Shown piece by piece: positions 1-64,000 of a DNA stretch of 64,000 nucleotides. How positions within the stretch are numbered: the stretch's first letter is position 1; the number at the start of each line of letters is the position of its first letter. The position numbers and the translations under genes are program-made. The notes below the pieces were generated by a model that was given only the letters and a program-made list of their open reading frames with translations, was not told the DNA's origin and did no database searches. This DNA is from Candidatus Multivorans sp. GTDB taxonomy: Bacteria; Acidobacteriota; Thermoanaerobaculia; Multivoradales; Multivoraceae. The stretch spans positions 3,232,001-3,296,000 of the forward strand of contig OZ251997.1 in NCBI GenBank assembly GCA_965247095.1, given 5' to 3'.

Positions 1-458
1 GTGTGGCCGCCGGACACGACCAACCCCAGCATCGACTCGGGCAGCGGCCGGCTCGTACCGTCGGTCCTGAGCAAGGGCGAGAACAGATGCCCTTCCAGGT
101 GGTGGACGGCAAGGAAGGGCGCCCCCAGGGAGTAGCTGATCGCCTTGCCGAGGGACAGCCCGACCAGGAGCGACCCCACCAGCCCGGGTCCCCGGGTCGC
201 CGCGACCGCCCCGATGTCCGACCAGCCGATCCCCGCCTCCGCCAGCGCCGCGCCCGATACCGTCGGCCAGTTCCGGAGATGCTCGCGCGACGCCGCCTCC
301 GGCACCACGCCGCCGAAGGGGCGATGGACCTCCAGTTGGCTCGAGACCTGGGACGAAAGCACCCGACCCTCGCCGTCGAGCACCGCGCAAGCGGTGTCGT
401 CGCAGGAGGTTTCGATGCCGAGGACGTATCCCCGGAACGCCGTCGTCTCCCCGGACAT
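1..458 (-). CDS. tsaD: tRNA N6-adenosine threonylcarbamoyltransferase TsaD (5' part; runs off the window edge)
   Basis: Not in the ORF track. Manual minus-strand translation gives VLGIETSCDDTACAV...GGVVPEAASREH...TRGPGLVGSLLVG...HHLEGH...VSGGH, the TsaD/Kae1 motifs. Confidence 0.93.
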   Translation of the reverse strand, partial: MSGETTAFRGYVLGIETSCDDTACAVLDGEGRVLSSQVSSQLEVHRPFGGVVPEAASREHLRNWPTVSGAALAEAGIGWSDIGAVAATRGPGLVGSLLVGLSLGKAISYSLGAPFLAVHHLEGHLFSPLLRTDGTSRPLPESMLGLVVSGGH

Positions 459-527
459 GCCGGCGACGTTATCCTCCGCAGTTCCGCGCCCGGCAGCGGC
501 GCCATCGCCTTCGCGCGAGAACCCACC

Positions 528-1760
528 GTGATTCCTCCCCCCAGCCTCCAAGCCGCGCTCGCCGACGGTTCGCTCGACCTCCGCGGCCGGAGAGTCGTCG
601 TGCGGGTCGACTTCAACGTTCCCATGGCGAACGGGCAGGTGCTGGACGCGACCAGGCTGCGCGAAGCGGCGCCGACGATCCGCACCCTCTGCGATGCCGG
701 CGCCCGGGTCGTGCTGCTCTCCCACCGCGGCCGGCCCCGGGGCAGGGTCGACCCCGAGCTCAGCCTGCGCCCGGTGGCCGACGCGCTGGCGAAGGTACTC
801 GACCGCGCTGTCGCCTTCGCGGCGGACTGCGTCGGCCCGGCCGCCCGCGAAGCCGTGGCCGCTCTTGGCGACGGCGCCGTCTGCCTGTGCGAGAACCTCC
901 GGTTCCACGCCGGCGAGGAGGCGAACGATCCGGCGTTTGCCTCCTCGCTTGCGGCCCTCGGCGAGATCTACGTGAACGACGCCTTCGGCGCCGCGCACCG
1001 CGCTCACGCGTCGACCGCCGCCGTCTGCGACCGGATGGATCAGGTCTTCAGCGGATTGCTGCTGGACCGCGAACTGCGGCAGCTCCGCCGTTTGCTCGAC
1101 GACCCACCCCGCCCCTTCGTGCTGATCGTCGGCGGCGCCAAGATCCGCGGCAAGATCGACGCGCTCTTCCACCTGCTGCCCCTGGTCGACCGCGTGCTCG
1201 TCGGCGGGGGCATGTCCAACACCTTTCTCGCCGCGCGGGGCGTCGACCTGGGAGCCTCCCTGGTGGAAAGCGAGGCCCTCGACCTGGCCGTAGCGGTCGA
1301 AGCGGAGACGGTGGCTCGCGGCGCCGAACTGCTGCTGCCGACCGATCTCGTGGTCACCGACTCCCTCGACGCGCCGGCGGACCAGCGTCGGCGCCGCACG
1401 GCGCCGGCCGACGGCGGCGTCCCGGCCGGGTGGCTGGCGGTCGATATCGGCCCCGCGACCCGGGACGCGTTCGCCGGAGCCACGGCGGACGCCGCGACGC
1501 TGTTCTGGAACGGACCCTTGGGCGTCTTCGAGACGCCGCCCTTCGATGCCGGCAGCCGCGCGGTGGCGCGAGCGGTCGCCGCCTGCCCGGGGTTTACCGC
1601 CGTCGGCGGCGGCGAGACGGTGGCCGCAGTGAAGCAGGAGGGCCTGGCCGACCGGATCGATCACGTCTCGACCGGCGGTGGCGCTTCCCTGGCGTTGCTC
1701 GCGGGGGAAGAACTACCGGCGGTCGAAGCGTTGCGCAAGGCCCCGAGGAGAGACCAATGA
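528..1760 (+). CDS. pgk: Phosphoglycerate kinase
   Basis: VRVDFNVP, LSHRGRP, ENLRF, NDAFGAAHRAHAS and HVSTGGGASL motifs. GTG start chosen because the upstream part of the ORF is antisense to tsaD. Confidence 0.95.
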   Translation: MIPPPSLQAALADGSLDLRGRRVVVRVDFNVPMANGQVLDATRLREAAPTIRTLCDAGARVVLLSHRGRPRGRVDPELSLRPVADALAKVLDRAVAFAADCVGPAAREAVAALGDGAVCLCENLRFHAGEEANDPAFASSLAALGEIYVNDAFGAAHRAHASTAAVCDRMDQVFSGLLLDRELRQLRRLLDDPPRPFVLIVGGAKIRGKIDALFHLLPLVDRVLVGGGMSNTFLAARGVDLGASLVESEALDLAVAVEAETVARGAELLLPTDLVVTDSLDAPADQRRRRTAPADGGVPAGWLAVDIGPATRDAFAGATADAATLFWNGPLGVFETPPFDAGSRAVARAVAACPGFTAVGGGETVAAVKQEGLADRIDHVSTGGGASLALLAGEELPAVEALRKAPRRDQ

Positions 1761-2542
1761 AGCGCAAAGCCATTGTCGCCGGCAACTGGAAGATGAACCT
1801 GCTGGGAAACGATGTCGCGGCCTACGCCAAGGCGCTGGCCGCGGCCGGGCCGGGTGAGACGGACGTCGACGTCGTCGTGTTTCCAACCCCGGTCTACCTG
1901 GATGTGGCCGCCCGCGCCATGCCGCGGTGGGCTTCGGTGGGGGCACAGGACGTCCACGCCGAGGAGAAGGGCGCGTACACCGGCGATGTCGCCGCCGCCC
2001 AGGCGCGGGACGCCGGCGCCACGTGGGCGCTGGCCGGGCACTCGGAACGGCGCGAGTTCCACGGCGAATCGAACGCCGAGGTGGCGCGCAAGGCGGAGCG
2101 GGCTCTCGCAGCCGGCATGACGCCCGTGGTCTGCGTCGGCGAAACGCTGGAGCACCGCCAGCAGGGTGAGACCGAGGCGATCCTCGACGCGCAGTTGGCC
2201 ACCGTGCTCGGGGTGCTGGACGCCGCCGACGGTGACGCCGGCGCCGGCGCCGTGCTCGCCTACGAACCGGTCTGGGCGATCGGCACCGGCCTGAGCGCTT
2301 CGCCTGAGATCGCGGCCGCCGTCCACAGCCACCTGCGAAGCGCGCTGAACGGCCACCGGCACGGCCTCGGCGACGCCGCCCGCATCCTCTACGGCGGGTC
2401 CGTCAACGCGGACAATTGCCGCGATCTGCTGAGCCGCCCGGACATCGACGGCTTTCTCATCGGCGGCGCAAGTCTTGATCCTGCCTCATTCCTGCGTATC
2501 ATTCGTCTTTCTGCGGGTTCCGGCGGCGGTGCAGCGCCTTAG
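1757..2542 (+). CDS. tpiA: Triosephosphate isomerase
   Basis: AGNWKMN, GHSERR, AYEPVWAIGTG and LYGGSV motifs; ATGA overlap with the pgk stop. Confidence 0.96.
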   Translation: MKRKAIVAGNWKMNLLGNDVAAYAKALAAAGPGETDVDVVVFPTPVYLDVAARAMPRWASVGAQDVHAEEKGAYTGDVAAAQARDAGATWALAGHSERREFHGESNAEVARKAERALAAGMTPVVCVGETLEHRQQGETEAILDAQLATVLGVLDAADGDAGAGAVLAYEPVWAIGTGLSASPEIAAAVHSHLRSALNGHRHGLGDAARILYGGSVNADNCRDLLSRPDIDGFLIGGASLDPASFLRIIRLSAGSGGGAAP

Positions 2543-2571
2543 ACGAACGGAACCGCCTCGAGGAGATTCTC

Positions 2572-2955
2572 GTGATCCTTGTCTTCTATGCCGTCCACGT
2601 GGCGCTTTCGTTGTTTCTGGTCCTCGTCGTGCTGCTGCAGCAGGGCAAGGGCGCCGATCTGTCCGTCTTCGGCGGCGGCGCGTCCCAGGCCGCCTTCGGC
2701 GCCCGGGGAGCGGCAACTCTGCTGCACAAGCTGACCGTGGTCTGCTTCGTGCTCTTCATCGTGACGACCCTGTCCATCGGCATCCTGCAGAAGCAGGGCA
2801 CCTCGTCCGTCATGAGCGGCGTCGATTCGGTGATGGACGAGGTCGAGGCCGCCGAACCGGAGACCGCTCCGGACGCCGCGCCCGTAGCGCCGGCGGAGAC
2901 GGATTCGCCGGCGGCCGAGCCGGCAAGCGAAGACCAAAACGGCAATCCAGGCTGA
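2572..2955 (+). CDS. secG: Preprotein translocase subunit SecG
   Basis: VLLQQGKGADL..FGGG between two TM segments; canonical tpiA-secG-tRNA-Leu order. Confidence 0.93.
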   Translation: MILVFYAVHVALSLFLVLVVLLQQGKGADLSVFGGGASQAAFGARGAATLLHKLTVVCFVLFIVTTLSIGILQKQGTSSVMSGVDSVMDEVEAAEPETAPDAAPVAPAETDSPAAEPASEDQNGNPG

Positions 2956-2975
2956 TTCAGCGGAGACGTGACTGA

Positions 2976-3060
2976 GCCGAAGTGGCGGAATTGGTAGACG
3001 CGCACGGTTGAGGGCCGTGTGGGGCAACCCGTGCCGGTTCGAGTCCGGCCTTCGGCACCA
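2976..3060 (+). tRNA. tRNA-Leu(GAG)
   Basis: GCCGAAG...CTTCGGC-ACCA acceptor, anticodon arm CACGG-TTGAGGG-CCGTG, long variable arm, GGTTCGAGTCC T-loop. Confidence 0.96.
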
Positions 3061-3136
3061 CGATCGATCCAGCAGGCGGACGAACGGTTACCAGGGACCA
3101 CTTTGCCCCGCGAGCGGGCTACTGGACGCGAGCGGG

Positions 3137-3718
3137 CTACTGGACGCTGACCCTCTTGATCGAGACGGTCTCCAGCGGCTGCGCATTGCTCACGTGAGTG
3201 GCCTTGACCTCCACCGTCGCGATTGAATCGACCACTTCCATGCCCTCAACGACCTTGCCGAACACGGCGTAGCCCCAACTGTCGCCCTCCGCGTCCAGGC
3301 CCTTGTTGTCCAACAGGTTGATGAAGAACTGCGCCGTGGCGCTGTGCGGATCACCGGTCCTCGCCATCGAAATCGTGCCGCGCTTGTTGGAGAGGCCGTT
3401 CTTGGACTCGTTCTCGATCTCCGGGCGGGTGATCTTCTTCTGCATCTTCGCGTCGAAGCCACCGCCCTGAATCATGAAGGCGTCCATGACCCGGTGGAAC
3501 ACCGTGCCGTCATACCAGCCCGACTCGACATACTGGAGGAAGTTCGCGACGGTGATCGGCGCCTTCTCGGGATTGAGTTCCAGCACGATCGTGCCGTGGT
3601 TCGTTTCGAGGGCAACCCTGGGGGCGGCGTCCTGGCCCAGGGCCGGCGCGGCGAGCAGAACGGTCGTAGCAGCGTAAATCAAGAAGCGACTCCATGGTCC
3701 GGCCTGTGAACTGTGCAT
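3137..3718 (-). CDS. ppiA: Cyclophilin-type peptidyl-prolyl cis-trans isomerase with signal peptide
   Basis: [31 protein letters not shown] and [11 protein letters not shown] motifs. Confidence 0.9.
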
Positions 3719-3736
3719 CTGGTCGATCTCCAGAGA

Positions 3737-4452
3737 TGAATCCGCCTGGGCCCCATGCCGCAGGCGCGGCGCAGCCTAGCAGTCCGCGCCCTCAGACGCC
3801 GTCGCTCGTGGGCGTCGTGCTGGCGGGCGGCGCCGGCCGCCGGCTCGGCCGCGGCAAGGCGGGCCTCCGGCTGCCGGGTCGTCGGCCGGAAGAGCCGGGG
3901 CCGACGCTGGTCGAATGGGCCGCGTCCCGGCTTGCAGCGGTCAACGGCGTCGAGGAGGTCCTGGTGGCGGCCGGAAACGTCGGCACCGGGAGCATTTCAA
4001 CGGGAACTGACGTGCCGGTCTCGGCTATAGCCGACGGCACCGGCTCGGGCCCGGCTGCCGGCGTGCTCGGAGCGGCCCGGTCCCGGCCCGGCCGAGAGCT
4101 GCTCGTGCTCGCCTGTGACCTTCCGCTGGCGCCGGTGGAATTGTTGGACGCCCTCGCCGATAGCCGGGCCGACCTGGCCTCGGCGGCTTCCAACCCGGCT
4201 GATCCGTGGTCCATGAACCCCACCTGTGCGCTGTGGAAGCCGCCGGCCCTGAGGTTGCTCGAACGGCGCGTCGCCACCGGCGACTTCCGCCTCTATCCGA
4301 CGCTCCAGAGCTCTGGCCTCCGGGTACAAGCGATCGACGCCGGCAGGTTCGGTGATCCAAAGCGCGTTCTGCTGAATGTGAACACGGCCGATGACTGGGA
4401 GCGGGCCCAGCGGCTATTCGACCTAACGGGACTGCGACCCGCCGCCCTCTGA
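3737..4452 (+). CDS. mobA: Molybdenum cofactor guanylyltransferase (MobA-like NTP transferase)
   Basis: GVVLAGGAGRRLGRGK, GPAAG, LACDLP and C-terminal NVNT motifs. Start uncertain. Confidence 0.8.
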
Positions 4453-4788
4453 TCGACGCGCCTGGCACTCGGCACACGGGCAGAGACGCCGCAGGAGGTC
4501 GAAGCGGTAGATGCCGGTCCAGTGACCGTCGGACCAGGCGATGCTGAGTGCGTAGTTGCCGACCTGGGACACCGTCTGTGCAGTCACCGGCCGCGGCGGC
4601 GGTTGATACCGCAACGGCCCCGCGTTGTGCCCCTGGCACATGGCGCAGGGGCAGTAGCCGCGGAGGACGTCGTACTCGTAGTCGCTCGCGTGGCCGTCCT
4701 GCCATTGGACGCGCAGCAGCCGCGCCTCGTGATCGCGCCGCACTTCGGTGGGCCAGATGGTCACTGAAACCGTCCGGTGCGTGGCCAT
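4423..4788 (-). CDS. DUF971 / gamma-butyrobetaine hydroxylase N-terminal-like small metal-binding protein
   Basis: W.DGH...LRGYCPCAMC...VGNYALSIAWSDGHWTGIY pattern. Confidence 0.8.
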   Translation of the reverse strand: MATHRTVSVTIWPTEVRRDHEARLLRVQWQDGHASDYEYDVLRGYCPCAMCQGHNAGPLRYQPPPRPVTAQTVSQVGNYALSIAWSDGHWTGIYRFDLLRRLCPCAECQARRSEGGGSQSR

Positions 4789-5105
4789 GGCCGGCCCCCG
4801 GTCGCCGCTTGCAACGGCGTCGGCGGGTCGACGGTGCCGAACGGCGTCCATGGTCCACACCGGACCAGGCGCGCCACACTGCTCAGACCGCCGGCTGCCA
4901 GACCGCGCGCCCGGACCTGTGCCCGGGCGTACTCGCTGCAGGAGGGCACGAAACGGCAGCGCACCCCGGCGCGGGAAAGAAGCGGCGGCACGCCTACCTG
5001 GTACACGCTGATCAGCGCGCCGGCGACCCGCACGGAAAACTGCCTCTCCGGCCGCCGCCCGAGGTCGAAAGCCAGGGCGACGCAGAGCGCCAGAGCCACG
5101 AACAT
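4761..5105 (-). CDS. YidD-family (membrane protein insertion efficiency factor-like) protein, second copy with N-terminal hydrophobic segment
   Basis: CRFVPSCSEYA...G...RLVRCGPW..G.VDP matches the YidD cysteine motif. Start uncertain. Confidence 0.75.
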   Translation of the reverse strand: MFVALALCVALAFDLGRRPERQFSVRVAGALISVYQVGVPPLLSRAGVRCRFVPSCSEYARAQVRARGLAAGGLSSVARLVRCGPWTPFGTVDPPTPLQAATGGRPWPRTGRFQ

Positions 5106-5155
5106 CAACACTCTCCTCAGGGAGAGCTTCGGTCTTCGGGTTTGGCGGCGAACGC

Positions 5156-5524
5156 TCAGAAGCGGTCGACCAGGGGCGTCAGCACAGGCACCTTGAGGCG
5201 CCGGCCATTGATTCCCTGCACAATGCACGCGATCCGCACCAGCACGAAGGCGACGAACGCCATGAAGATGAACGGCGCCAGCAGGCAGCCGATGCCTCCG
5301 GTCAGGAACAGGGCGATCTGGATCACGATCCACAGCCCGAACTCCGCGCCCATCAGGACGAGGCCGTGCTTCGCGTGCCACTTCACCTCCTCATCCTTCT
5401 CCTCGATCAGGAGCGGCACCAGAACCAGGATCCAGAGGTAGGCGAGAACCACCATCAGGTTCCGGTTCGACGCCGGCGCAGGGGGAGGGGGCGGTGTGGG
5501 TGGGGGCGCTGCCGGTTCTGTCAT
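5156..5524 (-). CDS. DUF4870-like small membrane protein
   Basis: LAYLW...VKWHAKHGL...three TM segments, GING...VP C-terminus. Confidence 0.65.
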   Translation of the reverse strand: MTEPAAPPPTPPPPPAPASNRNLMVVLAYLWILVLVPLLIEEKDEEVKWHAKHGLVLMGAEFGLWIVIQIALFLTGGIGCLLAPFIFMAFVAFVLVRIACIVQGINGRRLKVPVLTPLVDRF

Positions 5525-6506
5525 GCGTCTACCTTCACATCGAGCGCCTCGCCGGGCCTGTATGCGGAGGCGCCTCCGAGAGCCAGTGTAGCGCGGTAGA
5601 CCTCCCGGTATCGCGCCACGATCGCGCCGCGGTCGAAGCGGGAGCGGGCCCAACGACGACCGTGCCTGCCGAAAGCCTCACGGCGTGGAGAGTCGCCGAG
5701 CAGGGCAACGCAGCTCCGCGCCAGCGCCTCCACGTCGCCGACCGGACACCGTCGCCCACCAGGCAGAGCCGCGCCGGGAGCTGGCGCCGGACCAGAGCAA
5801 ACGCCGCAACGACATCGGCCAGGCGCTTCACCGGACGGAAGTTCGAGATGTGGACGATCTGCATGCCCCGTTCCAGCGGCGCGTCCGACACCGCCGGGCC
5901 AAGACCGTTGTCCGCTCCCGTGATCCCCGACGCTGCCCGCCATACGGGGTCCCGGGCCACGGGCACGAAGTTGGGGATCACCTCGACCGGGTCATCGAGA
6001 GCGAACCGCTCCGTGACCTCCCGCTGCAGGGCGTGACTGGGGACCGTGACGCAGTCGCTGCCCCTGAGCGCCCAGCCGACGATGTCGCTGTAGCTCGGAT
6101 GAGCGCCCACGAGGGTCACGTCCGTGCCATGGACCGTCGTGACCACCGGGCAAGCCCGCGGCCCGCCCGCGGCTTGCGCAAGCATCTGTCGCGCCAGCAG
6201 CGCCGCCACCGCGTGCGGCGCCGCGTAGTGAACGTGAATCAGGTCCAGCAGGCAGTCCTGGGCCACCTGTGCCAGCCGGTTCGCGAGGGCCAGCGTGTAG
6301 GGCGGATGCTCGAAAAGCCCGTACTCCAGGATTCCCGAACCGTCGACCGGGTGATGGTGAACTCCCGACGCCTCCGGCAGACGCGGCGGCCGGGTCGAGC
6401 TGACGACGTGGACGGAGTCGCCGCTCTCGGCCAACGCGAGAGCCAACTCCGAGGCAACAACCCCGGAGCCCCAGAAACTCGGGAAGCAACAGATCCCAAC
6501 GCGCAT
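5521..6506 (-). pseudogene. bshA: N-acetyl-alpha-D-glucosaminyl L-malate synthase BshA, with internal deletion and frameshift
   Basis: GSGVVASEL, HVHYAAPHA, TTVHGTD and HISNFRPVKR are present. The frame switches at about 5750 from LVGDG directly to CPVGDVEALA, and the segment carrying the GT4 E-x7-E motif is missing. Confidence 0.8.
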
Positions 6507-6517
6507 CCGACCCCCTT

Positions 6518-8203
6518 CTACGCGGTCTCGCCGCTCGCGGTTGCAGCGCCCCCCGGCGGAGTCCCGTCCATCGCCAGCGGCTGCAGCCGCCGCGGATCCC
6601 GGTCGATCGACGACAACCGGCGCACCAGTTCCCCGCCGTAGCTCGCCAGGCAATGGAGCGACGTGAACTCCCGCTCTTGCAGATGGCCGTTGGGCAGGCA
6701 GTGCTCGCGCAACCTCTCGATCCGGCCCTTGAGGACATCGTCGCGTTGCGCGGCCGCCGCCACGACCCTCCGTTCGAATTGGTCGAGCGTCCGCCTCAGG
6801 TTCGCCCCGGTCTTGCTCCAGGCACCGGCGAGCGACTGGTCGACCGAAACGTGGCCCGCCGCGAGATCGTCCACCGCCGCTTCGACCTTGGCCCGGGCGG
6901 AGGCGATGAACTCGAGCCCGCAACGCGCCGCGAGGCGCCGGTCGAGCTCGTCGGGCCGGGAAAGAACATTCGCTAGATCGATCCCCTCCGCCTCGAGCCC
7001 CTCAAGCCACCGGCGCTCGCGCGCCCCAAGCAGCAGAACCTGGGGCCGCAGGGTGATCGCCGGCGCCGCCACTTCCAGCTCCCTGTAGAGGGCGCGGGCC
7101 TGGGTCATGTAGGCCAGTTCACCGGGGCCGAGGATCATGAGCGCGGTGCCGAAGACCGCATCCTGCACCGCCGGCCGCGCCAGAACTCCAGGGCTCAGGG
7201 CCTCCGGGTCGCGGCTCAGGGTGTCGATCAGGTCGTCCAGGGTCCCCGAGCCGCCGCCGCGCAGCCGGTAACCGCCGGTCCCGTCCCAGACCACCCGCCG
7301 CCGCTCGCCTCCGGCGTCGATGAGAAACAGGGGCGCCTCGCCGCTCTTCGACCGCACCGGAACCCGGATGTTCCGGCGCTTGAGTTCCTCCGCCGCCGCC
7401 TCCAAGGCCCGGTCGACCGGACGCCGCCGCTCGATCAGCCGCCGGAGCACGGGTACTGCGGCCGACTTCAGCGCGGGAAGCTGCGAATCGACCAGAAGCG
7501 GGCACCGGTCGCCGAGGAACCGGACCATGAGCCGCGAGAAGGACTCGGCAAAGCAGCGATCGGGCCGGAGGTGCTGCCGGCAGTCCTCGATCCGCCGCCG
7601 GTAGTCGTCGCTCGGCGCCGCCTCCAGAACCCTCGCCAGCAGCGCTTCTACAGCCGACCCCAACGGCCGGTCGCCGACAGGTCGAAGCGGCGCCGGATCC
7701 TCGCCCAGGGTCAGGGCCTCGGGCCCGGCGGGCGGAAAGTAGGCGCGCGCCACCTCGGCGAAATCGTGGTCTTCCGACGCCATCCAGAACAGAGGCGCCG
7801 CGCGCCGCCCCCGGCGGGTGAGTTCCTCGGCCCAGAGCGTGCAAGCCGCCGCCTTGGTCAGCGTGAACAGGGGTCCGCCCCCTACGCCGCACTGCTGGCC
7901 CGCGATCACGACCAGCGTTTCCGGATCGGCCAGGGCGTCGGCGAGCCGGGCGGCGCCGGCGTGGCCGTAGCGTTCGTTCCGCTCGCCGAGTGCGGCCGCA
8001 ATGGACCCGCGGTCGAGCGCCGAGCCGGCCGGCGCCGTCAGGGAATCCTCGTCGCCCGGCAGCGCGAATCGCAGCGGTTCGAGCAGGTCGAGATCACGCC
8101 CGTCGAGGAACCGCCGCGGCAACTCGCCCAAGAGGCCGCACGCGCACAGATCGGGGCCCACCGGAGCGGGCCTTGCACTCGCAGGGTGAGGGTGGTTCGG
8201 CAC
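6518..8203 (-). CDS. bshC: Bacillithiol biosynthesis cysteine-adding enzyme BshC
   Basis: AGQQ..GGPLFTLTK, FWMASEDHDFAEV, SPGVLARP, GPGELAY and LQER motifs; adjacent to bshA. The first ~460 codons of the ORF-track call are antisense to dusB and the next gene. Confidence 0.88.
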   Translation of the reverse strand: MPNHPHPASARPAPVGPDLCACGLLGELPRRFLDGRDLDLLEPLRFALPGDEDSLTAPAGSALDRGSIAAALGERNERYGHAGAARLADALADPETLVVIAGQQCGVGGGPLFTLTKAAACTLWAEELTRRGRRAAPLFWMASEDHDFAEVARAYFPPAGPEALTLGEDPAPLRPVGDRPLGSAVEALLARVLEAAPSDDYRRRIEDCRQHLRPDRCFAESFSRLMVRFLGDRCPLLVDSQLPALKSAAVPVLRRLIERRRPVDRALEAAAEELKRRNIRVPVRSKSGEAPLFLIDAGGERRRVVWDGTGGYRLRGGGSGTLDDLIDTLSRDPEALSPGVLARPAVQDAVFGTALMILGPGELAYMTQARALYRELEVAAPAITLRPQVLLLGARERRWLEGLEAEGIDLANVLSRPDELDRRLAARCGLEFIASARAKVEAAVDDLAAGHVSVDQSLAGAWSKTGANLRRTLDQFERRVVAAAAQRDDVLKGRIERLREHCLPNGHLQEREFTSLHCLASYGGELVRRLSSIDRDPRRLQPLAMDGTPPGGAATASGETA

Positions 8204-8254
8204 GGCGGCTGATCCTAGCCCCGGAATGGCTGTAGGGGACGTAGAATCGGCGCC

Positions 8255-9286
8255 ATGACCGGGCCCTCGCCAGCGATGCCGCCGCTCGAGCCGATCGTGC
8301 TCGGTCAGGGCGAGCGGGCGGTAACGATCGATCCGCCCCTGTTCCTGGCGCCGATGGCCGGCGTCACGGACCGGGACTTCCGGTTGATCGTGCGCCGCAT
8401 CGGCGGCATCGGCCTGGTGTCGATGGAGTTCATCTCGTCGCGGGCCATTGTCGACGGCAACCGGCACACGCGGGACCTGATGTTCTTCTCGGAGGAAGAG
8501 CGTCCGCTGGCGATCCAGATCTACGGCGCCGACGCGGACACGATGGCGGAAGCCGCCGAGGTCGTCGAAGCGCTCGGCGCCGACATCTGCGACATCAACA
8601 TGGGCTGTCCGGCGAACAAGGTGCTCAAGGGCTGTGCGGGCGCCGCCCTGATGGGCGATCTCGACCTCGCCGGCCGCATCGTCGGCGAGGTGCGCCGACG
8701 CATCAGCATCCCGCTGACGGTCAAGTTCCGGCTCGGCCTGGACCACGGGCAGTCGAACTACCTCGACCTCGGCCGGCTCTGCGAAGACCTGGGCGCCGAC
8801 GCGGTGGCGATGCACGCCCGGACCGCCAAGCAGATGTTCCGCGGCGAAGCGGACTGGACCCACCTGGCCCGACTCAAGGAGACCCTCTCCATTCCGGTGA
8901 TCGGCAACGGCGACATCGTGGTTCCGGAGGACGCCGAACGTCTGCTCCGGCAGACCGGCTGCGACGGCGTAATGATCGGCCGCGGCGCGACGCGGAACCC
9001 GTGGATCTTCCACCAGATCGCCAGCCACCTGCTGGGTGAGAAGGCGCCGGCGCCGACCCTGATCGACCGGCGCGACCTGATCCTTGGCCATTTCCACATG
9101 GTGGCGGAACGCGAAGCAAACCGGTTCGCCCTGCACAAGCTGCGCAAGTTCACCGGCTGGTACACCCACGGGTTGCCGAACGGAAAGCACCTGCGCCAGC
9201 AGATCCAGCAGCTCGACACCGTGGAGAAGTTCCTGGTCGCGGTCGAGAACTTCTTCGACCGGCAACTCGACGAGCTGGCCGCCTAA
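8255..9286 (+). CDS. dusB: tRNA-dihydrouridine synthase DusB
   Basis: LAPMAGVTD, DINMGCPA, HART, GNGDI and DGVMIGRG motifs. Confidence 0.92.
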   Translation: MTGPSPAMPPLEPIVLGQGERAVTIDPPLFLAPMAGVTDRDFRLIVRRIGGIGLVSMEFISSRAIVDGNRHTRDLMFFSEEERPLAIQIYGADADTMAEAAEVVEALGADICDINMGCPANKVLKGCAGAALMGDLDLAGRIVGEVRRRISIPLTVKFRLGLDHGQSNYLDLGRLCEDLGADAVAMHARTAKQMFRGEADWTHLARLKETLSIPVIGNGDIVVPEDAERLLRQTGCDGVMIGRGATRNPWIFHQIASHLLGEKAPAPTLIDRRDLILGHFHMVAEREANRFALHKLRKFTGWYTHGLPNGKHLRQQIQQLDTVEKFLVAVENFFDRQLDELAA

Positions 9287-9321
9287 GGGAAGCTCCCTAG
9301 CCGCGCCTGTCAGCACCCGAC

Positions 9322-9771
9322 GTGCTTCCACAGTATGAGATCGAACTGGAACTGACTCCCGAGGAAGCTCTGGAGGCGCTCTCGGACGGCGCCGAGGCCT
9401 GGAACGGAACCTGGCACCGCCAGGGTACCGGCGGCCAACTGACCCTGCCCGTCGCCGCCGGCGTCCGCTCCGGCGTCCTGCACGGCTCGGTTTCGGTGCG
9501 GTCGACCGGGGCCGGCGTCCACGTCCTCTTTCACGTCGAGCGGTCCGACTACTCGACCAATGCCGCCGCGGTGGGCATCCTGGCACTCGGCGCCCTGGGC
9601 GTTCTGGCGATGCTCGCCTGGCCGCTGCTGCCCGGGACCTCCCCGAACCTCGCCGGCAGCGGCTTCATCCTCATCCTGCTCGCCTGGCTCGTCGTCGGCT
9701 CGAGGCTCCGCCACCGAAGCGCGGCGGACTTCCTGGCCAGCCTGGGGCCGCGGCCGGGCGAGCATCCCTGA
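9322..9771 (+). CDS. Hypothetical membrane protein (two C-terminal TM helices)
   Basis: Typical high-GC3 codon usage; hydrophobic segments. Confidence 0.6.
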   Translation: MLPQYEIELELTPEEALEALSDGAEAWNGTWHRQGTGGQLTLPVAAGVRSGVLHGSVSVRSTGAGVHVLFHVERSDYSTNAAAVGILALGALGVLAMLAWPLLPGTSPNLAGSGFILILLAWLVVGSRLRHRSAADFLASLGPRPGEHP

Positions 9772-9878
9772 GACGCCGGCTCCGCCGGCTCCTGCATCGT
9801 CAGCCGATACACCAACGGGAGGTCGACGTGACCATGGACGTGACCATGGACCGGATCCGTGATACCGTCGGCGGCACC

Positions 9879-10196
9879 ATGGAACGGACGATCAAGGCCT
9901 CGGAATTCAAGGCCACCTGCCTCAAGCTGATGGACGAGGTCGCCGAGAGCGGCGCCGAGGTGGTCATCACCAAGAACGGCAAACCCGTGTCGCGGCTCGT
10001 GCCGTACCGGGAACGGCCGAAGAGCCTGTACGGCTGCCTTCGCGGTGTGATGGAGATCACCGGCGACATCATGTCTCCCGTGCTGGATGAATGGGACGAA
10101 GAGCGGACAGTTGCCCTCTGTCATCCGGGGCGAGGATCCCGATTGAGCGAGATGCGCCGTTGCTGCTCCTCGACACACACGTTCTGCTCTGGCTGA
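9879..10196 (+). CDS. Phd/YefM-family antitoxin
   Basis: TIKASEFKATCLKLMDEV...VVITKNGKPV.RLVP; directly upstream of a PIN toxin. Confidence 0.88.
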   Translation: MERTIKASEFKATCLKLMDEVAESGAEVVITKNGKPVSRLVPYRERPKSLYGCLRGVMEITGDIMSPVLDEWDEERTVALCHPGRGSRLSEMRRCCSSTHTFCSG

Positions 10197-10558
10197 CCCT
10201 CGGCGACCGGCGCCTCGGAGCGGGCGCTCACCGCGCGGTCGACGAGGCCTTCCTCTCCGGCAACGCCGCGGTGTCCGCGGTGTCCTTCCTGGAGATCGCG
10301 ACCCTGCTGAGGAAAGGTCGCGTCCAGATCGATTGGGCCGTGGAGGCGCTGCGGCGATATCTCCTGGATCACAGCCTGAACGAGATCCCGGTGGACGGAG
10401 ACATTGCGTTGCGGGCGGGCCTCCTCACCGAGCTGCACGGCGACCCGGCCGACCGGATCATCGTCGCCACCGCACTGGCCGGCCACCGCCTCGCCACCGC
10501 CGATCGGCGGCTGCTCGACTGGCCCGGCGAAGTGGCTCGGCTTCGCGCGACCGACTGA
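10160..10558 (+). CDS. vapC: VapC-family PIN-domain toxin
   Basis: LLLDTHVLLW, SAVSFLEI, HGDPADRIIVATA and LATADR motifs. TTG start assumed. Confidence 0.88.
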   Translation: MLLLDTHVLLWLTLGDRRLGAGAHRAVDEAFLSGNAAVSAVSFLEIATLLRKGRVQIDWAVEALRRYLLDHSLNEIPVDGDIALRAGLLTELHGDPADRIIVATALAGHRLATADRRLLDWPGEVARLRATD

Positions 10559-10704
10559 CTGCCATCGGGACGCCCAGCCGGGCGACGCGGGTTGCGGCAT
10601 GCGATTGCATATAGTACGTCGCCCAACGAGCAGGAGAAGGAACCTCGTCTATGCCCAGATCAAAGCCCCAAGTTCACGCCGTTGACTTGTCGTACCCGCC
10701 TCGC

Positions 10705-13700
10705 ATGAGCCAGTCGACCGGACCTGGGCCGGATGCCAATCCACCGGCGGGGCTTCTTCCCGACGATCGCCCCACGCGCAGCCGTCGCGACCAGTGGGGC
10801 GCACGCGTGTTGGCCGTCGTCGCGTGTTTGGCCTGGCTGGCCTGGCCGACCGGGGCTTTCGCGCAGCCGACGCTGGTTGTGGACGACGTTGCGGGCGACA
10901 ACACGATCAACCGGTCGGAGCACGTGAACAACTTCGCCATCAGCGGCAACACAGGTACGGAAGAAGGCGTGACGGTCGACGTGACCATCGGCGGCCAAAC
11001 GTTGCCGAGCGTGACCTCCGCGATCCAGCCCCTGCAGACGGACGCGACCTGGTCGGTGACCGTGCCGTCCCGGGCGAATTACATCACCGAACCGAGCGTG
11101 GCGCTTTCCGTGACGGCCACCAGCGGTTCTGACAGCGCGACGGTTACGCGGACGCTGACCGTGGATTTGACGGCGCCGACTGTGAGTTACGCGGCGCCGA
11201 TGAGTCTCACGGTGGGCGCGCCGATCACGATAGATCCGACCACGAACGATACGGACATCGTCTCCTACGTGATTGACACCGGTCCCCTGCCGCAGGGATT
11301 GTCGTTGAATGGCACGACAGGTGTGATCAGCGGCACGCCGACCACGGGCAGCCCCGACGCGCAGACGGTGGTGGTGCTGGCCGAAGACGGCGCCGGCAAC
11401 CCGGTTCGGCCGCAGATTGCCTTCCCGGCCGTGGACGGGCCCCGACCCGGTGTGAAGACCTCGACGTCGAGCCTGTCAGTGCCGGAGGGCGGCTCGGCAA
11501 GCTACACGGTGGTGCTCGAAACCCGGCCGACGCACGATGTCACGATCACCGTCAGCTGGGTCGCTGGCGACGCGGATCTGACGCCGAGCACGACCACATT
11601 GACCTTCGAACCCGCAGACTGGAATAAGGCGCTGACGGTGACCGTCTCGGCGGCCGAGGACGACGACGGTACGGCTAGCGTTCGTGTCTTTCAACACGCC
11701 GCGAACAGCAGCGACCCCAACTATGAAGGCGTTCGGACCGCCAGCGTCACGGCAAGGGAGGCCGACAATGACCCGATCGGGGCGACGGCCTCGCGGCGGA
11801 TACTGGAGGTGCCGGAGGGCGGCTCGGCGGAATACACGCTGGTGCTCGGCAGCAAGCCGGACGGTGACGTCGTTGTCGAAGTGGAGCGGATGTCCGGGAG
11901 CGACGAAAGCCTGACGGCGAGCCCGGACGAGTTCACCTTCACGCAAGCAAACTGGCATGAAGAGCAGACGGTGACGGTCTCGGCGGCCGAAGACGACGAC
12001 TGGTTGCACGGTATCGCGACGTTCGAACACGGCGTGTCGAGCGACGACGACGAGAACTACGACGACGACGACATAGTCGGAGTCTTTCTGGTAACGGCGA
12101 TTGAGGCCGACGACGAGGACGAGATCAATCCGAGCGTAGAGATTCGGACGGAGGCGTCGGCCCAGGTCGCGGGACCATTCGAGGTGACGATCCGCTTCTC
12201 CGAGTGGGTGAAGGGCTTTCAACTGGAAGACATCGAGGTGAGCAACGGGACGGCGTCGAACTTCAACAAGCTGTCCCCACGGACTTATGCGGTGACGATC
12301 ACGCCGGAAGAAACCGGCGAGGTCAGGGTGGAGGTGGGCTCGAACGTGGCCCGGGACCGGGTCGGCAACGGCAACGACGCGGCGGAGCCGTTCATCATCG
12401 AGGCGGATCTGACGGGACCCGAAGTGGAGATCACCAGCGAGGCCACGGGACCGGTGAGCGGCGCGTTCGAGGTGACGATCCGCTTCTCCGAGTCGGTGGA
12501 AGGCTTTGAACTGGAAGATATCGAGGTGAGCAACGGGACGGCGTCCAACTTCAACAAGCTGTCCCCACGGACTTATGCGGTGACGATCACGCCGGAAGAA
12601 ACCGGCGAGGTCAGGGTGGAGGTGGGCTCGAACGTGGCCCTGGACGCGGGCGGCTACGGCAACGAGGCGGCGGAGCCGTTCGTCATCGAGGCGGATCTGA
12701 CGGGACCCGAAGTGGAGATCACCAGCGAGGCCACGGGACCGGTGAGCGGCGCGTTCGAGGTGACGATCCGCTTCTCCGAGTCGGTGGAAGGCTTTGAACT
12801 GGAAGATATCCAGGTGAGCAACGGGACGGCGTCGAACTTCAACAAGCTGTCCCCACGGACTTATGCGGTGACGATCACGCCGGAAGAAACCGGCGGGGTC
12901 AGGGTGGAGGTGGGCTCGAACGTGGCCCTGGACGCGGGCGGCAACGGCAACCAGGCGGCGGAGCCACTCGTCATCGAGGCGGATCTGACGGGACCCGAAG
13001 TGGAGATCACCAGCGAGGCCAAGGGGCCGGTGAGCGGCGCGTTCGAGGTGACGATCCGCTTCTCCGAGTCGGTGGAAGGCTTTGAACTGGAAGATATCGA
13101 GGTGAGCAACGGGACGGCGTCCAACTTCAACAAGCTGTCCCCACGGACTTATGCGGTGACGATCACGCCGGAAGAAACCGGCGAGGTCAGGGTGGAGGTG
13201 GGCTCGAACGTGGCCCTGGACGCGGGCGGCTACGGCAACCAGGCGGCGGAGCCACTCGTCATCGAGGCGGACCTGGAGCGGCCGGAGGTGACGATCGCAG
13301 GTCCGACGGAGCCGGTCCCCGTAGGAATGGCGGGGTTCGAAGTGACGATCACCTTCTCGGAGCCGGTGGAGGGTTTTGAGCGGGAAGATATCCAGATCAG
13401 CAACGCGACGGTGACGGACTTCACCGAAGTGTCATCGATTGAGTATCGAGCCACGATCAAGCCTGAAGAGGCGGGGCAGCCCGTCATGGTGGAGGTCCCC
13501 GGGGACATCGCCGAGGACAGTGCCGGTAACGGCAACCAGGCGGCGGAGCCCTTCGAAGTGGAAGCGAAGCTGGTGGTGAGCTACGGGGCGGAGAGCTACA
13601 CGGCGACCGAAGGGGGCGAGACGGCGACCGTGACGGTGAAGCTGAGCCAGGCCGGAAACCAAGCGTTGACGATCGAGATCCGGGTGACGCGGCCAGAGAC

Positions 13701-15906
13701 GACGGAAGTCGGGGACTACACGGTTGAGGGATTGGAAGATTGGGATGCCCAGGAGGGCACTGGAACACTTACGTTCCGAGCCGACGAAGGGGAACGGACA
13801 TGGAGGATTGCAGCCAACCACGATGGTGACGGGGACGACGAGACGGTGGAGTTGGGATTTGGGGAGCTGCCGGAGACAGTGATGACCGGGAAACCGGCCG
13901 CGGCGACGGTGACACTCGAGGACAAAGGGCTGGTGGAGCTGCAGGTGAGCTTTGGGCAGGCCGCGTACGAGGTGAAGGAAGGCCGGCAGGCCGACATCGA
14001 GGTGACCCTCTCCCCGGCCGCGGACCGGCGGGTGGACGTGCCGCTGGTGGTGGCGCTCCAAGCCGGAACGACTCTCGAGGACTACAGCGGGGTTCCGGCG
14101 TCGGTGGTGTTCGAGGAAGGCGAGAGTGAAAGGACGATTTCCCTGGAGGTCCTGGCCGATGAAGTGAACGACCCTGGGGAGGGGATTGTGCTGATCCTGG
14201 GCGGGTTGCCGGAGGGAGTCAGTGAAGGCGAGATCCCGCAGACAACAGTGAACTTCACCCACCGGCGCACGGCGGAGCAGTTCTCGCGCTCCCTGGAGGG
14301 GATGTTGGCGGTGATCGCGCGCTCGACGGCCGCGAGCGCGCAGACAACCATTGAGGGTCGATTTGAGCGGCATCGGCAGCGGAGTCGATCGGGGACTTCG
14401 GTTGGCGAGATGCCGCCACCGCAGTCGGCGAGCGCCAACGGCGCCACGGCTCTGCGCCCGCGAGAATCGGAGCGGACGGGCCGCGAGGGCGCCGGTGGAG
14501 GATCGCGGCTGCGGAGTTTCTCGCTTGGATCATTGGGGAACCTGGCACGCTCCGACCGAACCCAACAGGGCGCCTCTCCCGGCTCCGGCTGGGCGCCTGG
14601 TGGGACGGTCGACGGGCAGGATCGACTCCCGGGTTCGGGGGTTCAGGAGGCGCCGCCTGGATCGGGGAACTTCTCGGGCGTGAGGGATCGAGAACTCACC
14701 CTTTCGGAGCTGTCCTTCGAGACGTCCCTGGGAGAGACATGGAGGAACTGCGGAGCCGGTTCGGGTGAGCGCGAGACGTGCTGGGTTCCGGTGCTGTGGG
14801 GACAGGGGGACCTGCAGCAATTCAACGGGGATCTGACAAGGATCGGGATGGACTATCGAGGAGGTCTCGAGGCCGCTCACGTCGGGCTGGATCTGTATGC
14901 CGACGATCGGATGCTGGCCGGGCTGTCCTTCATGCGCAGTTGGGGAGACATGGACTACACCGCCGATGGGAGCGATGGGGTGCTGGAGAGTCGCATGAAC
15001 ACGGTTCACCCCTATCTCTACTGGCAGCCGAACGAACGCGTGAGCGTGTGGGGCATTGGCGGCTTCGGAGAAGGTCAAGTGGATGTCGAAGAGCCGGGCC
15101 GGGCGCACGCCTTCGATGCCGGCTTCACGATGTTCGCCGGGGGCGTGAGGGCGGTGCTGAGCAGACGGAGCAACCGTGAATGGGGTTTGCGCGCGGATGC
15201 CTTCACGACGCAACTCGAAACCGACGCCTCGAACGACGTCGCCAGGGTGACCGGTGAGGCCCACCGGGGCCGGTTGATGTTGGAATGGGTGCGCGACAGG
15301 GAGCTGTCAGAGGGGCGGTCACTGAGCGTGCAGGCGGAGGCCGGCGGGCGCTTCGACGACGGCGATGCGGATCGGGGCGCTGGGGCGGAAACCGGTTTCC
15401 GTCTGGGGTACCTGGATGCCAACCGCGGACTTGACGTGGCGCTGAACGGCCGGGTGCTGATTGTGCATGAAAGCGACTACCGGGACTGGGGAGTGGGCTT
15501 ACAGGCGAGCTGGGACCCGGGGGAGAAACAGCGCGGGTTCAGGGCGTCGGTGAACTCCTCGTGGGGGCCGCACGGAGGCGGCCGGACGACGCTGTGGAAC
15601 AACGCGGACGCCGTGACGCGCCCACTGGGCATGGGAACCATGGGGATAGGTTCCCGGTACCGGATGGAAGGTGAGGTGGCCTACGCCGGCATGAAGGCGT
15701 CGGGCTTACCGGGTCTGCTGACGCCGTATAGCCGGCTGCGATGGGCCGGACAGGGCAGGGAGCTGGCCGTGGGGACCGCTTGGAGCCTCCCGATTGGCTT
15801 GCACCAGGCAATGCCATTGAAGTTGGAAGTGGAAACCATAAGGCGGGAGAACCGAGCGGGTCAGGCCGATCTGGCGGTGCTGGCGCAAATCTCGATTCCC
15901 TTCTGA
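10705..15906 (+). CDS. Large autotransporter adhesin: signal peptide, putative Ig and Calx-beta-like domains, five tandem bacterial Ig-like repeats, C-terminal beta-barrel
   Basis: Signal peptide ending AFA-Q, LPQGLSLNGTTGVISGTPT (He_PIG-like), 96-aa repeats with VTIRFSESVEGF..DIEVSNG, and a barrel region (HPYLYW, terminal IPF). Confidence 0.82.
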   Translation: MSQSTGPGPDANPPAGLLPDDRPTRSRRDQWGARVLAVVACLAWLAWPTGAFAQPTLVVDDVAGDNTINRSEHVNNFAISGNTGTEEGVTVDVTIGGQTLPSVTSAIQPLQTDATWSVTVPSRANYITEPSVALSVTATSGSDSATVTRTLTVDLTAPTVSYAAPMSLTVGAPITIDPTTNDTDIVSYVIDTGPLPQGLSLNGTTGVISGTPTTGSPDAQTVVVLAEDGAGNPVRPQIAFPAVDGPRPGVKTSTSSLSVPEGGSASYTVVLETRPTHDVTITVSWVAGDADLTPSTTTLTFEPADWNKALTVTVSAAEDDDGTASVRVFQHAANSSDPNYEGVRTASVTAREADNDPIGATASRRILEVPEGGSAEYTLVLGSKPDGDVVVEVERMSGSDESLTASPDEFTFTQANWHEEQTVTVSAAEDDDWLHGIATFEHGVSSDDDENYDDDDIVGVFLVTAIEADDEDEINPSVEIRTEASAQVAGPFEVTIRFSEWVKGFQLEDIEVSNGTASNFNKLSPRTYAVTITPEETGEVRVEVGSNVARDRVGNGNDAAEPFIIEADLTGPEVEITSEATGPVSGAFEVTIRFSESVEGFELEDIEVSNGTASNFNKLSPRTYAVTITPEETGEVRVEVGSNVALDAGGYGNEAAEPFVIEADLTGPEVEITSEATGPVSGAFEVTIRFSESVEGFELEDIQVSNGTASNFNKLSPRTYAVTITPEETGGVRVEVGSNVALDAGGNGNQAAEPLVIEADLTGPEVEITSEAKGPVSGAFEVTIRFSESVEGFELEDIEVSNGTASNFNKLSPRTYAVTITPEETGEVRVEVGSNVALDAGGYGNQAAEPLVIEADLERPEVTIAGPTEPVPVGMAGFEVTITFSEPVEGFEREDIQISNATVTDFTEVSSIEYRATIKPEEAGQPVMVEVPGDIAEDSAGNGNQAAEPFEVEAKLVVSYGAESYTATEGGETATVTVKLSQAGNQALTIEIRVTRPETTEVGDYTVEGLEDWDAQEGTGTLTFRADEGERTWRIAANHDGDGDDETVELGFGELPETVMTGKPAAATVTLEDKGLVELQVSFGQAAYEVKEGRQADIEVTLSPAADRRVDVPLVVALQAGTTLEDYSGVPASVVFEEGESERTISLEVLADEVNDPGEGIVLILGGLPEGVSEGEIPQTTVNFTHRRTAEQFSRSLEGMLAVIARSTAASAQTTIEGRFERHRQRSRSGTSVGEMPPPQSASANGATALRPRESERTGREGAGGGSRLRSFSLGSLGNLARSDRTQQGASPGSGWAPGGTVDGQDRLPGSGVQEAPPGSGNFSGVRDRELTLSELSFETSLGETWRNCGAGSGERETCWVPVLWGQGDLQQFNGDLTRIGMDYRGGLEAAHVGLDLYADDRMLAGLSFMRSWGDMDYTADGSDGVLESRMNTVHPYLYWQPNERVSVWGIGGFGEGQVDVEEPGRAHAFDAGFTMFAGGVRAVLSRRSNREWGLRADAFTTQLETDASNDVARVTGEAHRGRLMLEWVRDRELSEGRSLSVQAEAGGRFDDGDADRGAGAETGFRLGYLDANRGLDVALNGRVLIVHESDYRDWGVGLQASWDPGEKQRGFRASVNSSWGPHGGGRTTLWNNADAVTRPLGMGTMGIGSRYRMEGEVAYAGMKASGLPGLLTPYSRLRWAGQGRELAVGTAWSLPIGLHQAMPLKLEVETIRRENRAGQADLAVLAQISIPF
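12130..13565 (+). repeat. Five tandem ~288-bp coding repeats (units start at about 12130, 12418, 12706, 12994 and 13282; the fifth is diverged)
   Basis: Near-identical AACTTCAACAAGCTGTCCCCACGGACTTATGCGGTGACG recurs at a 288-bp period. Confidence 0.93.
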
Positions 15907-15937
15907 GGAGCGCGGCCGTGCGATACTCATCGACCCC

Positions 15938-18120
15938 ATGGGCTTGAGATACGGCCGCACGAGGAGGGTTGGGGCAGCGGCCCTGGCGCTCGCCATGGTC
16001 GGGTGCTCGGTCGGTGCCGAGAGCGCGCCCGACTGGGCCGCTGATGTCGTCATCCACCGCGACGAGTGGGGAGTGCCGCACATCAAGGCGTCGACCGACG
16101 CCGCGGTCGCCTTCGGCTCGGCGTGGGCGCAGTGCGAGGACAACTTCTTCCAGCTCGAGGACACGTACATCAAGGCGCTCGGGCGCTACTCCGAGGTCGT
16201 CGGCGAGTCCGGGTTCCGCAGCGACCTCGAGGTGGCCCTCTTCGACCTCGTCGCGACGTCTCGCCGCGACTTCCCGCTGCTGCCCGAGAACATCCAGCGC
16301 ATCTCCGAGGCCTTCGCCGCCGGTTACAACCACTACCTCGACAAGCACCCCGAGGTGAAGCCCGTCTGCTGGAGCGCATGGAGCCCTTCCACGTATTGGC
16401 GTTCGAGCGCTACATGATCCTCGGCCGGCTGCTCGGCGCCGCCCACGCTCCGCGCGGCAAGCTCGCTTCGCTGGCGGCGGAGCTCGCCGCGTCGCTGGGC
16501 TCGAACCAGTGGGCCGTCGGCCCGTCGAGGACCCGCGACGGCAACGCCATGCTCTTCATCAATCCCCATCAGCCCTGGTACGGCTCCGGGATGTTCACCG
16601 AGATGCACGTGGTGAGCGACGAGGGTTGGAACTTCTCCGGCGCCATGTACCCGGGCGGCCCGTTCCCGACCGCCGGTTTCAACGAGCGGCTCGGCTGGGC
16701 GTACACGGTCAACGCCGCCGACATATCGGACACGTATCGTCTGACCTTCGACCACCCGACCGACCCTCTCAAGTACCGCTACGGCGCCGGCTATCGCGAG
16801 GCCGAGGAGTGGCGCGCCACGATCCAGGTACGCGTCGACGACGATCTCGTGCCGCGCGAAGTGGTGCTGAGGCGGTCGCACTACGGCCCGATCATCGCCA
16901 GGGAGGACGACCAGCACTACCTGGCCGTGCGCGTGCCGCGCCTCTACGAGGGCAGCCGCATGGTCCAGGCGCTGGCGCAGGCCAAGGCGCGCAACTTCGA
17001 GGAGTGGTACGCCGCCGCCTCGATGCAACTGCTGCAGACCTTCAACACCACCTACGCGGACGCCGACGGCAACATCTTCTACCTCTACAACGGCGCCATC
17101 GCCCGCCGCGATCCGTCGGTCGACTGGACCGTGCCCGTCGACGGCGCCGATCCGAACCACGAGTGGGGCCCGTTCCACCCCATCGAGGAACTGCCCCAGG
17201 TCTTCAATCCGCCGTCCGGCTACGTCCAGAACTGCAACTCGACGCCCTTTACGACCACCGACGACGGCAACCCTTCGCTGCTGGACTTTCCGCCCTACAT
17301 GGTCGAAGACAAGCACGACGACAAGCGCCGCGCCAAGATGGCCCGCTACCTCCTGCGCAACGCCCGGGACATCACCTTCGAGGACTTCCAGGCGCTCGCC
17401 TACGACACGACCCTCTACTGGCCGATGACCGAGCTGCCCGTCTACGCGCGCAGGCTCGAGACACTCGCACGCACCGACCCGGAACTCGCCGCCCGAATCC
17501 GGCCCTACCTCGAGCATCTGCTGGACTGGGACTTCAAGAGCTCGCTCACCTCCACGCAGACGACCCTGGCGGTCGGTTGGTACGAGGAGCTCTACGGCCG
17601 CGGCTACCCGGTCGAGACCCTGAAGCCGGAGTACGTGGGCGACATGGCAGCGCGTTTTGTGGCCCTGGAGCGAGCCGCCTCGAAGCTCACGGAACTCTAC
17701 GGCGACTGGCGCGTCCCCTACGGCGACATCCACCGCATCCAGCGCCACGCCAACCAGCCCGCCAGCTCCGGCGTTCCCTTCTCGGACGACGAGCCGAGCC
17801 TGCCGCTCGCCGGCGTCCGGGGCCCGCTCGGCGTGGCGTTCACGCTGTACCACTCGCCGCCCACCACGCTCGAAAACGGCGACTTGCGCAAGCTGCGCTA
17901 CGCCGCGACCGGCGCCTCCTACATGGCCGTCTACGAGTTCGGGGAGAAGGCGCGGGGAGCGAGCTACCTCCACTACGGCCAGAGCCATCGCCCCGAGTCA
18001 CCCCACTTCTTCGACCAGGCCGGGCTGCTCTCGGAAAGACGGCTCAAGCCCGCGTGGCTGTACTGGGAGGACGTGGAGGCCCATACGGCGCGGGCCTACC
18101 GGCCGAGCGACTTCGACTGA
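15938..18120 (+). CDS. Penicillin/acyl-homoserine-lactone acylase (Ntn hydrolase, S45), frameshifted at about 16361
   Basis: IHRDEWGVPHI in one frame; GSNQWAV..INPH, YADADGNI and VQNCN in another. Adding one C to AAG CCC GTC restores KPRLLERM. Possible lipoprotein signal (MVGC). Confidence 0.85.
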
Positions 18121-18157
18121 GCCCTCGCGGATGCTGGTATAGAATCGCGGGTTCCCT

Positions 18158-18501
18158 GGGGGCGCATGGCTTCGACGGGAGATCATGCGGTTCGGGGGTT
18201 GCGTGCCGAGTCCGACTCGTAAACCGGTTTTTGACACTCGCCAACGATAATTTGGCACTGGCGGCTTAGGTCGCCACGGTCCTGTCGGAGCCTTGATTCC
18301 CGGCGCCGGCAGGAGCGACACTAAAGTGGATCGAACGCCTGAGCGCGGCTCCGAACTCAGGCCGGATCACTTCGGAGCTAGACCGCCGGCCGTGGTGGCC
18401 TTCTACCCAAGCCGGCAGCGACTATTCGAGTGAAGGCTACGCACGTAGATCCCTCGCGCCGAGTCTCGCGGACGTGGGTTCGATTCCCACCGCCTCCACC
18501 A
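18158..18501 (+). ncRNA. ssrA: tmRNA (SsrA); tag ANDNLALAA at 18240-18269
   Basis: 5' GGGGGCG..GGCTTCGAC, 3' GGTTCGATTCCCACCGCCTCCACCA with a G-U at acceptor pair 3, tag ending ALAA-stop, TAGAAT -10-like box at 18140. Confidence 0.96.
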
Positions 18502-18629
18502 TTTTTCGATCCACAACTCGCCTCTCCGGGGATGCTGACCAGGTTCGCTCGCGAGTAGGAAGAGAGGATCGCGGCAGCAGCACCTCACACGCTGCCGTCC
18601 CCCCGGCCGCGCCGGAGGAGCAGCCCGCC

Positions 18630-19598
18630 GTGCGAGCGACCCGCCTCGCCGGCAACCCGATCGTCCGCCCCGACATGGACCACCGGATGGGGTCCAACGT
18701 GCAGGGGCCATCGCTCATCCGTGTCCCCGAGTGGGTGCCCGATCCGCTTGGCCGCTACTACCTCTACTTCGCCGACCACAAGGGCGCCTACATTCGACTC
18801 GCCTACGCCGACGACCTCGAGGGGCCGTGGAAAATCCACTCGCCCGGCTCGCTGCACATCGAGGACTCGCACTTCCTCACCTCCCCGGCCGCCGTGCCGG
18901 ACGATGTCGATCCGCAATCGGACCGATGGCGCGTGGCCAGCGTCGTGGGAGCGCCGACGCCGATCGACAGCGCCACGAAGCCGCACATCGCCTCCCCCGA
19001 CGTGCACGTGCGTGAGGATCTGCGCGAGATCGTCATGTACTTCCACGGGCTCGAAGGCTTTCGCTTCCAGCGCACCCGCGTGGCGAGCTCGAAGGACGGC
19101 ATCCACTTCACGGCCACAGAGCCGCTGATCGGCAGCTCCACCTACCTGCGCGCCTTTCGTCACGACGGGCGGTGGTACGCGCTGGGAATGCCGGGGGTGT
19201 TCTACCGCTCGGCCGACGGGCTCGCCGACTTCGAGCGGGGACCAGGACTGTTTCCCAATACCATGCGACACGCGGCGCTGCTCGTGCGCGGAGACACCCT
19301 CTTCGTATTCTGGAGCAACGTCGGCGACGAGCCCGAGCACATTCTGGTCTCGACCATCGACATCAGCGGCGACTGGTCGGGGTGGCAGGCCAGCGAGCCG
19401 CGCACCGTCCTGCTCCCCGAGGAGCAGTGGGAAGGCGCCGATCTGCCCCTCGTCCCGTCGGTACGCGACGCGATCAACGTGCGGGTGCGGCAGCTGCGCG
19501 ATCCGGCCGTCTTGGAGGAGGACGGCCGCACCTACCTGCTCTACTCGGTGGCCGGCGAGGCCGGCATCGCCATCGCAGAGCTGTCGTTCGCGGGGTGA
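18630..19598 (+). CDS. Putative five-bladed beta-propeller glycoside hydrolase-like protein
   Basis: NPIV, GPSLIRVP.W, YYLYFADHKG, HIASPDV, QLRDPAV..DGRTYLLYSVAGE; GGAGGAG RBS before the GTG. Confidence 0.65.
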   Translation: MRATRLAGNPIVRPDMDHRMGSNVQGPSLIRVPEWVPDPLGRYYLYFADHKGAYIRLAYADDLEGPWKIHSPGSLHIEDSHFLTSPAAVPDDVDPQSDRWRVASVVGAPTPIDSATKPHIASPDVHVREDLREIVMYFHGLEGFRFQRTRVASSKDGIHFTATEPLIGSSTYLRAFRHDGRWYALGMPGVFYRSADGLADFERGPGLFPNTMRHAALLVRGDTLFVFWSNVGDEPEHILVSTIDISGDWSGWQASEPRTVLLPEEQWEGADLPLVPSVRDAINVRVRQLRDPAVLEEDGRTYLLYSVAGEAGIAIAELSFAG

Positions 19599-19813
19599 GC
19601 GGGGCAGGAGGCGCCCATCCCCCCGGCGGTGCCGATGACCCGCACGCGCTGCCGCGCCATCTGTGCCGTGCTGGCGGTGAGTTCATGAACTGGAACTATG
19701 GATTCCACTCCACTCCCGGAGACCTGACTGTGGGGTGCCGAACATGCTACCGTTCCTACGCTGTGTGAAATTCGCCGTTCGGAGCGGCCCAACGAGCCTC
19801 GGGAGCTGGTCTT

Positions 19814-22516
19814 ATGAAAGCACTTAGTCGGTCGCGCCTTCTTCTCGCCATAACCCTCGTTCTCTGCGCTCCCATGTCCCTGTGGGCCGACGGTCCGCAG
19901 ACAGGGACGATCGAGGGCCGCGCTCTCGACGCTCAGAGTGGGGCCCTGCCCGGCGTCACGGTGACCCTGACCGGCCCTCAGGGAACCAGGACGGCAATCA
20001 CCGATGCCGACGGGCAGTACCGCTTCGCCCTGTTGCCGCCGGGCGCCTATGAGGTCCACGGCGTGCTCGAGGGCCTGGGCCAAGCCAAAGTATCGACGCA
20101 GTTGCAGGTCGGAGAGCGTCGCGCCATCGACCTCGAGCTGCGCTCTGAGGCCTCCGAGGCGATCACGGTGACCGCCGAGGCGCCCTTGATCAGCAGGTTC
20201 GAGACCACTTCGACGGCGACGTTGAGCTCTGAGGTCACCGAGGAAGTGGCGTTCTCCAGTCGCGCGTACGGGTCGGCTGTGCATCAGCTTCCCGGGGTCA
20301 CTTCGCGCAACACCGCCAACGACAGCAGCTTCATGGCCACGCCAGGGGGCCTGACCTACGAAGTGGGCTCGTTCATCGAGGGCGTCGACATCAGCCAGAC
20401 CCGGCGCGGCGGTGAGTTCCGCTTCAACCTGCCGACCACCTCCACCGCCGCGATCAGCGTGCAGGTCGCAGGAAACGGCGCCGAGTACGGCCGCTCCACC
20501 AGTGGGATCGTCAATACCGTCATCAAGTCGGGCACGAACGACTTTCACGGCGATGCGCTCTTCGTCGGTCAGAACCCCACCTGGCGCGCTGTCTCCCAAG
20601 TCGCTCCGGACCTTCCTCGCCCAAACGACCAGATCAACTCCTGGGAGGCCTCACTCGGAGGCCCCATCTGGCGCGACAGGGCGTGGTTCTTCGTCTCCAC
20701 GGGTGAGAGCTTCGACGGCTACTACAGTCAGACCAACACTGGTTTCGTTGTCGAGACTGCCCAGAGGGGCGAGCCGGTCGTCGGCAAGTTCAACGTTCAG
20801 GCTGGAGACCGGCATCATTTCTCGTTCACCGGCCTCACGGCACCGAGCGACTACGAGGGCGCGGGAAACAGCGGGGATATCTACTCCCTCTCAGTGACAG
20901 AGATCGACAGCAAGCTCTACTCCGCCGCCTGGAACTTCAGCGCCACCCGGAGCCTCTTCCTCGAGGTGAAGGTCGCGGACAGCACGGACAAACTGACGCG
21001 CGGGGTTACGCATCGTCGCGTGATCGACACCAACGCTCCGCCGGATAGCCCGCTCGCCACCAACTTCCGCTACCAGGACCTCAACGACAGGCTTCGATAC
21101 AACGGTAACGCGGCGGCCAACGGCGACGGCTTCAACGACTTTCCTCGCGAGCAGATCAACCTCGCGGCGTCACTCTTCAGGGGCAACCACGAGTGGCGCT
21201 TCGGGATCGATGAGCACACGATGTTCTACAACGCGAAAGCCGACCTCGTCACCGACTACCGCGGGCGCGGCTACGACGTGAATTCGCCGAGCGGCTTCAC
21301 GACACCCGTGAACAAGCGGGTCTACGTGTCGCCGGGGGGAGACGGCATTTCGAGATACGAGAGCCCGATGCGTGCGATCCACGCCCAGGACCGCATCAGC
21401 ATCGGAGATCACTGGGTGTTGGCCGCGGGGCTCCGCCTCGACGATCAGACCGTAACCAACAACGTCGGCGAGCAGGTCAACGACTACCGGAAGCCCGCGC
21501 CGCGGTTCTCGGCGGTTTACGACGTCAACGCCGACGGCAAGCTCCTCGTTCGGGGGACCGCCGGGCGCGCGGTTCGGATCTTCCCGCTGGACCTCGCCTT
21601 CCGTCACTTCACCCGCGGCAGCAACGGCCTGAACACCTTCGACCAGTTCGGATGGAATCCCGTAACCCAAGCGTACGACATCTTCCAACGGAGTTTCATA
21701 GCGGCCAACGACAACGAGATCCAGGCAGTCGAGCCCTGGTTCAAGGACGAGGTCTCGATGGGTGTGGACTGGCAGTTCGCCCCCAACTGGGTGTTCACCT
21801 CGCGGCTGATGTGGAACGAGTCGAAAGACCTCTACCAGGCCAACGACCAGTATGACGCCAACGGCCAGATCTTCAGACAGATCGTCAACCGACCCGAGCT
21901 GTACCGCGAGTACCGGGGGCTGATGCTGGCGGCCAACCGCTATTTCCGCGGGGGTTGGTCGCTGCGCACCGACTTGACGGTCGGCAAGTTCGAGGGCAAC
22001 GAAGATGATCTCAACGCTCAGGGCAACGAGTTCGAGGGCCTCGGCGGAGTCCAGCTTGGGACTGGGGTTCTCAACCCCACCGCCCGCAATCTCGACGGCC
22101 GGCTGAACACCGATCGCGAGTACGTAGCCCACGTCATTGGGGTCAAGCGCTGGGAGTTCGGCAAACAGAGTGTGGTCGCGAGTGCCGTCGTCAATGCTCA
22201 GGCGGGCCGGCGGTGGGGGCGACGGCCGAGCACGGCCGTGCTGCATTCCGTTTCGGGCGCTCGGATCAACACGTGGGCCTACGTCGAGCCCCGCGATGCG
22301 CAGCAGCTCCCCGACACGATCACGCTGGGAGTCGCCGCTGCCTGGGACTTTCCGATTCGCGGCGCCTTCGCGGCCAAGGTCGGCTTCGAGGTGGCGAACG
22401 TGACGGACGAGCAGGAACAGGTGTCGGTGAATCTCGCCAACGGAAGGGCGAGTTCGAGTGCCGGCGGCTACCTCGTTCCGCGTGAGTTCCGCCTGAAGCT
22501 CGGGATCATCTTCTAG
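19814..22516 (+). CDS. TonB-dependent receptor with carboxypeptidase-regulatory-like N-domain (Oar/Acidobacteria type)
   Basis: Signal peptide, ALPGVTVTL, AEYGR..GIVN..KSGTNDFHG, LGGPIWRDRAWFF and terminal F. Confidence 0.87.
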   Translation: MKALSRSRLLLAITLVLCAPMSLWADGPQTGTIEGRALDAQSGALPGVTVTLTGPQGTRTAITDADGQYRFALLPPGAYEVHGVLEGLGQAKVSTQLQVGERRAIDLELRSEASEAITVTAEAPLISRFETTSTATLSSEVTEEVAFSSRAYGSAVHQLPGVTSRNTANDSSFMATPGGLTYEVGSFIEGVDISQTRRGGEFRFNLPTTSTAAISVQVAGNGAEYGRSTSGIVNTVIKSGTNDFHGDALFVGQNPTWRAVSQVAPDLPRPNDQINSWEASLGGPIWRDRAWFFVSTGESFDGYYSQTNTGFVVETAQRGEPVVGKFNVQAGDRHHFSFTGLTAPSDYEGAGNSGDIYSLSVTEIDSKLYSAAWNFSATRSLFLEVKVADSTDKLTRGVTHRRVIDTNAPPDSPLATNFRYQDLNDRLRYNGNAAANGDGFNDFPREQINLAASLFRGNHEWRFGIDEHTMFYNAKADLVTDYRGRGYDVNSPSGFTTPVNKRVYVSPGGDGISRYESPMRAIHAQDRISIGDHWVLAAGLRLDDQTVTNNVGEQVNDYRKPAPRFSAVYDVNADGKLLVRGTAGRAVRIFPLDLAFRHFTRGSNGLNTFDQFGWNPVTQAYDIFQRSFIAANDNEIQAVEPWFKDEVSMGVDWQFAPNWVFTSRLMWNESKDLYQANDQYDANGQIFRQIVNRPELYREYRGLMLAANRYFRGGWSLRTDLTVGKFEGNEDDLNAQGNEFEGLGGVQLGTGVLNPTARNLDGRLNTDREYVAHVIGVKRWEFGKQSVVASAVVNAQAGRRWGRRPSTAVLHSVSGARINTWAYVEPRDAQQLPDTITLGVAAAWDFPIRGAFAAKVGFEVANVTDEQEQVSVNLANGRASSSAGGYLVPREFRLKLGIIF

Positions 22517-22646
22517 CGCGACCGCCGACAAGACGTGCACCCGACGGCGACGGTGGCGCAAGAGCTCAAGCTGAGACGGAATACACTCTGTGAACGCGGG
22601 ACTCTCTCCTGCGGATGTCTGTCGGGCTCCGGGAGGTGCTGTTCCA

Positions 22647-25252
22647 ATGAACATCCCATACCTCTGGCGGCTAAGCCGACTCGCCATCGCCGCCGTGCTG
22701 CTGTCGGCCACCGCGGCGGCCGCAGTCCAGACGACAGGAACCATCGAAGGCGTCGTCGTCGACGCGAACGGCAGTCCCCTGCCCGGCGTGACGGTGACGA
22801 TGGCCGGTCCAGGCGTGCGCCAGGAACGCGTGACCGACGCCGAAGGCTCGTACGCAAGCGCCGGTCTGGCGGCCGGCGACTATGTCGTCACGGCGTTTCT
22901 GCCGGGCTTCGAGGCCATGGAGACTTCGGTTTCCGTGGCAACGGGCGCCACAGAGAATGTCCGGATCGTCCTGCAGGTCGCGAGGCTCCTCGAAACGGTC
23001 ACGGTCGTGGCCGAGGAGCCCCGAACCTTCGCGAGGAACATCGTCTCCCAGCCGATGATGCGGCAACAGTCGAACATCACGAGCGTCACGTCGGTGGTGG
23101 ACAACCTGCCGGGAGTATCCGTCCAGGAGGGGACTCGTACGGCTTCGACGACTGGTCGAGCAACGTCGCCATGCGCGGTTTTCAGGTGACGATCAGCGAG
23201 GCGCAGATCGGCACCACGATCGACGGCTTCCCGAACGGCACGTCGGACTACTTCAGCGGCGCCAAGGCGAACCGGTTCCTCGACCCGATGAACCTCCGAG
23301 GAGTCGAGGTGTCGCAGGGGACGGCCGACATCGCCTCCCGGTCGGTAGAGGCACTGGGCGGCACGTTCAACTATCTGACCGACGATCCGGCGGCGGAGCG
23401 GACCTACACCGCGTCGACCACAATGGGTGAGTACGGCGGCCAACGCTTCTTCATGCGAGCTGACACCGGGCCTCTGTTCGGCGGTCAGACCCGCGCCTGG
23501 GTCGCCGTTGTGCGCCAGGAAGCGACCGACTGGATGGAGGGCTCGGCGCGGAATGAGCGTGAGCACCTGGCAATGAAGCTGGTCTCGTCGCATGGTCGCC
23601 TCGATCTCACCGGCTACCTCTCGTACGACAGCATCCACGAGGACACCTACCAACGCCTCTACAGTGAGGGCGACTTCAGGGCCAATCCACGCTGGGACCG
23701 TCTGACCGGCGATTGGCCCGGCGTGCCGTACCTGAACCAGTTCTACCGGCGCGGCTGGCAGACCCGGCGGGACAACACGTTCGGCTACCTGAAGGGGAAT
23801 TGGTCGTTCAGCGATGCCACCTCGCTGAGCCTGGGCGGCTACTTCCATCGGAACCGCGGCCGCGGGGACTGGTTGCCTCCCTACATCGTCGATCTCACCA
23901 ACGACGGCGGTGGACAGGAATCGGAGCTCTTCCGCGGGACCCCGGTACGGGGCGGCTCGCAGCTCGGGCTGATCCGCTTCGTGGACCGGGACGGAGCCGC
24001 CGTGGGACCGACGCCCGGCTGCACGTCCTCCTTCATCTTCAACTACTACGGCGCCGGTGGACCCGGGGTCGATCCGGCTTGCCATCCGGGCGCCACGGCG
24101 GTGCGGTCGTACCGCCACAGTCACTACGGGAAGGACCGCCTCGGCGTGACGCTCGACCAGGAGTGGCTCACCACGATCGGCGCCGCCGGCAGCAAGCTGC
24201 GCGCCGGCATCTGGTACGAGGACTCACGGCGAGACCTTGGCCGGGACTGGCACCAGATCCTTGATCCCACGATCAACTTCCAGTGGAACGCAACGCCCTA
24301 CTGGCACCAGTACGAGTGGGACTTCCCGCAGGACGTGCTGAAGTGGTACGTGGAGGAGACGATCTACGCCGGACGGTTTACGTTGAGCGGGGGCGTCAAG
24401 CAGTACCTGATCGACGTATCGCGGGAGGACCTGTTCCGTATCGACCCGGATCTGACGGTCGATTCCGATTCGAGCGCCCTCCTCTCGGGCGGCATCACCT
24501 ACGAGACGCCGGTCGACGGCCTGGATCTGTTTGTCGGTTACGCCGAGAACTTCAAGGCGATCAGCGCCAACCTGCTCGAGGTGCCGGGGCGCAGTCTCGA
24601 CGCGCTCGAGCCGGAGACCGCTTCGAACATCGATCTCGGTATGCAGTATTCGGGGGAGCGGGTCGCCCTGAGCGCCACCTGGTACACGATCGACTTCGAG
24701 AACCGGATCTTCTACCTCGGTCCGCAGACGTCGGCCGGTCCCAACTACCTCATCCCGGGGGGCGGCGCCTACTTCAACGCGGGCGGTATCGAGACCACCG
24801 GCATCGAACTCGCCGCCACGGTGCCGCTGCCGCACCAGATATCCCTCTACACCGCCTACACGCTCAACGACTCGCAGTACCTCGGCAGCGGCGATCCACT
24901 CGTCGACACGAGCCAGAACATCGTCGCGGGGGCCGACGTGACCGGCGTGCCGGACCGTTTGTGGGTCGTTTCGCTCGACCGGAGCGGCCCCCTGAACGTG
25001 GGGCTCAGCGCCAAGTACACGGCGCCGCGGCGCGTCAGCCTGACGTCGGACTGGTCGACGGACGACTATTGGCTGGTGGACGCCTACATCAGCTTCTCAG
25101 GCGAGGCGTTGAGCGACCTGCTCCGGGCGACGGAGTTCTCGCTGGTGGCGAACAATGTGCTCGACGAGGCCTATCTCGCTGCCATCACCGAAAACGCGGC
25201 CTGGCTCGGACCGCCGCGGTCGGTCTCGATGACGGTCACCGTCTCGTTCTGA
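22647..25252 (+). CDS. TonB-dependent receptor, frameshifted at about 23130
   Basis: Signal peptide and PLPGVTVT in one frame; plug and barrel (LEPET..N.DLG, terminal VSF) in another. One extra G in GAGGGGACTCG restores QEGDSYGFDDWS. Confidence 0.85.
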
Positions 25253-25278
25253 CGGGAAGGAGCCGGGGCGCCGTCCAG

Positions 25279-26397
25279 CTAGTGTACTGTCTCCAACATG
25301 GCTTTACCACGTGTAACCTTTGCGATGATGCTGTCGGCGGTGGCCGTCCAGACGAACGGCCGGGAGTTTTCGTTGCTGTGCTCCACGTAGTCGTAGATGG
25401 TCTTTACGAGGTCGTTGACGCTCTGGAATGCACCGCGCCGGATCGCCTTCGTGGTCAGACCGCCCAGCCAGCGTTCGACCAGGTTGAGCCAGGGCGACGA
25501 AGTGGGAATGAAATGGAAGTGGAAGCGAGGCTTTCGCTCCAGCCATGCGCGCACGGCGTCGTGTTTGTGGGTCTGGTAGTTGTCCAGGATCAGGTGCAGG
25601 TCGAGATGCTTCGGGATCTCACGGTCGAGACGCTTGAGGAAACGGAGAAACTCCTGGTGGCGCTGCCGGCCCATGCACTCCGCGATCACCGTGCCCTCCA
25701 ACACGTTCAGCGCAGCGAACAACGTCGTCGTCCCGTTGCGCTTGTAGTCGTGGGTCATCGTTCCCGCGCGGCCGCGCTTGAGCGGCAAGCCCGGCTGGGT
25801 CCGGTCCAGAGCCTGGATCTGGCTCTTCTCGTCCACGCACAGCACAAGCGCGTTCTCGGGCGGATTCCGGTACAGGCCCACAACGTCCCGCAGCTTTTCC
25901 ACGAACCTGGGGTCGTTGCTCAGCTTGAACGTCTTGACCAGATGGGGCTTCAGCCCGTGCGCCACCCAGATGCGCTGGACCGCCGCCGGACTGATGCCCT
26001 GGGCCCGAGCCATCGAACGCACGCTCCAGTGGGTCTGACCGGGCGGCTTCTCGTGCAGCGTCGCTTCGATCACTTTACGCACGACCGACTCCGAGAGCGG
26101 CGGCTTTCCGCAACCGCGGGGACGATCCCTGGTCAGCCCCGAAGGTCCGTCCTCCGCGAACCGACGACGCCACAGCAGCACCGTGGGCCGCGAAACGCCG
26201 AGTTTCGCCGCAATCGCCCGATTGGCCGTGCCCTCCGCCGCAGCGAGCACGATCCGGCTACGCCGGACCGTGCGTTGCGTCGTCGTCGGCGCCTCTACCC
26301 ATTTCTTGAGAAGCGCTCGATCCCTCTCTTCGATGTGAAGTCGTTCCGCTGGTTCCCACATGAACGGAATACTGACGAACTTGCCCGAAACTGTCAA
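25279..26397 (-). CDS. IS630-family transposase
   Basis: HTH region, CVDEKSQIQAL, THDYKRNGTT.LFAAL, ILDNY.THK and SPWLNLVERW; the stop codon is supplied by the target CTAG. Confidence 0.95.
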   Translation of the reverse strand: MTVSGKFVSIPFMWEPAERLHIEERDRALLKKWVEAPTTTQRTVRRSRIVLAAAEGTANRAIAAKLGVSRPTVLLWRRRFAEDGPSGLTRDRPRGCGKPPLSESVVRKVIEATLHEKPPGQTHWSVRSMARAQGISPAAVQRIWVAHGLKPHLVKTFKLSNDPRFVEKLRDVVGLYRNPPENALVLCVDEKSQIQALDRTQPGLPLKRGRAGTMTHDYKRNGTTTLFAALNVLEGTVIAECMGRQRHQEFLRFLKRLDREIPKHLDLHLILDNYQTHKHDAVRAWLERKPRFHFHFIPTSSPWLNLVERWLGGLTTKAIRRGAFQSVNDLVKTIYDYVEHSNENSRPFVWTATADSIIAKVTRGKAMLETVH

Positions 26398-26418
26398 CCC
26401 AAGTCGGAGACATTACAC
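25282..26418 (-). mobile_element. IS630-family insertion sequence
   Basis: Imperfect TIRs GTGTACTGTCTCCAACATGG / CCAAGTCGGAGACATTACAC with flanking TA (in CTAG context) on both sides. Confidence 0.92.
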
Positions 26419-26581
26419 TAGGAGTCGAGTCGCGGCGTCCGCGCCGCGCTGACGCACAGGGAACAGGGCTTGTTCCATGCAAGTACCCACAGCGGTATCG
26501 CTGCGCTGTCGCGCAGGGAACACCGTAAGAGCGTGGTCGCTACTTCGGTCCGCCCTGGGGAACGCGGGCGTCTCGCCCGCA

Positions 26582-27667
26582 TTAGGCACGAAGGGCCGGC
26601 CAGGACGAGGAGTTTGTTCCATGCAAGCTTCCCCACTCGATCCACCAGCCGTGCGGCGAGGCTCGGGCGAGCAACTCCGTGTCGCCCGAACCGTCCCGGT
26701 ACCGGGTCAGAGTGAGGCTCGGCGGGTGGACGCCCTCAAGTGCCACTCGCCAGATGGGCCGTTCCCGGCTTTGAGCCTTGAGTGCCTCCGCGATGCGCTC
26801 CCGACCCTCACGGGGAATCTGGTAGAGGGTGATCGTGGAGTGGACGACCAGCGCCAGTTCGGCAGGGACCCGTTCCAGCAGGTGCGACAGATCCCTCGTT
26901 GCGTCCCCGCGATGGAGACGGATCGGGCTGTCCTTCAGCTCGGCCGCGGCGTCTACCAGTTGGTCGTGGCGCTCCACGTGCTCGGGCCAGATCAGCGCGC
27001 GCAACCAGAGCAGTTCATCCGGGTCGGCGAGGTCGATGGGGTTCACGTCGATTCCGTCACGGCTCGCAATCGGAATCTCCAGGGGTGGCTGCGGCACTGT
27101 GCCGGGGCCCCGCAGATCCGCTTCGAGTTCAACCCGCGCCGCCTCCCTTCCCCAGTGCAGAACGGCCCGTCCCGCTCGCAGGTAGCGATAGGCGTAGCGG
27201 TCGAAGTTCAGGTTCAGGCCGGCGCTGGCGCCGACATCGATCAGGGCCAGCGGCACCGCTGCCTCGCGGTACACCAGGGCCAAAGCGGGAAGCAGGCAGG
27301 TACACCGCCGCACGACCTGGGTCTGGGTGCGGTGGGTGGCAATCAGCTCTCCGACCTGTTCGCGGTGTTCAAGGCAGAACGCCCGGAAGAGCGGGAAGGA
27401 ACCCCCCGACGCACGCTCAGGGCCGGCGAGGACCGGGTAGTGCGCGGCCAGCGGGTGCTCCACTCCCTGCAGGAGCAGGTACTGCACCGCCCCGAACAGC
27501 ATGTTCGGAGGCGGCTGGCCTTGTTGCCGGTGCGCCGCGAGCGCCAGCAGTTCGCCATCTCCGGCCACACCCGCGGCGAGTTCCGCGTACATCGGCGACT
27601 CGAGATCCGGCGCCTCGACGAGTGCAAAGCGCTCGAACGCGGCGCTGAGATCGGAGCGGTCGCTCAA
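26582..27667 (-). CDS. DUF2332-family protein
   Basis: SPMYAEL, LFGAVQYL, TQTQVVRR, DVGASAGLNL.FD.Y, WLRALIWPEH and HGWWIEW motifs; TTG overlaps the mtnA stop. Confidence 0.8.
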   Translation of the reverse strand: MSDRSDLSAAFERFALVEAPDLESPMYAELAAGVAGDGELLALAAHRQQGQPPPNMLFGAVQYLLLQGVEHPLAAHYPVLAGPERASGGSFPLFRAFCLEHREQVGELIATHRTQTQVVRRCTCLLPALALVYREAAVPLALIDVGASAGLNLNFDRYAYRYLRAGRAVLHWGREAARVELEADLRGPGTVPQPPLEIPIASRDGIDVNPIDLADPDELLWLRALIWPEHVERHDQLVDAAAELKDSPIRLHRGDATRDLSHLLERVPAELALVVHSTITLYQIPREGRERIAEALKAQSRERPIWRVALEGVHPPSLTLTRYRDGSGDTELLARASPHGWWIEWGSLHGTNSSSWPALRA

Positions 27668-28719
27668 CTCTCGGCGCCGCAGCGCTCGCTGAACGCGCCG
27701 GTGATCGACTCCCGGTAGGGCGGCCGGAGCACGCCGGCATCGGTGATCAGCGCGGTCACGAGCTCGGCCGGCGTGATGTCGAAGGCCAGGTTGAGTGCTT
27801 CGGTGCCCTGCGGCGCAATGCGCTTGCCGAAGGCGTGGACCACCTCCTCGGCGTCGCGCTCCTCGATCGGGATGTCGGACCCGGATGCCGTGTCGCGATC
27901 GATCGTCGACAGCGGCGCCGCGACGTAGAAGGGAACGCCGTGCCGGGCCGCGAGCACGGCGACGGAGTACGTGCCGACCTTGTTCGCGACATCGCCGTTG
28001 GCGGCGATCCGGTCGGCGCCGACGACGATCTTCTGGACCCAGCCGCGCGCGATGATCGCGCCGGCACTGTTGTCCGTGATCAGGCGGTGCGGGATCTCTA
28101 GCCGCGCCAGCTCCCACGTGGTCAACCGCGAGCCCTGGAGCAGCGGCCGGGTCTCGTCGACCCAGACGCTGGCCAGCCGCCCGGCCGACCAGGCCGCTTC
28201 GACCACGCCGATCGCCGTGCCGTAGCCCGCCGTAGCCAGGGCGCCGGCGTTGCAATGCGTCAGGACCCGGTCGCCCTGCTCGAACAGCTCCCGGCCGAAC
28301 CTGCCGATCCGGCGGTTCGCCTCGACATCCTGCCGGTGCAGGTCGCGGGCCCAGTCGAGCAGCCGGGCGCGGAGCTCATCCCGCTCGCCGGCTTCGATGC
28401 AGCGGTCATGGAGTGCGCGGCCCTGGTCCAGGGCCCAGCGCAGGTTGACCGCCGTCGGCCGGGTGGAGAGAAGCAGGTCGTAGGCGGCGCCGAAGTCGTC
28501 AGCGCCGACAACCAGCCCGTAGGCCGCGGCCACGCCGATGGCCGGCGCGCCGCGCACGGAGAGGCGGCGGATCGCCCCAGCAACGTCCTCGGGGCAGCGG
28601 CATGGAAGCCAGACCTCCCGCTCGGGCAGCAGGGTCTGATCCAGCAGCAGCAGTTCGTCGCCGGACCAGCGAATGGGCGAGAAGCCCTCCGCCGTTGCGC
28701 CTGCCTTCGGGGCCTCCAT
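27664..28719 (-). CDS. mtnA: S-methyl-5-thioribose-1-phosphate isomerase
   Basis: VRGAPAIG, TRPTAVNL, LTHCNAGALAT, DETRPLLQGSRLT and GADRIAANGD motifs. Confidence 0.95.
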   Translation of the reverse strand: MEAPKAGATAEGFSPIRWSGDELLLLDQTLLPEREVWLPCRCPEDVAGAIRRLSVRGAPAIGVAAAYGLVVGADDFGAAYDLLLSTRPTAVNLRWALDQGRALHDRCIEAGERDELRARLLDWARDLHRQDVEANRRIGRFGRELFEQGDRVLTHCNAGALATAGYGTAIGVVEAAWSAGRLASVWVDETRPLLQGSRLTTWELARLEIPHRLITDNSAGAIIARGWVQKIVVGADRIAANGDVANKVGTYSVAVLAARHGVPFYVAAPLSTIDRDTASGSDIPIEERDAEEVVHAFGKRIAPQGTEALNLAFDITPAELVTALITDAGVLRPPYRESITGAFSERCGAES

Positions 28720-28774
28720 GCGGCGAAGCGTAGCGCGCTGCAACTGTGGCGCGTTCGGCCTGCGTCGGCTCTAC

Positions 28775-29485
28775 CTAGAGCCCCTTCCACTGCTCGCGTT
28801 CGCGGACGTAGCGCAGGATCTGGATCTTCCCGGTGCGGTTGTAAACCCGTACCGCGAACAGGTGGTAGCCGTCGGTGAGGAAGACAGTGCCCGGGCTCGC
28901 GGTGCCGACCGGGCTGAAGGAAGCGATGTCGCTGCGGCCGAACCGCACTGGATCGTCCAAACGATCGAGCCGGCCTGAGCCCGTGAACTCCCTGGGCTCC
29001 AGGTCCTCCGGGATGCCGAAACGAACGCCGCTGCCGACGTGAAGCAATCGCGCCGGACGCCCTATCCGTGGATCGGTACCGGCGCTCAGATCCGCGGTGC
29101 GCACGCCGTCGCCGTCGCCGTCCGCGTAGAGCGAAAAGAACGCGACCGCGGTGTCCGCATCGGATTCCTGCACCTCGAAGCGGACGGCGACTGCGACACC
29201 GTGGTGGACCGCACTGCCCCGCGCGGTCCACAGCGTCGAGGCAACCTCGGCGGCTGCAAGCCGCACGCGATGTTGAGCAATCTGCTGGCGCAGCGGGGGC
29301 ACAGTGAGCGTGGCCAGCAATGCAAGAATCATCATCGTAATCAGGAGCTCGAGAAGAGTGAAGCCACTCTTACCCTTCGCACCCCGGCAGTCCGGAAGAA
29401 ACATGGAGGCGGGCGAAGACCCGCCCGCCTCCTTGCCGTCGAGCGCTACGATTCCGTGCCGATCAGGGGCCGTCGGTGGGGCCAT
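28775..29485 (-). CDS. GspH/FimT-like pseudopilin (type IV prepilin N-terminus)
   Basis: KSG|FTLLELLITMMILALLA prepilin cleavage motif. The true start may be downstream of 29485. Confidence 0.8.
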   Translation of the reverse strand: MAPPTAPDRHGIVALDGKEAGGSSPASMFLPDCRGAKGKSGFTLLELLITMMILALLATLTVPPLRQQIAQHRVRLAAAEVASTLWTARGSAVHHGVAVAVRFEVQESDADTAVAFFSLYADGDGDGVRTADLSAGTDPRIGRPARLLHVGSGVRFGIPEDLEPREFTGSGRLDRLDDPVRFGRSDIASFSPVGTASPGTVFLTDGYHLFAVRVYNRTGKIQILRYVREREQWKGL

Positions 29486-29837
29486 CCGACCCTGACGATT
29501 CGTCGGCGCCGGTCTGCTCCTTGGGGACTCGCACCTTCTCCGTCAATGTCGTGTCCCCCTCGATCGTCACGTACGACCGCATGCGCTCGAACGATCGCTC
29601 GCCGATGCCGCGGACGAGCATCAGGTCCGCGGCCGACTCGAACTTGCCGTTCTCCGTGCGGAACTCCATGATCCTCCCCGCCGTCGACGGCCCGACGCCG
29701 GGCAGGAGGGAGAGCGCGGCAGCATCCGCAGTGTTGATGTTGACTACGCCTTCAGCCGCTCCGGCAGGCAACGCCGCCACCATGCCAAGCATGAGCACTG
29801 CCACCGACGCGATCTTCTTACTTCTTGTCATCTTCAT
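29463..29837 (-). CDS. comEA: ComEA-family helix-hairpin-helix DNA receptor
   Basis: Signal peptide, VNINTA..L..LPGVGP..A..I...R..NG.F...DL..VRGIG. Confidence 0.9.
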   Translation of the reverse strand: MKMTRSKKIASVAVLMLGMVAALPAGAAEGVVNINTADAAALSLLPGVGPSTAGRIMEFRTENGKFESAADLMLVRGIGERSFERMRSYVTIEGDTTLTEKVRVPKEQTGADESSGSDGPTDGP

Positions 29838-30011
29838 CTCCGTTGGCCCCCGTAGGGGTTTTCGTATTGGTCAAAACCGCCATCCAGGAGCAAGAATCGG
29901 GGAATACCAGGGGGACACCGAGGTGTCCCCCTGGTCCCTTGCCAACTTGGGCTTTCCTGCTACCCCTTGGACACCTCCTTGCTCCCGAATGTATAGATGC
30001 CACCCCTTCTT

Positions 30012-30067
30012 TCAAGTTCTCGGCCAACCTGCGTAGATCCCATAAGATCGTTGGAATCAATAAGTTA
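30012..30067 (-). promoter_or_regulatory. Putative sigma54-type promoter (TGGC-N7-TTGA) for comEA with an upstream IHF site
   Basis: Minus strand TTGGCCGAGAACTTGA keeps the GG-N10 spacing with one mismatch at -12. AATCAATAAGTTA at 30055-30067 is an exact WATCAANNNNTTR match. Confidence 0.55.
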
Positions 30068-30288
30068 TGGAATCGTCAGGAACGAGTAACGAAGCCGTTC
30101 GTCAAGAGACCTTGACCCGTTCGTCCGGTTCCGGGCCGCATCTTGCTCACTTGGCGAGAGCTGCGGCTGCGACGGCGTGCTGTCAAGCAAGCTGGACCGA
30201 ATCCAAGACTTTCGACACGCGTAGGGGGCCGATCAGGCCCCAGGGGCGCCCATCGCCCGGCGGCCCGCTCGTGTAGATTAGCCAGCCG

Positions 30289-31026
30289 ATGGCGAGCGGT
30301 GAGAACAAGGTTCCGGAATCCGCGGGCGGACGCCGCACGTCCGTGATCCGCGAGTACGTCGAGGCCCTGATCGTCGCGGCCGTCTTCCTCGGCTTCACGA
30401 ACAACTTCGTCCTGAAGACCTTCTACATCCCCAGCGCTTCGATGGAGAACACGCTGCTGGTGGGCGACCACCTGTTCGTGAACCGCTACATCTTCGGGCC
30501 CCGCCCCTCGAAGCTGGAGCAGGCGCTTCTCCCGGGCCGCGACGTGCGGCGGGGCGACATCGTGATCTTCCGGTCGCCCGAGACGCCGAAGATCGACCTG
30601 GTGAAGCGCTGCATCGGTCTGCCCGGCGATGAGCTCCGGATGGTGGACAAGCAACTCGTCCTGAACGGCCAGGAGGTGGACGACGACGCCTACGCGATCT
30701 ACCAGGACACCAGCATCTACCGTTCGACGGGGCCGTCCGGCGCCTATCAGACGCGCCGGGACAACTGGGGGCCGCTCCTCGTCCCCAGGGATCACCTCTT
30801 CTGCCTGGGCGACAACCGGGACCACTCCCACGATTCCCGCTTCTGGGGGCCCGTGCCCATGGCCCATGTCAAGGGCCGGGCGGTGATGGTCTACTGGTCG
30901 TACGGAGGCGAGACCCCGGACGGCACGTGGCGCGGTCTCGGTCACCGCCTGAAACAGCTCGCGAACACAGCTCTGGGCTTCGTGACCAAGACCCGCTGGA
31001 AGCGCACCTTCAAGGTGATCCGCTAG
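30289..31026 (+). CDS. lepB: Signal peptidase I
   Basis: IPSASMENTL.VGD, LVKR and GDNRDHSHDSRFWG motifs. Confidence 0.93.
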   Translation: MASGENKVPESAGGRRTSVIREYVEALIVAAVFLGFTNNFVLKTFYIPSASMENTLLVGDHLFVNRYIFGPRPSKLEQALLPGRDVRRGDIVIFRSPETPKIDLVKRCIGLPGDELRMVDKQLVLNGQEVDDDAYAIYQDTSIYRSTGPSGAYQTRRDNWGPLLVPRDHLFCLGDNRDHSHDSRFWGPVPMAHVKGRAVMVYWSYGGETPDGTWRGLGHRLKQLANTALGFVTKTRWKRTFKVIR

Positions 31027-31044
31027 CGCTGCCGGGTCGAGCCC

Positions 31045-31695
31045 GTGAGATTTCGTCTGAGCATCGGGCGCCTCAGAATGTGGCGCGACGGCGCGGACGT
31101 GCTGCTCGTCGCGGCCATCCTCGCCCTGTTCGTCCGGGCCTTCCTGGTTCAGGCCTATCGCATTCCTTCCGGGTCGATGGAACCAGCGCTGATGGTCGGC
31201 GACCACCTGCTGATCAACAAGTTCATCTTCGGCGCCGGCGCGGGTCGCTGGGGACCGCTCGTACCCCAACGCGAGGTGCGCCCCGGCGACCTGGTCACCT
31301 TCCGCGGCATCGAGGATCCCGCCCACGAGCTGCTGAAGCGCTGCTTGGCGACCGGCGGCACGGAGGTGGAAATCGACTCGAAGAAGCTCCGCCTCGACGG
31401 TCGCGAAGTCGACGAGACGGCCTACGTCGTCCACTCGGACGATCGGGTCTATCCCCGGTCGGAGTTCCTTCACGAGAGTTTCTGGCGCCGCGATGCGTAT
31501 GGTCCCGAACCCGTGCCGGCCGGGAGCCTCTTCTGTCTCGGCGACAACCGCGACATATCCCGCGACTCGCGCTTCTTTGGCCCCGTCGGAACCGAACTGG
31601 TGCGCGGTCGGCCGTTACTCGTCTACTGGTCGCGTGACGCGGAAGCCGGGAGATGGGCGATCCGCTGGCGGCGAACCTTCCACGTCCCGCGTTGA
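31045..31695 (+). CDS. lepB: Signal peptidase I, tandem paralog
   Basis: IPSGSMEPAL.VGD, LLKR and GDNRDISRDSRFFG motifs. Confidence 0.9.
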   Translation: MRFRLSIGRLRMWRDGADVLLVAAILALFVRAFLVQAYRIPSGSMEPALMVGDHLLINKFIFGAGAGRWGPLVPQREVRPGDLVTFRGIEDPAHELLKRCLATGGTEVEIDSKKLRLDGREVDETAYVVHSDDRVYPRSEFLHESFWRRDAYGPEPVPAGSLFCLGDNRDISRDSRFFGPVGTELVRGRPLLVYWSRDAEAGRWAIRWRRTFHVPR

Positions 31696-31723
31696 TCCGT
31701 CCCGGGGCACTGCCTCCCGCGCA

Positions 31724-32413
31724 TCAGGCGCCGGCCGCCGCCAACTCCGCCAGGGCTGCGTCGGGGTCGGCGGCCTGAGTCAGCGGCCGCCCGATCACCA
31801 TCAGGTCCGCCCCGGACCGCAGCGCTGCCGCCGGCGTCGCGACGCGACGCTGATCGTCGCTCGCGGAACCCCCGAAGCGGATTCCCGGGCTCACCAACAG
31901 CAGCTCCGGCCCAAGTCGCTTGCGCAGGGAGGCCAACTCGAGCGGCGAACAGACCACGCCGGCGCAACCGGCGCGCTGCGCTGTCGACGCCCAGGCCAGA
32001 ACACGATCCGCGGCCCGACCCGGCAGGTCCAGCTCTTCGAGGTCTTCAGGCGCGAGATGGGTGAGGACCGTGATCCCGAGCACGCGGATCTCGTCACCAG
32101 CCGCTTCGACCGCGGCCTCCAACATCCGCCGCCCGCCGCCCGCGTGCACCGTCAGGTAGGAGACGCCCAGCTCCCTCGCCGCGCCCACCGCCCCCGCGAC
32201 GGTACTCGGGATGTCGTGGAACTTGAAGTCGAGGAAGACCTCCGCGCCGGTCCTCGCGGCCTCTTCGACCGCCGTACGCCCCCAGCGCAGGACGACCCGC
32301 GGTCCCACCTTCAGGACGCCGACGCGAGGGCCGAAGAAGGAACACCAGCGGCGGTACGTGTCCCGATCGTCCGTGTCGAGGGCGACGGCGACCCGCTCCA
32401 GCCGGCCCGTCAC
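31724..32413 (-). CDS. pyrF: Orotidine-5'-phosphate decarboxylase
   Basis: VALD, FLDFKFHDIPSTV, PGIR, DDQRR and IGRP motifs. Confidence 0.95.
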   Translation of the reverse strand: MTGRLERVAVALDTDDRDTYRRWCSFFGPRVGVLKVGPRVVLRWGRTAVEEAARTGAEVFLDFKFHDIPSTVAGAVGAARELGVSYLTVHAGGGRRMLEAAVEAAGDEIRVLGITVLTHLAPEDLEELDLPGRAADRVLAWASTAQRAGCAGVVCSPLELASLRKRLGPELLLVSPGIRFGGSASDDQRRVATPAAALRSGADLMVIGRPLTQAADPDAALAELAAAGA

Positions 32414-33345
32414 GAAGCTGCCGCCCCGATCAGGGAGGCCACCGAGTCCACACCATCCGCCTCGAGACGATCGCGCAGTCCATCGACGAGGCGCTCCGCT
32501 GTCCTGGGATCGCGGAACAGCGCCGTGCCGACCTGAACCGCGGAGGCGCCCGCCAGCAGGTACTCCAGCACGTCGTCGACCGTCTCGATCCCGCCGATCC
32601 CGATCACCGGCAGGTCCACCGCGCGGGCGACATCCCAGACGATCCGCAGCGCCAGCGGCTTGATCGCCGGCCCCGAAAGCCCGCCACGCACCGTCGACAG
32701 CACCGGACGCCGGGTATTCGTGTCGATCGCCATGCCGACGAAGGTGTTCACCGCCGACAGGATATCGGCGCCGCCGGCGCTCGCAGCCTGGCCCAGGGCC
32801 GCCGGCGAGGTCACGTTCGGCGACAGCTTGACCACCACCGGCTTGCCGGTCGCGGAACGTACCCGCCGGACCAGACCGTACAGGATGTCGGGGTCATGAC
32901 CGAACTCGATTCCGCCCTTGCTCACGTTGGGGCAGGACACGTTCAACTCCACCGCGGCCACGCCGGGGTGGGGGTCGACCCGCTCGGCCACCCGCACGTA
33001 GTCGTCCTGGTCGTACCCGAACAGGTTGACGATCACCTTCGGCGGCAGTCCGGCCAGACCCGGAAGAACATCGTTCAGGAAGCGGTCGACGCCGATGTTC
33101 TGCAGGCCGATCGAGTTCAGCATGCCGCCGCGGGTCTCGGCGATCCGAACCGGCGGATTCCCCGCCAGGGGCTCGAGCGACAGTCCCTTCGTCACCAGAC
33201 CGCCGAGTCGCCGCAGGTCGGCCCGTTCGGCGAACTCAAGGCCGTAGCCGAACGTTCCGCTCGCCGTCAGAATCGGATTCTGGAGCCGCAGCGGCCCTAC
33301 CTGCGTGGAGAGGTCGACGCCGGATGTGCCGGTGTTCCTGGTCAC
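32410..33345 (-). CDS. pyrD: Dihydroorotate dehydrogenase family 1B catalytic subunit
   Basis: TASGTFG, NSIGLQN, ELNVSCPN, KLSPN and GGLSGPAIKP motifs. Confidence 0.94.
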   Translation of the reverse strand: MTRNTGTSGVDLSTQVGPLRLQNPILTASGTFGYGLEFAERADLRRLGGLVTKGLSLEPLAGNPPVRIAETRGGMLNSIGLQNIGVDRFLNDVLPGLAGLPPKVIVNLFGYDQDDYVRVAERVDPHPGVAAVELNVSCPNVSKGGIEFGHDPDILYGLVRRVRSATGKPVVVKLSPNVTSPAALGQAASAGGADILSAVNTFVGMAIDTNTRRPVLSTVRGGLSGPAIKPLALRIVWDVARAVDLPVIGIGGIETVDDVLEYLLAGASAVQVGTALFRDPRTAERLVDGLRDRLEADGVDSVASLIGAAAS

Positions 33346-34169
33346 CAAACCACCTCCCCCAGATCGAAGACCGGGCCGTGCCGGCAGCACAGTGCGTAAC
33401 CGCCCTTCTTGAGCGGCACCGCGCAGCCGAGGCAGGCGCCGTAACCGCAACCCATCGGGGTCTCCATCGCTGCTTCCCCCTCGATGCCGTGATCGGCGGC
33501 GATCCGCGCCACCGCAGCCATCAGACCGTGGGGACCGCAGGTGCAGAGCGCCCTGTACGCCGCCCCTGCCTCCGTCCCGCCGTCCTTGAGGGTCGCCGCA
33601 AGCGCCTCAGTGACCAACCCTCGGCCGCCGGCGGTGCCGTCCTCCGTCGTCCTGACCAACCGACCGCCGGTGCTTTCGCTCAAGCGCCGGAATTCTCCGG
33701 CCTCGACCAGATCGTCCGCGCTGCGACCGCCGTAGTAGAAGTCGAAAGGCCTGCCGGCACGCGCCAACGCCTGAGCCAACAGACCCAGGCCAGCCGATCC
33801 GATGCCGCCCGCAACCAACGCGGCGCGGCCGCCGCGCGGCGGATCGGATGCCATACTGTGAAATCCGGTGCCCAAGGGACCGAGAACGGGGATGTCTTGA
33901 CCCGGGGTACAGGCCGCCAGGTTCTCCGTTCCCCGGCCGATCACCTTGCCGAGCAGAGAGATCGCCAGCGCCCCGTTTCCGGCCGGCGCCTGGTCGTAGA
34001 CCGAGAACGCCCGCCTCAGGTACGGCTCCGCCTGGTTGGCGCCAGCCACCATGACGAACTGACCGGGCGCGGCGGGCGCCATGCCGGCCACCCGGATCCG
34101 GAGCAGGAAGTGCCGAAGAGGCAACGCCTGGACCTCGAGTACTTTCCCTCTCGCGTCCAGCGCCGCCAT
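33342..34169 (-). CDS. pyrK: Dihydroorotate dehydrogenase electron-transfer subunit
   Basis: PGQF, LRRAFS, GPLG.GF, AGGIG, CGP and MGCGYGACLGC..CC..GPVF motifs. Confidence 0.92.
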   Translation of the reverse strand: MAALDARGKVLEVQALPLRHFLLRIRVAGMAPAAPGQFVMVAGANQAEPYLRRAFSVYDQAPAGNGALAISLLGKVIGRGTENLAACTPGQDIPVLGPLGTGFHSMASDPPRGGRAALVAGGIGSAGLGLLAQALARAGRPFDFYYGGRSADDLVEAGEFRRLSESTGGRLVRTTEDGTAGGRGLVTEALAATLKDGGTEAGAAYRALCTCGPHGLMAAVARIAADHGIEGEAAMETPMGCGYGACLGCAVPLKKGGYALCCRHGPVFDLGEVVW

Positions 34170-34257
34170 GGCGCGAGCGAGGGTAGCACTCCTGGGACGC
34201 TCCGGTCGAAGCCGAGCGGCAATCCAGACCCCGCGGCCGCCCGGTAGAGTGGTCCCA

Positions 34258-35937
34258 GTGAATCGCGAACGGCTCCTCAGTTGCGCTGCGTGCGCGATAC
34301 CCGGCCTCCTGGCCGGGATCCACTTGGCGGGGCTCCTCTTCTTCCTCAATCCGCACCTGCCGTTTCATCCGGGACCGGTGTTCCGGACCAGCGTCTACTA
34401 CGGGTTGCTTGGGGCCCTCAGCACGATGGCGGTGCTGATCCCCATCTCATGGCGGGCGCCCGAACGTTCCCTGCGGCTGCTTCCCTGGTGCCTCGCGGCC
34501 GTGTTCGGCGCCGCTGCCGGCCTCGACCTTGCGCACGCGGCCTTCTACGATCAGTTCCTGCCGCCAGGCATCCACGATCGCCTGATCAAGGCCGGACTCT
34601 GGCTGGCCCTGGCGGCAGCGGTCACGCTCTACACCGCGTTTCTTCACACCTACCGCCGGCAGAGGCCCTACGGGGCCCGCAGCCGCTTCGGCATCGCCAG
34701 CCTGGCAGTGCTGACCGTGTACTCGGTCTTCGAACGGCGCGAGGCCTTCGAGCCGCCGCCGCAGAGGAAGCCTCGAGCGGCGGCGATCGAGTCCACACCG
34801 CCGCCCAACCTCCTGATCGTGGGCCTCGATGGCGGATCGCTCGACGCCATCCTGCCCCTCTCCGAACAGGGGCTGCTCCCGTTCTTCTCACAGACCATGC
34901 GAGCCGGCAGCTACGGCCGCGCCGAGTCCATCGAACCGGCGAGTCGCCTGCCTCTCTGGACCACGGTGGTTACGGGTAAATACCCTTTCCGGCACGGCGT
35001 CGTATCCGAGGAGACCTGGGGCGCGCCGTCGCTTCGCGGCGAGCGCTTCCACCTGACGCCCCGCGGTATCGCCTTCGGCGTTTGGGGCGACCGCGGCATG
35101 CCCGAGGGCGGCCCGGCGGTCCTGCCTTCCGCCCCGTCCCTCTGGCAGATCGCGGCGGGATTCGGCCTCGACGTGTTCGCACTCGACTTCGGCGTCGGCC
35201 TCACCGGCTCCAACGTCGGCCGGACCGCGGCCCTTGGTTCAGCCATGGAGGACGAGCGGCTGGCCCGGCTCGGAGACGGCCCGCCATCCGCGCTCTATAC
35301 CGCGGCGCTCCGTGACCTGGAGACCCATACCCAACTGCTGGCGATCCTCGAGTCTCGATCACAGGACGACGATTCAGGGCTCGTCGTCTTTGCGGTGATG
35401 GACGGTCTGGCCGCGGTCTCGCACCTCTACTACGACTCCTACGAGGCGGTTCAGTTCGACGGCGATCAGAAGCCGGTTCGCGTCGACCGGGCGCGCTGGC
35501 TGTCCTCCTACTACGCGTTCGTGGACGGTCTGGTGGCCGAGGCCTGGCAGCAACTGCCGCAGCCCCGGATGCTGGCGGTGGTCAGCGCCTACGGTTGGAG
35601 GCGGTCCGGGCCCCTGCGTCGCCTGTTGCGCGTACGGGGCAAGGCGCCCGGCGGGACGGGGGGCGGTTCCCAGAACACGCCCGACGGACTGCTCCTGTTG
35701 CGGGGACAGGGAATCAACGAGGACCTTCTCCTGACCCGGCTCGGCATCCAGGACGTGGCGCCAACCCTGCTCTACGCTCTGAACCTGCCGACCGCGCTCG
35801 ACATCGACGGCCGCGTGATCACCGAGGCCTTCGAGCCGTCGACGCTGGCTCGCCGGCCGATCGCCTTCGTGCCGTCCTACGAAACGAAGACCGGTACCGC
35901 GCGCCAACCCGGGTGGCGCGATCCGCGCCGCCCGTGA
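34258..35937 (+). CDS. Membrane-anchored alkaline phosphatase superfamily (type I phosphodiesterase-like) protein
   Basis: N-terminal TM helices, IVGLDG, WTT..TGK.P..HGV, VVSAYG, DVAPTLL..L.LP...DGR and VPSYE. Confidence 0.75.
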   Translation: MNRERLLSCAACAIPGLLAGIHLAGLLFFLNPHLPFHPGPVFRTSVYYGLLGALSTMAVLIPISWRAPERSLRLLPWCLAAVFGAAAGLDLAHAAFYDQFLPPGIHDRLIKAGLWLALAAAVTLYTAFLHTYRRQRPYGARSRFGIASLAVLTVYSVFERREAFEPPPQRKPRAAAIESTPPPNLLIVGLDGGSLDAILPLSEQGLLPFFSQTMRAGSYGRAESIEPASRLPLWTTVVTGKYPFRHGVVSEETWGAPSLRGERFHLTPRGIAFGVWGDRGMPEGGPAVLPSAPSLWQIAAGFGLDVFALDFGVGLTGSNVGRTAALGSAMEDERLARLGDGPPSALYTAALRDLETHTQLLAILESRSQDDDSGLVVFAVMDGLAAVSHLYYDSYEAVQFDGDQKPVRVDRARWLSSYYAFVDGLVAEAWQQLPQPRMLAVVSAYGWRRSGPLRRLLRVRGKAPGGTGGGSQNTPDGLLLLRGQGINEDLLLTRLGIQDVAPTLLYALNLPTALDIDGRVITEAFEPSTLARRPIAFVPSYETKTGTARQPGWRDPRRP

Positions 35938-35977
35938 ACCAGTCCGTGCGCCCGTCATCGGGTGCATGGATGACACC
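35906..35977 (+). repeat. Two-hairpin dispersed element, copy A (homologous to 62611-62684)
   Basis: AACCCGGGTGGCGCG-ATC-CGCGCCGCCC-GTGAACCAG-TCCGTGCGCCCG-TCAT-CGGGTGCATGGA. Confidence 0.85.
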
Positions 35978-36109
35978 CTGACCGCGGGCGGAAACGCCGT
36001 GGCTACTCGGGCTGGTCGGCGGATCCGGCGTCGCCGGCCGAGGAATCGGCCGACGGGGCTGTGCCTCCCGGAAGAGCGAATCGCTGGAGGGCTGGATCGG
36101 AGTCCTTAG

Positions 36110-38067
36110 TCTGAAGTTCTGAGGCTTGAAACGTGAGATCCGCTGTAGTGGCGGGGCTTTGCGGCGATTTCGGGGTGTTGTCTACTGGGTACGTTCGGTC
36201 AAGGTCGGACCTTGAGGAGGTTGAAGGCCTGGGCCTGTAGTGGCGTCGGTCGAGCGAGGACGTTGGCGGAGACGGCGGCTGCGGCGACGGGTCGCACCTG
36301 GTTACGGGTGAGCGTGGCCAGATCGGCGAGGAGTGTCTGGAAGCTGTGGACGGGAAATCCGTCGGGGGTGCGTTTGCTGGCCGCCTTGGCGCGGGCCGAG
36401 AGCGACCGCCTTGCGGGTTGGACCGGCGAGCTGCGGTGGTCGCGGCGGTCCTGATCGTCGAAGAGCAGCGGCGCGAGGAGGCGTCGCATGTGCCACTCGA
36501 CGTAGTAGGCGAGCATGCACAGGAAGACGTGGGCTCGCACCCGTTCGGCGAGGCGGTGGTGTACGGGGCGCACTTTCAGATCGACGCTCTTGTAGCTGCG
36601 GAAGGCGCGCTCGACGTGGCTGAGGCTCTTGTAGGAGCGGACCGCGGAGGCGGCCGGGAGATCGGTTTCGGGGACGTTGGTGCGGATGACGTAAAAGCCG
36701 TCGAGGGCGGCCTCCTCGGCGATGCGCTCTTCGTTGCGTTGGTACCCGAAGCCGTCGTCCGAGACCTCGACGTCGAAGTGCTTGCCGACCTTGTGGGCGC
36801 GCAGCGCCCGGTCGACGCGCACGGCGATGTTCTTCGTGCCCCGCAGCGGCTTCTTTGGGCGCTGCGTCGCCTGGACCACCTTCTCCAGCTTGGCTTCGGT
36901 GGCAGCTAGAAGCTGCAGCCGCTTGCGACTCCGGCGGACTTCAAGGAGTGGGTTCTTGCACACCACCAGGCGCTCCCCCGGATACAGATCGGGGGCGCTG
37001 ATCTCCGCCATGTCCCGCTCGTCGAAGAGCGACAGTTGCAGATGGCCCTGGTGCACCAGTTTGCGTATCGCCGGGGCGCGCAGGGCGCTGATCCAGGACA
37101 AACCGCTCGGTTCCAGGTCCTCGCGGATGCGGGCGTCGGTGATCAGCCCCCGGTCGCCGACCAGCACGACCCGCTCCAGCGAGAACCGCTTGCTGAGCTT
37201 GTGCACCTGGGAGCTCAGCGTCTTGGGATCGGCGGTGTTGCCTGAGAAGACCTCGACCGCGACCGGGCAGCCGTCCCGGTTGCAGAGCAGGCCGAAGACG
37301 ATCTGGGGCTTGCCCGGCTTGCCGTCCTTGGAGTATCCGTGCCGGGCCAACCGGCACTTCGAGCCCTCCATGTAGACCGAGGTCACGTCGCACAGGACCA
37401 GGCAACCGTTCTCCAGGTGTCGCTCGGCCAGCCGCCGCTCGATGCGCTCCTGCCGCCTGAGCAGCCAGTCCATGGCGGCGTAGAGTTCGTCCGCTTCAGC
37501 CTCCTCGACGCCGAGCTCCTCGCCGAGGGTGTGGGTGGTGGTTTCGCTTGCGAGTCCGCGCGCGGTGGCGAGCTTGGAGCGGGGATCGAGGATGCGCGCA
37601 ACGATCATCGCCATGACGAGCGCTCGTTGTCGGGAAGGTCGTCGATCGAGGAGAGGTTCGAGTCCGAGTCGTCTGGCGGCGCCGAGGGTGGCGGCGACAT
37701 GTCCGTGGGGTATGGAGCGGAGGATGTCGAAGACGGAGTCGAGCGAGGGCAGGGCCACTCCGCCCTTGAGCAGGATGCGCAGCCCCTCGACGAGTTCGTC
37801 GGGCCACTTGGAGAGGTTGGCGAGGGTGCGTTTCCTGACCTTTCCGTCTTGCCTGTAGGACTCGCGCAGGAGGACGGCTGGCGGTGAGTTGCGGTTGCGC
37901 ACACGTTCAACGTACATGGCTTCGCATTGTACAGTAGAATCATTGTTATGTCTACTCTGCTTTCTACTATTACATGGCTACACTCTGCAGCTCCATGAAC
38001 GCCGAAAACCCAAGCCACGTCTACCACTATCCGCGGTTCAGACCCTCAGAATGACCAGAACTTCGGC
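36110..38067 (-). mobile_element. IS1634-family insertion sequence, inside the 3' end of the bactofilin gene
   Basis: Ends TCTGAAGTTCTG / CAGAACTTCGGC, flanked by direct repeat TTAG (36106-36109 and 38068-38071). Confidence 0.88.
36199..37917 (-). CDS. IS1634-family DDE transposase
   Basis: LLRESYR.DGKV.KRTLANL, DVTS.Y.EG, VGDRG, VERAFR..K and RVRAHVFLCMLAY motifs. Confidence 0.93.
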   Translation of the reverse strand: MYVERVRNRNSPPAVLLRESYRQDGKVRKRTLANLSKWPDELVEGLRILLKGGVALPSLDSVFDILRSIPHGHVAATLGAARRLGLEPLLDRRPSRQRALVMAMIVARILDPRSKLATARGLASETTTHTLGEELGVEEAEADELYAAMDWLLRRQERIERRLAERHLENGCLVLCDVTSVYMEGSKCRLARHGYSKDGKPGKPQIVFGLLCNRDGCPVAVEVFSGNTADPKTLSSQVHKLSKRFSLERVVLVGDRGLITDARIREDLEPSGLSWISALRAPAIRKLVHQGHLQLSLFDERDMAEISAPDLYPGERLVVCKNPLLEVRRSRKRLQLLAATEAKLEKVVQATQRPKKPLRGTKNIAVRVDRALRAHKVGKHFDVEVSDDGFGYQRNEERIAEEAALDGFYVIRTNVPETDLPAASAVRSYKSLSHVERAFRSYKSVDLKVRPVHHRLAERVRAHVFLCMLAYYVEWHMRRLLAPLLFDDQDRRDHRSSPVQPARRSLSARAKAASKRTPDGFPVHSFQTLLADLATLTRNQVRPVAAAAVSANVLARPTPLQAQAFNLLKVRP

Positions 38068-38477
38068 TTAGTCCCCGTCGCCGGCTTGCCGCTGTCTACG
38101 ATGGCGGGTCCCGCGGGACGGACGGTCTCGGAGGGACTCATCGTGCATTTGCCCTGGAAGAAAGCCCCACTCGCGATGACGAGAACCGGAGAGTTGATCT
38201 CGCCCTCGACGTGACCGTTCACGCCGATCTCAATCCGCTTCGTGGCCTCGACCTGCCCTTCGAGCCGTCCCGAGACGCTGAGTTCGGCCACTTTGACGAC
38301 TCCTTCGACCACGCCCCCTTCACCGACGATCAACTCGCCTTCGGATTCGACCGTGCCGCTGAAGTGGCCGTGCACCCGGAACGTGTTCCGGAAGCGGAGG
38401 TCCCCCTGGACCTCGCAGCCGGCATCGAGAAAGCCGTTCAGGTTGCCTGGGGAGCTGTTCTTGAGGATCTTCGGCAT
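38046..38477 (-). CDS. Bactofilin (polymer-forming cytoskeletal protein); last six residues IS-derived
   Basis: GCEVQGDL.F...V.G.FSG.V...L.VG..G.VEG beta-helix pattern; downstream of parB. Confidence 0.88.
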   Translation of the reverse strand: MPKILKNSSPGNLNGFLDAGCEVQGDLRFRNTFRVHGHFSGTVESEGELIVGEGGVVEGVVKVAELSVSGRLEGQVEATKRIEIGVNGHVEGEINSPVLVIASGAFFQGKCTMSPSETVRPAGPAIVDSGKPATGTKPKFWSF

Positions 38478-38499
38478 TCTGGCAACGCTCCAACAGTGA

Positions 38500-39375
38500 T
38501 CACTCCGACAGCCGCTCGTAGATGCGGATCAACTCGGGTTCGGAGTGGAAGTGGATTTTCAGGACGCCGCCACCGCGGCGGCGACGGCGGATTTCGACGC
38601 GGGTCTGCAGTCTACGCGTCAACCGCTCGACTGCATCGGCCGTGTGCGGATCGCTCTCCGCGGCGGCTGTCCGGCGCGTCGTGGCGGTCTTCCGCCGCCG
38701 GCTGGCCGCGATGCGCTCCAGTTCTCGCGCACTGAGGGACTCGCGCTCAGCGCGGGCGCCGAGTTCAATCTGACTCTGTTCGTCGCCAAGCGCCAGCAAA
38801 GGACGAGCCTGGCCGGCGGTCAGCGCTCCTGACCGCAACTGCTCCTGCACTGCAGAAGGCAAGCGAAGCAGACGCAGGGCATTCGCCACCGCGGCCCTGC
38901 TCCGGCCGACACGGCCAGCGATTTCCTGCTGTGAAAGCCCGAACTCGTCGCTCAGCGCCCGAAACGCCTCCGCCTCTTCCAGCGGATTCAGATCGGAACG
39001 CTGGAGGTTCTCCACCAGGGCGAGCTCCAACAGTTCGCGCTCGTCCTCCACGTCCCGAAAGACGACCGGCACGGTTTCCAGCCCCGCCCGCTGGGCCGCC
39101 CGCCAGCGACGCTCGCCGGCGACGATGCGATACCGGCCGCCGCGGTCCGGGCCGCCGGTGACGACGAGCGGCTGGAGCACGCCGAGTTGCGCGATCGAGT
39201 TCGCGAGCTCCGTCAGCTCCTCATCGTCGAACCGGTCGCGCGGCTGCCGGCTGTTCGGCTCGAGCTGCGCTACCGGCAACTCGCGTTCCGCACGCGGCGC
39301 GGCTGGAGAACGAGCGCCGCTGTCGGCGAACAGCTCGTCCAGTCCACGACCGAGGCCCCGCCGTCTGCTATTCAC
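38500..39375 (-). CDS. parB: Chromosome partitioning protein ParB
   Basis: RGLGRGL, QPR..F, IVAGERRWRAA, ENLQRSDLNPLEEA and HTH motifs. Confidence 0.96.
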   Translation of the reverse strand: MNSRRRGLGRGLDELFADSGARSPAAPRAERELPVAQLEPNSRQPRDRFDDEELTELANSIAQLGVLQPLVVTGGPDRGGRYRIVAGERRWRAAQRAGLETVPVVFRDVEDERELLELALVENLQRSDLNPLEEAEAFRALSDEFGLSQQEIAGRVGRSRAAVANALRLLRLPSAVQEQLRSGALTAGQARPLLALGDEQSQIELGARAERESLSARELERIAASRRRKTATTRRTAAAESDPHTADAVERLTRRLQTRVEIRRRRRGGGVLKIHFHSEPELIRIYERLSE

Positions 39376-39393
39376 GTGACTCCAGCTGCGGGA

Positions 39394-40152
39394 TCAGGGC
39401 CGGCGAGCCGCGAGTTCCTGCGCCAGATCCAGATAGGCCTGGGCGCCCTTGCTCTTGATGTCGTATTGCAGGACCGGCATTCCGTGACTTGGCGCCTCAG
39501 CCAGGCGGACGTTGCGCGGAACGATCGTATCGCAGACGATCGATCCGAAGTGCTTTCGCACCTCCCGCGCAACGTCCCGCGAGAGGTTGGTGCGGTCATC
39601 GTACATGGTGAGGATCACACCCGCGATCGCCAGGTCGGGCCGTCCCAGTTCCCGCACCCGCTGCACCGTAGCCATCAGCTCGCTGATGCCTTGGAGCGCA
39701 AAGTACTCGCACTGCAGCGGTACGACGACCGCGTCCGCGGCGTAGAGGGCGTTCAGGGTCAGTCGACCCAAGGCCGGCGGACAATCCACGAAGATACGTT
39801 CGTAGTTCTCGCCCAACCTCTCAAGCGACGAAGTAAGCCGCTGGATCCAGTCCCGGTCGCGTTGCAACCCGAACTCCGCTCCCACCAGATCGCGGTTCGC
39901 CGGCAGCAGGTCGACGTAGGGGAACCCGCTCGAGACGACCACGTCAGCCGCTTCGGCCTCGCCGGAGAGCACTTCGAACAGGGTCGGCGGCCGGCCCGAC
40001 CAACCGAGGCCGCTGCTTGCGTTTCCCTGCGGATCGCTATCGACGAGCAGCACCCTCCGCTCCATGGCGCCGAAAGCCGCCGCCAGGTTGATCGCCGACG
40101 TCGTCTTGCCCACCCCGCCCTTCTGGTTGGCGACCGCCAGGACGTCAGCCAC
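39394..40152 (-). CDS. parA: Chromosome partitioning ATPase ParA/Soj
   Basis: NQKGGVGKTT, DPQGNAS, DCPP, QCEYFAL and PRNVRLAEAPS motifs. Confidence 0.96.
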   Translation of the reverse strand: MADVLAVANQKGGVGKTTSAINLAAAFGAMERRVLLVDSDPQGNASSGLGWSGRPPTLFEVLSGEAEAADVVVSSGFPYVDLLPANRDLVGAEFGLQRDRDWIQRLTSSLERLGENYERIFVDCPPALGRLTLNALYAADAVVVPLQCEYFALQGISELMATVQRVRELGRPDLAIAGVILTMYDDRTNLSRDVAREVRKHFGSIVCDTIVPRNVRLAEAPSHGMPVLQYDIKSKGAQAYLDLAQELAARRP

Positions 40153-40789
40153 GGCTAAGCGGCCGGAGCAAGAGAAGCCGGCGGTGCCGGCTGTCGGGCA
40201 GATTCATCTCTTCTTCCACAGCACACATCTCCGCCAGCCCGGGCGCCAGTTCACGACCAGCCCATACGATCAGGCGTCCCCCACCCGGAAGGGCGTCGAC
40301 CAGACGGGCCAATGTGGCGTCGGGAAGCCGAACGCCGCGCAGCGTGACGCACTCTACCGTCCCGGCGAGCCGCGCCGCCAACGCGGGGCCGACGTGCCGC
40401 TGAACGACCCGTACGCGGGGAAGGTCGAGCTCGCGGGCCGCCTCAGCCAGGAACGCTGCCTTCCGTTCGCGGGCCTCCGCCAGGATCACCGGCCGCTCTG
40501 GATGCAAAGCCGCCAGTACCAGCCCCGGAAAGCCCGCACCGCTGCCGAGGTCGAGAAGGGACGGGCCTTCGCTATCGGTCTCCGCCGGCTTCCAGAACGC
40601 CCTGGCCGCAACCGACTCCGCGTAGTGGCGCCGGATCCAGACCTCTGGACAGTCCTCGCCCACCAGCCGCACCACGCGGTTCCACCGCTCCAGTAGCTCG
40701 GCATGCCGTACCAGCCGATCTACAGCCTCCGGCGACAACTCGTCGCCAAACTCGCGCCGAAACAGATCAGCATGTTTCACGTGAAACAT
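40145..40789 (-). CDS. rsmG: 16S rRNA m7G methyltransferase RsmG/GidB
   Basis: WN...LV, RH..ES and DLGSGAGFPG motifs; position upstream of parA. Confidence 0.9.
   Translation of the reverse strand: MFHVKHADLFRREFGDELSPEAVDRLVRHAELLERWNRVVRLVGEDCPEVWIRRHYAESVAARAFWKPAETDSEGPSLLDLGSGAGFPGLVLAALHPERPVILAEARERKAAFLAEAARELDLPRVRVVQRHVGPALAARLAGTVECVTLRGVRLPDATLARLVDALPGGGRLIVWAGRELAPGLAEMCAVEEEMNLPDSRHRRLLLLRPLSRG
40773..40788. promoter_or_regulatory. parS site 1 (within the first codons of rsmG, MFHVKH)
   Basis: Perfect TGTTTCACGTGAAACA palindrome. Confidence 0.95.
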
Positions 40790-40818
40790 CGCCAAGAGAC
40801 CTGACTCGCCCGCGCCCC

Positions 40819-40834
40819 TGTTTCACGTGAAACA
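40819..40834. promoter_or_regulatory. parS site 2
   Basis: Perfect TGTTTCACGTGAAACA palindrome. Confidence 0.95.
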
Positions 40835-41008
40835 GGCGCTGCCAACGCCGCAATCGAAGCCGCGACCCCTCGACCGTCCATCTCCTGATCTTCGCTGGTC
40901 TCCAACAACAAGGGCACCCTCAACGCACTTCACGTGGAGGGTATCTCTCGTACGCCGGCACCCTCTCCTTCGGTTCCGGGGCAGGCGGGTACCCCCCACG
41001 GAGGCGCG

Positions 41009-41821
41009 CTAGACGCTGCGGATGTTGACGCGCTTGAAGTAGCCGTTGCCGTGGCTCTCGGTCTCGACGTCCGGATCGTCGGCGAGAGTGATGTGGACAA
41101 TTCGCCGGTCGGCCGGGTTCATCGGCCGCAGAGTGCGAATGCCGCCTCGGGAAACCACCTCGTCGGCCACACGACGCGCGAGGCCTCTCAGGCGCTCTTC
41201 CTTCCTCCGTTGATAGCCGCCGCTATCAAGCCGGCACGGCACGATTCGCCCCAGCTCCCCGTACATCACGCGCGGCAGGAGGTGCTGGAGCGCCAGGAGG
41301 ACCTGACCCTCGTCTTCTACCAGGAGCTCCTGGTCCACTCCCTCGATCTCGACTTCCAGCCGGCCGTCGGCGAGAACCATGTCCGCCGAGACCTCGAGGT
41401 CGGCCAGTTCGAGAAGTTGACGAAAGGCCCCTTGAGCAATCTCCACGATCTCTTCGGAGTCCTCGACCGGACGCTCCGCTTCCTCCTGCGTCGCCGAACT
41501 CTCCACCGGCGTCTCCACCGGCATCTCCACCGGCGTCTCCTCCGGAGCGCTCGATACCGCGTCATCGGAAGCGACCGCGTCATCGGAAGCCGAGGGCGAA
41601 AGCCCTTCAGTTTCCTCTTCTACCGGCTGCTCAGAACCGGCGCCGACCTGTTCCGGGTCGACACGGATCACCACCCGACGGCGCTTGACGAAGCCGTGTC
41701 GCTTCTCCACCCGATCAAACACCACCTCATCGGGCGACACCCCGAAGTGGTTTGCGGCCGCCAACACGGCCCGGGCCTCCGTTTCGCCCGAAAAGAACAT
41801 GCTGTTCGTGGTTGCGTTCAT
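41009..41821 (-). CDS. jag: Jag/KhpB (EloR) RNA-binding protein with R3H domain
   Basis: Jag_N-like start and PMNPADRRIVH R3H motif; follows yidC. Confidence 0.88.
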   Translation of the reverse strand: MNATTNSMFFSGETEARAVLAAANHFGVSPDEVVFDRVEKRHGFVKRRRVVIRVDPEQVGAGSEQPVEEETEGLSPSASDDAVASDDAVSSAPEETPVEMPVETPVESSATQEEAERPVEDSEEIVEIAQGAFRQLLELADLEVSADMVLADGRLEVEIEGVDQELLVEDEGQVLLALQHLLPRVMYGELGRIVPCRLDSGGYQRRKEERLRGLARRVADEVVSRGGIRTLRPMNPADRRIVHITLADDPDVETESHGNGYFKRVNIRSV

Positions 41822-41837
41822 CTAGTCCTGTCCTGCC

Positions 41838-43586
41838 TCACTTCTTCGTTTCGGTCGCCTGCGCGGCCACAACGCCGCCCAGGTAGCCTGCCTTCTTCAG
41901 CTTGTTGTAGACCCCGGTCTGCACGATTCCCAGCAGATTGTTCGTCAGCCAGTAGAGGACCAGACCGCTCGGGAAGCTGAACGAGAAGATCGTGAACCAG
42001 ATCGGCATCGTGTTGATGATCAGCTTCTGGGTCTTGTTCGCGGGAGGCGGCAGCATCCGCTGCTGGAGGAACTGCGAGGCGCCCATGACCAAGGGAAGTA
42101 CGTAGATCGGATCCGGCAGCGCCAGGTTCTGGATCCATCCGAGCCACGACGCGTCCCACAGTTCCACCGCCTCGCTCAAGAGCCGGAAGAACCCGAAGAA
42201 CACGGGCATCTGGAACAGGATCGGCAGGCAGCCGCTGGCAGGATTCACGCCCTCCTCACGAAACAGGCCCTGAATCTCCTCGTTCATCTTGCGCTGCATG
42301 TCCATGCGCGGGCGGCCCTTCCCGTCCTTGAGCTTGGGCCGGTACTTCGCGCGGATCGCTTCCATGCGCGGATTCAACTTCTGGATCCGCAGCATCGACA
42401 CCTGACTCTTATGGGTCAGCGGGAACAGCACCAGGCGGATGACCACGGTCATCAACACGATGCTCCACCCGTAGTTCGCGACCACGTTCTCGTAAATCCA
42501 GCGTAAACCGAATTGCAACGGGCGCGAGATGACGCCGAAGAAGCCGTACCGCACGGTCTTCTCCAGTCGCACACCCATCGCCGCCAGCGCGTCGTACTGC
42601 TTGTCCCCGAAGTACGCCCGTCCGGCGAGTTCGCCGCCCGAGGAGCGCAGAACCAGCATGAAGTCCCGCGTGAGGTCCGCCGTGGCGGGGTCCGCGGCCT
42701 CGAACATGGCGAAGCCGCCCAGGCTGCCGTCGGTCTCCTCCAGGTTGGCAACCGGCCGCGCCTGAACTGTTCCCCGGCCTCCGGCCGGGACCACCGCCGT
42801 GATGAAGTACCGGTCCTCAAGCGCCACCCAGCGGGGGCTGCCGCTCAGATCGAGAGGATCTTCGGCCTTCCGAGGCTCCAGCGACTCCAAGTCGCCATCC
42901 GAGAACCAGGTCGCCGCGCGTCGCTGCTGGCTCGACAACCGGCTCTCCAACTCATCCACGCTCGGATTCCGGATTCCCGGGCCCAACACCAGCCCCCAGG
43001 AGTCGCCTGGCGACTCGATCCGGTACTGGAAGGTCAGACCACCCACCTGGCGGGTGGCGTTCGGAATGTGAAACGTCTTCGTCGCAACGCCCAGGTCACC
43101 GCTGTAGCGGAAGCTGAGCCGCGTGTCGCCCTCTTCGGTCGAGCGTTCGACAACGAACAGAGCGTCGTTGAGCGCCGAACCGCGCTGTGAGCCCTGGAAC
43201 GCGAAGGGGTGGGGCTGGCCGGCCTCGCGCCTGCGCACCAGCTCCACCGGCTCGCCGCCGTTCGGTCGGCGCAGTTCGAAGGACAGCAACTGGGCGCCGC
43301 GGTTCGTGAACTCGAGCGTCGCATTGCCCGACTCGATCACCACCCGCTGCTCAGCGACAGCCTCGGCCCGTTCCACGACCGCGGGCGGCGCCGGCGCCGT
43401 CTGCCCACTCGAAACCGGGACCGCGGAACTCTGTTCGCCGATGGCCCGGCCGTCCGCCGCCTGTTCGGCGCCTCTGATTTCGACCGGCGCCCGCTCGACT
43501 GGCGGTGGTGGCGCGAAGAGAACCTGCCAGAGGAGTAGAACACCCAGGGAAAGGAGCGCAGCGAAAAGAAGTCTTCGGTTATCCAT
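41838..43586 (-). CDS. yidC: Membrane protein insertase YidC
   Basis: NYGWSIV..T..IR...FPL, GCLP...QMP, WI.NL..PDP and PSGLVLYW..NN motifs. Confidence 0.95.
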   Translation of the reverse strand: MDNRRLLFAALLSLGVLLLWQVLFAPPPPVERAPVEIRGAEQAADGRAIGEQSSAVPVSSGQTAPAPPAVVERAEAVAEQRVVIESGNATLEFTNRGAQLLSFELRRPNGGEPVELVRRREAGQPHPFAFQGSQRGSALNDALFVVERSTEEGDTRLSFRYSGDLGVATKTFHIPNATRQVGGLTFQYRIESPGDSWGLVLGPGIRNPSVDELESRLSSQQRRAATWFSDGDLESLEPRKAEDPLDLSGSPRWVALEDRYFITAVVPAGGRGTVQARPVANLEETDGSLGGFAMFEAADPATADLTRDFMLVLRSSGGELAGRAYFGDKQYDALAAMGVRLEKTVRYGFFGVISRPLQFGLRWIYENVVANYGWSIVLMTVVIRLVLFPLTHKSQVSMLRIQKLNPRMEAIRAKYRPKLKDGKGRPRMDMQRKMNEEIQGLFREEGVNPASGCLPILFQMPVFFGFFRLLSEAVELWDASWLGWIQNLALPDPIYVLPLVMGASQFLQQRMLPPPANKTQKLIINTMPIWFTIFSFSFPSGLVLYWLTNNLLGIVQTGVYNKLKKAGYLGGVVAAQATETKK

Positions 43587-43851
43587 CAGCCTCGGCTCTC
43601 ATGCCCCTAGCGGGGCCTCGCAATCGCAACGCCTGCGGCGGCAAGTCGATGCCTCCGCGACCCAGAGGCTGGCAGCGGAGAAGGCGCCGAACCGTCAGCC
43701 AACTCCCCATCATCAGGCCATGGCTCCGCAAAGCGATCTGCCCGTACTCGGAGCAGGTCGGGCTGAAGCGGCAAGCACGCGGCAGCAGCGGCGACAACCA
43801 ACGTTTGTACGCCCGTAGCAGCGCAACGGCGACGCGGACCGGAATGTTCAT
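43579..43851 (-). CDS. yidD: Membrane protein insertion efficiency factor YidD
   Basis: YKRWLSPLL..ACRFSPTCSEY...RLLRCQP...GG.D. Confidence 0.93.
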   Translation of the reverse strand: MNIPVRVAVALLRAYKRWLSPLLPRACRFSPTCSEYGQIALRSHGLMMGSWLTVRRLLRCQPLGRGGIDLPPQALRLRGPARGMRAEADG

Positions 43852-44258
43852 GGCCGCGACCTTCGGCGCCGGGAGCGACCGGCGCCGAACCGGGCTACCG
43901 CCGCAAACAGGCGATTCAACTCGCTGTAGAAGCTGCGCCGGTCCATCTCGGCCGCGGCGGTCTTCAGATGGACCACCACATCCACCGCGGGCAGCATGTC
44001 CTGCTTGACCTGCTGGCGGTAGTGCTCACGCACCCGCCGGCGCAGCCGGTTGCGCACCACGGCGCCGCCCACCCGCCGACTGGCGGTGAGCCCGAGCCGC
44101 GGGTGCCCGGCGTCATTCGCCCGCACGTGGAACACCGCGATGTCGCCGTGCAGACGCCGGCCCCGGCGGTAGACCCCGCGATAGTCGCGGCTCGACCGGA
44201 TCCGCTCTGCCCCCGGTGCGACACCGGTGTTGCACCGCGGGCTGCTCGATTGACTCAA
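43848..44258 (-). CDS. rnpA: Ribonuclease P protein component
   Basis: RLGLTASRRVGGAVVRNRLRRRVRE RNR motif. Start uncertain. Confidence 0.92.
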   Translation of the reverse strand: MSQSSSPRCNTGVAPGAERIRSSRDYRGVYRRGRRLHGDIAVFHVRANDAGHPRLGLTASRRVGGAVVRNRLRRRVREHYRQQVKQDMLPAVDVVVHLKTAAAEMDRRSFYSELNRLFAAVARFGAGRSRRRRSRP

Positions 44259-44260
44259 CG

Positions 44261-44395
44261 TCAGACCGTCAGGCGCTTGCGGCCCTTGCGGCGGCGGCGC
44301 GAGAGAATCGCCCGCCCGTGCCTCGTCCGCATGCGGGAGCGAAAGCCATGCTTCTTCTTGCGACGCCGATTGTTCGGCTGGTATGTCCTCTTCAC
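44261..44395 (-). CDS. rpmH: 50S ribosomal protein L34
   Basis: Manual translation [44 protein letters not shown]. Confidence 0.97.
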
Positions 44396-44419
44396 GTTCT
44401 TTCCTTCCTACGGCGTTCT

Positions 44420-44943
44420 TGGCGGAGAGGGTGGGATTCGAACCCACGGACCGCTCGCACGGTCACAGGGATTCTCGGGAGACCGCCCGGCGGGCTCGTC
44501 CGAAGCATGGCGGAGAGGGTGGGATTCGAACCCACGGACCGCTCGCACGGTCACAGGGATTCTCGGGAGACCGCCCGGCGGGCTCGTCCGAAGTATGGCG
44601 GAGAGGGTGGGATTCGAACCCACGGACCGCTCGCACGGTCCAAGGATTCTCGGGAGACCGCCCGGCGGGCTCGTCCGAAGTGTGGCGGAGAGGGTGGGAT
44701 TCGAACCCACGGACCGCTCGCACGGTCCAAGGATTCTCGGGAGACCGCCCGGCGGGCTCGTCCGAAGTGTGGCGGAGAGGGTGGGATTCGAACCCACGGA
44801 CCGCTCGCACGGTCCAAGGATTCTCGGGAGACCGCCCGGCGGGCTCGTCCGAAGTGTGGCGGAGAGGGTGGGATTCGAACCCACGGACCGCTCGCACGGT
44901 CCAAGGATTCTCGGGAGACCGCCCGGCGGGCTCGTCCGAAGTG
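44420..44943 (-). repeat. Six tandem 87-88 nt tRNA-Ser-derived units
   Basis: Units start at 44420, 44508, 44596, 44683, 44770 and 44857. Each has the terminal 45 nt of the adjacent tRNA-Ser(CGA) plus a nearly constant 42-43 nt segment. Confidence 0.97.
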
Positions 44944-45033
44944 TGGCGGAGAGGGTGGGATTCGAACCCACGGACCGCTCGCACGGTCAACGGTTTTCGA
45001 GACCGCCCCATTCGACCACTCTGGCACCTCTCC
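44944..45033 (-). tRNA. tRNA-Ser(CGA)
   Basis: GGAGAGG...CCTCTCC-GCCA acceptor, anticodon arm GCGGT-CTCGAAA-ACCGT, long variable arm. Confidence 0.95.
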
Positions 45034-45079
45034 TCGTTCGTCGGCCACTCGGCGCGTTTCGTCTTCTCCTGCCCCAGAA

Positions 45080-45169
<90 letters not shown>

Positions 45170-45170
45170 C

Positions 45171-45644
45171 TTAATCGAAAAGCCCGCTCGACCGTAGACG
45201 CCGGAAGAACGCGCGCAACAATGCTGAACTCTCCTCCGCCAGGACGCCGGAGCATACCGTGATTTGGTGATTCAGTCTCGGTTCGCGGACGAGGTTCCCG
45301 ATCGAGCCGCAATAGCCGCCCTTCGGATCCCGCGCCCCGAACACGAGCCGGTCCACGCGGGCGTTGACCATCGCGCCGGCGCACATGGCGCAAGGCTCGA
45401 GGGTGACGTAGACAGCGCAACCCTCCAGTCGCCAGCCCTGCTGTCGGGCGGCGGCCTGAGCTAGCGCGATCATCTCGGCATGCGCCATCGGGTCGCCCCA
45501 GGACTCCCTGCGGTTGTGCCCACGACCGACCACCTCCCCGTCGCGCACAACCACCGCGCCCACCGGAACCTCTCCGGCGGCAGCCGCGAGGCGGGCCTCG
45601 TTAAGAGCCAACCCCATGGCGGTGCGATCGTCCCCTGCGTCCAC
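45171..45644 (-). CDS. tadA: tRNA adenosine(34) deaminase TadA
   Basis: GEVPVGAV, AHAEM, VTLEPCAMCAGA and FFR.LR motifs. Start approximate. Confidence 0.93.
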   Translation of the reverse strand: MDAGDDRTAMGLALNEARLAAAAGEVPVGAVVVRDGEVVGRGHNRRESWGDPMAHAEMIALAQAAARQQGWRLEGCAVYVTLEPCAMCAGAMVNARVDRLVFGARDPKGGYCGSIGNLVREPRLNHQITVCSGVLAEESSALLRAFFRRLRSSGLFD

Positions 45645-45754
45645 TTGGCGAGCTACCGTAGCAGCACCCACTCCCGCCTCGCACCGCGCAGACGAGTCAC
45701 GGCGGGCTGCTACCATCCGGCACGATCCTCGTCTCCACGCACGGGTGCGGGATC

Positions 45755-45884
45755 GAGAGGTCACCGAAGGGTTCGGGCCCTGTGTATCGACCGGCTCCGA
45801 ACCTCGTCAGGCCCGGAAGGGAGCAGCGATAGGGTGTTCGTTTCGAGGGCGCAGTTCAGCCGGAACCCTTCAGTGACTTCTCTC
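45755..45884 (+). ncRNA. ffs: Signal recognition particle RNA (4.5S)
   Basis: Helix 8 core TCAGGCCCGGAAGGGAGCAGC within the long stem GTCACCGAAGGGTTC / GAACCCTTCAGTGAC; upstream of dnaX. Ends approximate. Confidence 0.9.
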
Positions 45885-45921
45885 TGCAGCGTCACTCTTA
45901 CCATGGGCTGCTAGCCAGGCC

Positions 45922-47619
45922 ATGGCGTACCAGGCGCTGGCGCGCAAGTGGCGCCCCCAGACCTTCGCCGATCTGGTCGGCCAGGAGGCGATCGTGACCG
46001 CGCTGGGCAACGCGCTGCGCGAGGGGCGGATCGCCCAGGCCTACCTGTTCTCGGGCATCCGCGGCGTCGGCAAGACCACCGCGGCCCGGGTGCTCGCCAA
46101 GGCCCTGAACTGCGTCGGCGCCGACGGTTCCGCCACCGCCCCGGCCGCCGAGCCGTGCAATGAATGCCCGGTCTGCCTCGAGATCATGCAGGCCGGCGAC
46201 CTCGACGTACTCGAGATCGACGCCGCCACCTACTCCAAGGTCGAACAGGTCCGCGACCTCACCGAAAGCCTGAAGTACGGCCCCGCGCGGGACCGCTACA
46301 AGGTGGTGGTCCTCGACGAGATCCACCGCCTGTCCAGACAAGCCTTCGACGCTCTGCTCAAGATCGTCGAGGAACCGCCCGCGCATCTCACCTTCGTCTT
46401 CGCGACCACCGAAATCGAGATGGTGCCTGCGACGATCCTGTCCCGCTGCCAGGAGTTCCACTTCCGGCGCGTACCCGCCAACCCGATGGTGGCCCACCTG
46501 ACGAGAATCTGCGAAGCGGAGGAGATCGAGGCCAGCCGGGCGACCCTGCGCCTGATCGCCCGCGCCTCGGAGGGAAGTGTTCGCGACGCGGTGGCTCTCC
46601 TCGATCAGCTCGCCACCTTCGGCGGCGGCAAGCTCGCCGACGAGGATGTCGGCCGGCTGCTGGGCGGCATCGACGCCGAGCTGCTCTCCACCCTCCTCAA
46701 GGCCATCCTGGCCGGCGACGGCCGGCGGCTGTCGCAGACGATCCGGTCGATCGAGGACGGCGGCAGCGACCCCCGGCAGGTATTCACCCACTTCCTCGGT
46801 TTCCTGCGCAGCGCCCTGCACCTGGCGCAGGGTCTCGACCCCGAACAACTCGACCTGCCCGCCGAAGCCGCGACGGAACTGGAGCGGGTCGCGTCGGGCG
46901 CGGGTTACGAGAACCTGCTCCGGCTGTTGCATCTGTTGCTCAGCAGCGAGACCGTCGTGCGGCGCGCCGACGCCCCCGGTCTGGCTCTGGAGGTCGCCCT
47001 GCTCCGCGCAGCCGAGCTGCCGCGGCTGGTGCGCATCGAGCAACTTGGGGCCACTCTGCCGGGCGGTCTTCCTGCTACCGCGGAATCGACTCCGCAACCT
47101 GCCGCCCCCGGCGGCAGACCACCAAGCGCGGCCACGGTGGCCGTTCCCGCTGCCGCCCCGGACGCCGCCGGCGAGATCAAACGACTCCTCGCCTCCAGCC
47201 AGCCGTCCCTGGCCGGCCTGCTCGACTTTCACCAGGCCCGGTTCGCGGTTCAGGGCAGCACGCTCGTCGTCACGGCCGTTCCGGCGCTCGAGGAAGCGCT
47301 CCGCGATGGGGCGAAAGCGGGCCAACTGAGGGACACCGTGCGCGCGGTGCTGGGCCCCGAGGCCGATTGGAAGACGACCCCCGCCGCCCTCCAGGCACGC
47401 GAAGACCACCCCGCCCCGGCGGTCAGCGGTGCACCGGCCGGCGCCCCGGCGCCGGACCGGGAAGCGGCGCCCGGCAGCCGGCCCGGGCGACCGGCTGCCC
47501 GCCGCACCCCGCCGCCGAGCGAAGAAGCACGCACCGCCGCCGAGCAGGATCCGACCGTGCGCGCGGTGCTCGATATCTTCGGCGGCCCCGTGGTCGACGT
47601 AAGACCCCGAACCCACTGA
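45922..47619 (+). CDS. dnaX: DNA polymerase III subunit gamma/tau
   Basis: YQALARKWRPQTF, G.RGVGKTT, DEIH, TILSRC and GSVRD motifs. Confidence 0.96.
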   Translation: MAYQALARKWRPQTFADLVGQEAIVTALGNALREGRIAQAYLFSGIRGVGKTTAARVLAKALNCVGADGSATAPAAEPCNECPVCLEIMQAGDLDVLEIDAATYSKVEQVRDLTESLKYGPARDRYKVVVLDEIHRLSRQAFDALLKIVEEPPAHLTFVFATTEIEMVPATILSRCQEFHFRRVPANPMVAHLTRICEAEEIEASRATLRLIARASEGSVRDAVALLDQLATFGGGKLADEDVGRLLGGIDAELLSTLLKAILAGDGRRLSQTIRSIEDGGSDPRQVFTHFLGFLRSALHLAQGLDPEQLDLPAEAATELERVASGAGYENLLRLLHLLLSSETVVRRADAPGLALEVALLRAAELPRLVRIEQLGATLPGGLPATAESTPQPAAPGGRPPSAATVAVPAAAPDAAGEIKRLLASSQPSLAGLLDFHQARFAVQGSTLVVTAVPALEEALRDGAKAGQLRDTVRAVLGPEADWKTTPAALQAREDHPAPAVSGAPAGAPAPDREAAPGSRPGRPAARRTPPPSEEARTAAEQDPTVRAVLDIFGGPVVDVRPRTH

Positions 47620-47657
47620 CTGCTCTCGAGCTCAACACCCCGACAGGAACCACCACG

Positions 47658-47951
47658 ATGAACATCCAGAAGCTGATGCGCCAGGCCCAGGAGATGCAGC
47701 AGCAAATGCAGCGTGATCTGGCGGCGGCCGAGTTCACCGCCAGTGTCGGCGGCGGCATGGTCGAAGTGCGCGTGAACGGCGAAAAGGAGGTCCTCGCCGT
47801 CCGCGTCGATCCCGAAGTGCTCGACCCTGAGGATCCGGGCATGATCCAGGACCTGGTGCAGGCCGCCGTGAACGAAGCCGGACGCAAGGTGAACGAGTAC
47901 GTGGGGCAACGCCTTGGCGGCATGGCTGCCGGGATTCCCGGTCTGACCTGA
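47658..47951 (+). CDS. ybaB: YbaB/EbfC nucleoid-associated protein
   Basis: MNIQKLMRQAQEMQ...SVGGGMVEV..NG..DLV.AAVNEA; between dnaX and recR. Confidence 0.93.
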   Translation: MNIQKLMRQAQEMQQQMQRDLAAAEFTASVGGGMVEVRVNGEKEVLAVRVDPEVLDPEDPGMIQDLVQAAVNEAGRKVNEYVGQRLGGMAAGIPGLT

Positions 47952-48538
47952 TGCCGGCCGATCCTCTTTCCAGCCTGGTAGAGGAACTCGCGCGCCTGCC
48001 TGGCATCGGCCCCAAGACGGCCCGGCGACTGGCCCACCACCTGCTCCGCGTCGACCGCGCCCGGGCGGAAGCGCTGGCCAAGGCGGTCATCGACGTCAAG
48101 GATCGGATGATGCACTGCTCCACCTGTCATCAGATCACCGCGGTGGACCCCTGTTCGGTCTGCAGCGACCCGCATCGCGACCAGACCAAGCTCTGCGTCG
48201 TTGAGGAGCCGTTCAACATCGAGCCGATCGAGCGCACGGGTGAGTTCCACGGCCTCTACCACGCCCTGCTGGGTTCCCTCTCGCCCCAGCGTGGCGTGGG
48301 GCCCGACGAACTGACCGTCGCCTCCCTGCTGGGGCGGCTCGACGGCATCGAGGAGGCGATTCTGGCCATGAACCCGAACGTGGAGGGCGAAGCCACCGCT
48401 CTGTACCTCGCCGGCCTTCTGGGCAAGCGCGGGGTGCGGGTTACGCGGCTGGCGTTCGGTCTGCCCGTCGGCGGCGACATCGACTACGCCGACCAGGTGA
48501 CCCTGGCGCGGTCACTCGCCGGCCGCCGCGACCTATAG
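47951..48538 (+). CDS. recR: Recombination mediator RecR
   Basis: LPGIGPKTA.RLA, C4 zinc finger, NPNVEGEATA and GLPVGGDIDYAD motifs. Confidence 0.96.
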   Translation: MPADPLSSLVEELARLPGIGPKTARRLAHHLLRVDRARAEALAKAVIDVKDRMMHCSTCHQITAVDPCSVCSDPHRDQTKLCVVEEPFNIEPIERTGEFHGLYHALLGSLSPQRGVGPDELTVASLLGRLDGIEEAILAMNPNVEGEATALYLAGLLGKRGVRVTRLAFGLPVGGDIDYADQVTLARSLAGRRDL

Positions 48539-48554
48539 CAGCTATAGCAGCTAG

Positions 48555-48622
48555 CCCGCCAGTCCGTGGGCCTGAGGGGAGGGTCCCTCTGGCCCACGGA
48601 CTGGCTGGAGGGCGGTGCGCTG
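48555..48622 (+). repeat. Hairpin-plus-tail dispersed element, copy 1 (inverted homolog at 52092-52149)
   Basis: 15-bp perfect stem (48558-48572 / 48591-48605) running into CTGGCTGGAGGGCGGTGCGCTG. Confidence 0.8.
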
Positions 48623-48703
48623 AGTGTAGGCCCTGAACAGAGCGGTGCCTCAGGATTCAGGTGAGGCAAACCGGGGAGAGGGCGCTAGCCTCTAGCGGTC
48701 GGC

Positions 48704-50032
48704 ATGGCTTCCCTTCCTTCCCACCGACTCGACAGCGGCGATCAACTGCCGGAAATCCGAACGCCGCCTCCGGGGCCACGCGTGCGGACGGCAGCCGGGC
48801 GGCTCGACGCGGCCGAGGCGCCGGGAATCAACACCCTGGTCGCCGGAAGCACCTCGATGCTGTGGGAAGAGGCTCTCGGCAGCAATGTGCTCGACATCGA
48901 CGGCAATCGCTACCTCGACCTGACGGCCGGCTTCGGAGTTGCAGCGGTGGGCCACCGGCATCCTGCCGTGGTTTCGGCGGTGAAGGGGCAGGCGGATCGC
49001 CTCCTTCACGGACTGGGCGACGTCTATGCTCATCCGGCCCGCGTCGATCTGAGCGAGCGTCTCGGTCATCTGGCGCCGCTTCGAGAGCCGCAGGTCTACT
49101 TTGCCGCCTCGGGAGCCGACGCGGTGGAGATCGCGCTGAAGACCGGCCGCCTCTACAGCGGCCGCCCCGAAATCCTCGCCTTCGCTCCTGCGTACCATGG
49201 CACGACCTTGGGAGCGCTCCAGGGGACTTCGAGGCCGGCCTTTCGGACTCCCTTCACCGAGCCGCTGGACAACCTGGTTCACCGTCTGCCCCACGGGTGT
49301 GAGCTTGAAGAAGTGCGGCGCGTGCTGGACCGGCAGCCGGCGATCGGAACCTGTCTCGTCGAACCGGTGATCGGGCGCGAGGCTACGCGGTGGCCGCCTC
49401 GCGGCTGGCTGGCGGGATTGGCCGCGGCGTGCCGCGAGCACAACGTGGTCCTGGCGGTCGACGAGATCTTCACCGCGTTCGGCCGCTGCGGAGCCTGGTT
49501 CGTGAGCGCTCAGGACGGTATCGAGCCCGATCTCATCTGCTGCGGCAAGGCCCTCGGCGGCGGCCTCCCGATCGCAGCCGTGCTCGGTCAGAAGCAGGTG
49601 ATGGCCTCCTGGCAGACGGATGGCGAGGCGCGCCACACCGCGACCTTCGTCGCGCATCCGCTCGCCTGCGCCGCGGCTCTGGCGACGCTCGAAGTGATCG
49701 AGAGCGAGGGCCTGATCGAGCGGTCGCGGAAGATGGGCCGCCACTTCGGCCCTCGCCTCGAGTTGCTCGAGAAGCAACCAGGCGTCGTCGATGTCCGCGG
49801 CACGGCGCTGCTGTGGGGCGTGGAACTCGATACGCCGGAACGCGCGGCGGGCCTCAGTCGGCAGCTCTTGGATCGCGGTGTGATCGCCCTGAAGGGGGGC
49901 GCCTCCGGCACGGTGCTGCAGATCGCGCCGCCGTTGGTGATCACCAAGCGCCAGTTGGACTACGCGGCAGACTCCCTGGTCCAGGTCGCGTCCAGAATGG
50001 GTTCAGGGTTCCAACGCTCGCCTACCAGCTAG
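48704..50032 (+). CDS. Class III PLP aminotransferase (GabT/ArgD-like)
   Basis: D.DGNRYLD..AGFGV..VGH.HP, SGADAVE.ALK, DEIFT.FGR.G and GKALGGG.P motifs. Confidence 0.88.
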   Translation: MASLPSHRLDSGDQLPEIRTPPPGPRVRTAAGRLDAAEAPGINTLVAGSTSMLWEEALGSNVLDIDGNRYLDLTAGFGVAAVGHRHPAVVSAVKGQADRLLHGLGDVYAHPARVDLSERLGHLAPLREPQVYFAASGADAVEIALKTGRLYSGRPEILAFAPAYHGTTLGALQGTSRPAFRTPFTEPLDNLVHRLPHGCELEEVRRVLDRQPAIGTCLVEPVIGREATRWPPRGWLAGLAAACREHNVVLAVDEIFTAFGRCGAWFVSAQDGIEPDLICCGKALGGGLPIAAVLGQKQVMASWQTDGEARHTATFVAHPLACAAALATLEVIESEGLIERSRKMGRHFGPRLELLEKQPGVVDVRGTALLWGVELDTPERAAGLSRQLLDRGVIALKGGASGTVLQIAPPLVITKRQLDYAADSLVQVASRMGSGFQRSPTS

Positions 50033-52066
50033 CCGGAACTTCACTTGGCTTGGAAGCACAAAACGGCTGTAATCACGGGGAAGATCTCCAGATTAGGGTG
50101 TCCGGTTGCTGTAAACACGTGTTTCGGGCGGGAGTGCGAGGAGTTCGAAGGCCTTGGCCTGTAGTCGCGTTGGCTCGGCGGTGACCATGAATCGGCTGTC
50201 GGGCTGACCTGGGAGCGTGACCTCGTTGAGGGTCAGGCTTCCGAGGTGGTTCAGCAGATCGGCCATGGCCTGGACGGGGAGGCCCTCGGGCGTGGCTTTG
50301 GATGCAGCCTTCCTCCTCGCGCTGTCGGATGGCCGGGCCTTTTCGACCGGGGTGCAGCGCTTGGCGCGTGCGCCCTCGGGGTCGTCGTCCTCGAAGAGGA
50401 GCGGCGCGAGCGCGCGGCGCATGTGCCATTCAAGGTACCAGGCGAGCATGCAGAGGAAGACATGGGCCCGTACCCGGTTTTCCGCGTAGACATGGATCGG
50501 ACGCACCTGGAGCCGACCGGTCTTGATCGCGCGGAAGGCGCGTTCGACGCGTGAGAGTGCCTTGTAGGCCTCGACCGTCCGCTCGGCGTCGATATCGGCG
50601 TCCGAGAGGCTGGTGCGGATGATGTAGACGCCGTCGAGCCGGGACTCGGCGTCGATCTTCTCCCGGTTGCGCTGCCAACTGATTCCGTCATCGCGCACCT
50701 CGATGTCGAAGTGCTTGCGCATCTTCCACCGGTTGGCCTGTTCGCCGACCGCGGCGTGGATGCGGTCGCGGTTGCTTGCCCCGGGCTGTCGCCTCCGCGC
50801 ACTTGTGGCGATCTCGGCGAGGGCGGCCTCGGTTGCCGCAAGCAGGTCCTCGCGCAGACGCGCCCGTTCCTCGCGCAGACGCGGGTTCAAGCAGACCATC
50901 AGGCGCTCGCCGGGGAAGTCCGGGCTGGTGATCTCGGCGACCTGATCGGCCGCGAGGTCCTCTGGACGAAGCGGCGGCCGGGCGTCCTCCCCGGGCTCTC
51001 GCGCGACGAGCAGCTTTCGGATCTCGGTGGTCTTCAGCGCCGAGATCCAGTCGAGCCCGGCGGGCTTGACGTCCTCACGGATGCGCGCGCTGGTGAGCAT
51101 GCCCCGATCCCCGACCAGTGCGATCCGCTCGATGCGAAAGCGCTTGCGGAGCTTGAGCACCTGAGAGCTCACCGTGGACGGGTCACTGACATTGCCCGAG
51201 AAGACTTCGACGGCCACCGGACACCCGTCGGCGCTGCAGAGAAGCCCGTAGGTGATCTGTTTCTTGCCTTTCTTCCCGTCCCGGTTGTGGCCGAAGGCGG
51301 CGAGCGGGCAGCACCTGCCCTCCACGAAGCTTGAGCTGACGTCGTAGAGGATCAGAGTCCCTCCGGCAAGATGCCGCCTCGCGAGACTGGCTTCGATGTG
51401 ACGCTGCCGACCGTGAAGCCAGTCGAGCATGGCGAGCATCTCGTTGCCGGTGACGTGCCCGAGCCCCAGGATGGCCCCGAGACTCGAGGCGGCCGTGTCT
51501 GGGGAGAGATGCCGTGCGGTGGAGAGCTTCGAGGCAGGGTCGATGATGCGGGCGACGACCGCGGCGAGGGCGAGCTTGCCGCAGCGTGTGCTCTTGCGGT
51601 CGAGGATGCGCGGGAGTCCGAGCTTTCGGGCGACGCCGAGGATGGCGGCGACGTGGCCGTGAAGGAGGGCCCTTCGGATGGAGACGGCCTGGTCGATGCC
51701 GGTGAAGACGGCGCCGCCCTTGAGGACGGCGCGGAAACCGTCGACGACGTGCGGCGGGAGCTTGGTCAGGTTTGCGACGGTCTTGTGTCGTACGCGCTTG
51801 CCTTCTCGCCAGGACTGCCGCAGAAGAGTCTGTGGCGAGCGGCCGTGGTTGGAGATGACGTCGATGCGGAAGGACACGTCGCTTCGTCGAGCATGTAAAC
51901 ACTCTGTGGAGAGATCATACAGGGAACAGATAGAGAAGTCTACATGTACACATCATCATGCGTGTAAACAAATATCCAGCACGCCGGCCCGCCCGGAGCG
52001 CCGGGAAATCAACTGCCGTCAGCGATCTACTGCCAAACGCCACCGAAATCGCCCGTGAAGTTCCGA
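50033..52066 (-). mobile_element. IS1634-family insertion sequence (different from the copy at 36110)
   Basis: TIRs CCGGAACTTCAC / GTGAAGTTCCGA, flanked by direct repeat CTAG (50029-50032 and 52067-52070). Confidence 0.9.
50093..51877 (-). CDS. IS1634-family DDE transposase
   Basis: YDVSS...EG, VGDRGM, VERAFR..K and RVRAHVFLCMLA motifs. Confidence 0.93.
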   Translation of the reverse strand: MSFRIDVISNHGRSPQTLLRQSWREGKRVRHKTVANLTKLPPHVVDGFRAVLKGGAVFTGIDQAVSIRRALLHGHVAAILGVARKLGLPRILDRKSTRCGKLALAAVVARIIDPASKLSTARHLSPDTAASSLGAILGLGHVTGNEMLAMLDWLHGRQRHIEASLARRHLAGGTLILYDVSSSFVEGRCCPLAAFGHNRDGKKGKKQITYGLLCSADGCPVAVEVFSGNVSDPSTVSSQVLKLRKRFRIERIALVGDRGMLTSARIREDVKPAGLDWISALKTTEIRKLLVAREPGEDARPPLRPEDLAADQVAEITSPDFPGERLMVCLNPRLREERARLREDLLAATEAALAEIATSARRRQPGASNRDRIHAAVGEQANRWKMRKHFDIEVRDDGISWQRNREKIDAESRLDGVYIIRTSLSDADIDAERTVEAYKALSRVERAFRAIKTGRLQVRPIHVYAENRVRAHVFLCMLAWYLEWHMRRALAPLLFEDDDPEGARAKRCTPVEKARPSDSARRKAASKATPEGLPVQAMADLLNHLGSLTLNEVTLPGQPDSRFMVTAEPTRLQAKAFELLALPPETRVYSNRTP

Positions 52067-52091
52067 CTAGAGCCCGCGCGGTCGCCATCAC

Positions 52092-52149
52092 CAGCGCACC
52101 GCCCTCCAGCCAGACAGGGGGCCTGTGAGGAGGCTCCCTGACTGGCGGG
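52092..52149 (-). repeat. Hairpin-plus-tail dispersed element, copy 2
   Basis: Reverse complement reads CCCGCCAGTC-AGGGAGCC...GGCCCCCT-GTCTGGCTGGAGGGCGGTGCGCTG. Confidence 0.8.
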
Positions 52150-52176
52150 TGCCGCCGGCGCGTCGGAGACTGGACA

Positions 52177-53379
52177 CTACGGAGTCGCGATGCGATCGCA
52201 GATGCGATCCAGCGCCGACTCGTCGAGGTAGGGGTGCATCGGCAGGCTGACCACTCGGTCGGCCAGGCTCTCGCTCACCGGCAGCGATCCCGGACCGCGG
52301 CCGTACCGCTCGTACGCCGGCTGCAGGTGCATCGGGAGTGGGTAGTAGACCGCGGTCGGAATGCCGGCCCGATCGAGATGACCGCGCAGCGCATCCCGGG
52401 TCCGCGCCGACGGCCTTCCGGCCGCGTCGTCCACCCGTAGCGTGTATTGGGCCCAACTCGACTCCACCTCGGCCCCGCACTCCGGCGCCGCCACGCGCCA
52501 GGGCGTGTGCATCGACGTCGACGCGGCGCCCAGCCTTTCGGTGTAGCCGGCCGCCACGGCGCGCCGGGCGGCGAGTTCCTGCTCGAAGATGGTCAGCTTG
52601 GCCAGCAGCACGGCAGCCTGCAGCGTGTCCAGCCGACCGTTCATCCCCAGGCGCACGATGTCGTAACGGTCCGCGCTCTGGCCATGCTCGCGAATCGAAC
52701 GCACCACCTCCACGGCGGCAGGTTCGGTGCAAAGGACCGCGCCGCCGTCGCCATAGCCGCCGAGCGGCTTGGCGGGATAGAAGCTGGTCGTCGTGACCGG
52801 CGCGAGCGATCCGACGGGCCGGCCTTCGAGACGCGCGCCGAAGCTCTGGGCGGCATCCGAGACGACCTTGAGCCCCCTTGCTGCCGCCCACTCCGCCAGC
52901 GGATGCTCAGCCACCGGCCGGCCGAACAGGTCGACGGTGATGACCGCTCTGGGAACGGCGCCTCCCGCGCGCTCCAGCGCGTCGAACTGGTGCCCGAGCG
53001 AATCGAGGTCGAGCAGAAAGTCATCCTCCCGCACGTCGACGAACACCGGGACGGCGCCTGCCAGCAGGACGACTTCCGCCGTCGCGGTGAACGTGAAGGA
53101 CGGAACGAACACCGCGTCCCGCCGACCTTCCGTGCGCCCTATGCCCAGCGCAAGCAGGGCGATCAACAGGGCGTCCGATCCGTTCGACACGGCAACCGCC
53201 GACGCGCCGCCCAGCCGGCCCAGTTCAGCCTCCAGTTCCTCGACTTCGGGGCCCATGACGTAGCGGCCGTGGTCGAGGACGGCAGCGATCCGCCGATCGA
53301 TCTCCGGGCGCAGCCGCCTCGACTGGGCAGCCAGGTCGACGAAGGGGATGCGCTTCCCCGGGTCCGCGCGCGTCGTCAT
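52177..53379 (-). CDS. DegT/DnrJ/EryC1/StrS sugar aminotransferase
   Basis: IPFVDL, GPEV, DAAQSFGA, SFYPAKPLGGYGDGGA and GMNGRLDTLQAA motifs. Confidence 0.92.
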   Translation of the reverse strand: MTTRADPGKRIPFVDLAAQSRRLRPEIDRRIAAVLDHGRYVMGPEVEELEAELGRLGGASAVAVSNGSDALLIALLALGIGRTEGRRDAVFVPSFTFTATAEVVLLAGAVPVFVDVREDDFLLDLDSLGHQFDALERAGGAVPRAVITVDLFGRPVAEHPLAEWAAARGLKVVSDAAQSFGARLEGRPVGSLAPVTTTSFYPAKPLGGYGDGGAVLCTEPAAVEVVRSIREHGQSADRYDIVRLGMNGRLDTLQAAVLLAKLTIFEQELAARRAVAAGYTERLGAASTSMHTPWRVAAPECGAEVESSWAQYTLRVDDAAGRPSARTRDALRGHLDRAGIPTAVYYPLPMHLQPAYERYGRGPGSLPVSESLADRVVSLPMHPYLDESALDRICDRIATP

Positions 53380-54509
53380 GGCCCGGAGTGTATTGGTCCG
53401 TGGGCCAGCGACCTGCCGAGCCCCTTGAAGGACTTGCCCAGCAGCGATGAAGTCGGCAGCTTGTGGATCTCGTCGAGCGGGAACCACTGGAGGTCGCCCC
53501 GGGCTGATCCGCCGCGCGGCGCCCCGGCTTCCGGGTCCTGCCGCTCCGGCCGCCAGCGGGCGAGCGCAACCCGCACGACGAAGTCCCGATAGGTGACCGT
53601 GTGCCGCACCGCGACATCCTCGTCGTCGCATTCCCAGGCGCCGCCGAACTCCACGCGGAGCAGCTCTGCCGCTTCGCTCGCGGACTCATCGCCCCTCCCG
53701 AGTTCGACCGTCGGCAGATGCCAGCGGCCGGCCAGCCAGTCCGCGTCGTGCGGGCGGCGGTGCAGCAGCAAGCCGCGACCACTCTCGACCATCGCCGTGA
53801 AGCAGTGAATCGTCTTTCGGGCTCGACGCGGGCTCGCGACGGGATACGCCCGGGGATCCAGCCCGCTCGTCTGGAAGGCCCTGCAGCCTCGAGCGAGCGG
53901 ACAGGGGCCACAGTCGGGGCGCCGGCGCCGGCAGACGAGCGAACCCACCTCCATCAAGGCCTGATTCGAGTCCCCCGGCCGGTTCGGGTCCAGGAGTCTC
54001 GCCGCGGTCGCCAGCAGGTTCCGTCGGGCTTCGGCCCGCTTGGGCGGCTGCGGGGAAGCCAGGAAACGGCTCAGCACGCGTTCGACGTTGCCGTCGAGCA
54101 CCGGCGCACATTCTCCGCCCAGGCGGCTGGCGAGCAGCGCCGAAGTGTAGGCGCCCGCCCCGGGCAGCTCGCTCCACTCCGCGGCGGTCCGGGGAAACTC
54201 GCCCCGTTCGGCCAGGATGCGGGCGGCCTGATGGAGGTTCCGGGCCCGGCGGTAGTACCCGAGGCCCGACCAGGCGGCCTCGACCTCCTCGACCCCGGCC
54301 GCGGCCAACGTCTCCAGGGTGGGGAACCTGCCTAGGAAGCCCGAATAGCGCGAGGCCACGACCTCGCTCCGGGTCTGCTGGAGCATGACTTCCGCAACCA
54401 GGATCTGGTAGGCATCCTCGGATCGGCGCCACGGCAATTCGCGGTGGCTACGGTCAAACCAGTCCAGTAGCCCGTCCCGAAGCTCCTCTGGTTGAAGTAA
54501 CTGCAACAT
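53376..54509 (-). CDS. mutY: A/G-specific adenine glycosylase MutY
   Basis: LPWR, EVMLQQT, WSGLGYYRRARNL, DGNV.RV and 4Fe-4S C-x6-C-x2-C-x5-C motifs. Confidence 0.94.
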   Translation of the reverse strand: MLQLLQPEELRDGLLDWFDRSHRELPWRRSEDAYQILVAEVMLQQTRSEVVASRYSGFLGRFPTLETLAAAGVEEVEAAWSGLGYYRRARNLHQAARILAERGEFPRTAAEWSELPGAGAYTSALLASRLGGECAPVLDGNVERVLSRFLASPQPPKRAEARRNLLATAARLLDPNRPGDSNQALMEVGSLVCRRRRPDCGPCPLARGCRAFQTSGLDPRAYPVASPRRARKTIHCFTAMVESGRGLLLHRRPHDADWLAGRWHLPTVELGRGDESASEAAELLRVEFGGAWECDDEDVAVRHTVTYRDFVVRVALARWRPERQDPEAGAPRGGSARGDLQWFPLDEIHKLPTSSLLGKSFKGLGRSLAHGPIHSGP

Positions 54510-54709
54510 GGGTCAGAACCTAGGCCGCCGGCGCCGACCGTCGGCGCGATCAGGCCTCAAGAAAAGATGAAGAAAGTGCCCACAAACCTCTTGTTCCCAC
54601 CAAGGCCCACTGCTATCCTGCCCATCTCGCGCAACGGAGACCGCCCGGCCTGAAACCACAGGACACCTGCTTGTCCGAGAACCGCCAGTTTCGGTGCCGG
54701 TCGTCCTGA

Positions 54710-54755
54710 GTTTTTCCACATTGTGCGGAAAAGCTGCGGAACATAGCTCTACAAA
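54710..54755. promoter_or_regulatory. Cluster of DnaA-box-like 9-mers upstream of dnaA
   Basis: TTTTCCACA (54712), TGCGGAAAA (54724) and TGCGGAACA (54736) resemble TTATCCACA or its complement. Confidence 0.6.
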
Positions 54756-54939
54756 GCGGCTTGTCCTTGGCACACGCCCAGGGCATCGGTCGTGACTGCG
54801 CGGTTGGTGTCGGGGGGACAGGTGCGTTTCTGGGAAGAGGAACGGAAAACTGAAGCAGAACGGGTGCCGGTCGCGCTCGAAGACGGGGGCGCGCCTTCCC
54901 TGACTGGGGACAGGAACGGCACTGAACGGACTGCGCGGC

Positions 54940-56274
54940 ATGCCTAGTTCCGTTTGGCCGACTCTACGCCGCCAGTTGCGCGCCGACCTGCCACCGGACG
55001 AATTCCGCACCTGGTTCTACCCGCTCAGTGTCGCCTCGGAAGACGCCGAGCAGTTGGTCCTCGAAGCGCCGAACTCCCGCTTCGTCGCGGCGCTGGAGGA
55101 AGGCTTCCGGCCCATCGTCGACTGGGCGATCGCGGATCTCAAGGGGCCGACCTTCCAGGTTCTCTTCAAGAGCAGCGATGCGATCAGACGGACCGCCCGG
55201 CCGGCGGCGACTTCCCGAAGGACACCGGTGGCTGTCGATGACGACGCGGCCGCCGGCAGCTCCCTCAACCCCCAGTATCGCTTCGACTCGTTCGTGATCG
55301 GCAACTCGAACCGCTTCGCCGCCGCCGCCTCCCAGGCAGTGGCCGAGAAGCCCGGAATCGCCTACAACCCGCTCTTCCTCTACGGCGGTGTGGGCTTGGG
55401 CAAGACCCACCTCCTGCACGCGATCGGGAACCGCCTTCGGGCTACCGCCCCGGGTACGCGCGTGGTCTATCTGGCCGCCGAAGACTTCGTCAACGACCTG
55501 ATCACCTCGATCCGGTTCGAGCGCATGCCCGCCTTCCGGGAGCGCTACCGGACGATCGACGTCCTCCTGGTCGACGACATCCAGTTTCTGGCCAGGAAGG
55601 AGCGATCGCAGGAGGAGTTCTTCCACACCTTCAACGTGCTCTATACACGGCAGAAGCAGATCATCGTCACCTCCGACGCGCAGCCGCGGGATCTGGCCGA
55701 GATGGAAGAGCGGCTACGGAGTCGTTTCGGCTCCGGTCTGCTCGCGGACATCCAGCCCCCGGACCTGGAAACCAAGGTCGCCATTCTCCAGCGCAAGGCC
55801 CGCCAACTCCAGGGCCTGGATCTCGACACCGATGTCGCCCTCTTCATCGCCCGGCAAGTGCACTCCAACGTGCGGGAACTCGAGGGGCTGCTCAACCGGG
55901 TTACCGCCTTCGCATCGCTCTCCGGCGCGCGTCTCGACCTGGACTTCGCCAAGGAGGCGCTGCGCGATGTTCTCCCTGAGCACGACCGTCCCGTGTTCCC
56001 GGCGCAGATCGTCAAGCTGGTTGCCCATCACTACGGGCTCAAGGTGCGCGAGATCAAGAGCAAGAGCAACTCGCGGCAGATCACCTATCCCCGGCAGATC
56101 GCTATGTACCTCTGCAAACGACTGACCGAGATGTCCTATCCGGAGATCGGCCGGTTGTTCAACGGCAAACACCACTCGACGGTCATGTACTCCGTCGAGC
56201 AGATCGAGCGGCGCCGCGGCGAGGACGAGCGTCTGGCCGCTCAACTGGAGCGCTTTACCCGTCAATTCAGTTGA
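54940..56274 (+). CDS. dnaA: Chromosomal replication initiator DnaA
   Basis: [45 protein letters not shown] and HSTV motifs. Confidence 0.98.
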
Positions 56275-56459
56275 ACCGAGCTTCAACTCTGTCGAACCTG
56301 TTGAACCTGTTGAACCGGGCTTCAACTCTGTTGAGCCCGGCGCGCGCGCCCGAAGACAAACCCCTGGCGCCACCTGGAAGACGAACATCCTGCGGAATCC
56401 CAGCGGATCGGCCCTGGAGCGAACAGTGTGGCAGCGGCGGATTGACCGAGCGCCCGTTT

Positions 56460-56660
56460 CGGCCATTCTGTGGACAGTATTCGAGGCTGCTGCGACCGCG
56501 GCGCAAAACTCCGCAGAATGCACAACGAGTCCACCGCTTCATCCACCACTTACTATCAGGGGTCATCGGCCATAAGTTACTCTATTAAAATGATTTACAT
56601 CGCACATGCACAGACGCGCCCGAAGCCTTCTACGACTACTTGGATGGTGTATATTGACTC
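56460..56660. other. Probable oriC unwinding region (dnaA-dnaN intergenic)
   Basis: Box-like TGTGGACAG and TCATCCACC, AT-rich CATAAGTTACTCTATTAAAATGATTTA, and trio-like CTACGACTACT after a GC-rich spacer. Confidence 0.65.
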
Positions 56661-56676
56661 CCTGAGGAGAGCGTAG

Positions 56677-57789
56677 ATGAAGACCACGGTTGAACGAAGA
56701 GAACTGCTAACCGAACTCGCGGCGATGCGCGGCATCGTGGAAAGCAGGTCGACGATTCCGGTCCTGTCCCACCTCCTGTTGCGGGTTCGTGAGAACCGGC
56801 TGGAACTGGCGGCGACCGATCTCGATGTTTCGCTCACGTCTTCGTGCGCGGCCGAGGAAGGGTCCAGCGAGCCGGGCGCCACAGCCGTTCAGGCGCGCAA
56901 ACTCCTGGAGATCGTCCGCGCCCTCGGTGACGGTCCGGTCGAGTTGTCGACCGGCGAGTCGAACTCGCTCCACATCGCTGCCGGCTCCTCGCGGTTCCGC
57001 ATCAACGGTCTCTCGGCCGAGGATTTTCCGACTCTGCCCGCGGTCGATCCCGACTCGGCCTCCGCATCCTTCGAGGTGCCGTTTGCCGACTTCAAGCGAA
57101 TGATCGGCAAGGTCATCTTCGCGGTCTCCGCCGAAGAGTCACGGTTCCAGTTGAACGGCGCGCTGCTCAAGCTCAAGGACGGCGCAGTCGAGTTGGTGGC
57201 CACGGACGGCCACCGCCTCGCCCTGATCCAGGTGGAGATGTCCGGCGTAGCCGAGGCGGACGGTGTGCTGGCGCCGCGCAAGGCGTTGTTGGAACTGATG
57301 CGCTTCGACAGTGACGAGAGCGTCACCTTCCGGCGCGGCGAGCATCATCTCGCCTTCGTGATAGGGCGTCGCGAGTTGACCTGCCGCATCCTGGAGGGCA
57401 CGTTCCCGGACTACGAGAAGGTCATCTCGAAGGACAACGACCAGAAGACCACCTTCGACCGCCAGGAGCTCTCCGAGGTCGTCCATCGCGTTTCTCTGCT
57501 GACCGGCGATCGGGCACCCATGGTGAGGTTCAAGTTCGACGCCCAGTCGCTGCTCGTGTCGTCGTCCAATCCAGATATGGGAGAGGCCGAAGAGAGCCTC
57601 GAATGCGACTATGAGGCGGAGAATCTGGAGATAGGCATGAACCCCGCCTACGTGCGGGACTTCCTGGGCGCGGTCGATACCGACCGGGTCGAGTTCGCGC
57701 TGAAGGACGAGAACAGCCAGTGCCTCGGACAACCGGTTGACGGCGCCGATTCGCGCTACCTGTGCGTGATCATGCCGATGCGGATCTAG
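56677..57789 (+). CDS. dnaN: DNA polymerase III beta clamp
   Basis: TIPVLS, ATDL, VATDGHRL, G.FPDY and VIMPMRI motifs. Confidence 0.97.
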   Translation: MKTTVERRELLTELAAMRGIVESRSTIPVLSHLLLRVRENRLELAATDLDVSLTSSCAAEEGSSEPGATAVQARKLLEIVRALGDGPVELSTGESNSLHIAAGSSRFRINGLSAEDFPTLPAVDPDSASASFEVPFADFKRMIGKVIFAVSAEESRFQLNGALLKLKDGAVELVATDGHRLALIQVEMSGVAEADGVLAPRKALLELMRFDSDESVTFRRGEHHLAFVIGRRELTCRILEGTFPDYEKVISKDNDQKTTFDRQELSEVVHRVSLLTGDRAPMVRFKFDAQSLLVSSSNPDMGEAEESLECDYEAENLEIGMNPAYVRDFLGAVDTDRVEFALKDENSQCLGQPVDGADSRYLCVIMPMRI

Positions 57790-57857
57790 CCGTCCTGAAC
57801 CGCTCCCCGACTTTTCCTGTAAACCTCCTGTTTTCAAATAGTTACAGGCTAAACTGA

Positions 57858-60386
<2,529 letters not shown>

Positions 60387-60396
60387 TCGACTTGAA

Positions 60397-63060
60397 GTGA
60401 CTAAGGGCGACCCCCCCATCGGGCCCCCGCCGGAATCGCCGCCAGGATCGCCGCCGGAGCGGTCCGCGCCGGGCCACGACACGGTGCCGGTCCAGCTCGA
60501 GCGCGAGATGCGCCGGAGCTACCTCGATTACGCGATGAGCGTGATCATCGGCCGCGCGCTGCCGGATGTCCGCGACGGCTTGAAGCCGGTTCATCGGCGC
60601 GTGCTCTTCGGCATGTGGGAGGCCGGCAACACAGCCGGGCGCGCGTACAAGAAGTCGGCGCGCATCGTCGGCGACGTGATGGGCAAATACCACCCTCACG
60701 GCGACGGCCCCATCTACGACACGGTGGTGCGGTTGGCGCAGGACTTCTCCATGCGCTACCCCCTGGTCGACGGCCAGGGCAACTTCGGGTCGATCGACGG
60801 CGACAACCCGGCGGCGATGCGCTACACGGAGGTGCGCTTAACGCGGATCGCCGAGGAGATGCTGCGCGAGGACATCAACAAGGACACCGTCGACTGGGTG
60901 CCGAACTACGACGGTTCGGAACAGGAGCCGTTGCCTCTCCCGGCGCGGATACCGAACCTGCTGGTCAACGGTTCGGCCGGCATCGCGGTCGGCATGGCCA
61001 CGAACATCCCGCCCCACAACCTCGGCGAAGCGATCGCGGCAGTCAAGCTGCTGATCGACCGTCCCCAGGCGTCACTGGACGAGCTGATCGAGCTCATCCC
61101 CGGGCCGGACTTCCCGACCGGAGGGTTCATCCACGGTCGCGCGGGCATCCGTAGCGCCTATGAGACGGGACGCGGTTCGATTCAGGTGCGCTCTCGCGCC
61201 GACATCGAGGACAGGGGTTCGGACCGGCAGTCGATCATCGTCACCGAGATTCCCTACCAGGTGAACAAAGCGCGGCTGATCGAACGGATCGCCGAACTGG
61301 TGCGTGAGAAGAAGCTCGAGGGCATCCGCGATCTGCGCGACGAGTCCGACCGCGACGGCATCCGCATCGTGATCGACCTGAAGCGGGGCGAGGTGGCCGA
61401 GGTCATCCTGAACACCCTCTACAAGATGACCAAGCTCCAGGTCAGCTACGGCATGAACATGCTGGCGATCGTCGACAACCAGCCTCAGGTCCTGAGCCTG
61501 CACGACCTGCTGCGCCACTTCCTGGACCATCGCCGCACGGTCGTCGTCCGGCGCTGCCGCTACGAGTTGGCCCGGGCGGAACAGCGGGCCCATGTGATCG
61601 AGGGTCTGCTCGTCGCTCTCGATCATCTGGACGAGGTGATCGCCGCGATCCGCGCCAGCCGCACGCCGCCGGAGGCCCGGGTGAGACTCACCCTGGACTT
61701 CGCCCTGACCGAGCCCCAGGCGCAGGCGATCCTCGACATGCGCCTGCAGCGATTGACCGGACTCGAGCGCGAGAAGATCCAGGAGGAGTACGCCGAGCTG
61801 ATCGCCGAGATCGGGCGGCTGCGCGCCATTCTGGGTTCGGACGCGCTGCTGCTGGCGGAAATCCGAGGTGAACTCGACGCGATCGAAAAGCGCTATAGCG
61901 ATCCGCGCCGCACCGAGATCCTGGCCCACTCCTCCGACATCACGATCGAGGACATGATCGCCGACGAGGACATGGTCATCACGGTGACGCGATCGGGCTA
62001 CGTCAAGCGCTCACCGCTCAGCTTGTACCGGGCCCAGCATCGCGGCGGCAAGGGCCGAACCGGCATGGCGACGAGGGATGGCGACTTCGTCGAGCAGCTC
62101 TACGTCGCATCCGCCCACAGCTATGTCCTAGTGTTCACCGACCGGGGCCACTGCTACTGGCTCAAGGTGCACCAGATCCCCCAGATGGGCCCGGCGGCGC
62201 GGGGCAAGGCGATCGTCAATCTGCTGCGGCTCGACAGCGGCGAGACGGTCGCCGCTACGGCCGCGGTGCGCGAGTTCCCGGAAGACCGCTTCCTGACCTT
62301 CGCCACCGAGGCCGGCGTGGTGAAGAAGACAGCTCTGTCCCACTACTCGCGCCCCCGCCCCAGTGGCATCATCGCGCTGAGGATCGACGAGTCCGACCGC
62401 CTCCTGACGGTCAAGGTCACCGACGGCGGCAGCGACCTGGTGCTGGCGACGCGGATGGGCTACTCGGTCCGGTTCCCCGAGAGCGACCTGCGCTCCTTGG
62501 GGCGGGCGACCCGGGGCGTGCGCGGGATCCGTCTGCGCCGCGGCGACCGGGTCGTCTCGATGGAGTGCCTGCAGGCGCCGGCGCCGGAGGCTGACGAACC
62601 CGGGTGGCGCGAACCCGGGTGGCGCGAATCCGCGCCACCCGCGAACCAGTCCGAGCGCTCGTCATCGAGCGCTCGGATGGAACCGCTGCCGCCGGAGACG
62701 ATGCTGCTTACGGTCAGCGAGAACGGCTTCGGCAAGCGCACCGCGCTCGGCGAGCACCGCCGCCAGTCGAGGGGAGGCCTCGGGATCATCAATCTCAAGG
62801 TCTCAGACAGGACCGGCGCCGTGGTCGGTGTCCGGGAGGTGACGGACGACACCGGCCTGATGCTGATCACTCACGAGGGGAAGATCATCCGCATCACCGC
62901 GGGCAGCGTGTCCCGGATCGGGCGCGCCACCCAAGGGGTCAAGGTCATGGACATGGGCGACGGGGACCGGATCGTCGCCCTGGCCCGGATCCCGGACCGC
63001 GGTGAGGAGGACGAAGAGGATGTCGACGCCGCGGCCGACGATGCTGAACCGATCAACTAG
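60397..63060 (+). CDS. gyrA: DNA gyrase subunit A
   Basis: [27 protein letters not shown] and GyrA-box QHRGGKG motifs. Confidence 0.97.
62596..62684 (+). repeat. Two-hairpin dispersed element, copy B, in frame within the gyrA CTD, with a 15-nt tandem duplication of its 5' end
   Basis: (GAACCCGGGTGGCGC)x2 then GAATCCGCGCCACCC-GCGAACCAG-TCCGAGCGCTCG-TCAT-CGAGCGCTCGGA. Confidence 0.85.
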
Positions 63061-63078
63061 CGCACAGGGAGCCGCGGC

Positions 63079-63738
63079 ATGAAGTTCTTTCTCGACACCG
63101 CCGACGTAGGAGAGATCGAGACCGGCCTGGAGTGGGGCATGGTCGACGGCGTGACCACGAACCCGAGCCTGATCGCCAAGCAGGGCAAGCCGTATCTGCC
63201 CACGGTCCGCGAGATCGCCGAACTGGTGCCCGGCCCGGTAAGCGGCGAGGTCCTCGCCACCGACCTCGAAGGCATGCTCGACCAGGGCCGCCGGCTCGCC
63301 GGACTTGCCGACAACGTGGTGGTCAAGGTGCCGCTCGGTCCACCCGGACTTACGGCGGTGCGCCGCCTGGCCGCCGAAGGCATCCGTTGCAACGTGACCC
63401 TGTGCTTCTCGCCGTCCCAGGCTCTGCTGGCGGCAAAGGCGGGGGCCGCCTTCATCTCACCCTTCATCGGCCGGCTCGACGACATCGCACAGGACGGCAT
63501 GGACCTGATTCGGCAGGTGATTTCGATTTACTCCCAGTACGACTTCGAGACCGAGGTTCTGGTCGCTTCCGCGCGCCATCCCGTCCACGTCGTGCTGTCG
63601 GCGGAGATGGGTGCGGATGTCATCACCCTGCCGTTCAAGACGTTGAGCCGGCTTTACCGTCACCCGTTGACGGATATCGGTCTTGGCCAGTTCCTCGCCG
63701 ACTGGGAGGCGACCGGCCGCAGCTTCGACGACGAATGA
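63079..63738 (+). CDS. tal: Transaldolase / fructose-6-phosphate aldolase family protein
   Basis: [27 protein letters not shown] and SPFIGRLDD motifs. Confidence 0.9.
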
Positions 63739-63756
63739 GCCGGAGGGAGAGTTGAT

Positions 63757-64000
63757 ATGAGCATTGCCGCCGTTCTTGAGCGCGTGGACCGGGAGACCGG
63801 CGCCAGCCTTGAGCAGTTGAAGGAGTACCTCCGGATTCCGTCCGTCTCGACGGATCCGGCCTACGCCGGAGAGGTGCGACGCTGCGCGGAATTCGTCCAG
63901 GAGCGGCTGCGGGCCGCCGGGCTGGACACGGAGATCGTCGAGACGGCGGGCCATCCGCTGGTCTACGGCGAGTGGCTTGGCGCTCCCGGGCGGCCCACGG
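63757..64000 (+). CDS. M20-family dipeptidase (5' partial)
   Basis: Manual translation ...LKEYLRIPSVSTDP...CAEFV...L..AGL...ETAGHPLVYGEW.GAPGRPT. Confidence 0.8.
   Translation, partial: MSIAAVLERVDRETGASLEQLKEYLRIPSVSTDPAYAGEVRRCAEFVQERLRAAGLDTEIVETAGHPLVYGEWLGAPGRPT

Follow-up and report, generated by a model that had tools for sequence, protein, structure and literature searches.

As described in PMC3733652, the REP superfamilies consist of numerous copies of GTAG- or CGTC-tagged, G+C-rich stem-loops with stems of 5 to 13 bp, which lie mostly outside genes, between unidirectional or convergent neighbors. The same account records REP copies within replication and repair genes, where they encode 20 to 30 residues, in a few proteobacteria and in Opitutus. 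Rickettsia palindromic elements (RPEs), which end in CGTC according to PMC3733652, measure about 150 bp, and in the description given by PMC10969869, nearly half of the copies in some families are intragenic. In miniature derivatives of IS200/IS605, as set out in PMC6006769, the hairpin ends are recognized as single-stranded DNA (ssDNA) by a Y1 transposase.

The element analyzed here is carried twice by a 64,000-nt stretch of DNA, referred to below as the window. This short repeat, about 68 to 69 nt long and non-autonomous, is specific to a Thermoanaerobaculia ("Ca. Multivorans"-like) clade of Acidobacteriota and is composed, in this order, of a GAAC tag, a 10- to 11-bp GC-rich hairpin, a GAAC-holding linker, a 12-bp hairpin, and a short tail. 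The two-hairpin family is apparently previously undescribed; it is of the same kind as the REP/RPE-like palindromic repeats already known inside genes, from which it differs in architecture, and, as such, is not unprecedented. We consider it likely that the copies belong to a REP/RPE-like family of repeats that is mobile and non-autonomous and includes in-frame members, and the first-pass annotation of this DNA, which read the element as a non-autonomous mobile repeat, is largely supported.

Judged against the RPE descriptions cited above, the likeness lies in short palindromic repeats that occur between genes as well as in frame in unrelated conserved genes, here gyrA, ychF (at two sites), and lhr, with a peptide that is tolerated; as far as those descriptions go, a mobilizing enzyme has been established for neither family. 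The same descriptions set the two apart: the unit is about 69 nt here and about 150 bp in RPEs, none of the 39 copies that we found at the DNA level is intragenic, and the flanks carry GAAC here but CGTC in RPEs. The hosts differ as well, being high-G+C Acidobacteriota from environmental assemblies in one case and an obligate intracellular alphaproteobacterium in the other.

Two copies of the element in the window

Copy 1 lies in gyrA, which is part of a dnaA-dnaN-gyrB-gyrA origin cluster (Table 1). The gyrA product matches Pfam PF00521 (DNA_topoisoIV; E = 4.8e-163) and, in five stretches, PF03989 (DNA_gyraseA_C), and its translation shows the catalytic AAMRYTE motif and the GyrA box QHRGGKG. 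The doubled EPGWR in the GyrA insert is due to the 15-nt tandem duplication at 62596-62625, exact matches to the unit being found at 62597 and 62612. Over 62608-62688, copy 1 scores 108.4 bits with covariance model R1, which was built from the two window copies, and 97.7 bits with model R2. Five of the six reading frames are open in the gyrA copy.

Copy 2 scores 102.1 bits with model R1 over 35902-35981. The last 10 codons (QPGWRDPRRP) and the TGA stop codon (35935-35937) of the open reading frame (ORF) at 34081-35937 come from this copy, which therefore overlaps the 3' end of that ORF and is not purely intergenic. Copy 2 has a 3-nt loop in hairpin 1, and the starting frame used in the gyrA copy here meets a TGA. 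The first-pass annotation had claimed two aligned copies with two hairpins each, and this was borne out by a 90% column identity between 62608-62688 and 35902-35981 in the DNA alignment, together with the fold z-scores given below. A stem-1 pattern and a 23-nt junction pattern were each found at these two places alone in the window, a count that was reached in 0 of 100 shuffles. Nor did a covariance model based on the family, applied to the 64 kb with its filters switched off, reveal a third copy. Both copies are on the same strand, on opposite sides of the dnaA region, a sample of two that is uninformative on replication orientation.

Table 1. Coordinates of the two window copies, their parts, and the genes that hold or overlap them
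Feature	Positions	Strand	Details
gyrA	60397..63060	+	887 aa; host gene of the element; from the ORF list and translation
Element copy 1	62596..62682	+	87-nt in-frame insert, 29 codons, duplicated 5' module, in the GyrA CTD
Two tandem 15-nt units, GAACCCGGGTGGCGC	62596..62625	+	Each holds the GAAC tag and the 5' arm of stem 1
Hairpin 1, copy 1	62617..62640	+	Arms 62617-62626 / 62631-62640, loop AATC
Linker, GCGAACCAG	62641..62649	+	Holds the second GAAC; nearly invariant across the family alignment
Hairpin 2, copy 1	62650..62677	+	12-bp arms 62650-62661 / 62666-62677, loop TCAT
3' tail TGGAAC, copy 1	62678..62683	+	Third GAAC, at the right-hand junction
ORF, type I phosphodiesterase/nucleotide pyrophosphatase family	34081..35937	+	618 aa, Pfam PF01663
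Element copy 2	35905..35976	+	Tag CAAC; tail TGACAC
Parts of copy 2	hairpin 1, 35911-35933; linker, 35934-35942; hairpin 2, 35943-35970	+	Hairpin 1 loop ATC

Distribution of the family and comparison with REPs

A scan of species-representative genomes with a pattern covering stem 1 alone yielded at least 114 loci, and these were searched by covariance model under default filters. At a threshold of 48 bits, model R1 found the whole element in at least 39 matches, distributed over 37 of the at least 114 loci, which brings the family to at least 41 copies with those of the window; all copy numbers are lower bounds. The best R1 score among the other 77 loci was 41.6 bits, and these contain only a stem-1-like palindrome. 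The 37 loci come from at least 18 assemblies labeled Thermoanaerobaculia, Ca. Multivorans, or Acidobacteria, one of them labeled Vicinamibacteraceae. Genes beside the copies differ from locus to locus and include those for PurS, BacA, AccC, S4, PFK, and SRP54, among others. Further copies beside unrelated genes in related assemblies are thus at hand, as the first-pass annotation's proposal of a mobile repeat implied.

Among the matches listed, every one of the 39 copies outside the window lies between genes, and both orientations occur. GAAC is present at the 5' flank in 22 of the 37 parsed copies, the remainder having CAAC, GCAC, TTGC, and similar sequences; 3' tails across the family consist of TG followed by ACAC, GCAC, GCAG, or GAAC, mostly one of the first three. 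The number of modules varies, with 15-nt units, 54-nt units, or whole units repeated in tandem, and unit number is not the same at L007, L025, and L095, which are orthologous loci.

These properties invite comparison with REPs, and it is conceivable, if rather unlikely, that the family is a true REP/BIME-type member served by a single-copy domesticated RAYT. The hairpins are of REP size and G+C-rich (stems of 10 to 11 and 12 bp, with at least 41 copies aligned), and the copies are extragenic near gene ends, lie in both orientations, form clusters and tandem arrays, contain G-T pairs, and are occasionally intragenic, all of which fits REPs as characterized in PMC3733652. However, no terminal GTAG or CGTC tag was found at either hairpin, whether at the hairpin feet in the alignment or in the flanks of the parsed copies. 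In the element, two hairpins that differ from each other face the same way and are connected by a conserved linker, with an optional closing helix in one subfamily, and this is unlike the inverted doublet described for REPINs. In addition, no RAYT was found among the 44 window ORFs or the 49 ORF fragments from the flanks.

Folding and covariation

Both window copies fold as two hairpins on the plus strand, with a stem 1 of 10 to 11 bp. With RNA parameters, the plus strand reaches -57.5 kcal/mol for copy 1 (z = -6.5) and -47.7 kcal/mol for copy 2 (z = -4.5); with DNA parameters, the z-scores are -7.1 and -4.2, respectively. The minus strand of copy 2 folds poorly (z = -1.8 with RNA and -1.2 with DNA parameters), because its two G-T pairs turn into A-C. 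The differences in stem 2 between the window copies are as the first-pass annotation had stated, namely A-T to T-A, T-A to C-G, and two G-T wobbles.

The conservation of pairing could be assessed across the family in stem 2, which is independent of how the copies were found, since the scan pattern used stem 1 alone; invariance of stem 1 follows by construction from the exact match that the scan demanded. In the family alignment of 41 copies, including those of the window, stem 2 is paired in 95% of cells. Changes on both sides were observed in 5 of its 12 pairs (14 cells), a result equaled in 0 of 500 shuffles and compared with 1 to 3 pairs in slid controls; these counts are taken over related copies and not over independent events. 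A C-G/G-C swap separates the orthologous copies L025 and L095. These compensatory changes bear out the conserved pairing that the first-pass annotation had read from two copies. In the type I subfamily, an extra closing helix shows double changes in 4 of 6 pairs, which gives a three-way junction. On the element strand, G-T cells outnumber A-C cells by 13 to 5.

The possibility that the element is a structured RNA, either cis-regulatory or forming a family of small RNA genes, with its hairpins under selection as RNA and its in-gene copies incidental, gains from several of these observations: the compensatory changes in stem 2 and in the closing helix, the predominance of G-T on one strand, and the excess of gene 3' ends (31) over 5' sides (21) among the gene ends that adjoin copies. 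Nevertheless, we regard it as quite unlikely. The gene-element pairs show no sense bias, 19 being sense and 33 antisense. Rfam 15 contains no family that reaches its gathering threshold at either window site, and permissive scans of 10 loci and of 62400-62900 returned only sub-threshold chance matches. Moreover, the tandem expansion of modules and the presence or absence of copies in coding loops are the behavior of a repeat and not of a regulator.

Two further observations concern these structures. Template switching without selection can also yield compensatory-looking changes in palindromes. The type I junctions were compared by eye with the hammerhead ribozyme; they are unlike its core, and no Rfam ribozyme model matched.

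Carrier elements and flanking genes

Four copies (L028, L035, L072, and L112) lie within a type III carrier, a MITE of about 250 nt with perfect 18-nt terminal inverted repeats, and some of the spread has therefore been by hitchhiking. The element shares with MITEs in general that it is non-autonomous, short, and multicopy and that it can yield in-frame fusions. One may therefore ask whether it is itself a classical MITE, moved by a DDE transposase such as the IS630- or IS4/IS5-type genes of the window. DDE transposase genes are present at 25279-26397, 36199-37917 (218 nt from copy 2), and 50093-51877. Against this very unlikely origin, the 69-nt unit found in gyrA, ychF, and lhr ends in two different hairpins and lacks terminal inverted repeats; no variable target-site duplication was seen in the parsed copies; and a search for inverted repeats linking copy 2 with the DDE transposase gene next to it gave nothing convincing. 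When the loci were compared all against all by BLAST, they showed no IS-sized shared flank of the kind expected from an autonomous parent: the longest shared blocks, setting aside the orthologous loci L007, L025, and L095, were 130 to 250 nt.

A Y1/HUH family member was found in 0 of 44 window ORFs and in 0 of 49 ORF fragments from the flanks of about 600 nt around the listed loci, and the latter contain no transposase of any kind. The claim of a mobile repeat thus held for dispersal and for presence or absence at orthologous sites; the associated HUH/RAYT or IS200/IS605 gene that the first-pass annotation suggested looking for was not seen in the window or these flanks.

In-frame copies in GyrA, YchF, and Lhr

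At least three housekeeping genes contain the element in frame, namely gyrA, lhr, and, at two sites, ychF; in each, it adds 23 to 24 residues in a surface loop, a position that rests on alignments to solved structures. The GyrA insert is present in 9 of 66 database relatives and absent from 57, including sisters at 93 to 94% identity, so the predicted empty site exists in orthologs and conservation is not at the protein level. Carriers occupy at least five separate places on the GyrA tree, which has no support values, with empty sister alleles, and the number of 15-nt units in relatives is 0, 1, 2, or 3. In the empty GyrA alleles that are closest, the junction residue is Gln and not Glu. This patchy pattern fits one old insertion followed by repeated, in some cases imprecise, deletions as well as it fits repeated insertion.

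The peptide of the GyrA insert has diverged far more than the rest of the protein, and diverged versions are present in deeper GyrA branches. Across the clade, the loop at this site has 10 to 18 residues, compared with a 4-residue turn in distant GyrAs; the solved Xanthomonas GyrA CTD (3L6V) has a long insert of its own at the equivalent place. The loop length and the deep, diverged versions could suggest that the segment in gyrA encodes an old loop, specific to the lineage and conserved at the protein level, with its likeness to 35905-35976 due to coincidence or local gene conversion, but this is already refuted by the copy survey and the GyrA and YchF comparisons, given the same DNA at no fewer than 39 intergenic places in at least 18 assemblies and in two other proteins, the many relatives lacking the insert, and its excess divergence.

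In YchF, a 23-residue insert was found in 6 of 71 aligned sequences (377 versus 354 aa), and at least 8 further sequences have partial, duplicated, or displaced versions of it. In P0164 and P0165, the insert is located a few residues upstream, which constitutes a second insertion site. The empty YchF site of P0134 has Glu at the junction. The filled YchF P0127 and the empty GyrA P0017 are probably from one genome. The element peptide is also in frame in the Lhr helicase, and the YchF and Lhr inserts fall in alignment gaps relative to solved structures. The in-frame copies have GAAC on both sides, in contrast to copies elsewhere, in which a 5' GAAC is paired with a 3' RCAC or GCAG.

The idea that the element donates peptide segments to proteins was thus upheld by YchF and Lhr, but such copies are exceptional, given that none of the 39 copies found in DNA lies inside a gene. 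The protein searches for in-frame inserts covered one of the five open frames of the element. When the insert peptide (41 residues) was compared by phmmer with 1.84 billion cluster representatives (50% identity), which would rarely be the insert-bearing allele, one match was obtained, P0129 (37% identity); this is a highly repetitive, eukaryote-like protein of 1,737 aa, and we rejected it as a chance match to a repeat.

Proposed mechanism

The protein junctions and the 5' GAAC in 22 of 37 parsed copies suggest that the mobile repeat inserts at or beside GAAC. Within genes, a copy would survive only if its length is divisible by three, as in the form with the 4-nt loop (69 nt net), if it offers a stop-free frame, and if it enters a permissive loop; elsewhere within genes, copies would be removed by selection. 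After insertion, slippage between repeated GAACC-type junctions probably expands, shrinks, or deletes the element, and in some YchF lineages, the element-derived peptide has probably taken the place of the native loop. With lower confidence, we suggest that the encoded peptide is a tolerated passenger and not a functional module.

No HUH/RAYT or IS200/IS605 gene is present in the window or in flanks of about 600 nt, and the mobilizing mechanism is therefore inferred. The hairpins could be kept by a trans-acting enzyme that recognizes them in ssDNA, for which an HUH/Y1 transposase of the RAYT or IS200/IS605 kind might be the most likely candidate; both suggestions are made with lower confidence, and we treat an HUH/ssDNA mechanism as possible but tentative. 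In an architecture that is compatible with the IS200/IS605 miniatures, the element lacks terminal inverted repeats, has different hairpin ends, and has a conserved tetranucleotide that abuts its left end. The strand asymmetry seen as an excess of G-T over A-C is likewise compatible. The geometry differs from that of IS608, in that the left hairpin here starts 1 to 2 nt after the tetranucleotide. Most 3' tails read ACAC, GCAC, or GCAG rather than GAAC, and the arrangement is therefore unlike a simple target-site duplication.

A further-reaching proposal, which we find doubtful, is that the module of roughly 69 nt inserts as an autonomous unit: folded as a single strand, with a three-way junction in type I copies, it would move into GAAC targets through an enzyme that is neither a classical RAYT nor an IS200/IS605 TnpA, and it would be a recurrent source of new surface loops in essential proteins of free-living Acidobacteriota.

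Significance

In-frame selfish palindromes are best known in Rickettsia, and with this family they are now seen in an acidobacterial class that has received little study. The family offers a compact, well-defined unit, in which 69 nt hold two hairpins and three GAAC motifs, and the filled, empty, duplicated, and partly deleted alleles of gyrA and ychF could show entry, exit, and the remodeling of protein loops. There are consequences for annotation as well: the extra 23 to 47 residues in carrier GyrA, YchF, and Lhr are repeat-derived and are not lineage-specific functional domains, and many intergenic copies reach stop codons or upstream regions, by which gene callers can be misled. If the autonomous, GAAC-targeting reading were true, an RPE-like process would be at work beyond the reduced genomes of intracellular bacteria, and its defined minimal structure would lend itself to in vitro tests.

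Two copies of a folded element in the window

The first-pass annotation described a two-hairpin element in gyrA that is repeated near 35906, and both parts of this description held. The DNA of 62608-62688 aligns with that of 35902-35981 at 90% column identity, and both copies fold: with RNA parameters the two-hairpin fold gave z = -6.5 for copy 1 (in gyrA) and -4.5 for copy 2, and with DNA parameters -7.1 and -4.2, respectively. The opposite strand of copy 2 folded no better than shuffles (z = -1.8 for RNA and -1.2 for DNA), because two G-T pairs turn into A-C. The stem-1 palindrome is present at only these two places in the window, and so is the stretch where stem 1 runs through the linker into stem 2; for each, 0 of 100 shuffles gave as many. 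A family-based covariance model run without filters detected no third copy in the window. The doubled EPGWR in GyrA is a 15-nt tandem duplication, and a phosphodiesterase-family ORF ends in copy 2, which provides its final ten codons and its stop.

The window (~67% G+C) covers a chromosomal origin region. Gene order around 54509-56677, with mutY (-) then dnaA-dnaN-gyrB-gyrA (+) and parAB, yidC and rnpA upstream, and a cumulative GC-skew minimum at ~44-56 kb of the window place oriC inside it; copies 1 and 2 lie on opposite sides of oriC, on the same strand. Three genes in the window encode DDE transposases: one is IS630-like, with DDE_3 and HTH domains, and the other two are of the DDE_Tnp_1 type and have diverged, with a common 97-nt stretch that is 81% identical. 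The second DDE gene ends 218 nt from copy 2, and no terminal repeats were identified. Next to the rnpA ORF, or partly within it, lies a tRNA-Ser-derived array. Each of its tandem units consists of a ~40-nt spacer and the 3' part of tRNA-Ser(CGA) (variable arm, T arm and acceptor strand); neither ARAGORN nor Rfam called a tRNA in these units, and the array looks like stacked attachment-site remnants. The pair of Phd/YefM and PIN-domain ORFs is likely a type II toxin-antitoxin system.

Features of the window and of the element family
Feature	Position or members	Strand	Description
parAB, yidC, rnpA, dnaX, recR, dnaA, dnaN, gyrB, gyrA	within window
gyrA	60397-63060	+	ORF
In-frame segment in gyrA	62596-62682	+	87 nt, encodes 29 residues
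Copy 2	35905-35976	+	Second copy of the element
Phosphodiesterase-family ORF	34081-35937
DDE transposase genes	25279-26397; 36199-37917; 50093-51877	-
tRNA-Ser-derived array	44416-45169	-	tRNA-Ser(GGA) and tRNA-Ser(CGA), then six near-identical 87-88-nt tandem units
1751-aa protein	10651-15906	+	Big_12, He_PIG, Calx-beta and Filamin domains
Repeats in the 1751-aa protein gene	12136-13576		Four to five 288-nt tandem coding repeats, 84-89% identity
Phd/YefM and PIN ORFs	9828-10558	+	Antitoxin ORF overlaps PIN-domain ORF
5' tetranucleotide			GAAC in 22 of 37 parsed copies
Hairpin 1			Loop of 3 or 4 nt
Linker			Almost invariant, contains second GAAC
Hairpin 2			Loop TCAT
3' tail			TG, then ACAC, GCAC, GCAG or GAAC
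Type I	16 copies aligned		~110-135 nt, closing helix around both hairpins
Type II	L043, L045, L049, L068		~135 nt in common
Type III	L028:476-723; L112:176-422; L035:502-745; L072:500-730		~250-nt MITE with core inside; four different loci of one Thermoanaerobaculia assembly
YchF	P0126, P0127		Carry 23-residue insert
Lhr-type helicase	P0128		Carries 24-residue insert

Distribution and modular structure of the family

The contig scan used stem 1 alone, leaving the linker and stem 2 unascertained, and yielded at least 114 loci (designated L), all from genomes other than the window's own. When these were searched with a covariance model for the whole element, built from the two window copies, the further copies anticipated in the first-pass annotation were found: 37 of the 114 loci listed contain the complete element (39 matches, 48.6-100.8 bits). 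These 37 loci represent 18 assemblies, which are labeled Thermoanaerobaculia, Candidatus Multivorans or Acidobacteria, except for one labeled Vicinamibacteraceae. The remaining 77 loci listed (Streptomyces, Microbacterium, Alphaproteobacteria, etc.) have only a G+C-rich palindrome, with a top score of 41.6 bits. The combination of stem 1 with the linker and stem 2 is therefore clade-specific and not a matter of chance. GyrA homology places the window in the same clade as the element-bearing assemblies; its closest GyrA relatives are 92-94% identical, and those that are named come from Acidobacteriota, Holophagales or Thermoanaerobaculia MAGs.

The element is modular. Module number varies, in 15-nt and 54-nt units or in whole units: L022, flanked by a metallo-hydrolase-like gene and purS, has three 15-nt and three 54-nt units, L066 has three whole units in tandem, and L007 has two, with one each in the orthologous L025 and L095. 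In type I, the closing helix shows two-sided changes in 4 of 6 pairs. The type III MITE has perfect 18-nt terminal inverted repeats; its copies are 82-96% identical, the two-hairpin core sits in the middle, and the flanking DNA gives a hint of terminal TA or TAG.

With reading frames chosen by third-position G+C and Pfam hits on the flanks, all 39 non-window copies among the matches listed are intergenic, beside unrelated housekeeping genes. Four or five of them lie inside long stop-free stretches whose genes, uppP, accC, purS and one with a signal peptide, truly begin downstream of the copy, and those of L052 and L092 overlap a stop codon, like window copy 2. Copies of the listed loci face gene 3' ends 31 times versus 5' sides 21 times, and gene-element pairs are sense in 19 cases versus antisense in 33; this absence of a sense bias argues against a role within host mRNAs. 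At L042:119-521, a type I copy adjoins an array of four tRNA genes.

Conservation of pairing

In an alignment of 41 copies, 95% of stem-2 cells are paired; stem 1 cannot vary there, because it was used to select the copies. The compensatory changes proposed for this stem were confirmed: 5 of its 12 pairs changed on both sides (14 cells), which none of 500 shuffles equaled; in slid controls, 28-48% of cells were paired and 1-3 pairs were of this kind. The orthologous copies L025 and L095 are set apart by a swap from C-G to G-C. On the element strand, G-T cells outnumber A-C cells 13 to 5, an asymmetry that is suggestive only, since the copies share descent. The pairing data speak for selection on a single-stranded fold (DNA or RNA) or, alternatively, for repeated palindrome correction by template switching.

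In-frame residence in GyrA, YchF and Lhr

Among 66 GyrA relatives aligned with the window protein, 57 have no insert and nine have one. P0006 and P0007 (93-94% identical) have an empty site, ...PAPETD/QPQPPE..., and in P0003 the element lies between the same flanks. Unit number varies: the 54-nt unit occurs twice in P0002, P0005 and P0003, the last of which lacks the 15-nt unit, and once in the window GyrA and P0004, both of which have the 15-nt unit twice; P0008, P0009, P0019, P0030 and P0032 carry diverged versions. Insert-bearing GyrAs fall at at least five places with empty sisters in a FastTree phylogeny computed with the region masked and without support values. This pattern may have arisen by repeated insertion. 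In some empty alleles, however few, residues of the flanks are missing too, which favors one old gyrA insertion followed by repeated deletions, some imprecise, at least within P0001-P0018. In GyrAs at 66-73% identity, a 4-residue turn occupies the insertion point, and the solved Xanthomonas campestris GyrA CTD (3L6V, aligned to window 61954-63057) has its own acidic insert of ~35 residues in the same loop. The site is therefore a permissive blade loop and a recurrent insertion site.

Donation of peptides to proteins, also proposed earlier, extends to YchF and Lhr. A word-indexed protein search with a 41-residue peptide matched the four GyrAs whose inserts are closest to the window's, as well as YchF and an Lhr-type helicase; five of the six frames of the gyrA copy are open, and the search covered one of them. 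The orientation and phase are the same in all in-frame copies; at YchF site 1 and in Lhr, this follows from how they were found. The YchF insert lies in the loop after the NxxD region (alignment to solved 1JAL), and Lhr has 51 query residues between motifs I and Ia versus 6 in solved 5V9X. P0128 (427 aa) is Arg/Ser/Gly-rich after ~residue 290, with no further alignment to Lhr, which suggests a frameshift or a truncated gene call in its assembly. Six of 71 aligned YchF proteins have the full insert (377 aa) and most others are 354 aa long, a difference of 23 residues, or 69 nt. In the nearest empty allele, P0134, the junction reads Glu-Leu, as a pre-existing GAAC would allow. At least eight further YchF sequences carry rearranged versions: P0136-P0139 and P0150 keep element-derived residues and have lost native loop residues, returning to 353-363 aa, and P0148 has a partial duplication. 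In P0164 and P0165, the element lies a few residues upstream, at a second insertion site. P0127 (filled ychF) and P0017 (empty gyrA) seem to come from one genome, since their contigs are equally long (4,430,901 nt).

Proposed mobilization and relation to known palindromic repeats

Only the 4-nt-loop version would preserve the frame (69 nt net), and a 3-nt loop would put a TGA in the same frame, as in copy 2. Survivorship would thus explain the rarity of copies within genes, their single length and their restriction to loops. With less confidence, we infer insertion at GAAC and mobilization in trans by a putative enzyme reading single-stranded DNA hairpins. The architecture may fit HUH/Y1 better than DDE systems, because it has no inverted ends, differing hairpins, a fixed flanking tetranucleotide and strand asymmetry. 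Neither the 64-kb window nor the locus flanks showed an HUH/Y1 gene, and none of 49 flank fragments of the listed loci contained a transposase.

No Rfam 15 family matches the element, and we found no description of the family among the open-access papers covered. In PMC3733652, REPs are divided into two superfamilies according to the terminal tag, GTAG or CGTC, and RPEs are placed in the CGTC type; the element has neither tag. The same paper reports REPs inside genes, many for replication and repair, encoding 20-30 residues, and the phenomenon is to that extent already known. In-frame RPE insertions are summarized in PMC10969869, which suggests that similar processes are possible elsewhere.

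The first-pass interpretation was essentially right. The element is a dispersed repeat, specific to one clade and under structural constraint, that is polymorphic both in its presence and in its number of modules, and loops of essential proteins can hold it in frame. Among the known REP/RPE-like palindromic repeats, which are sometimes in frame inside genes, it forms a new family, unusual in its architecture of two hairpins with a GAAC tag.
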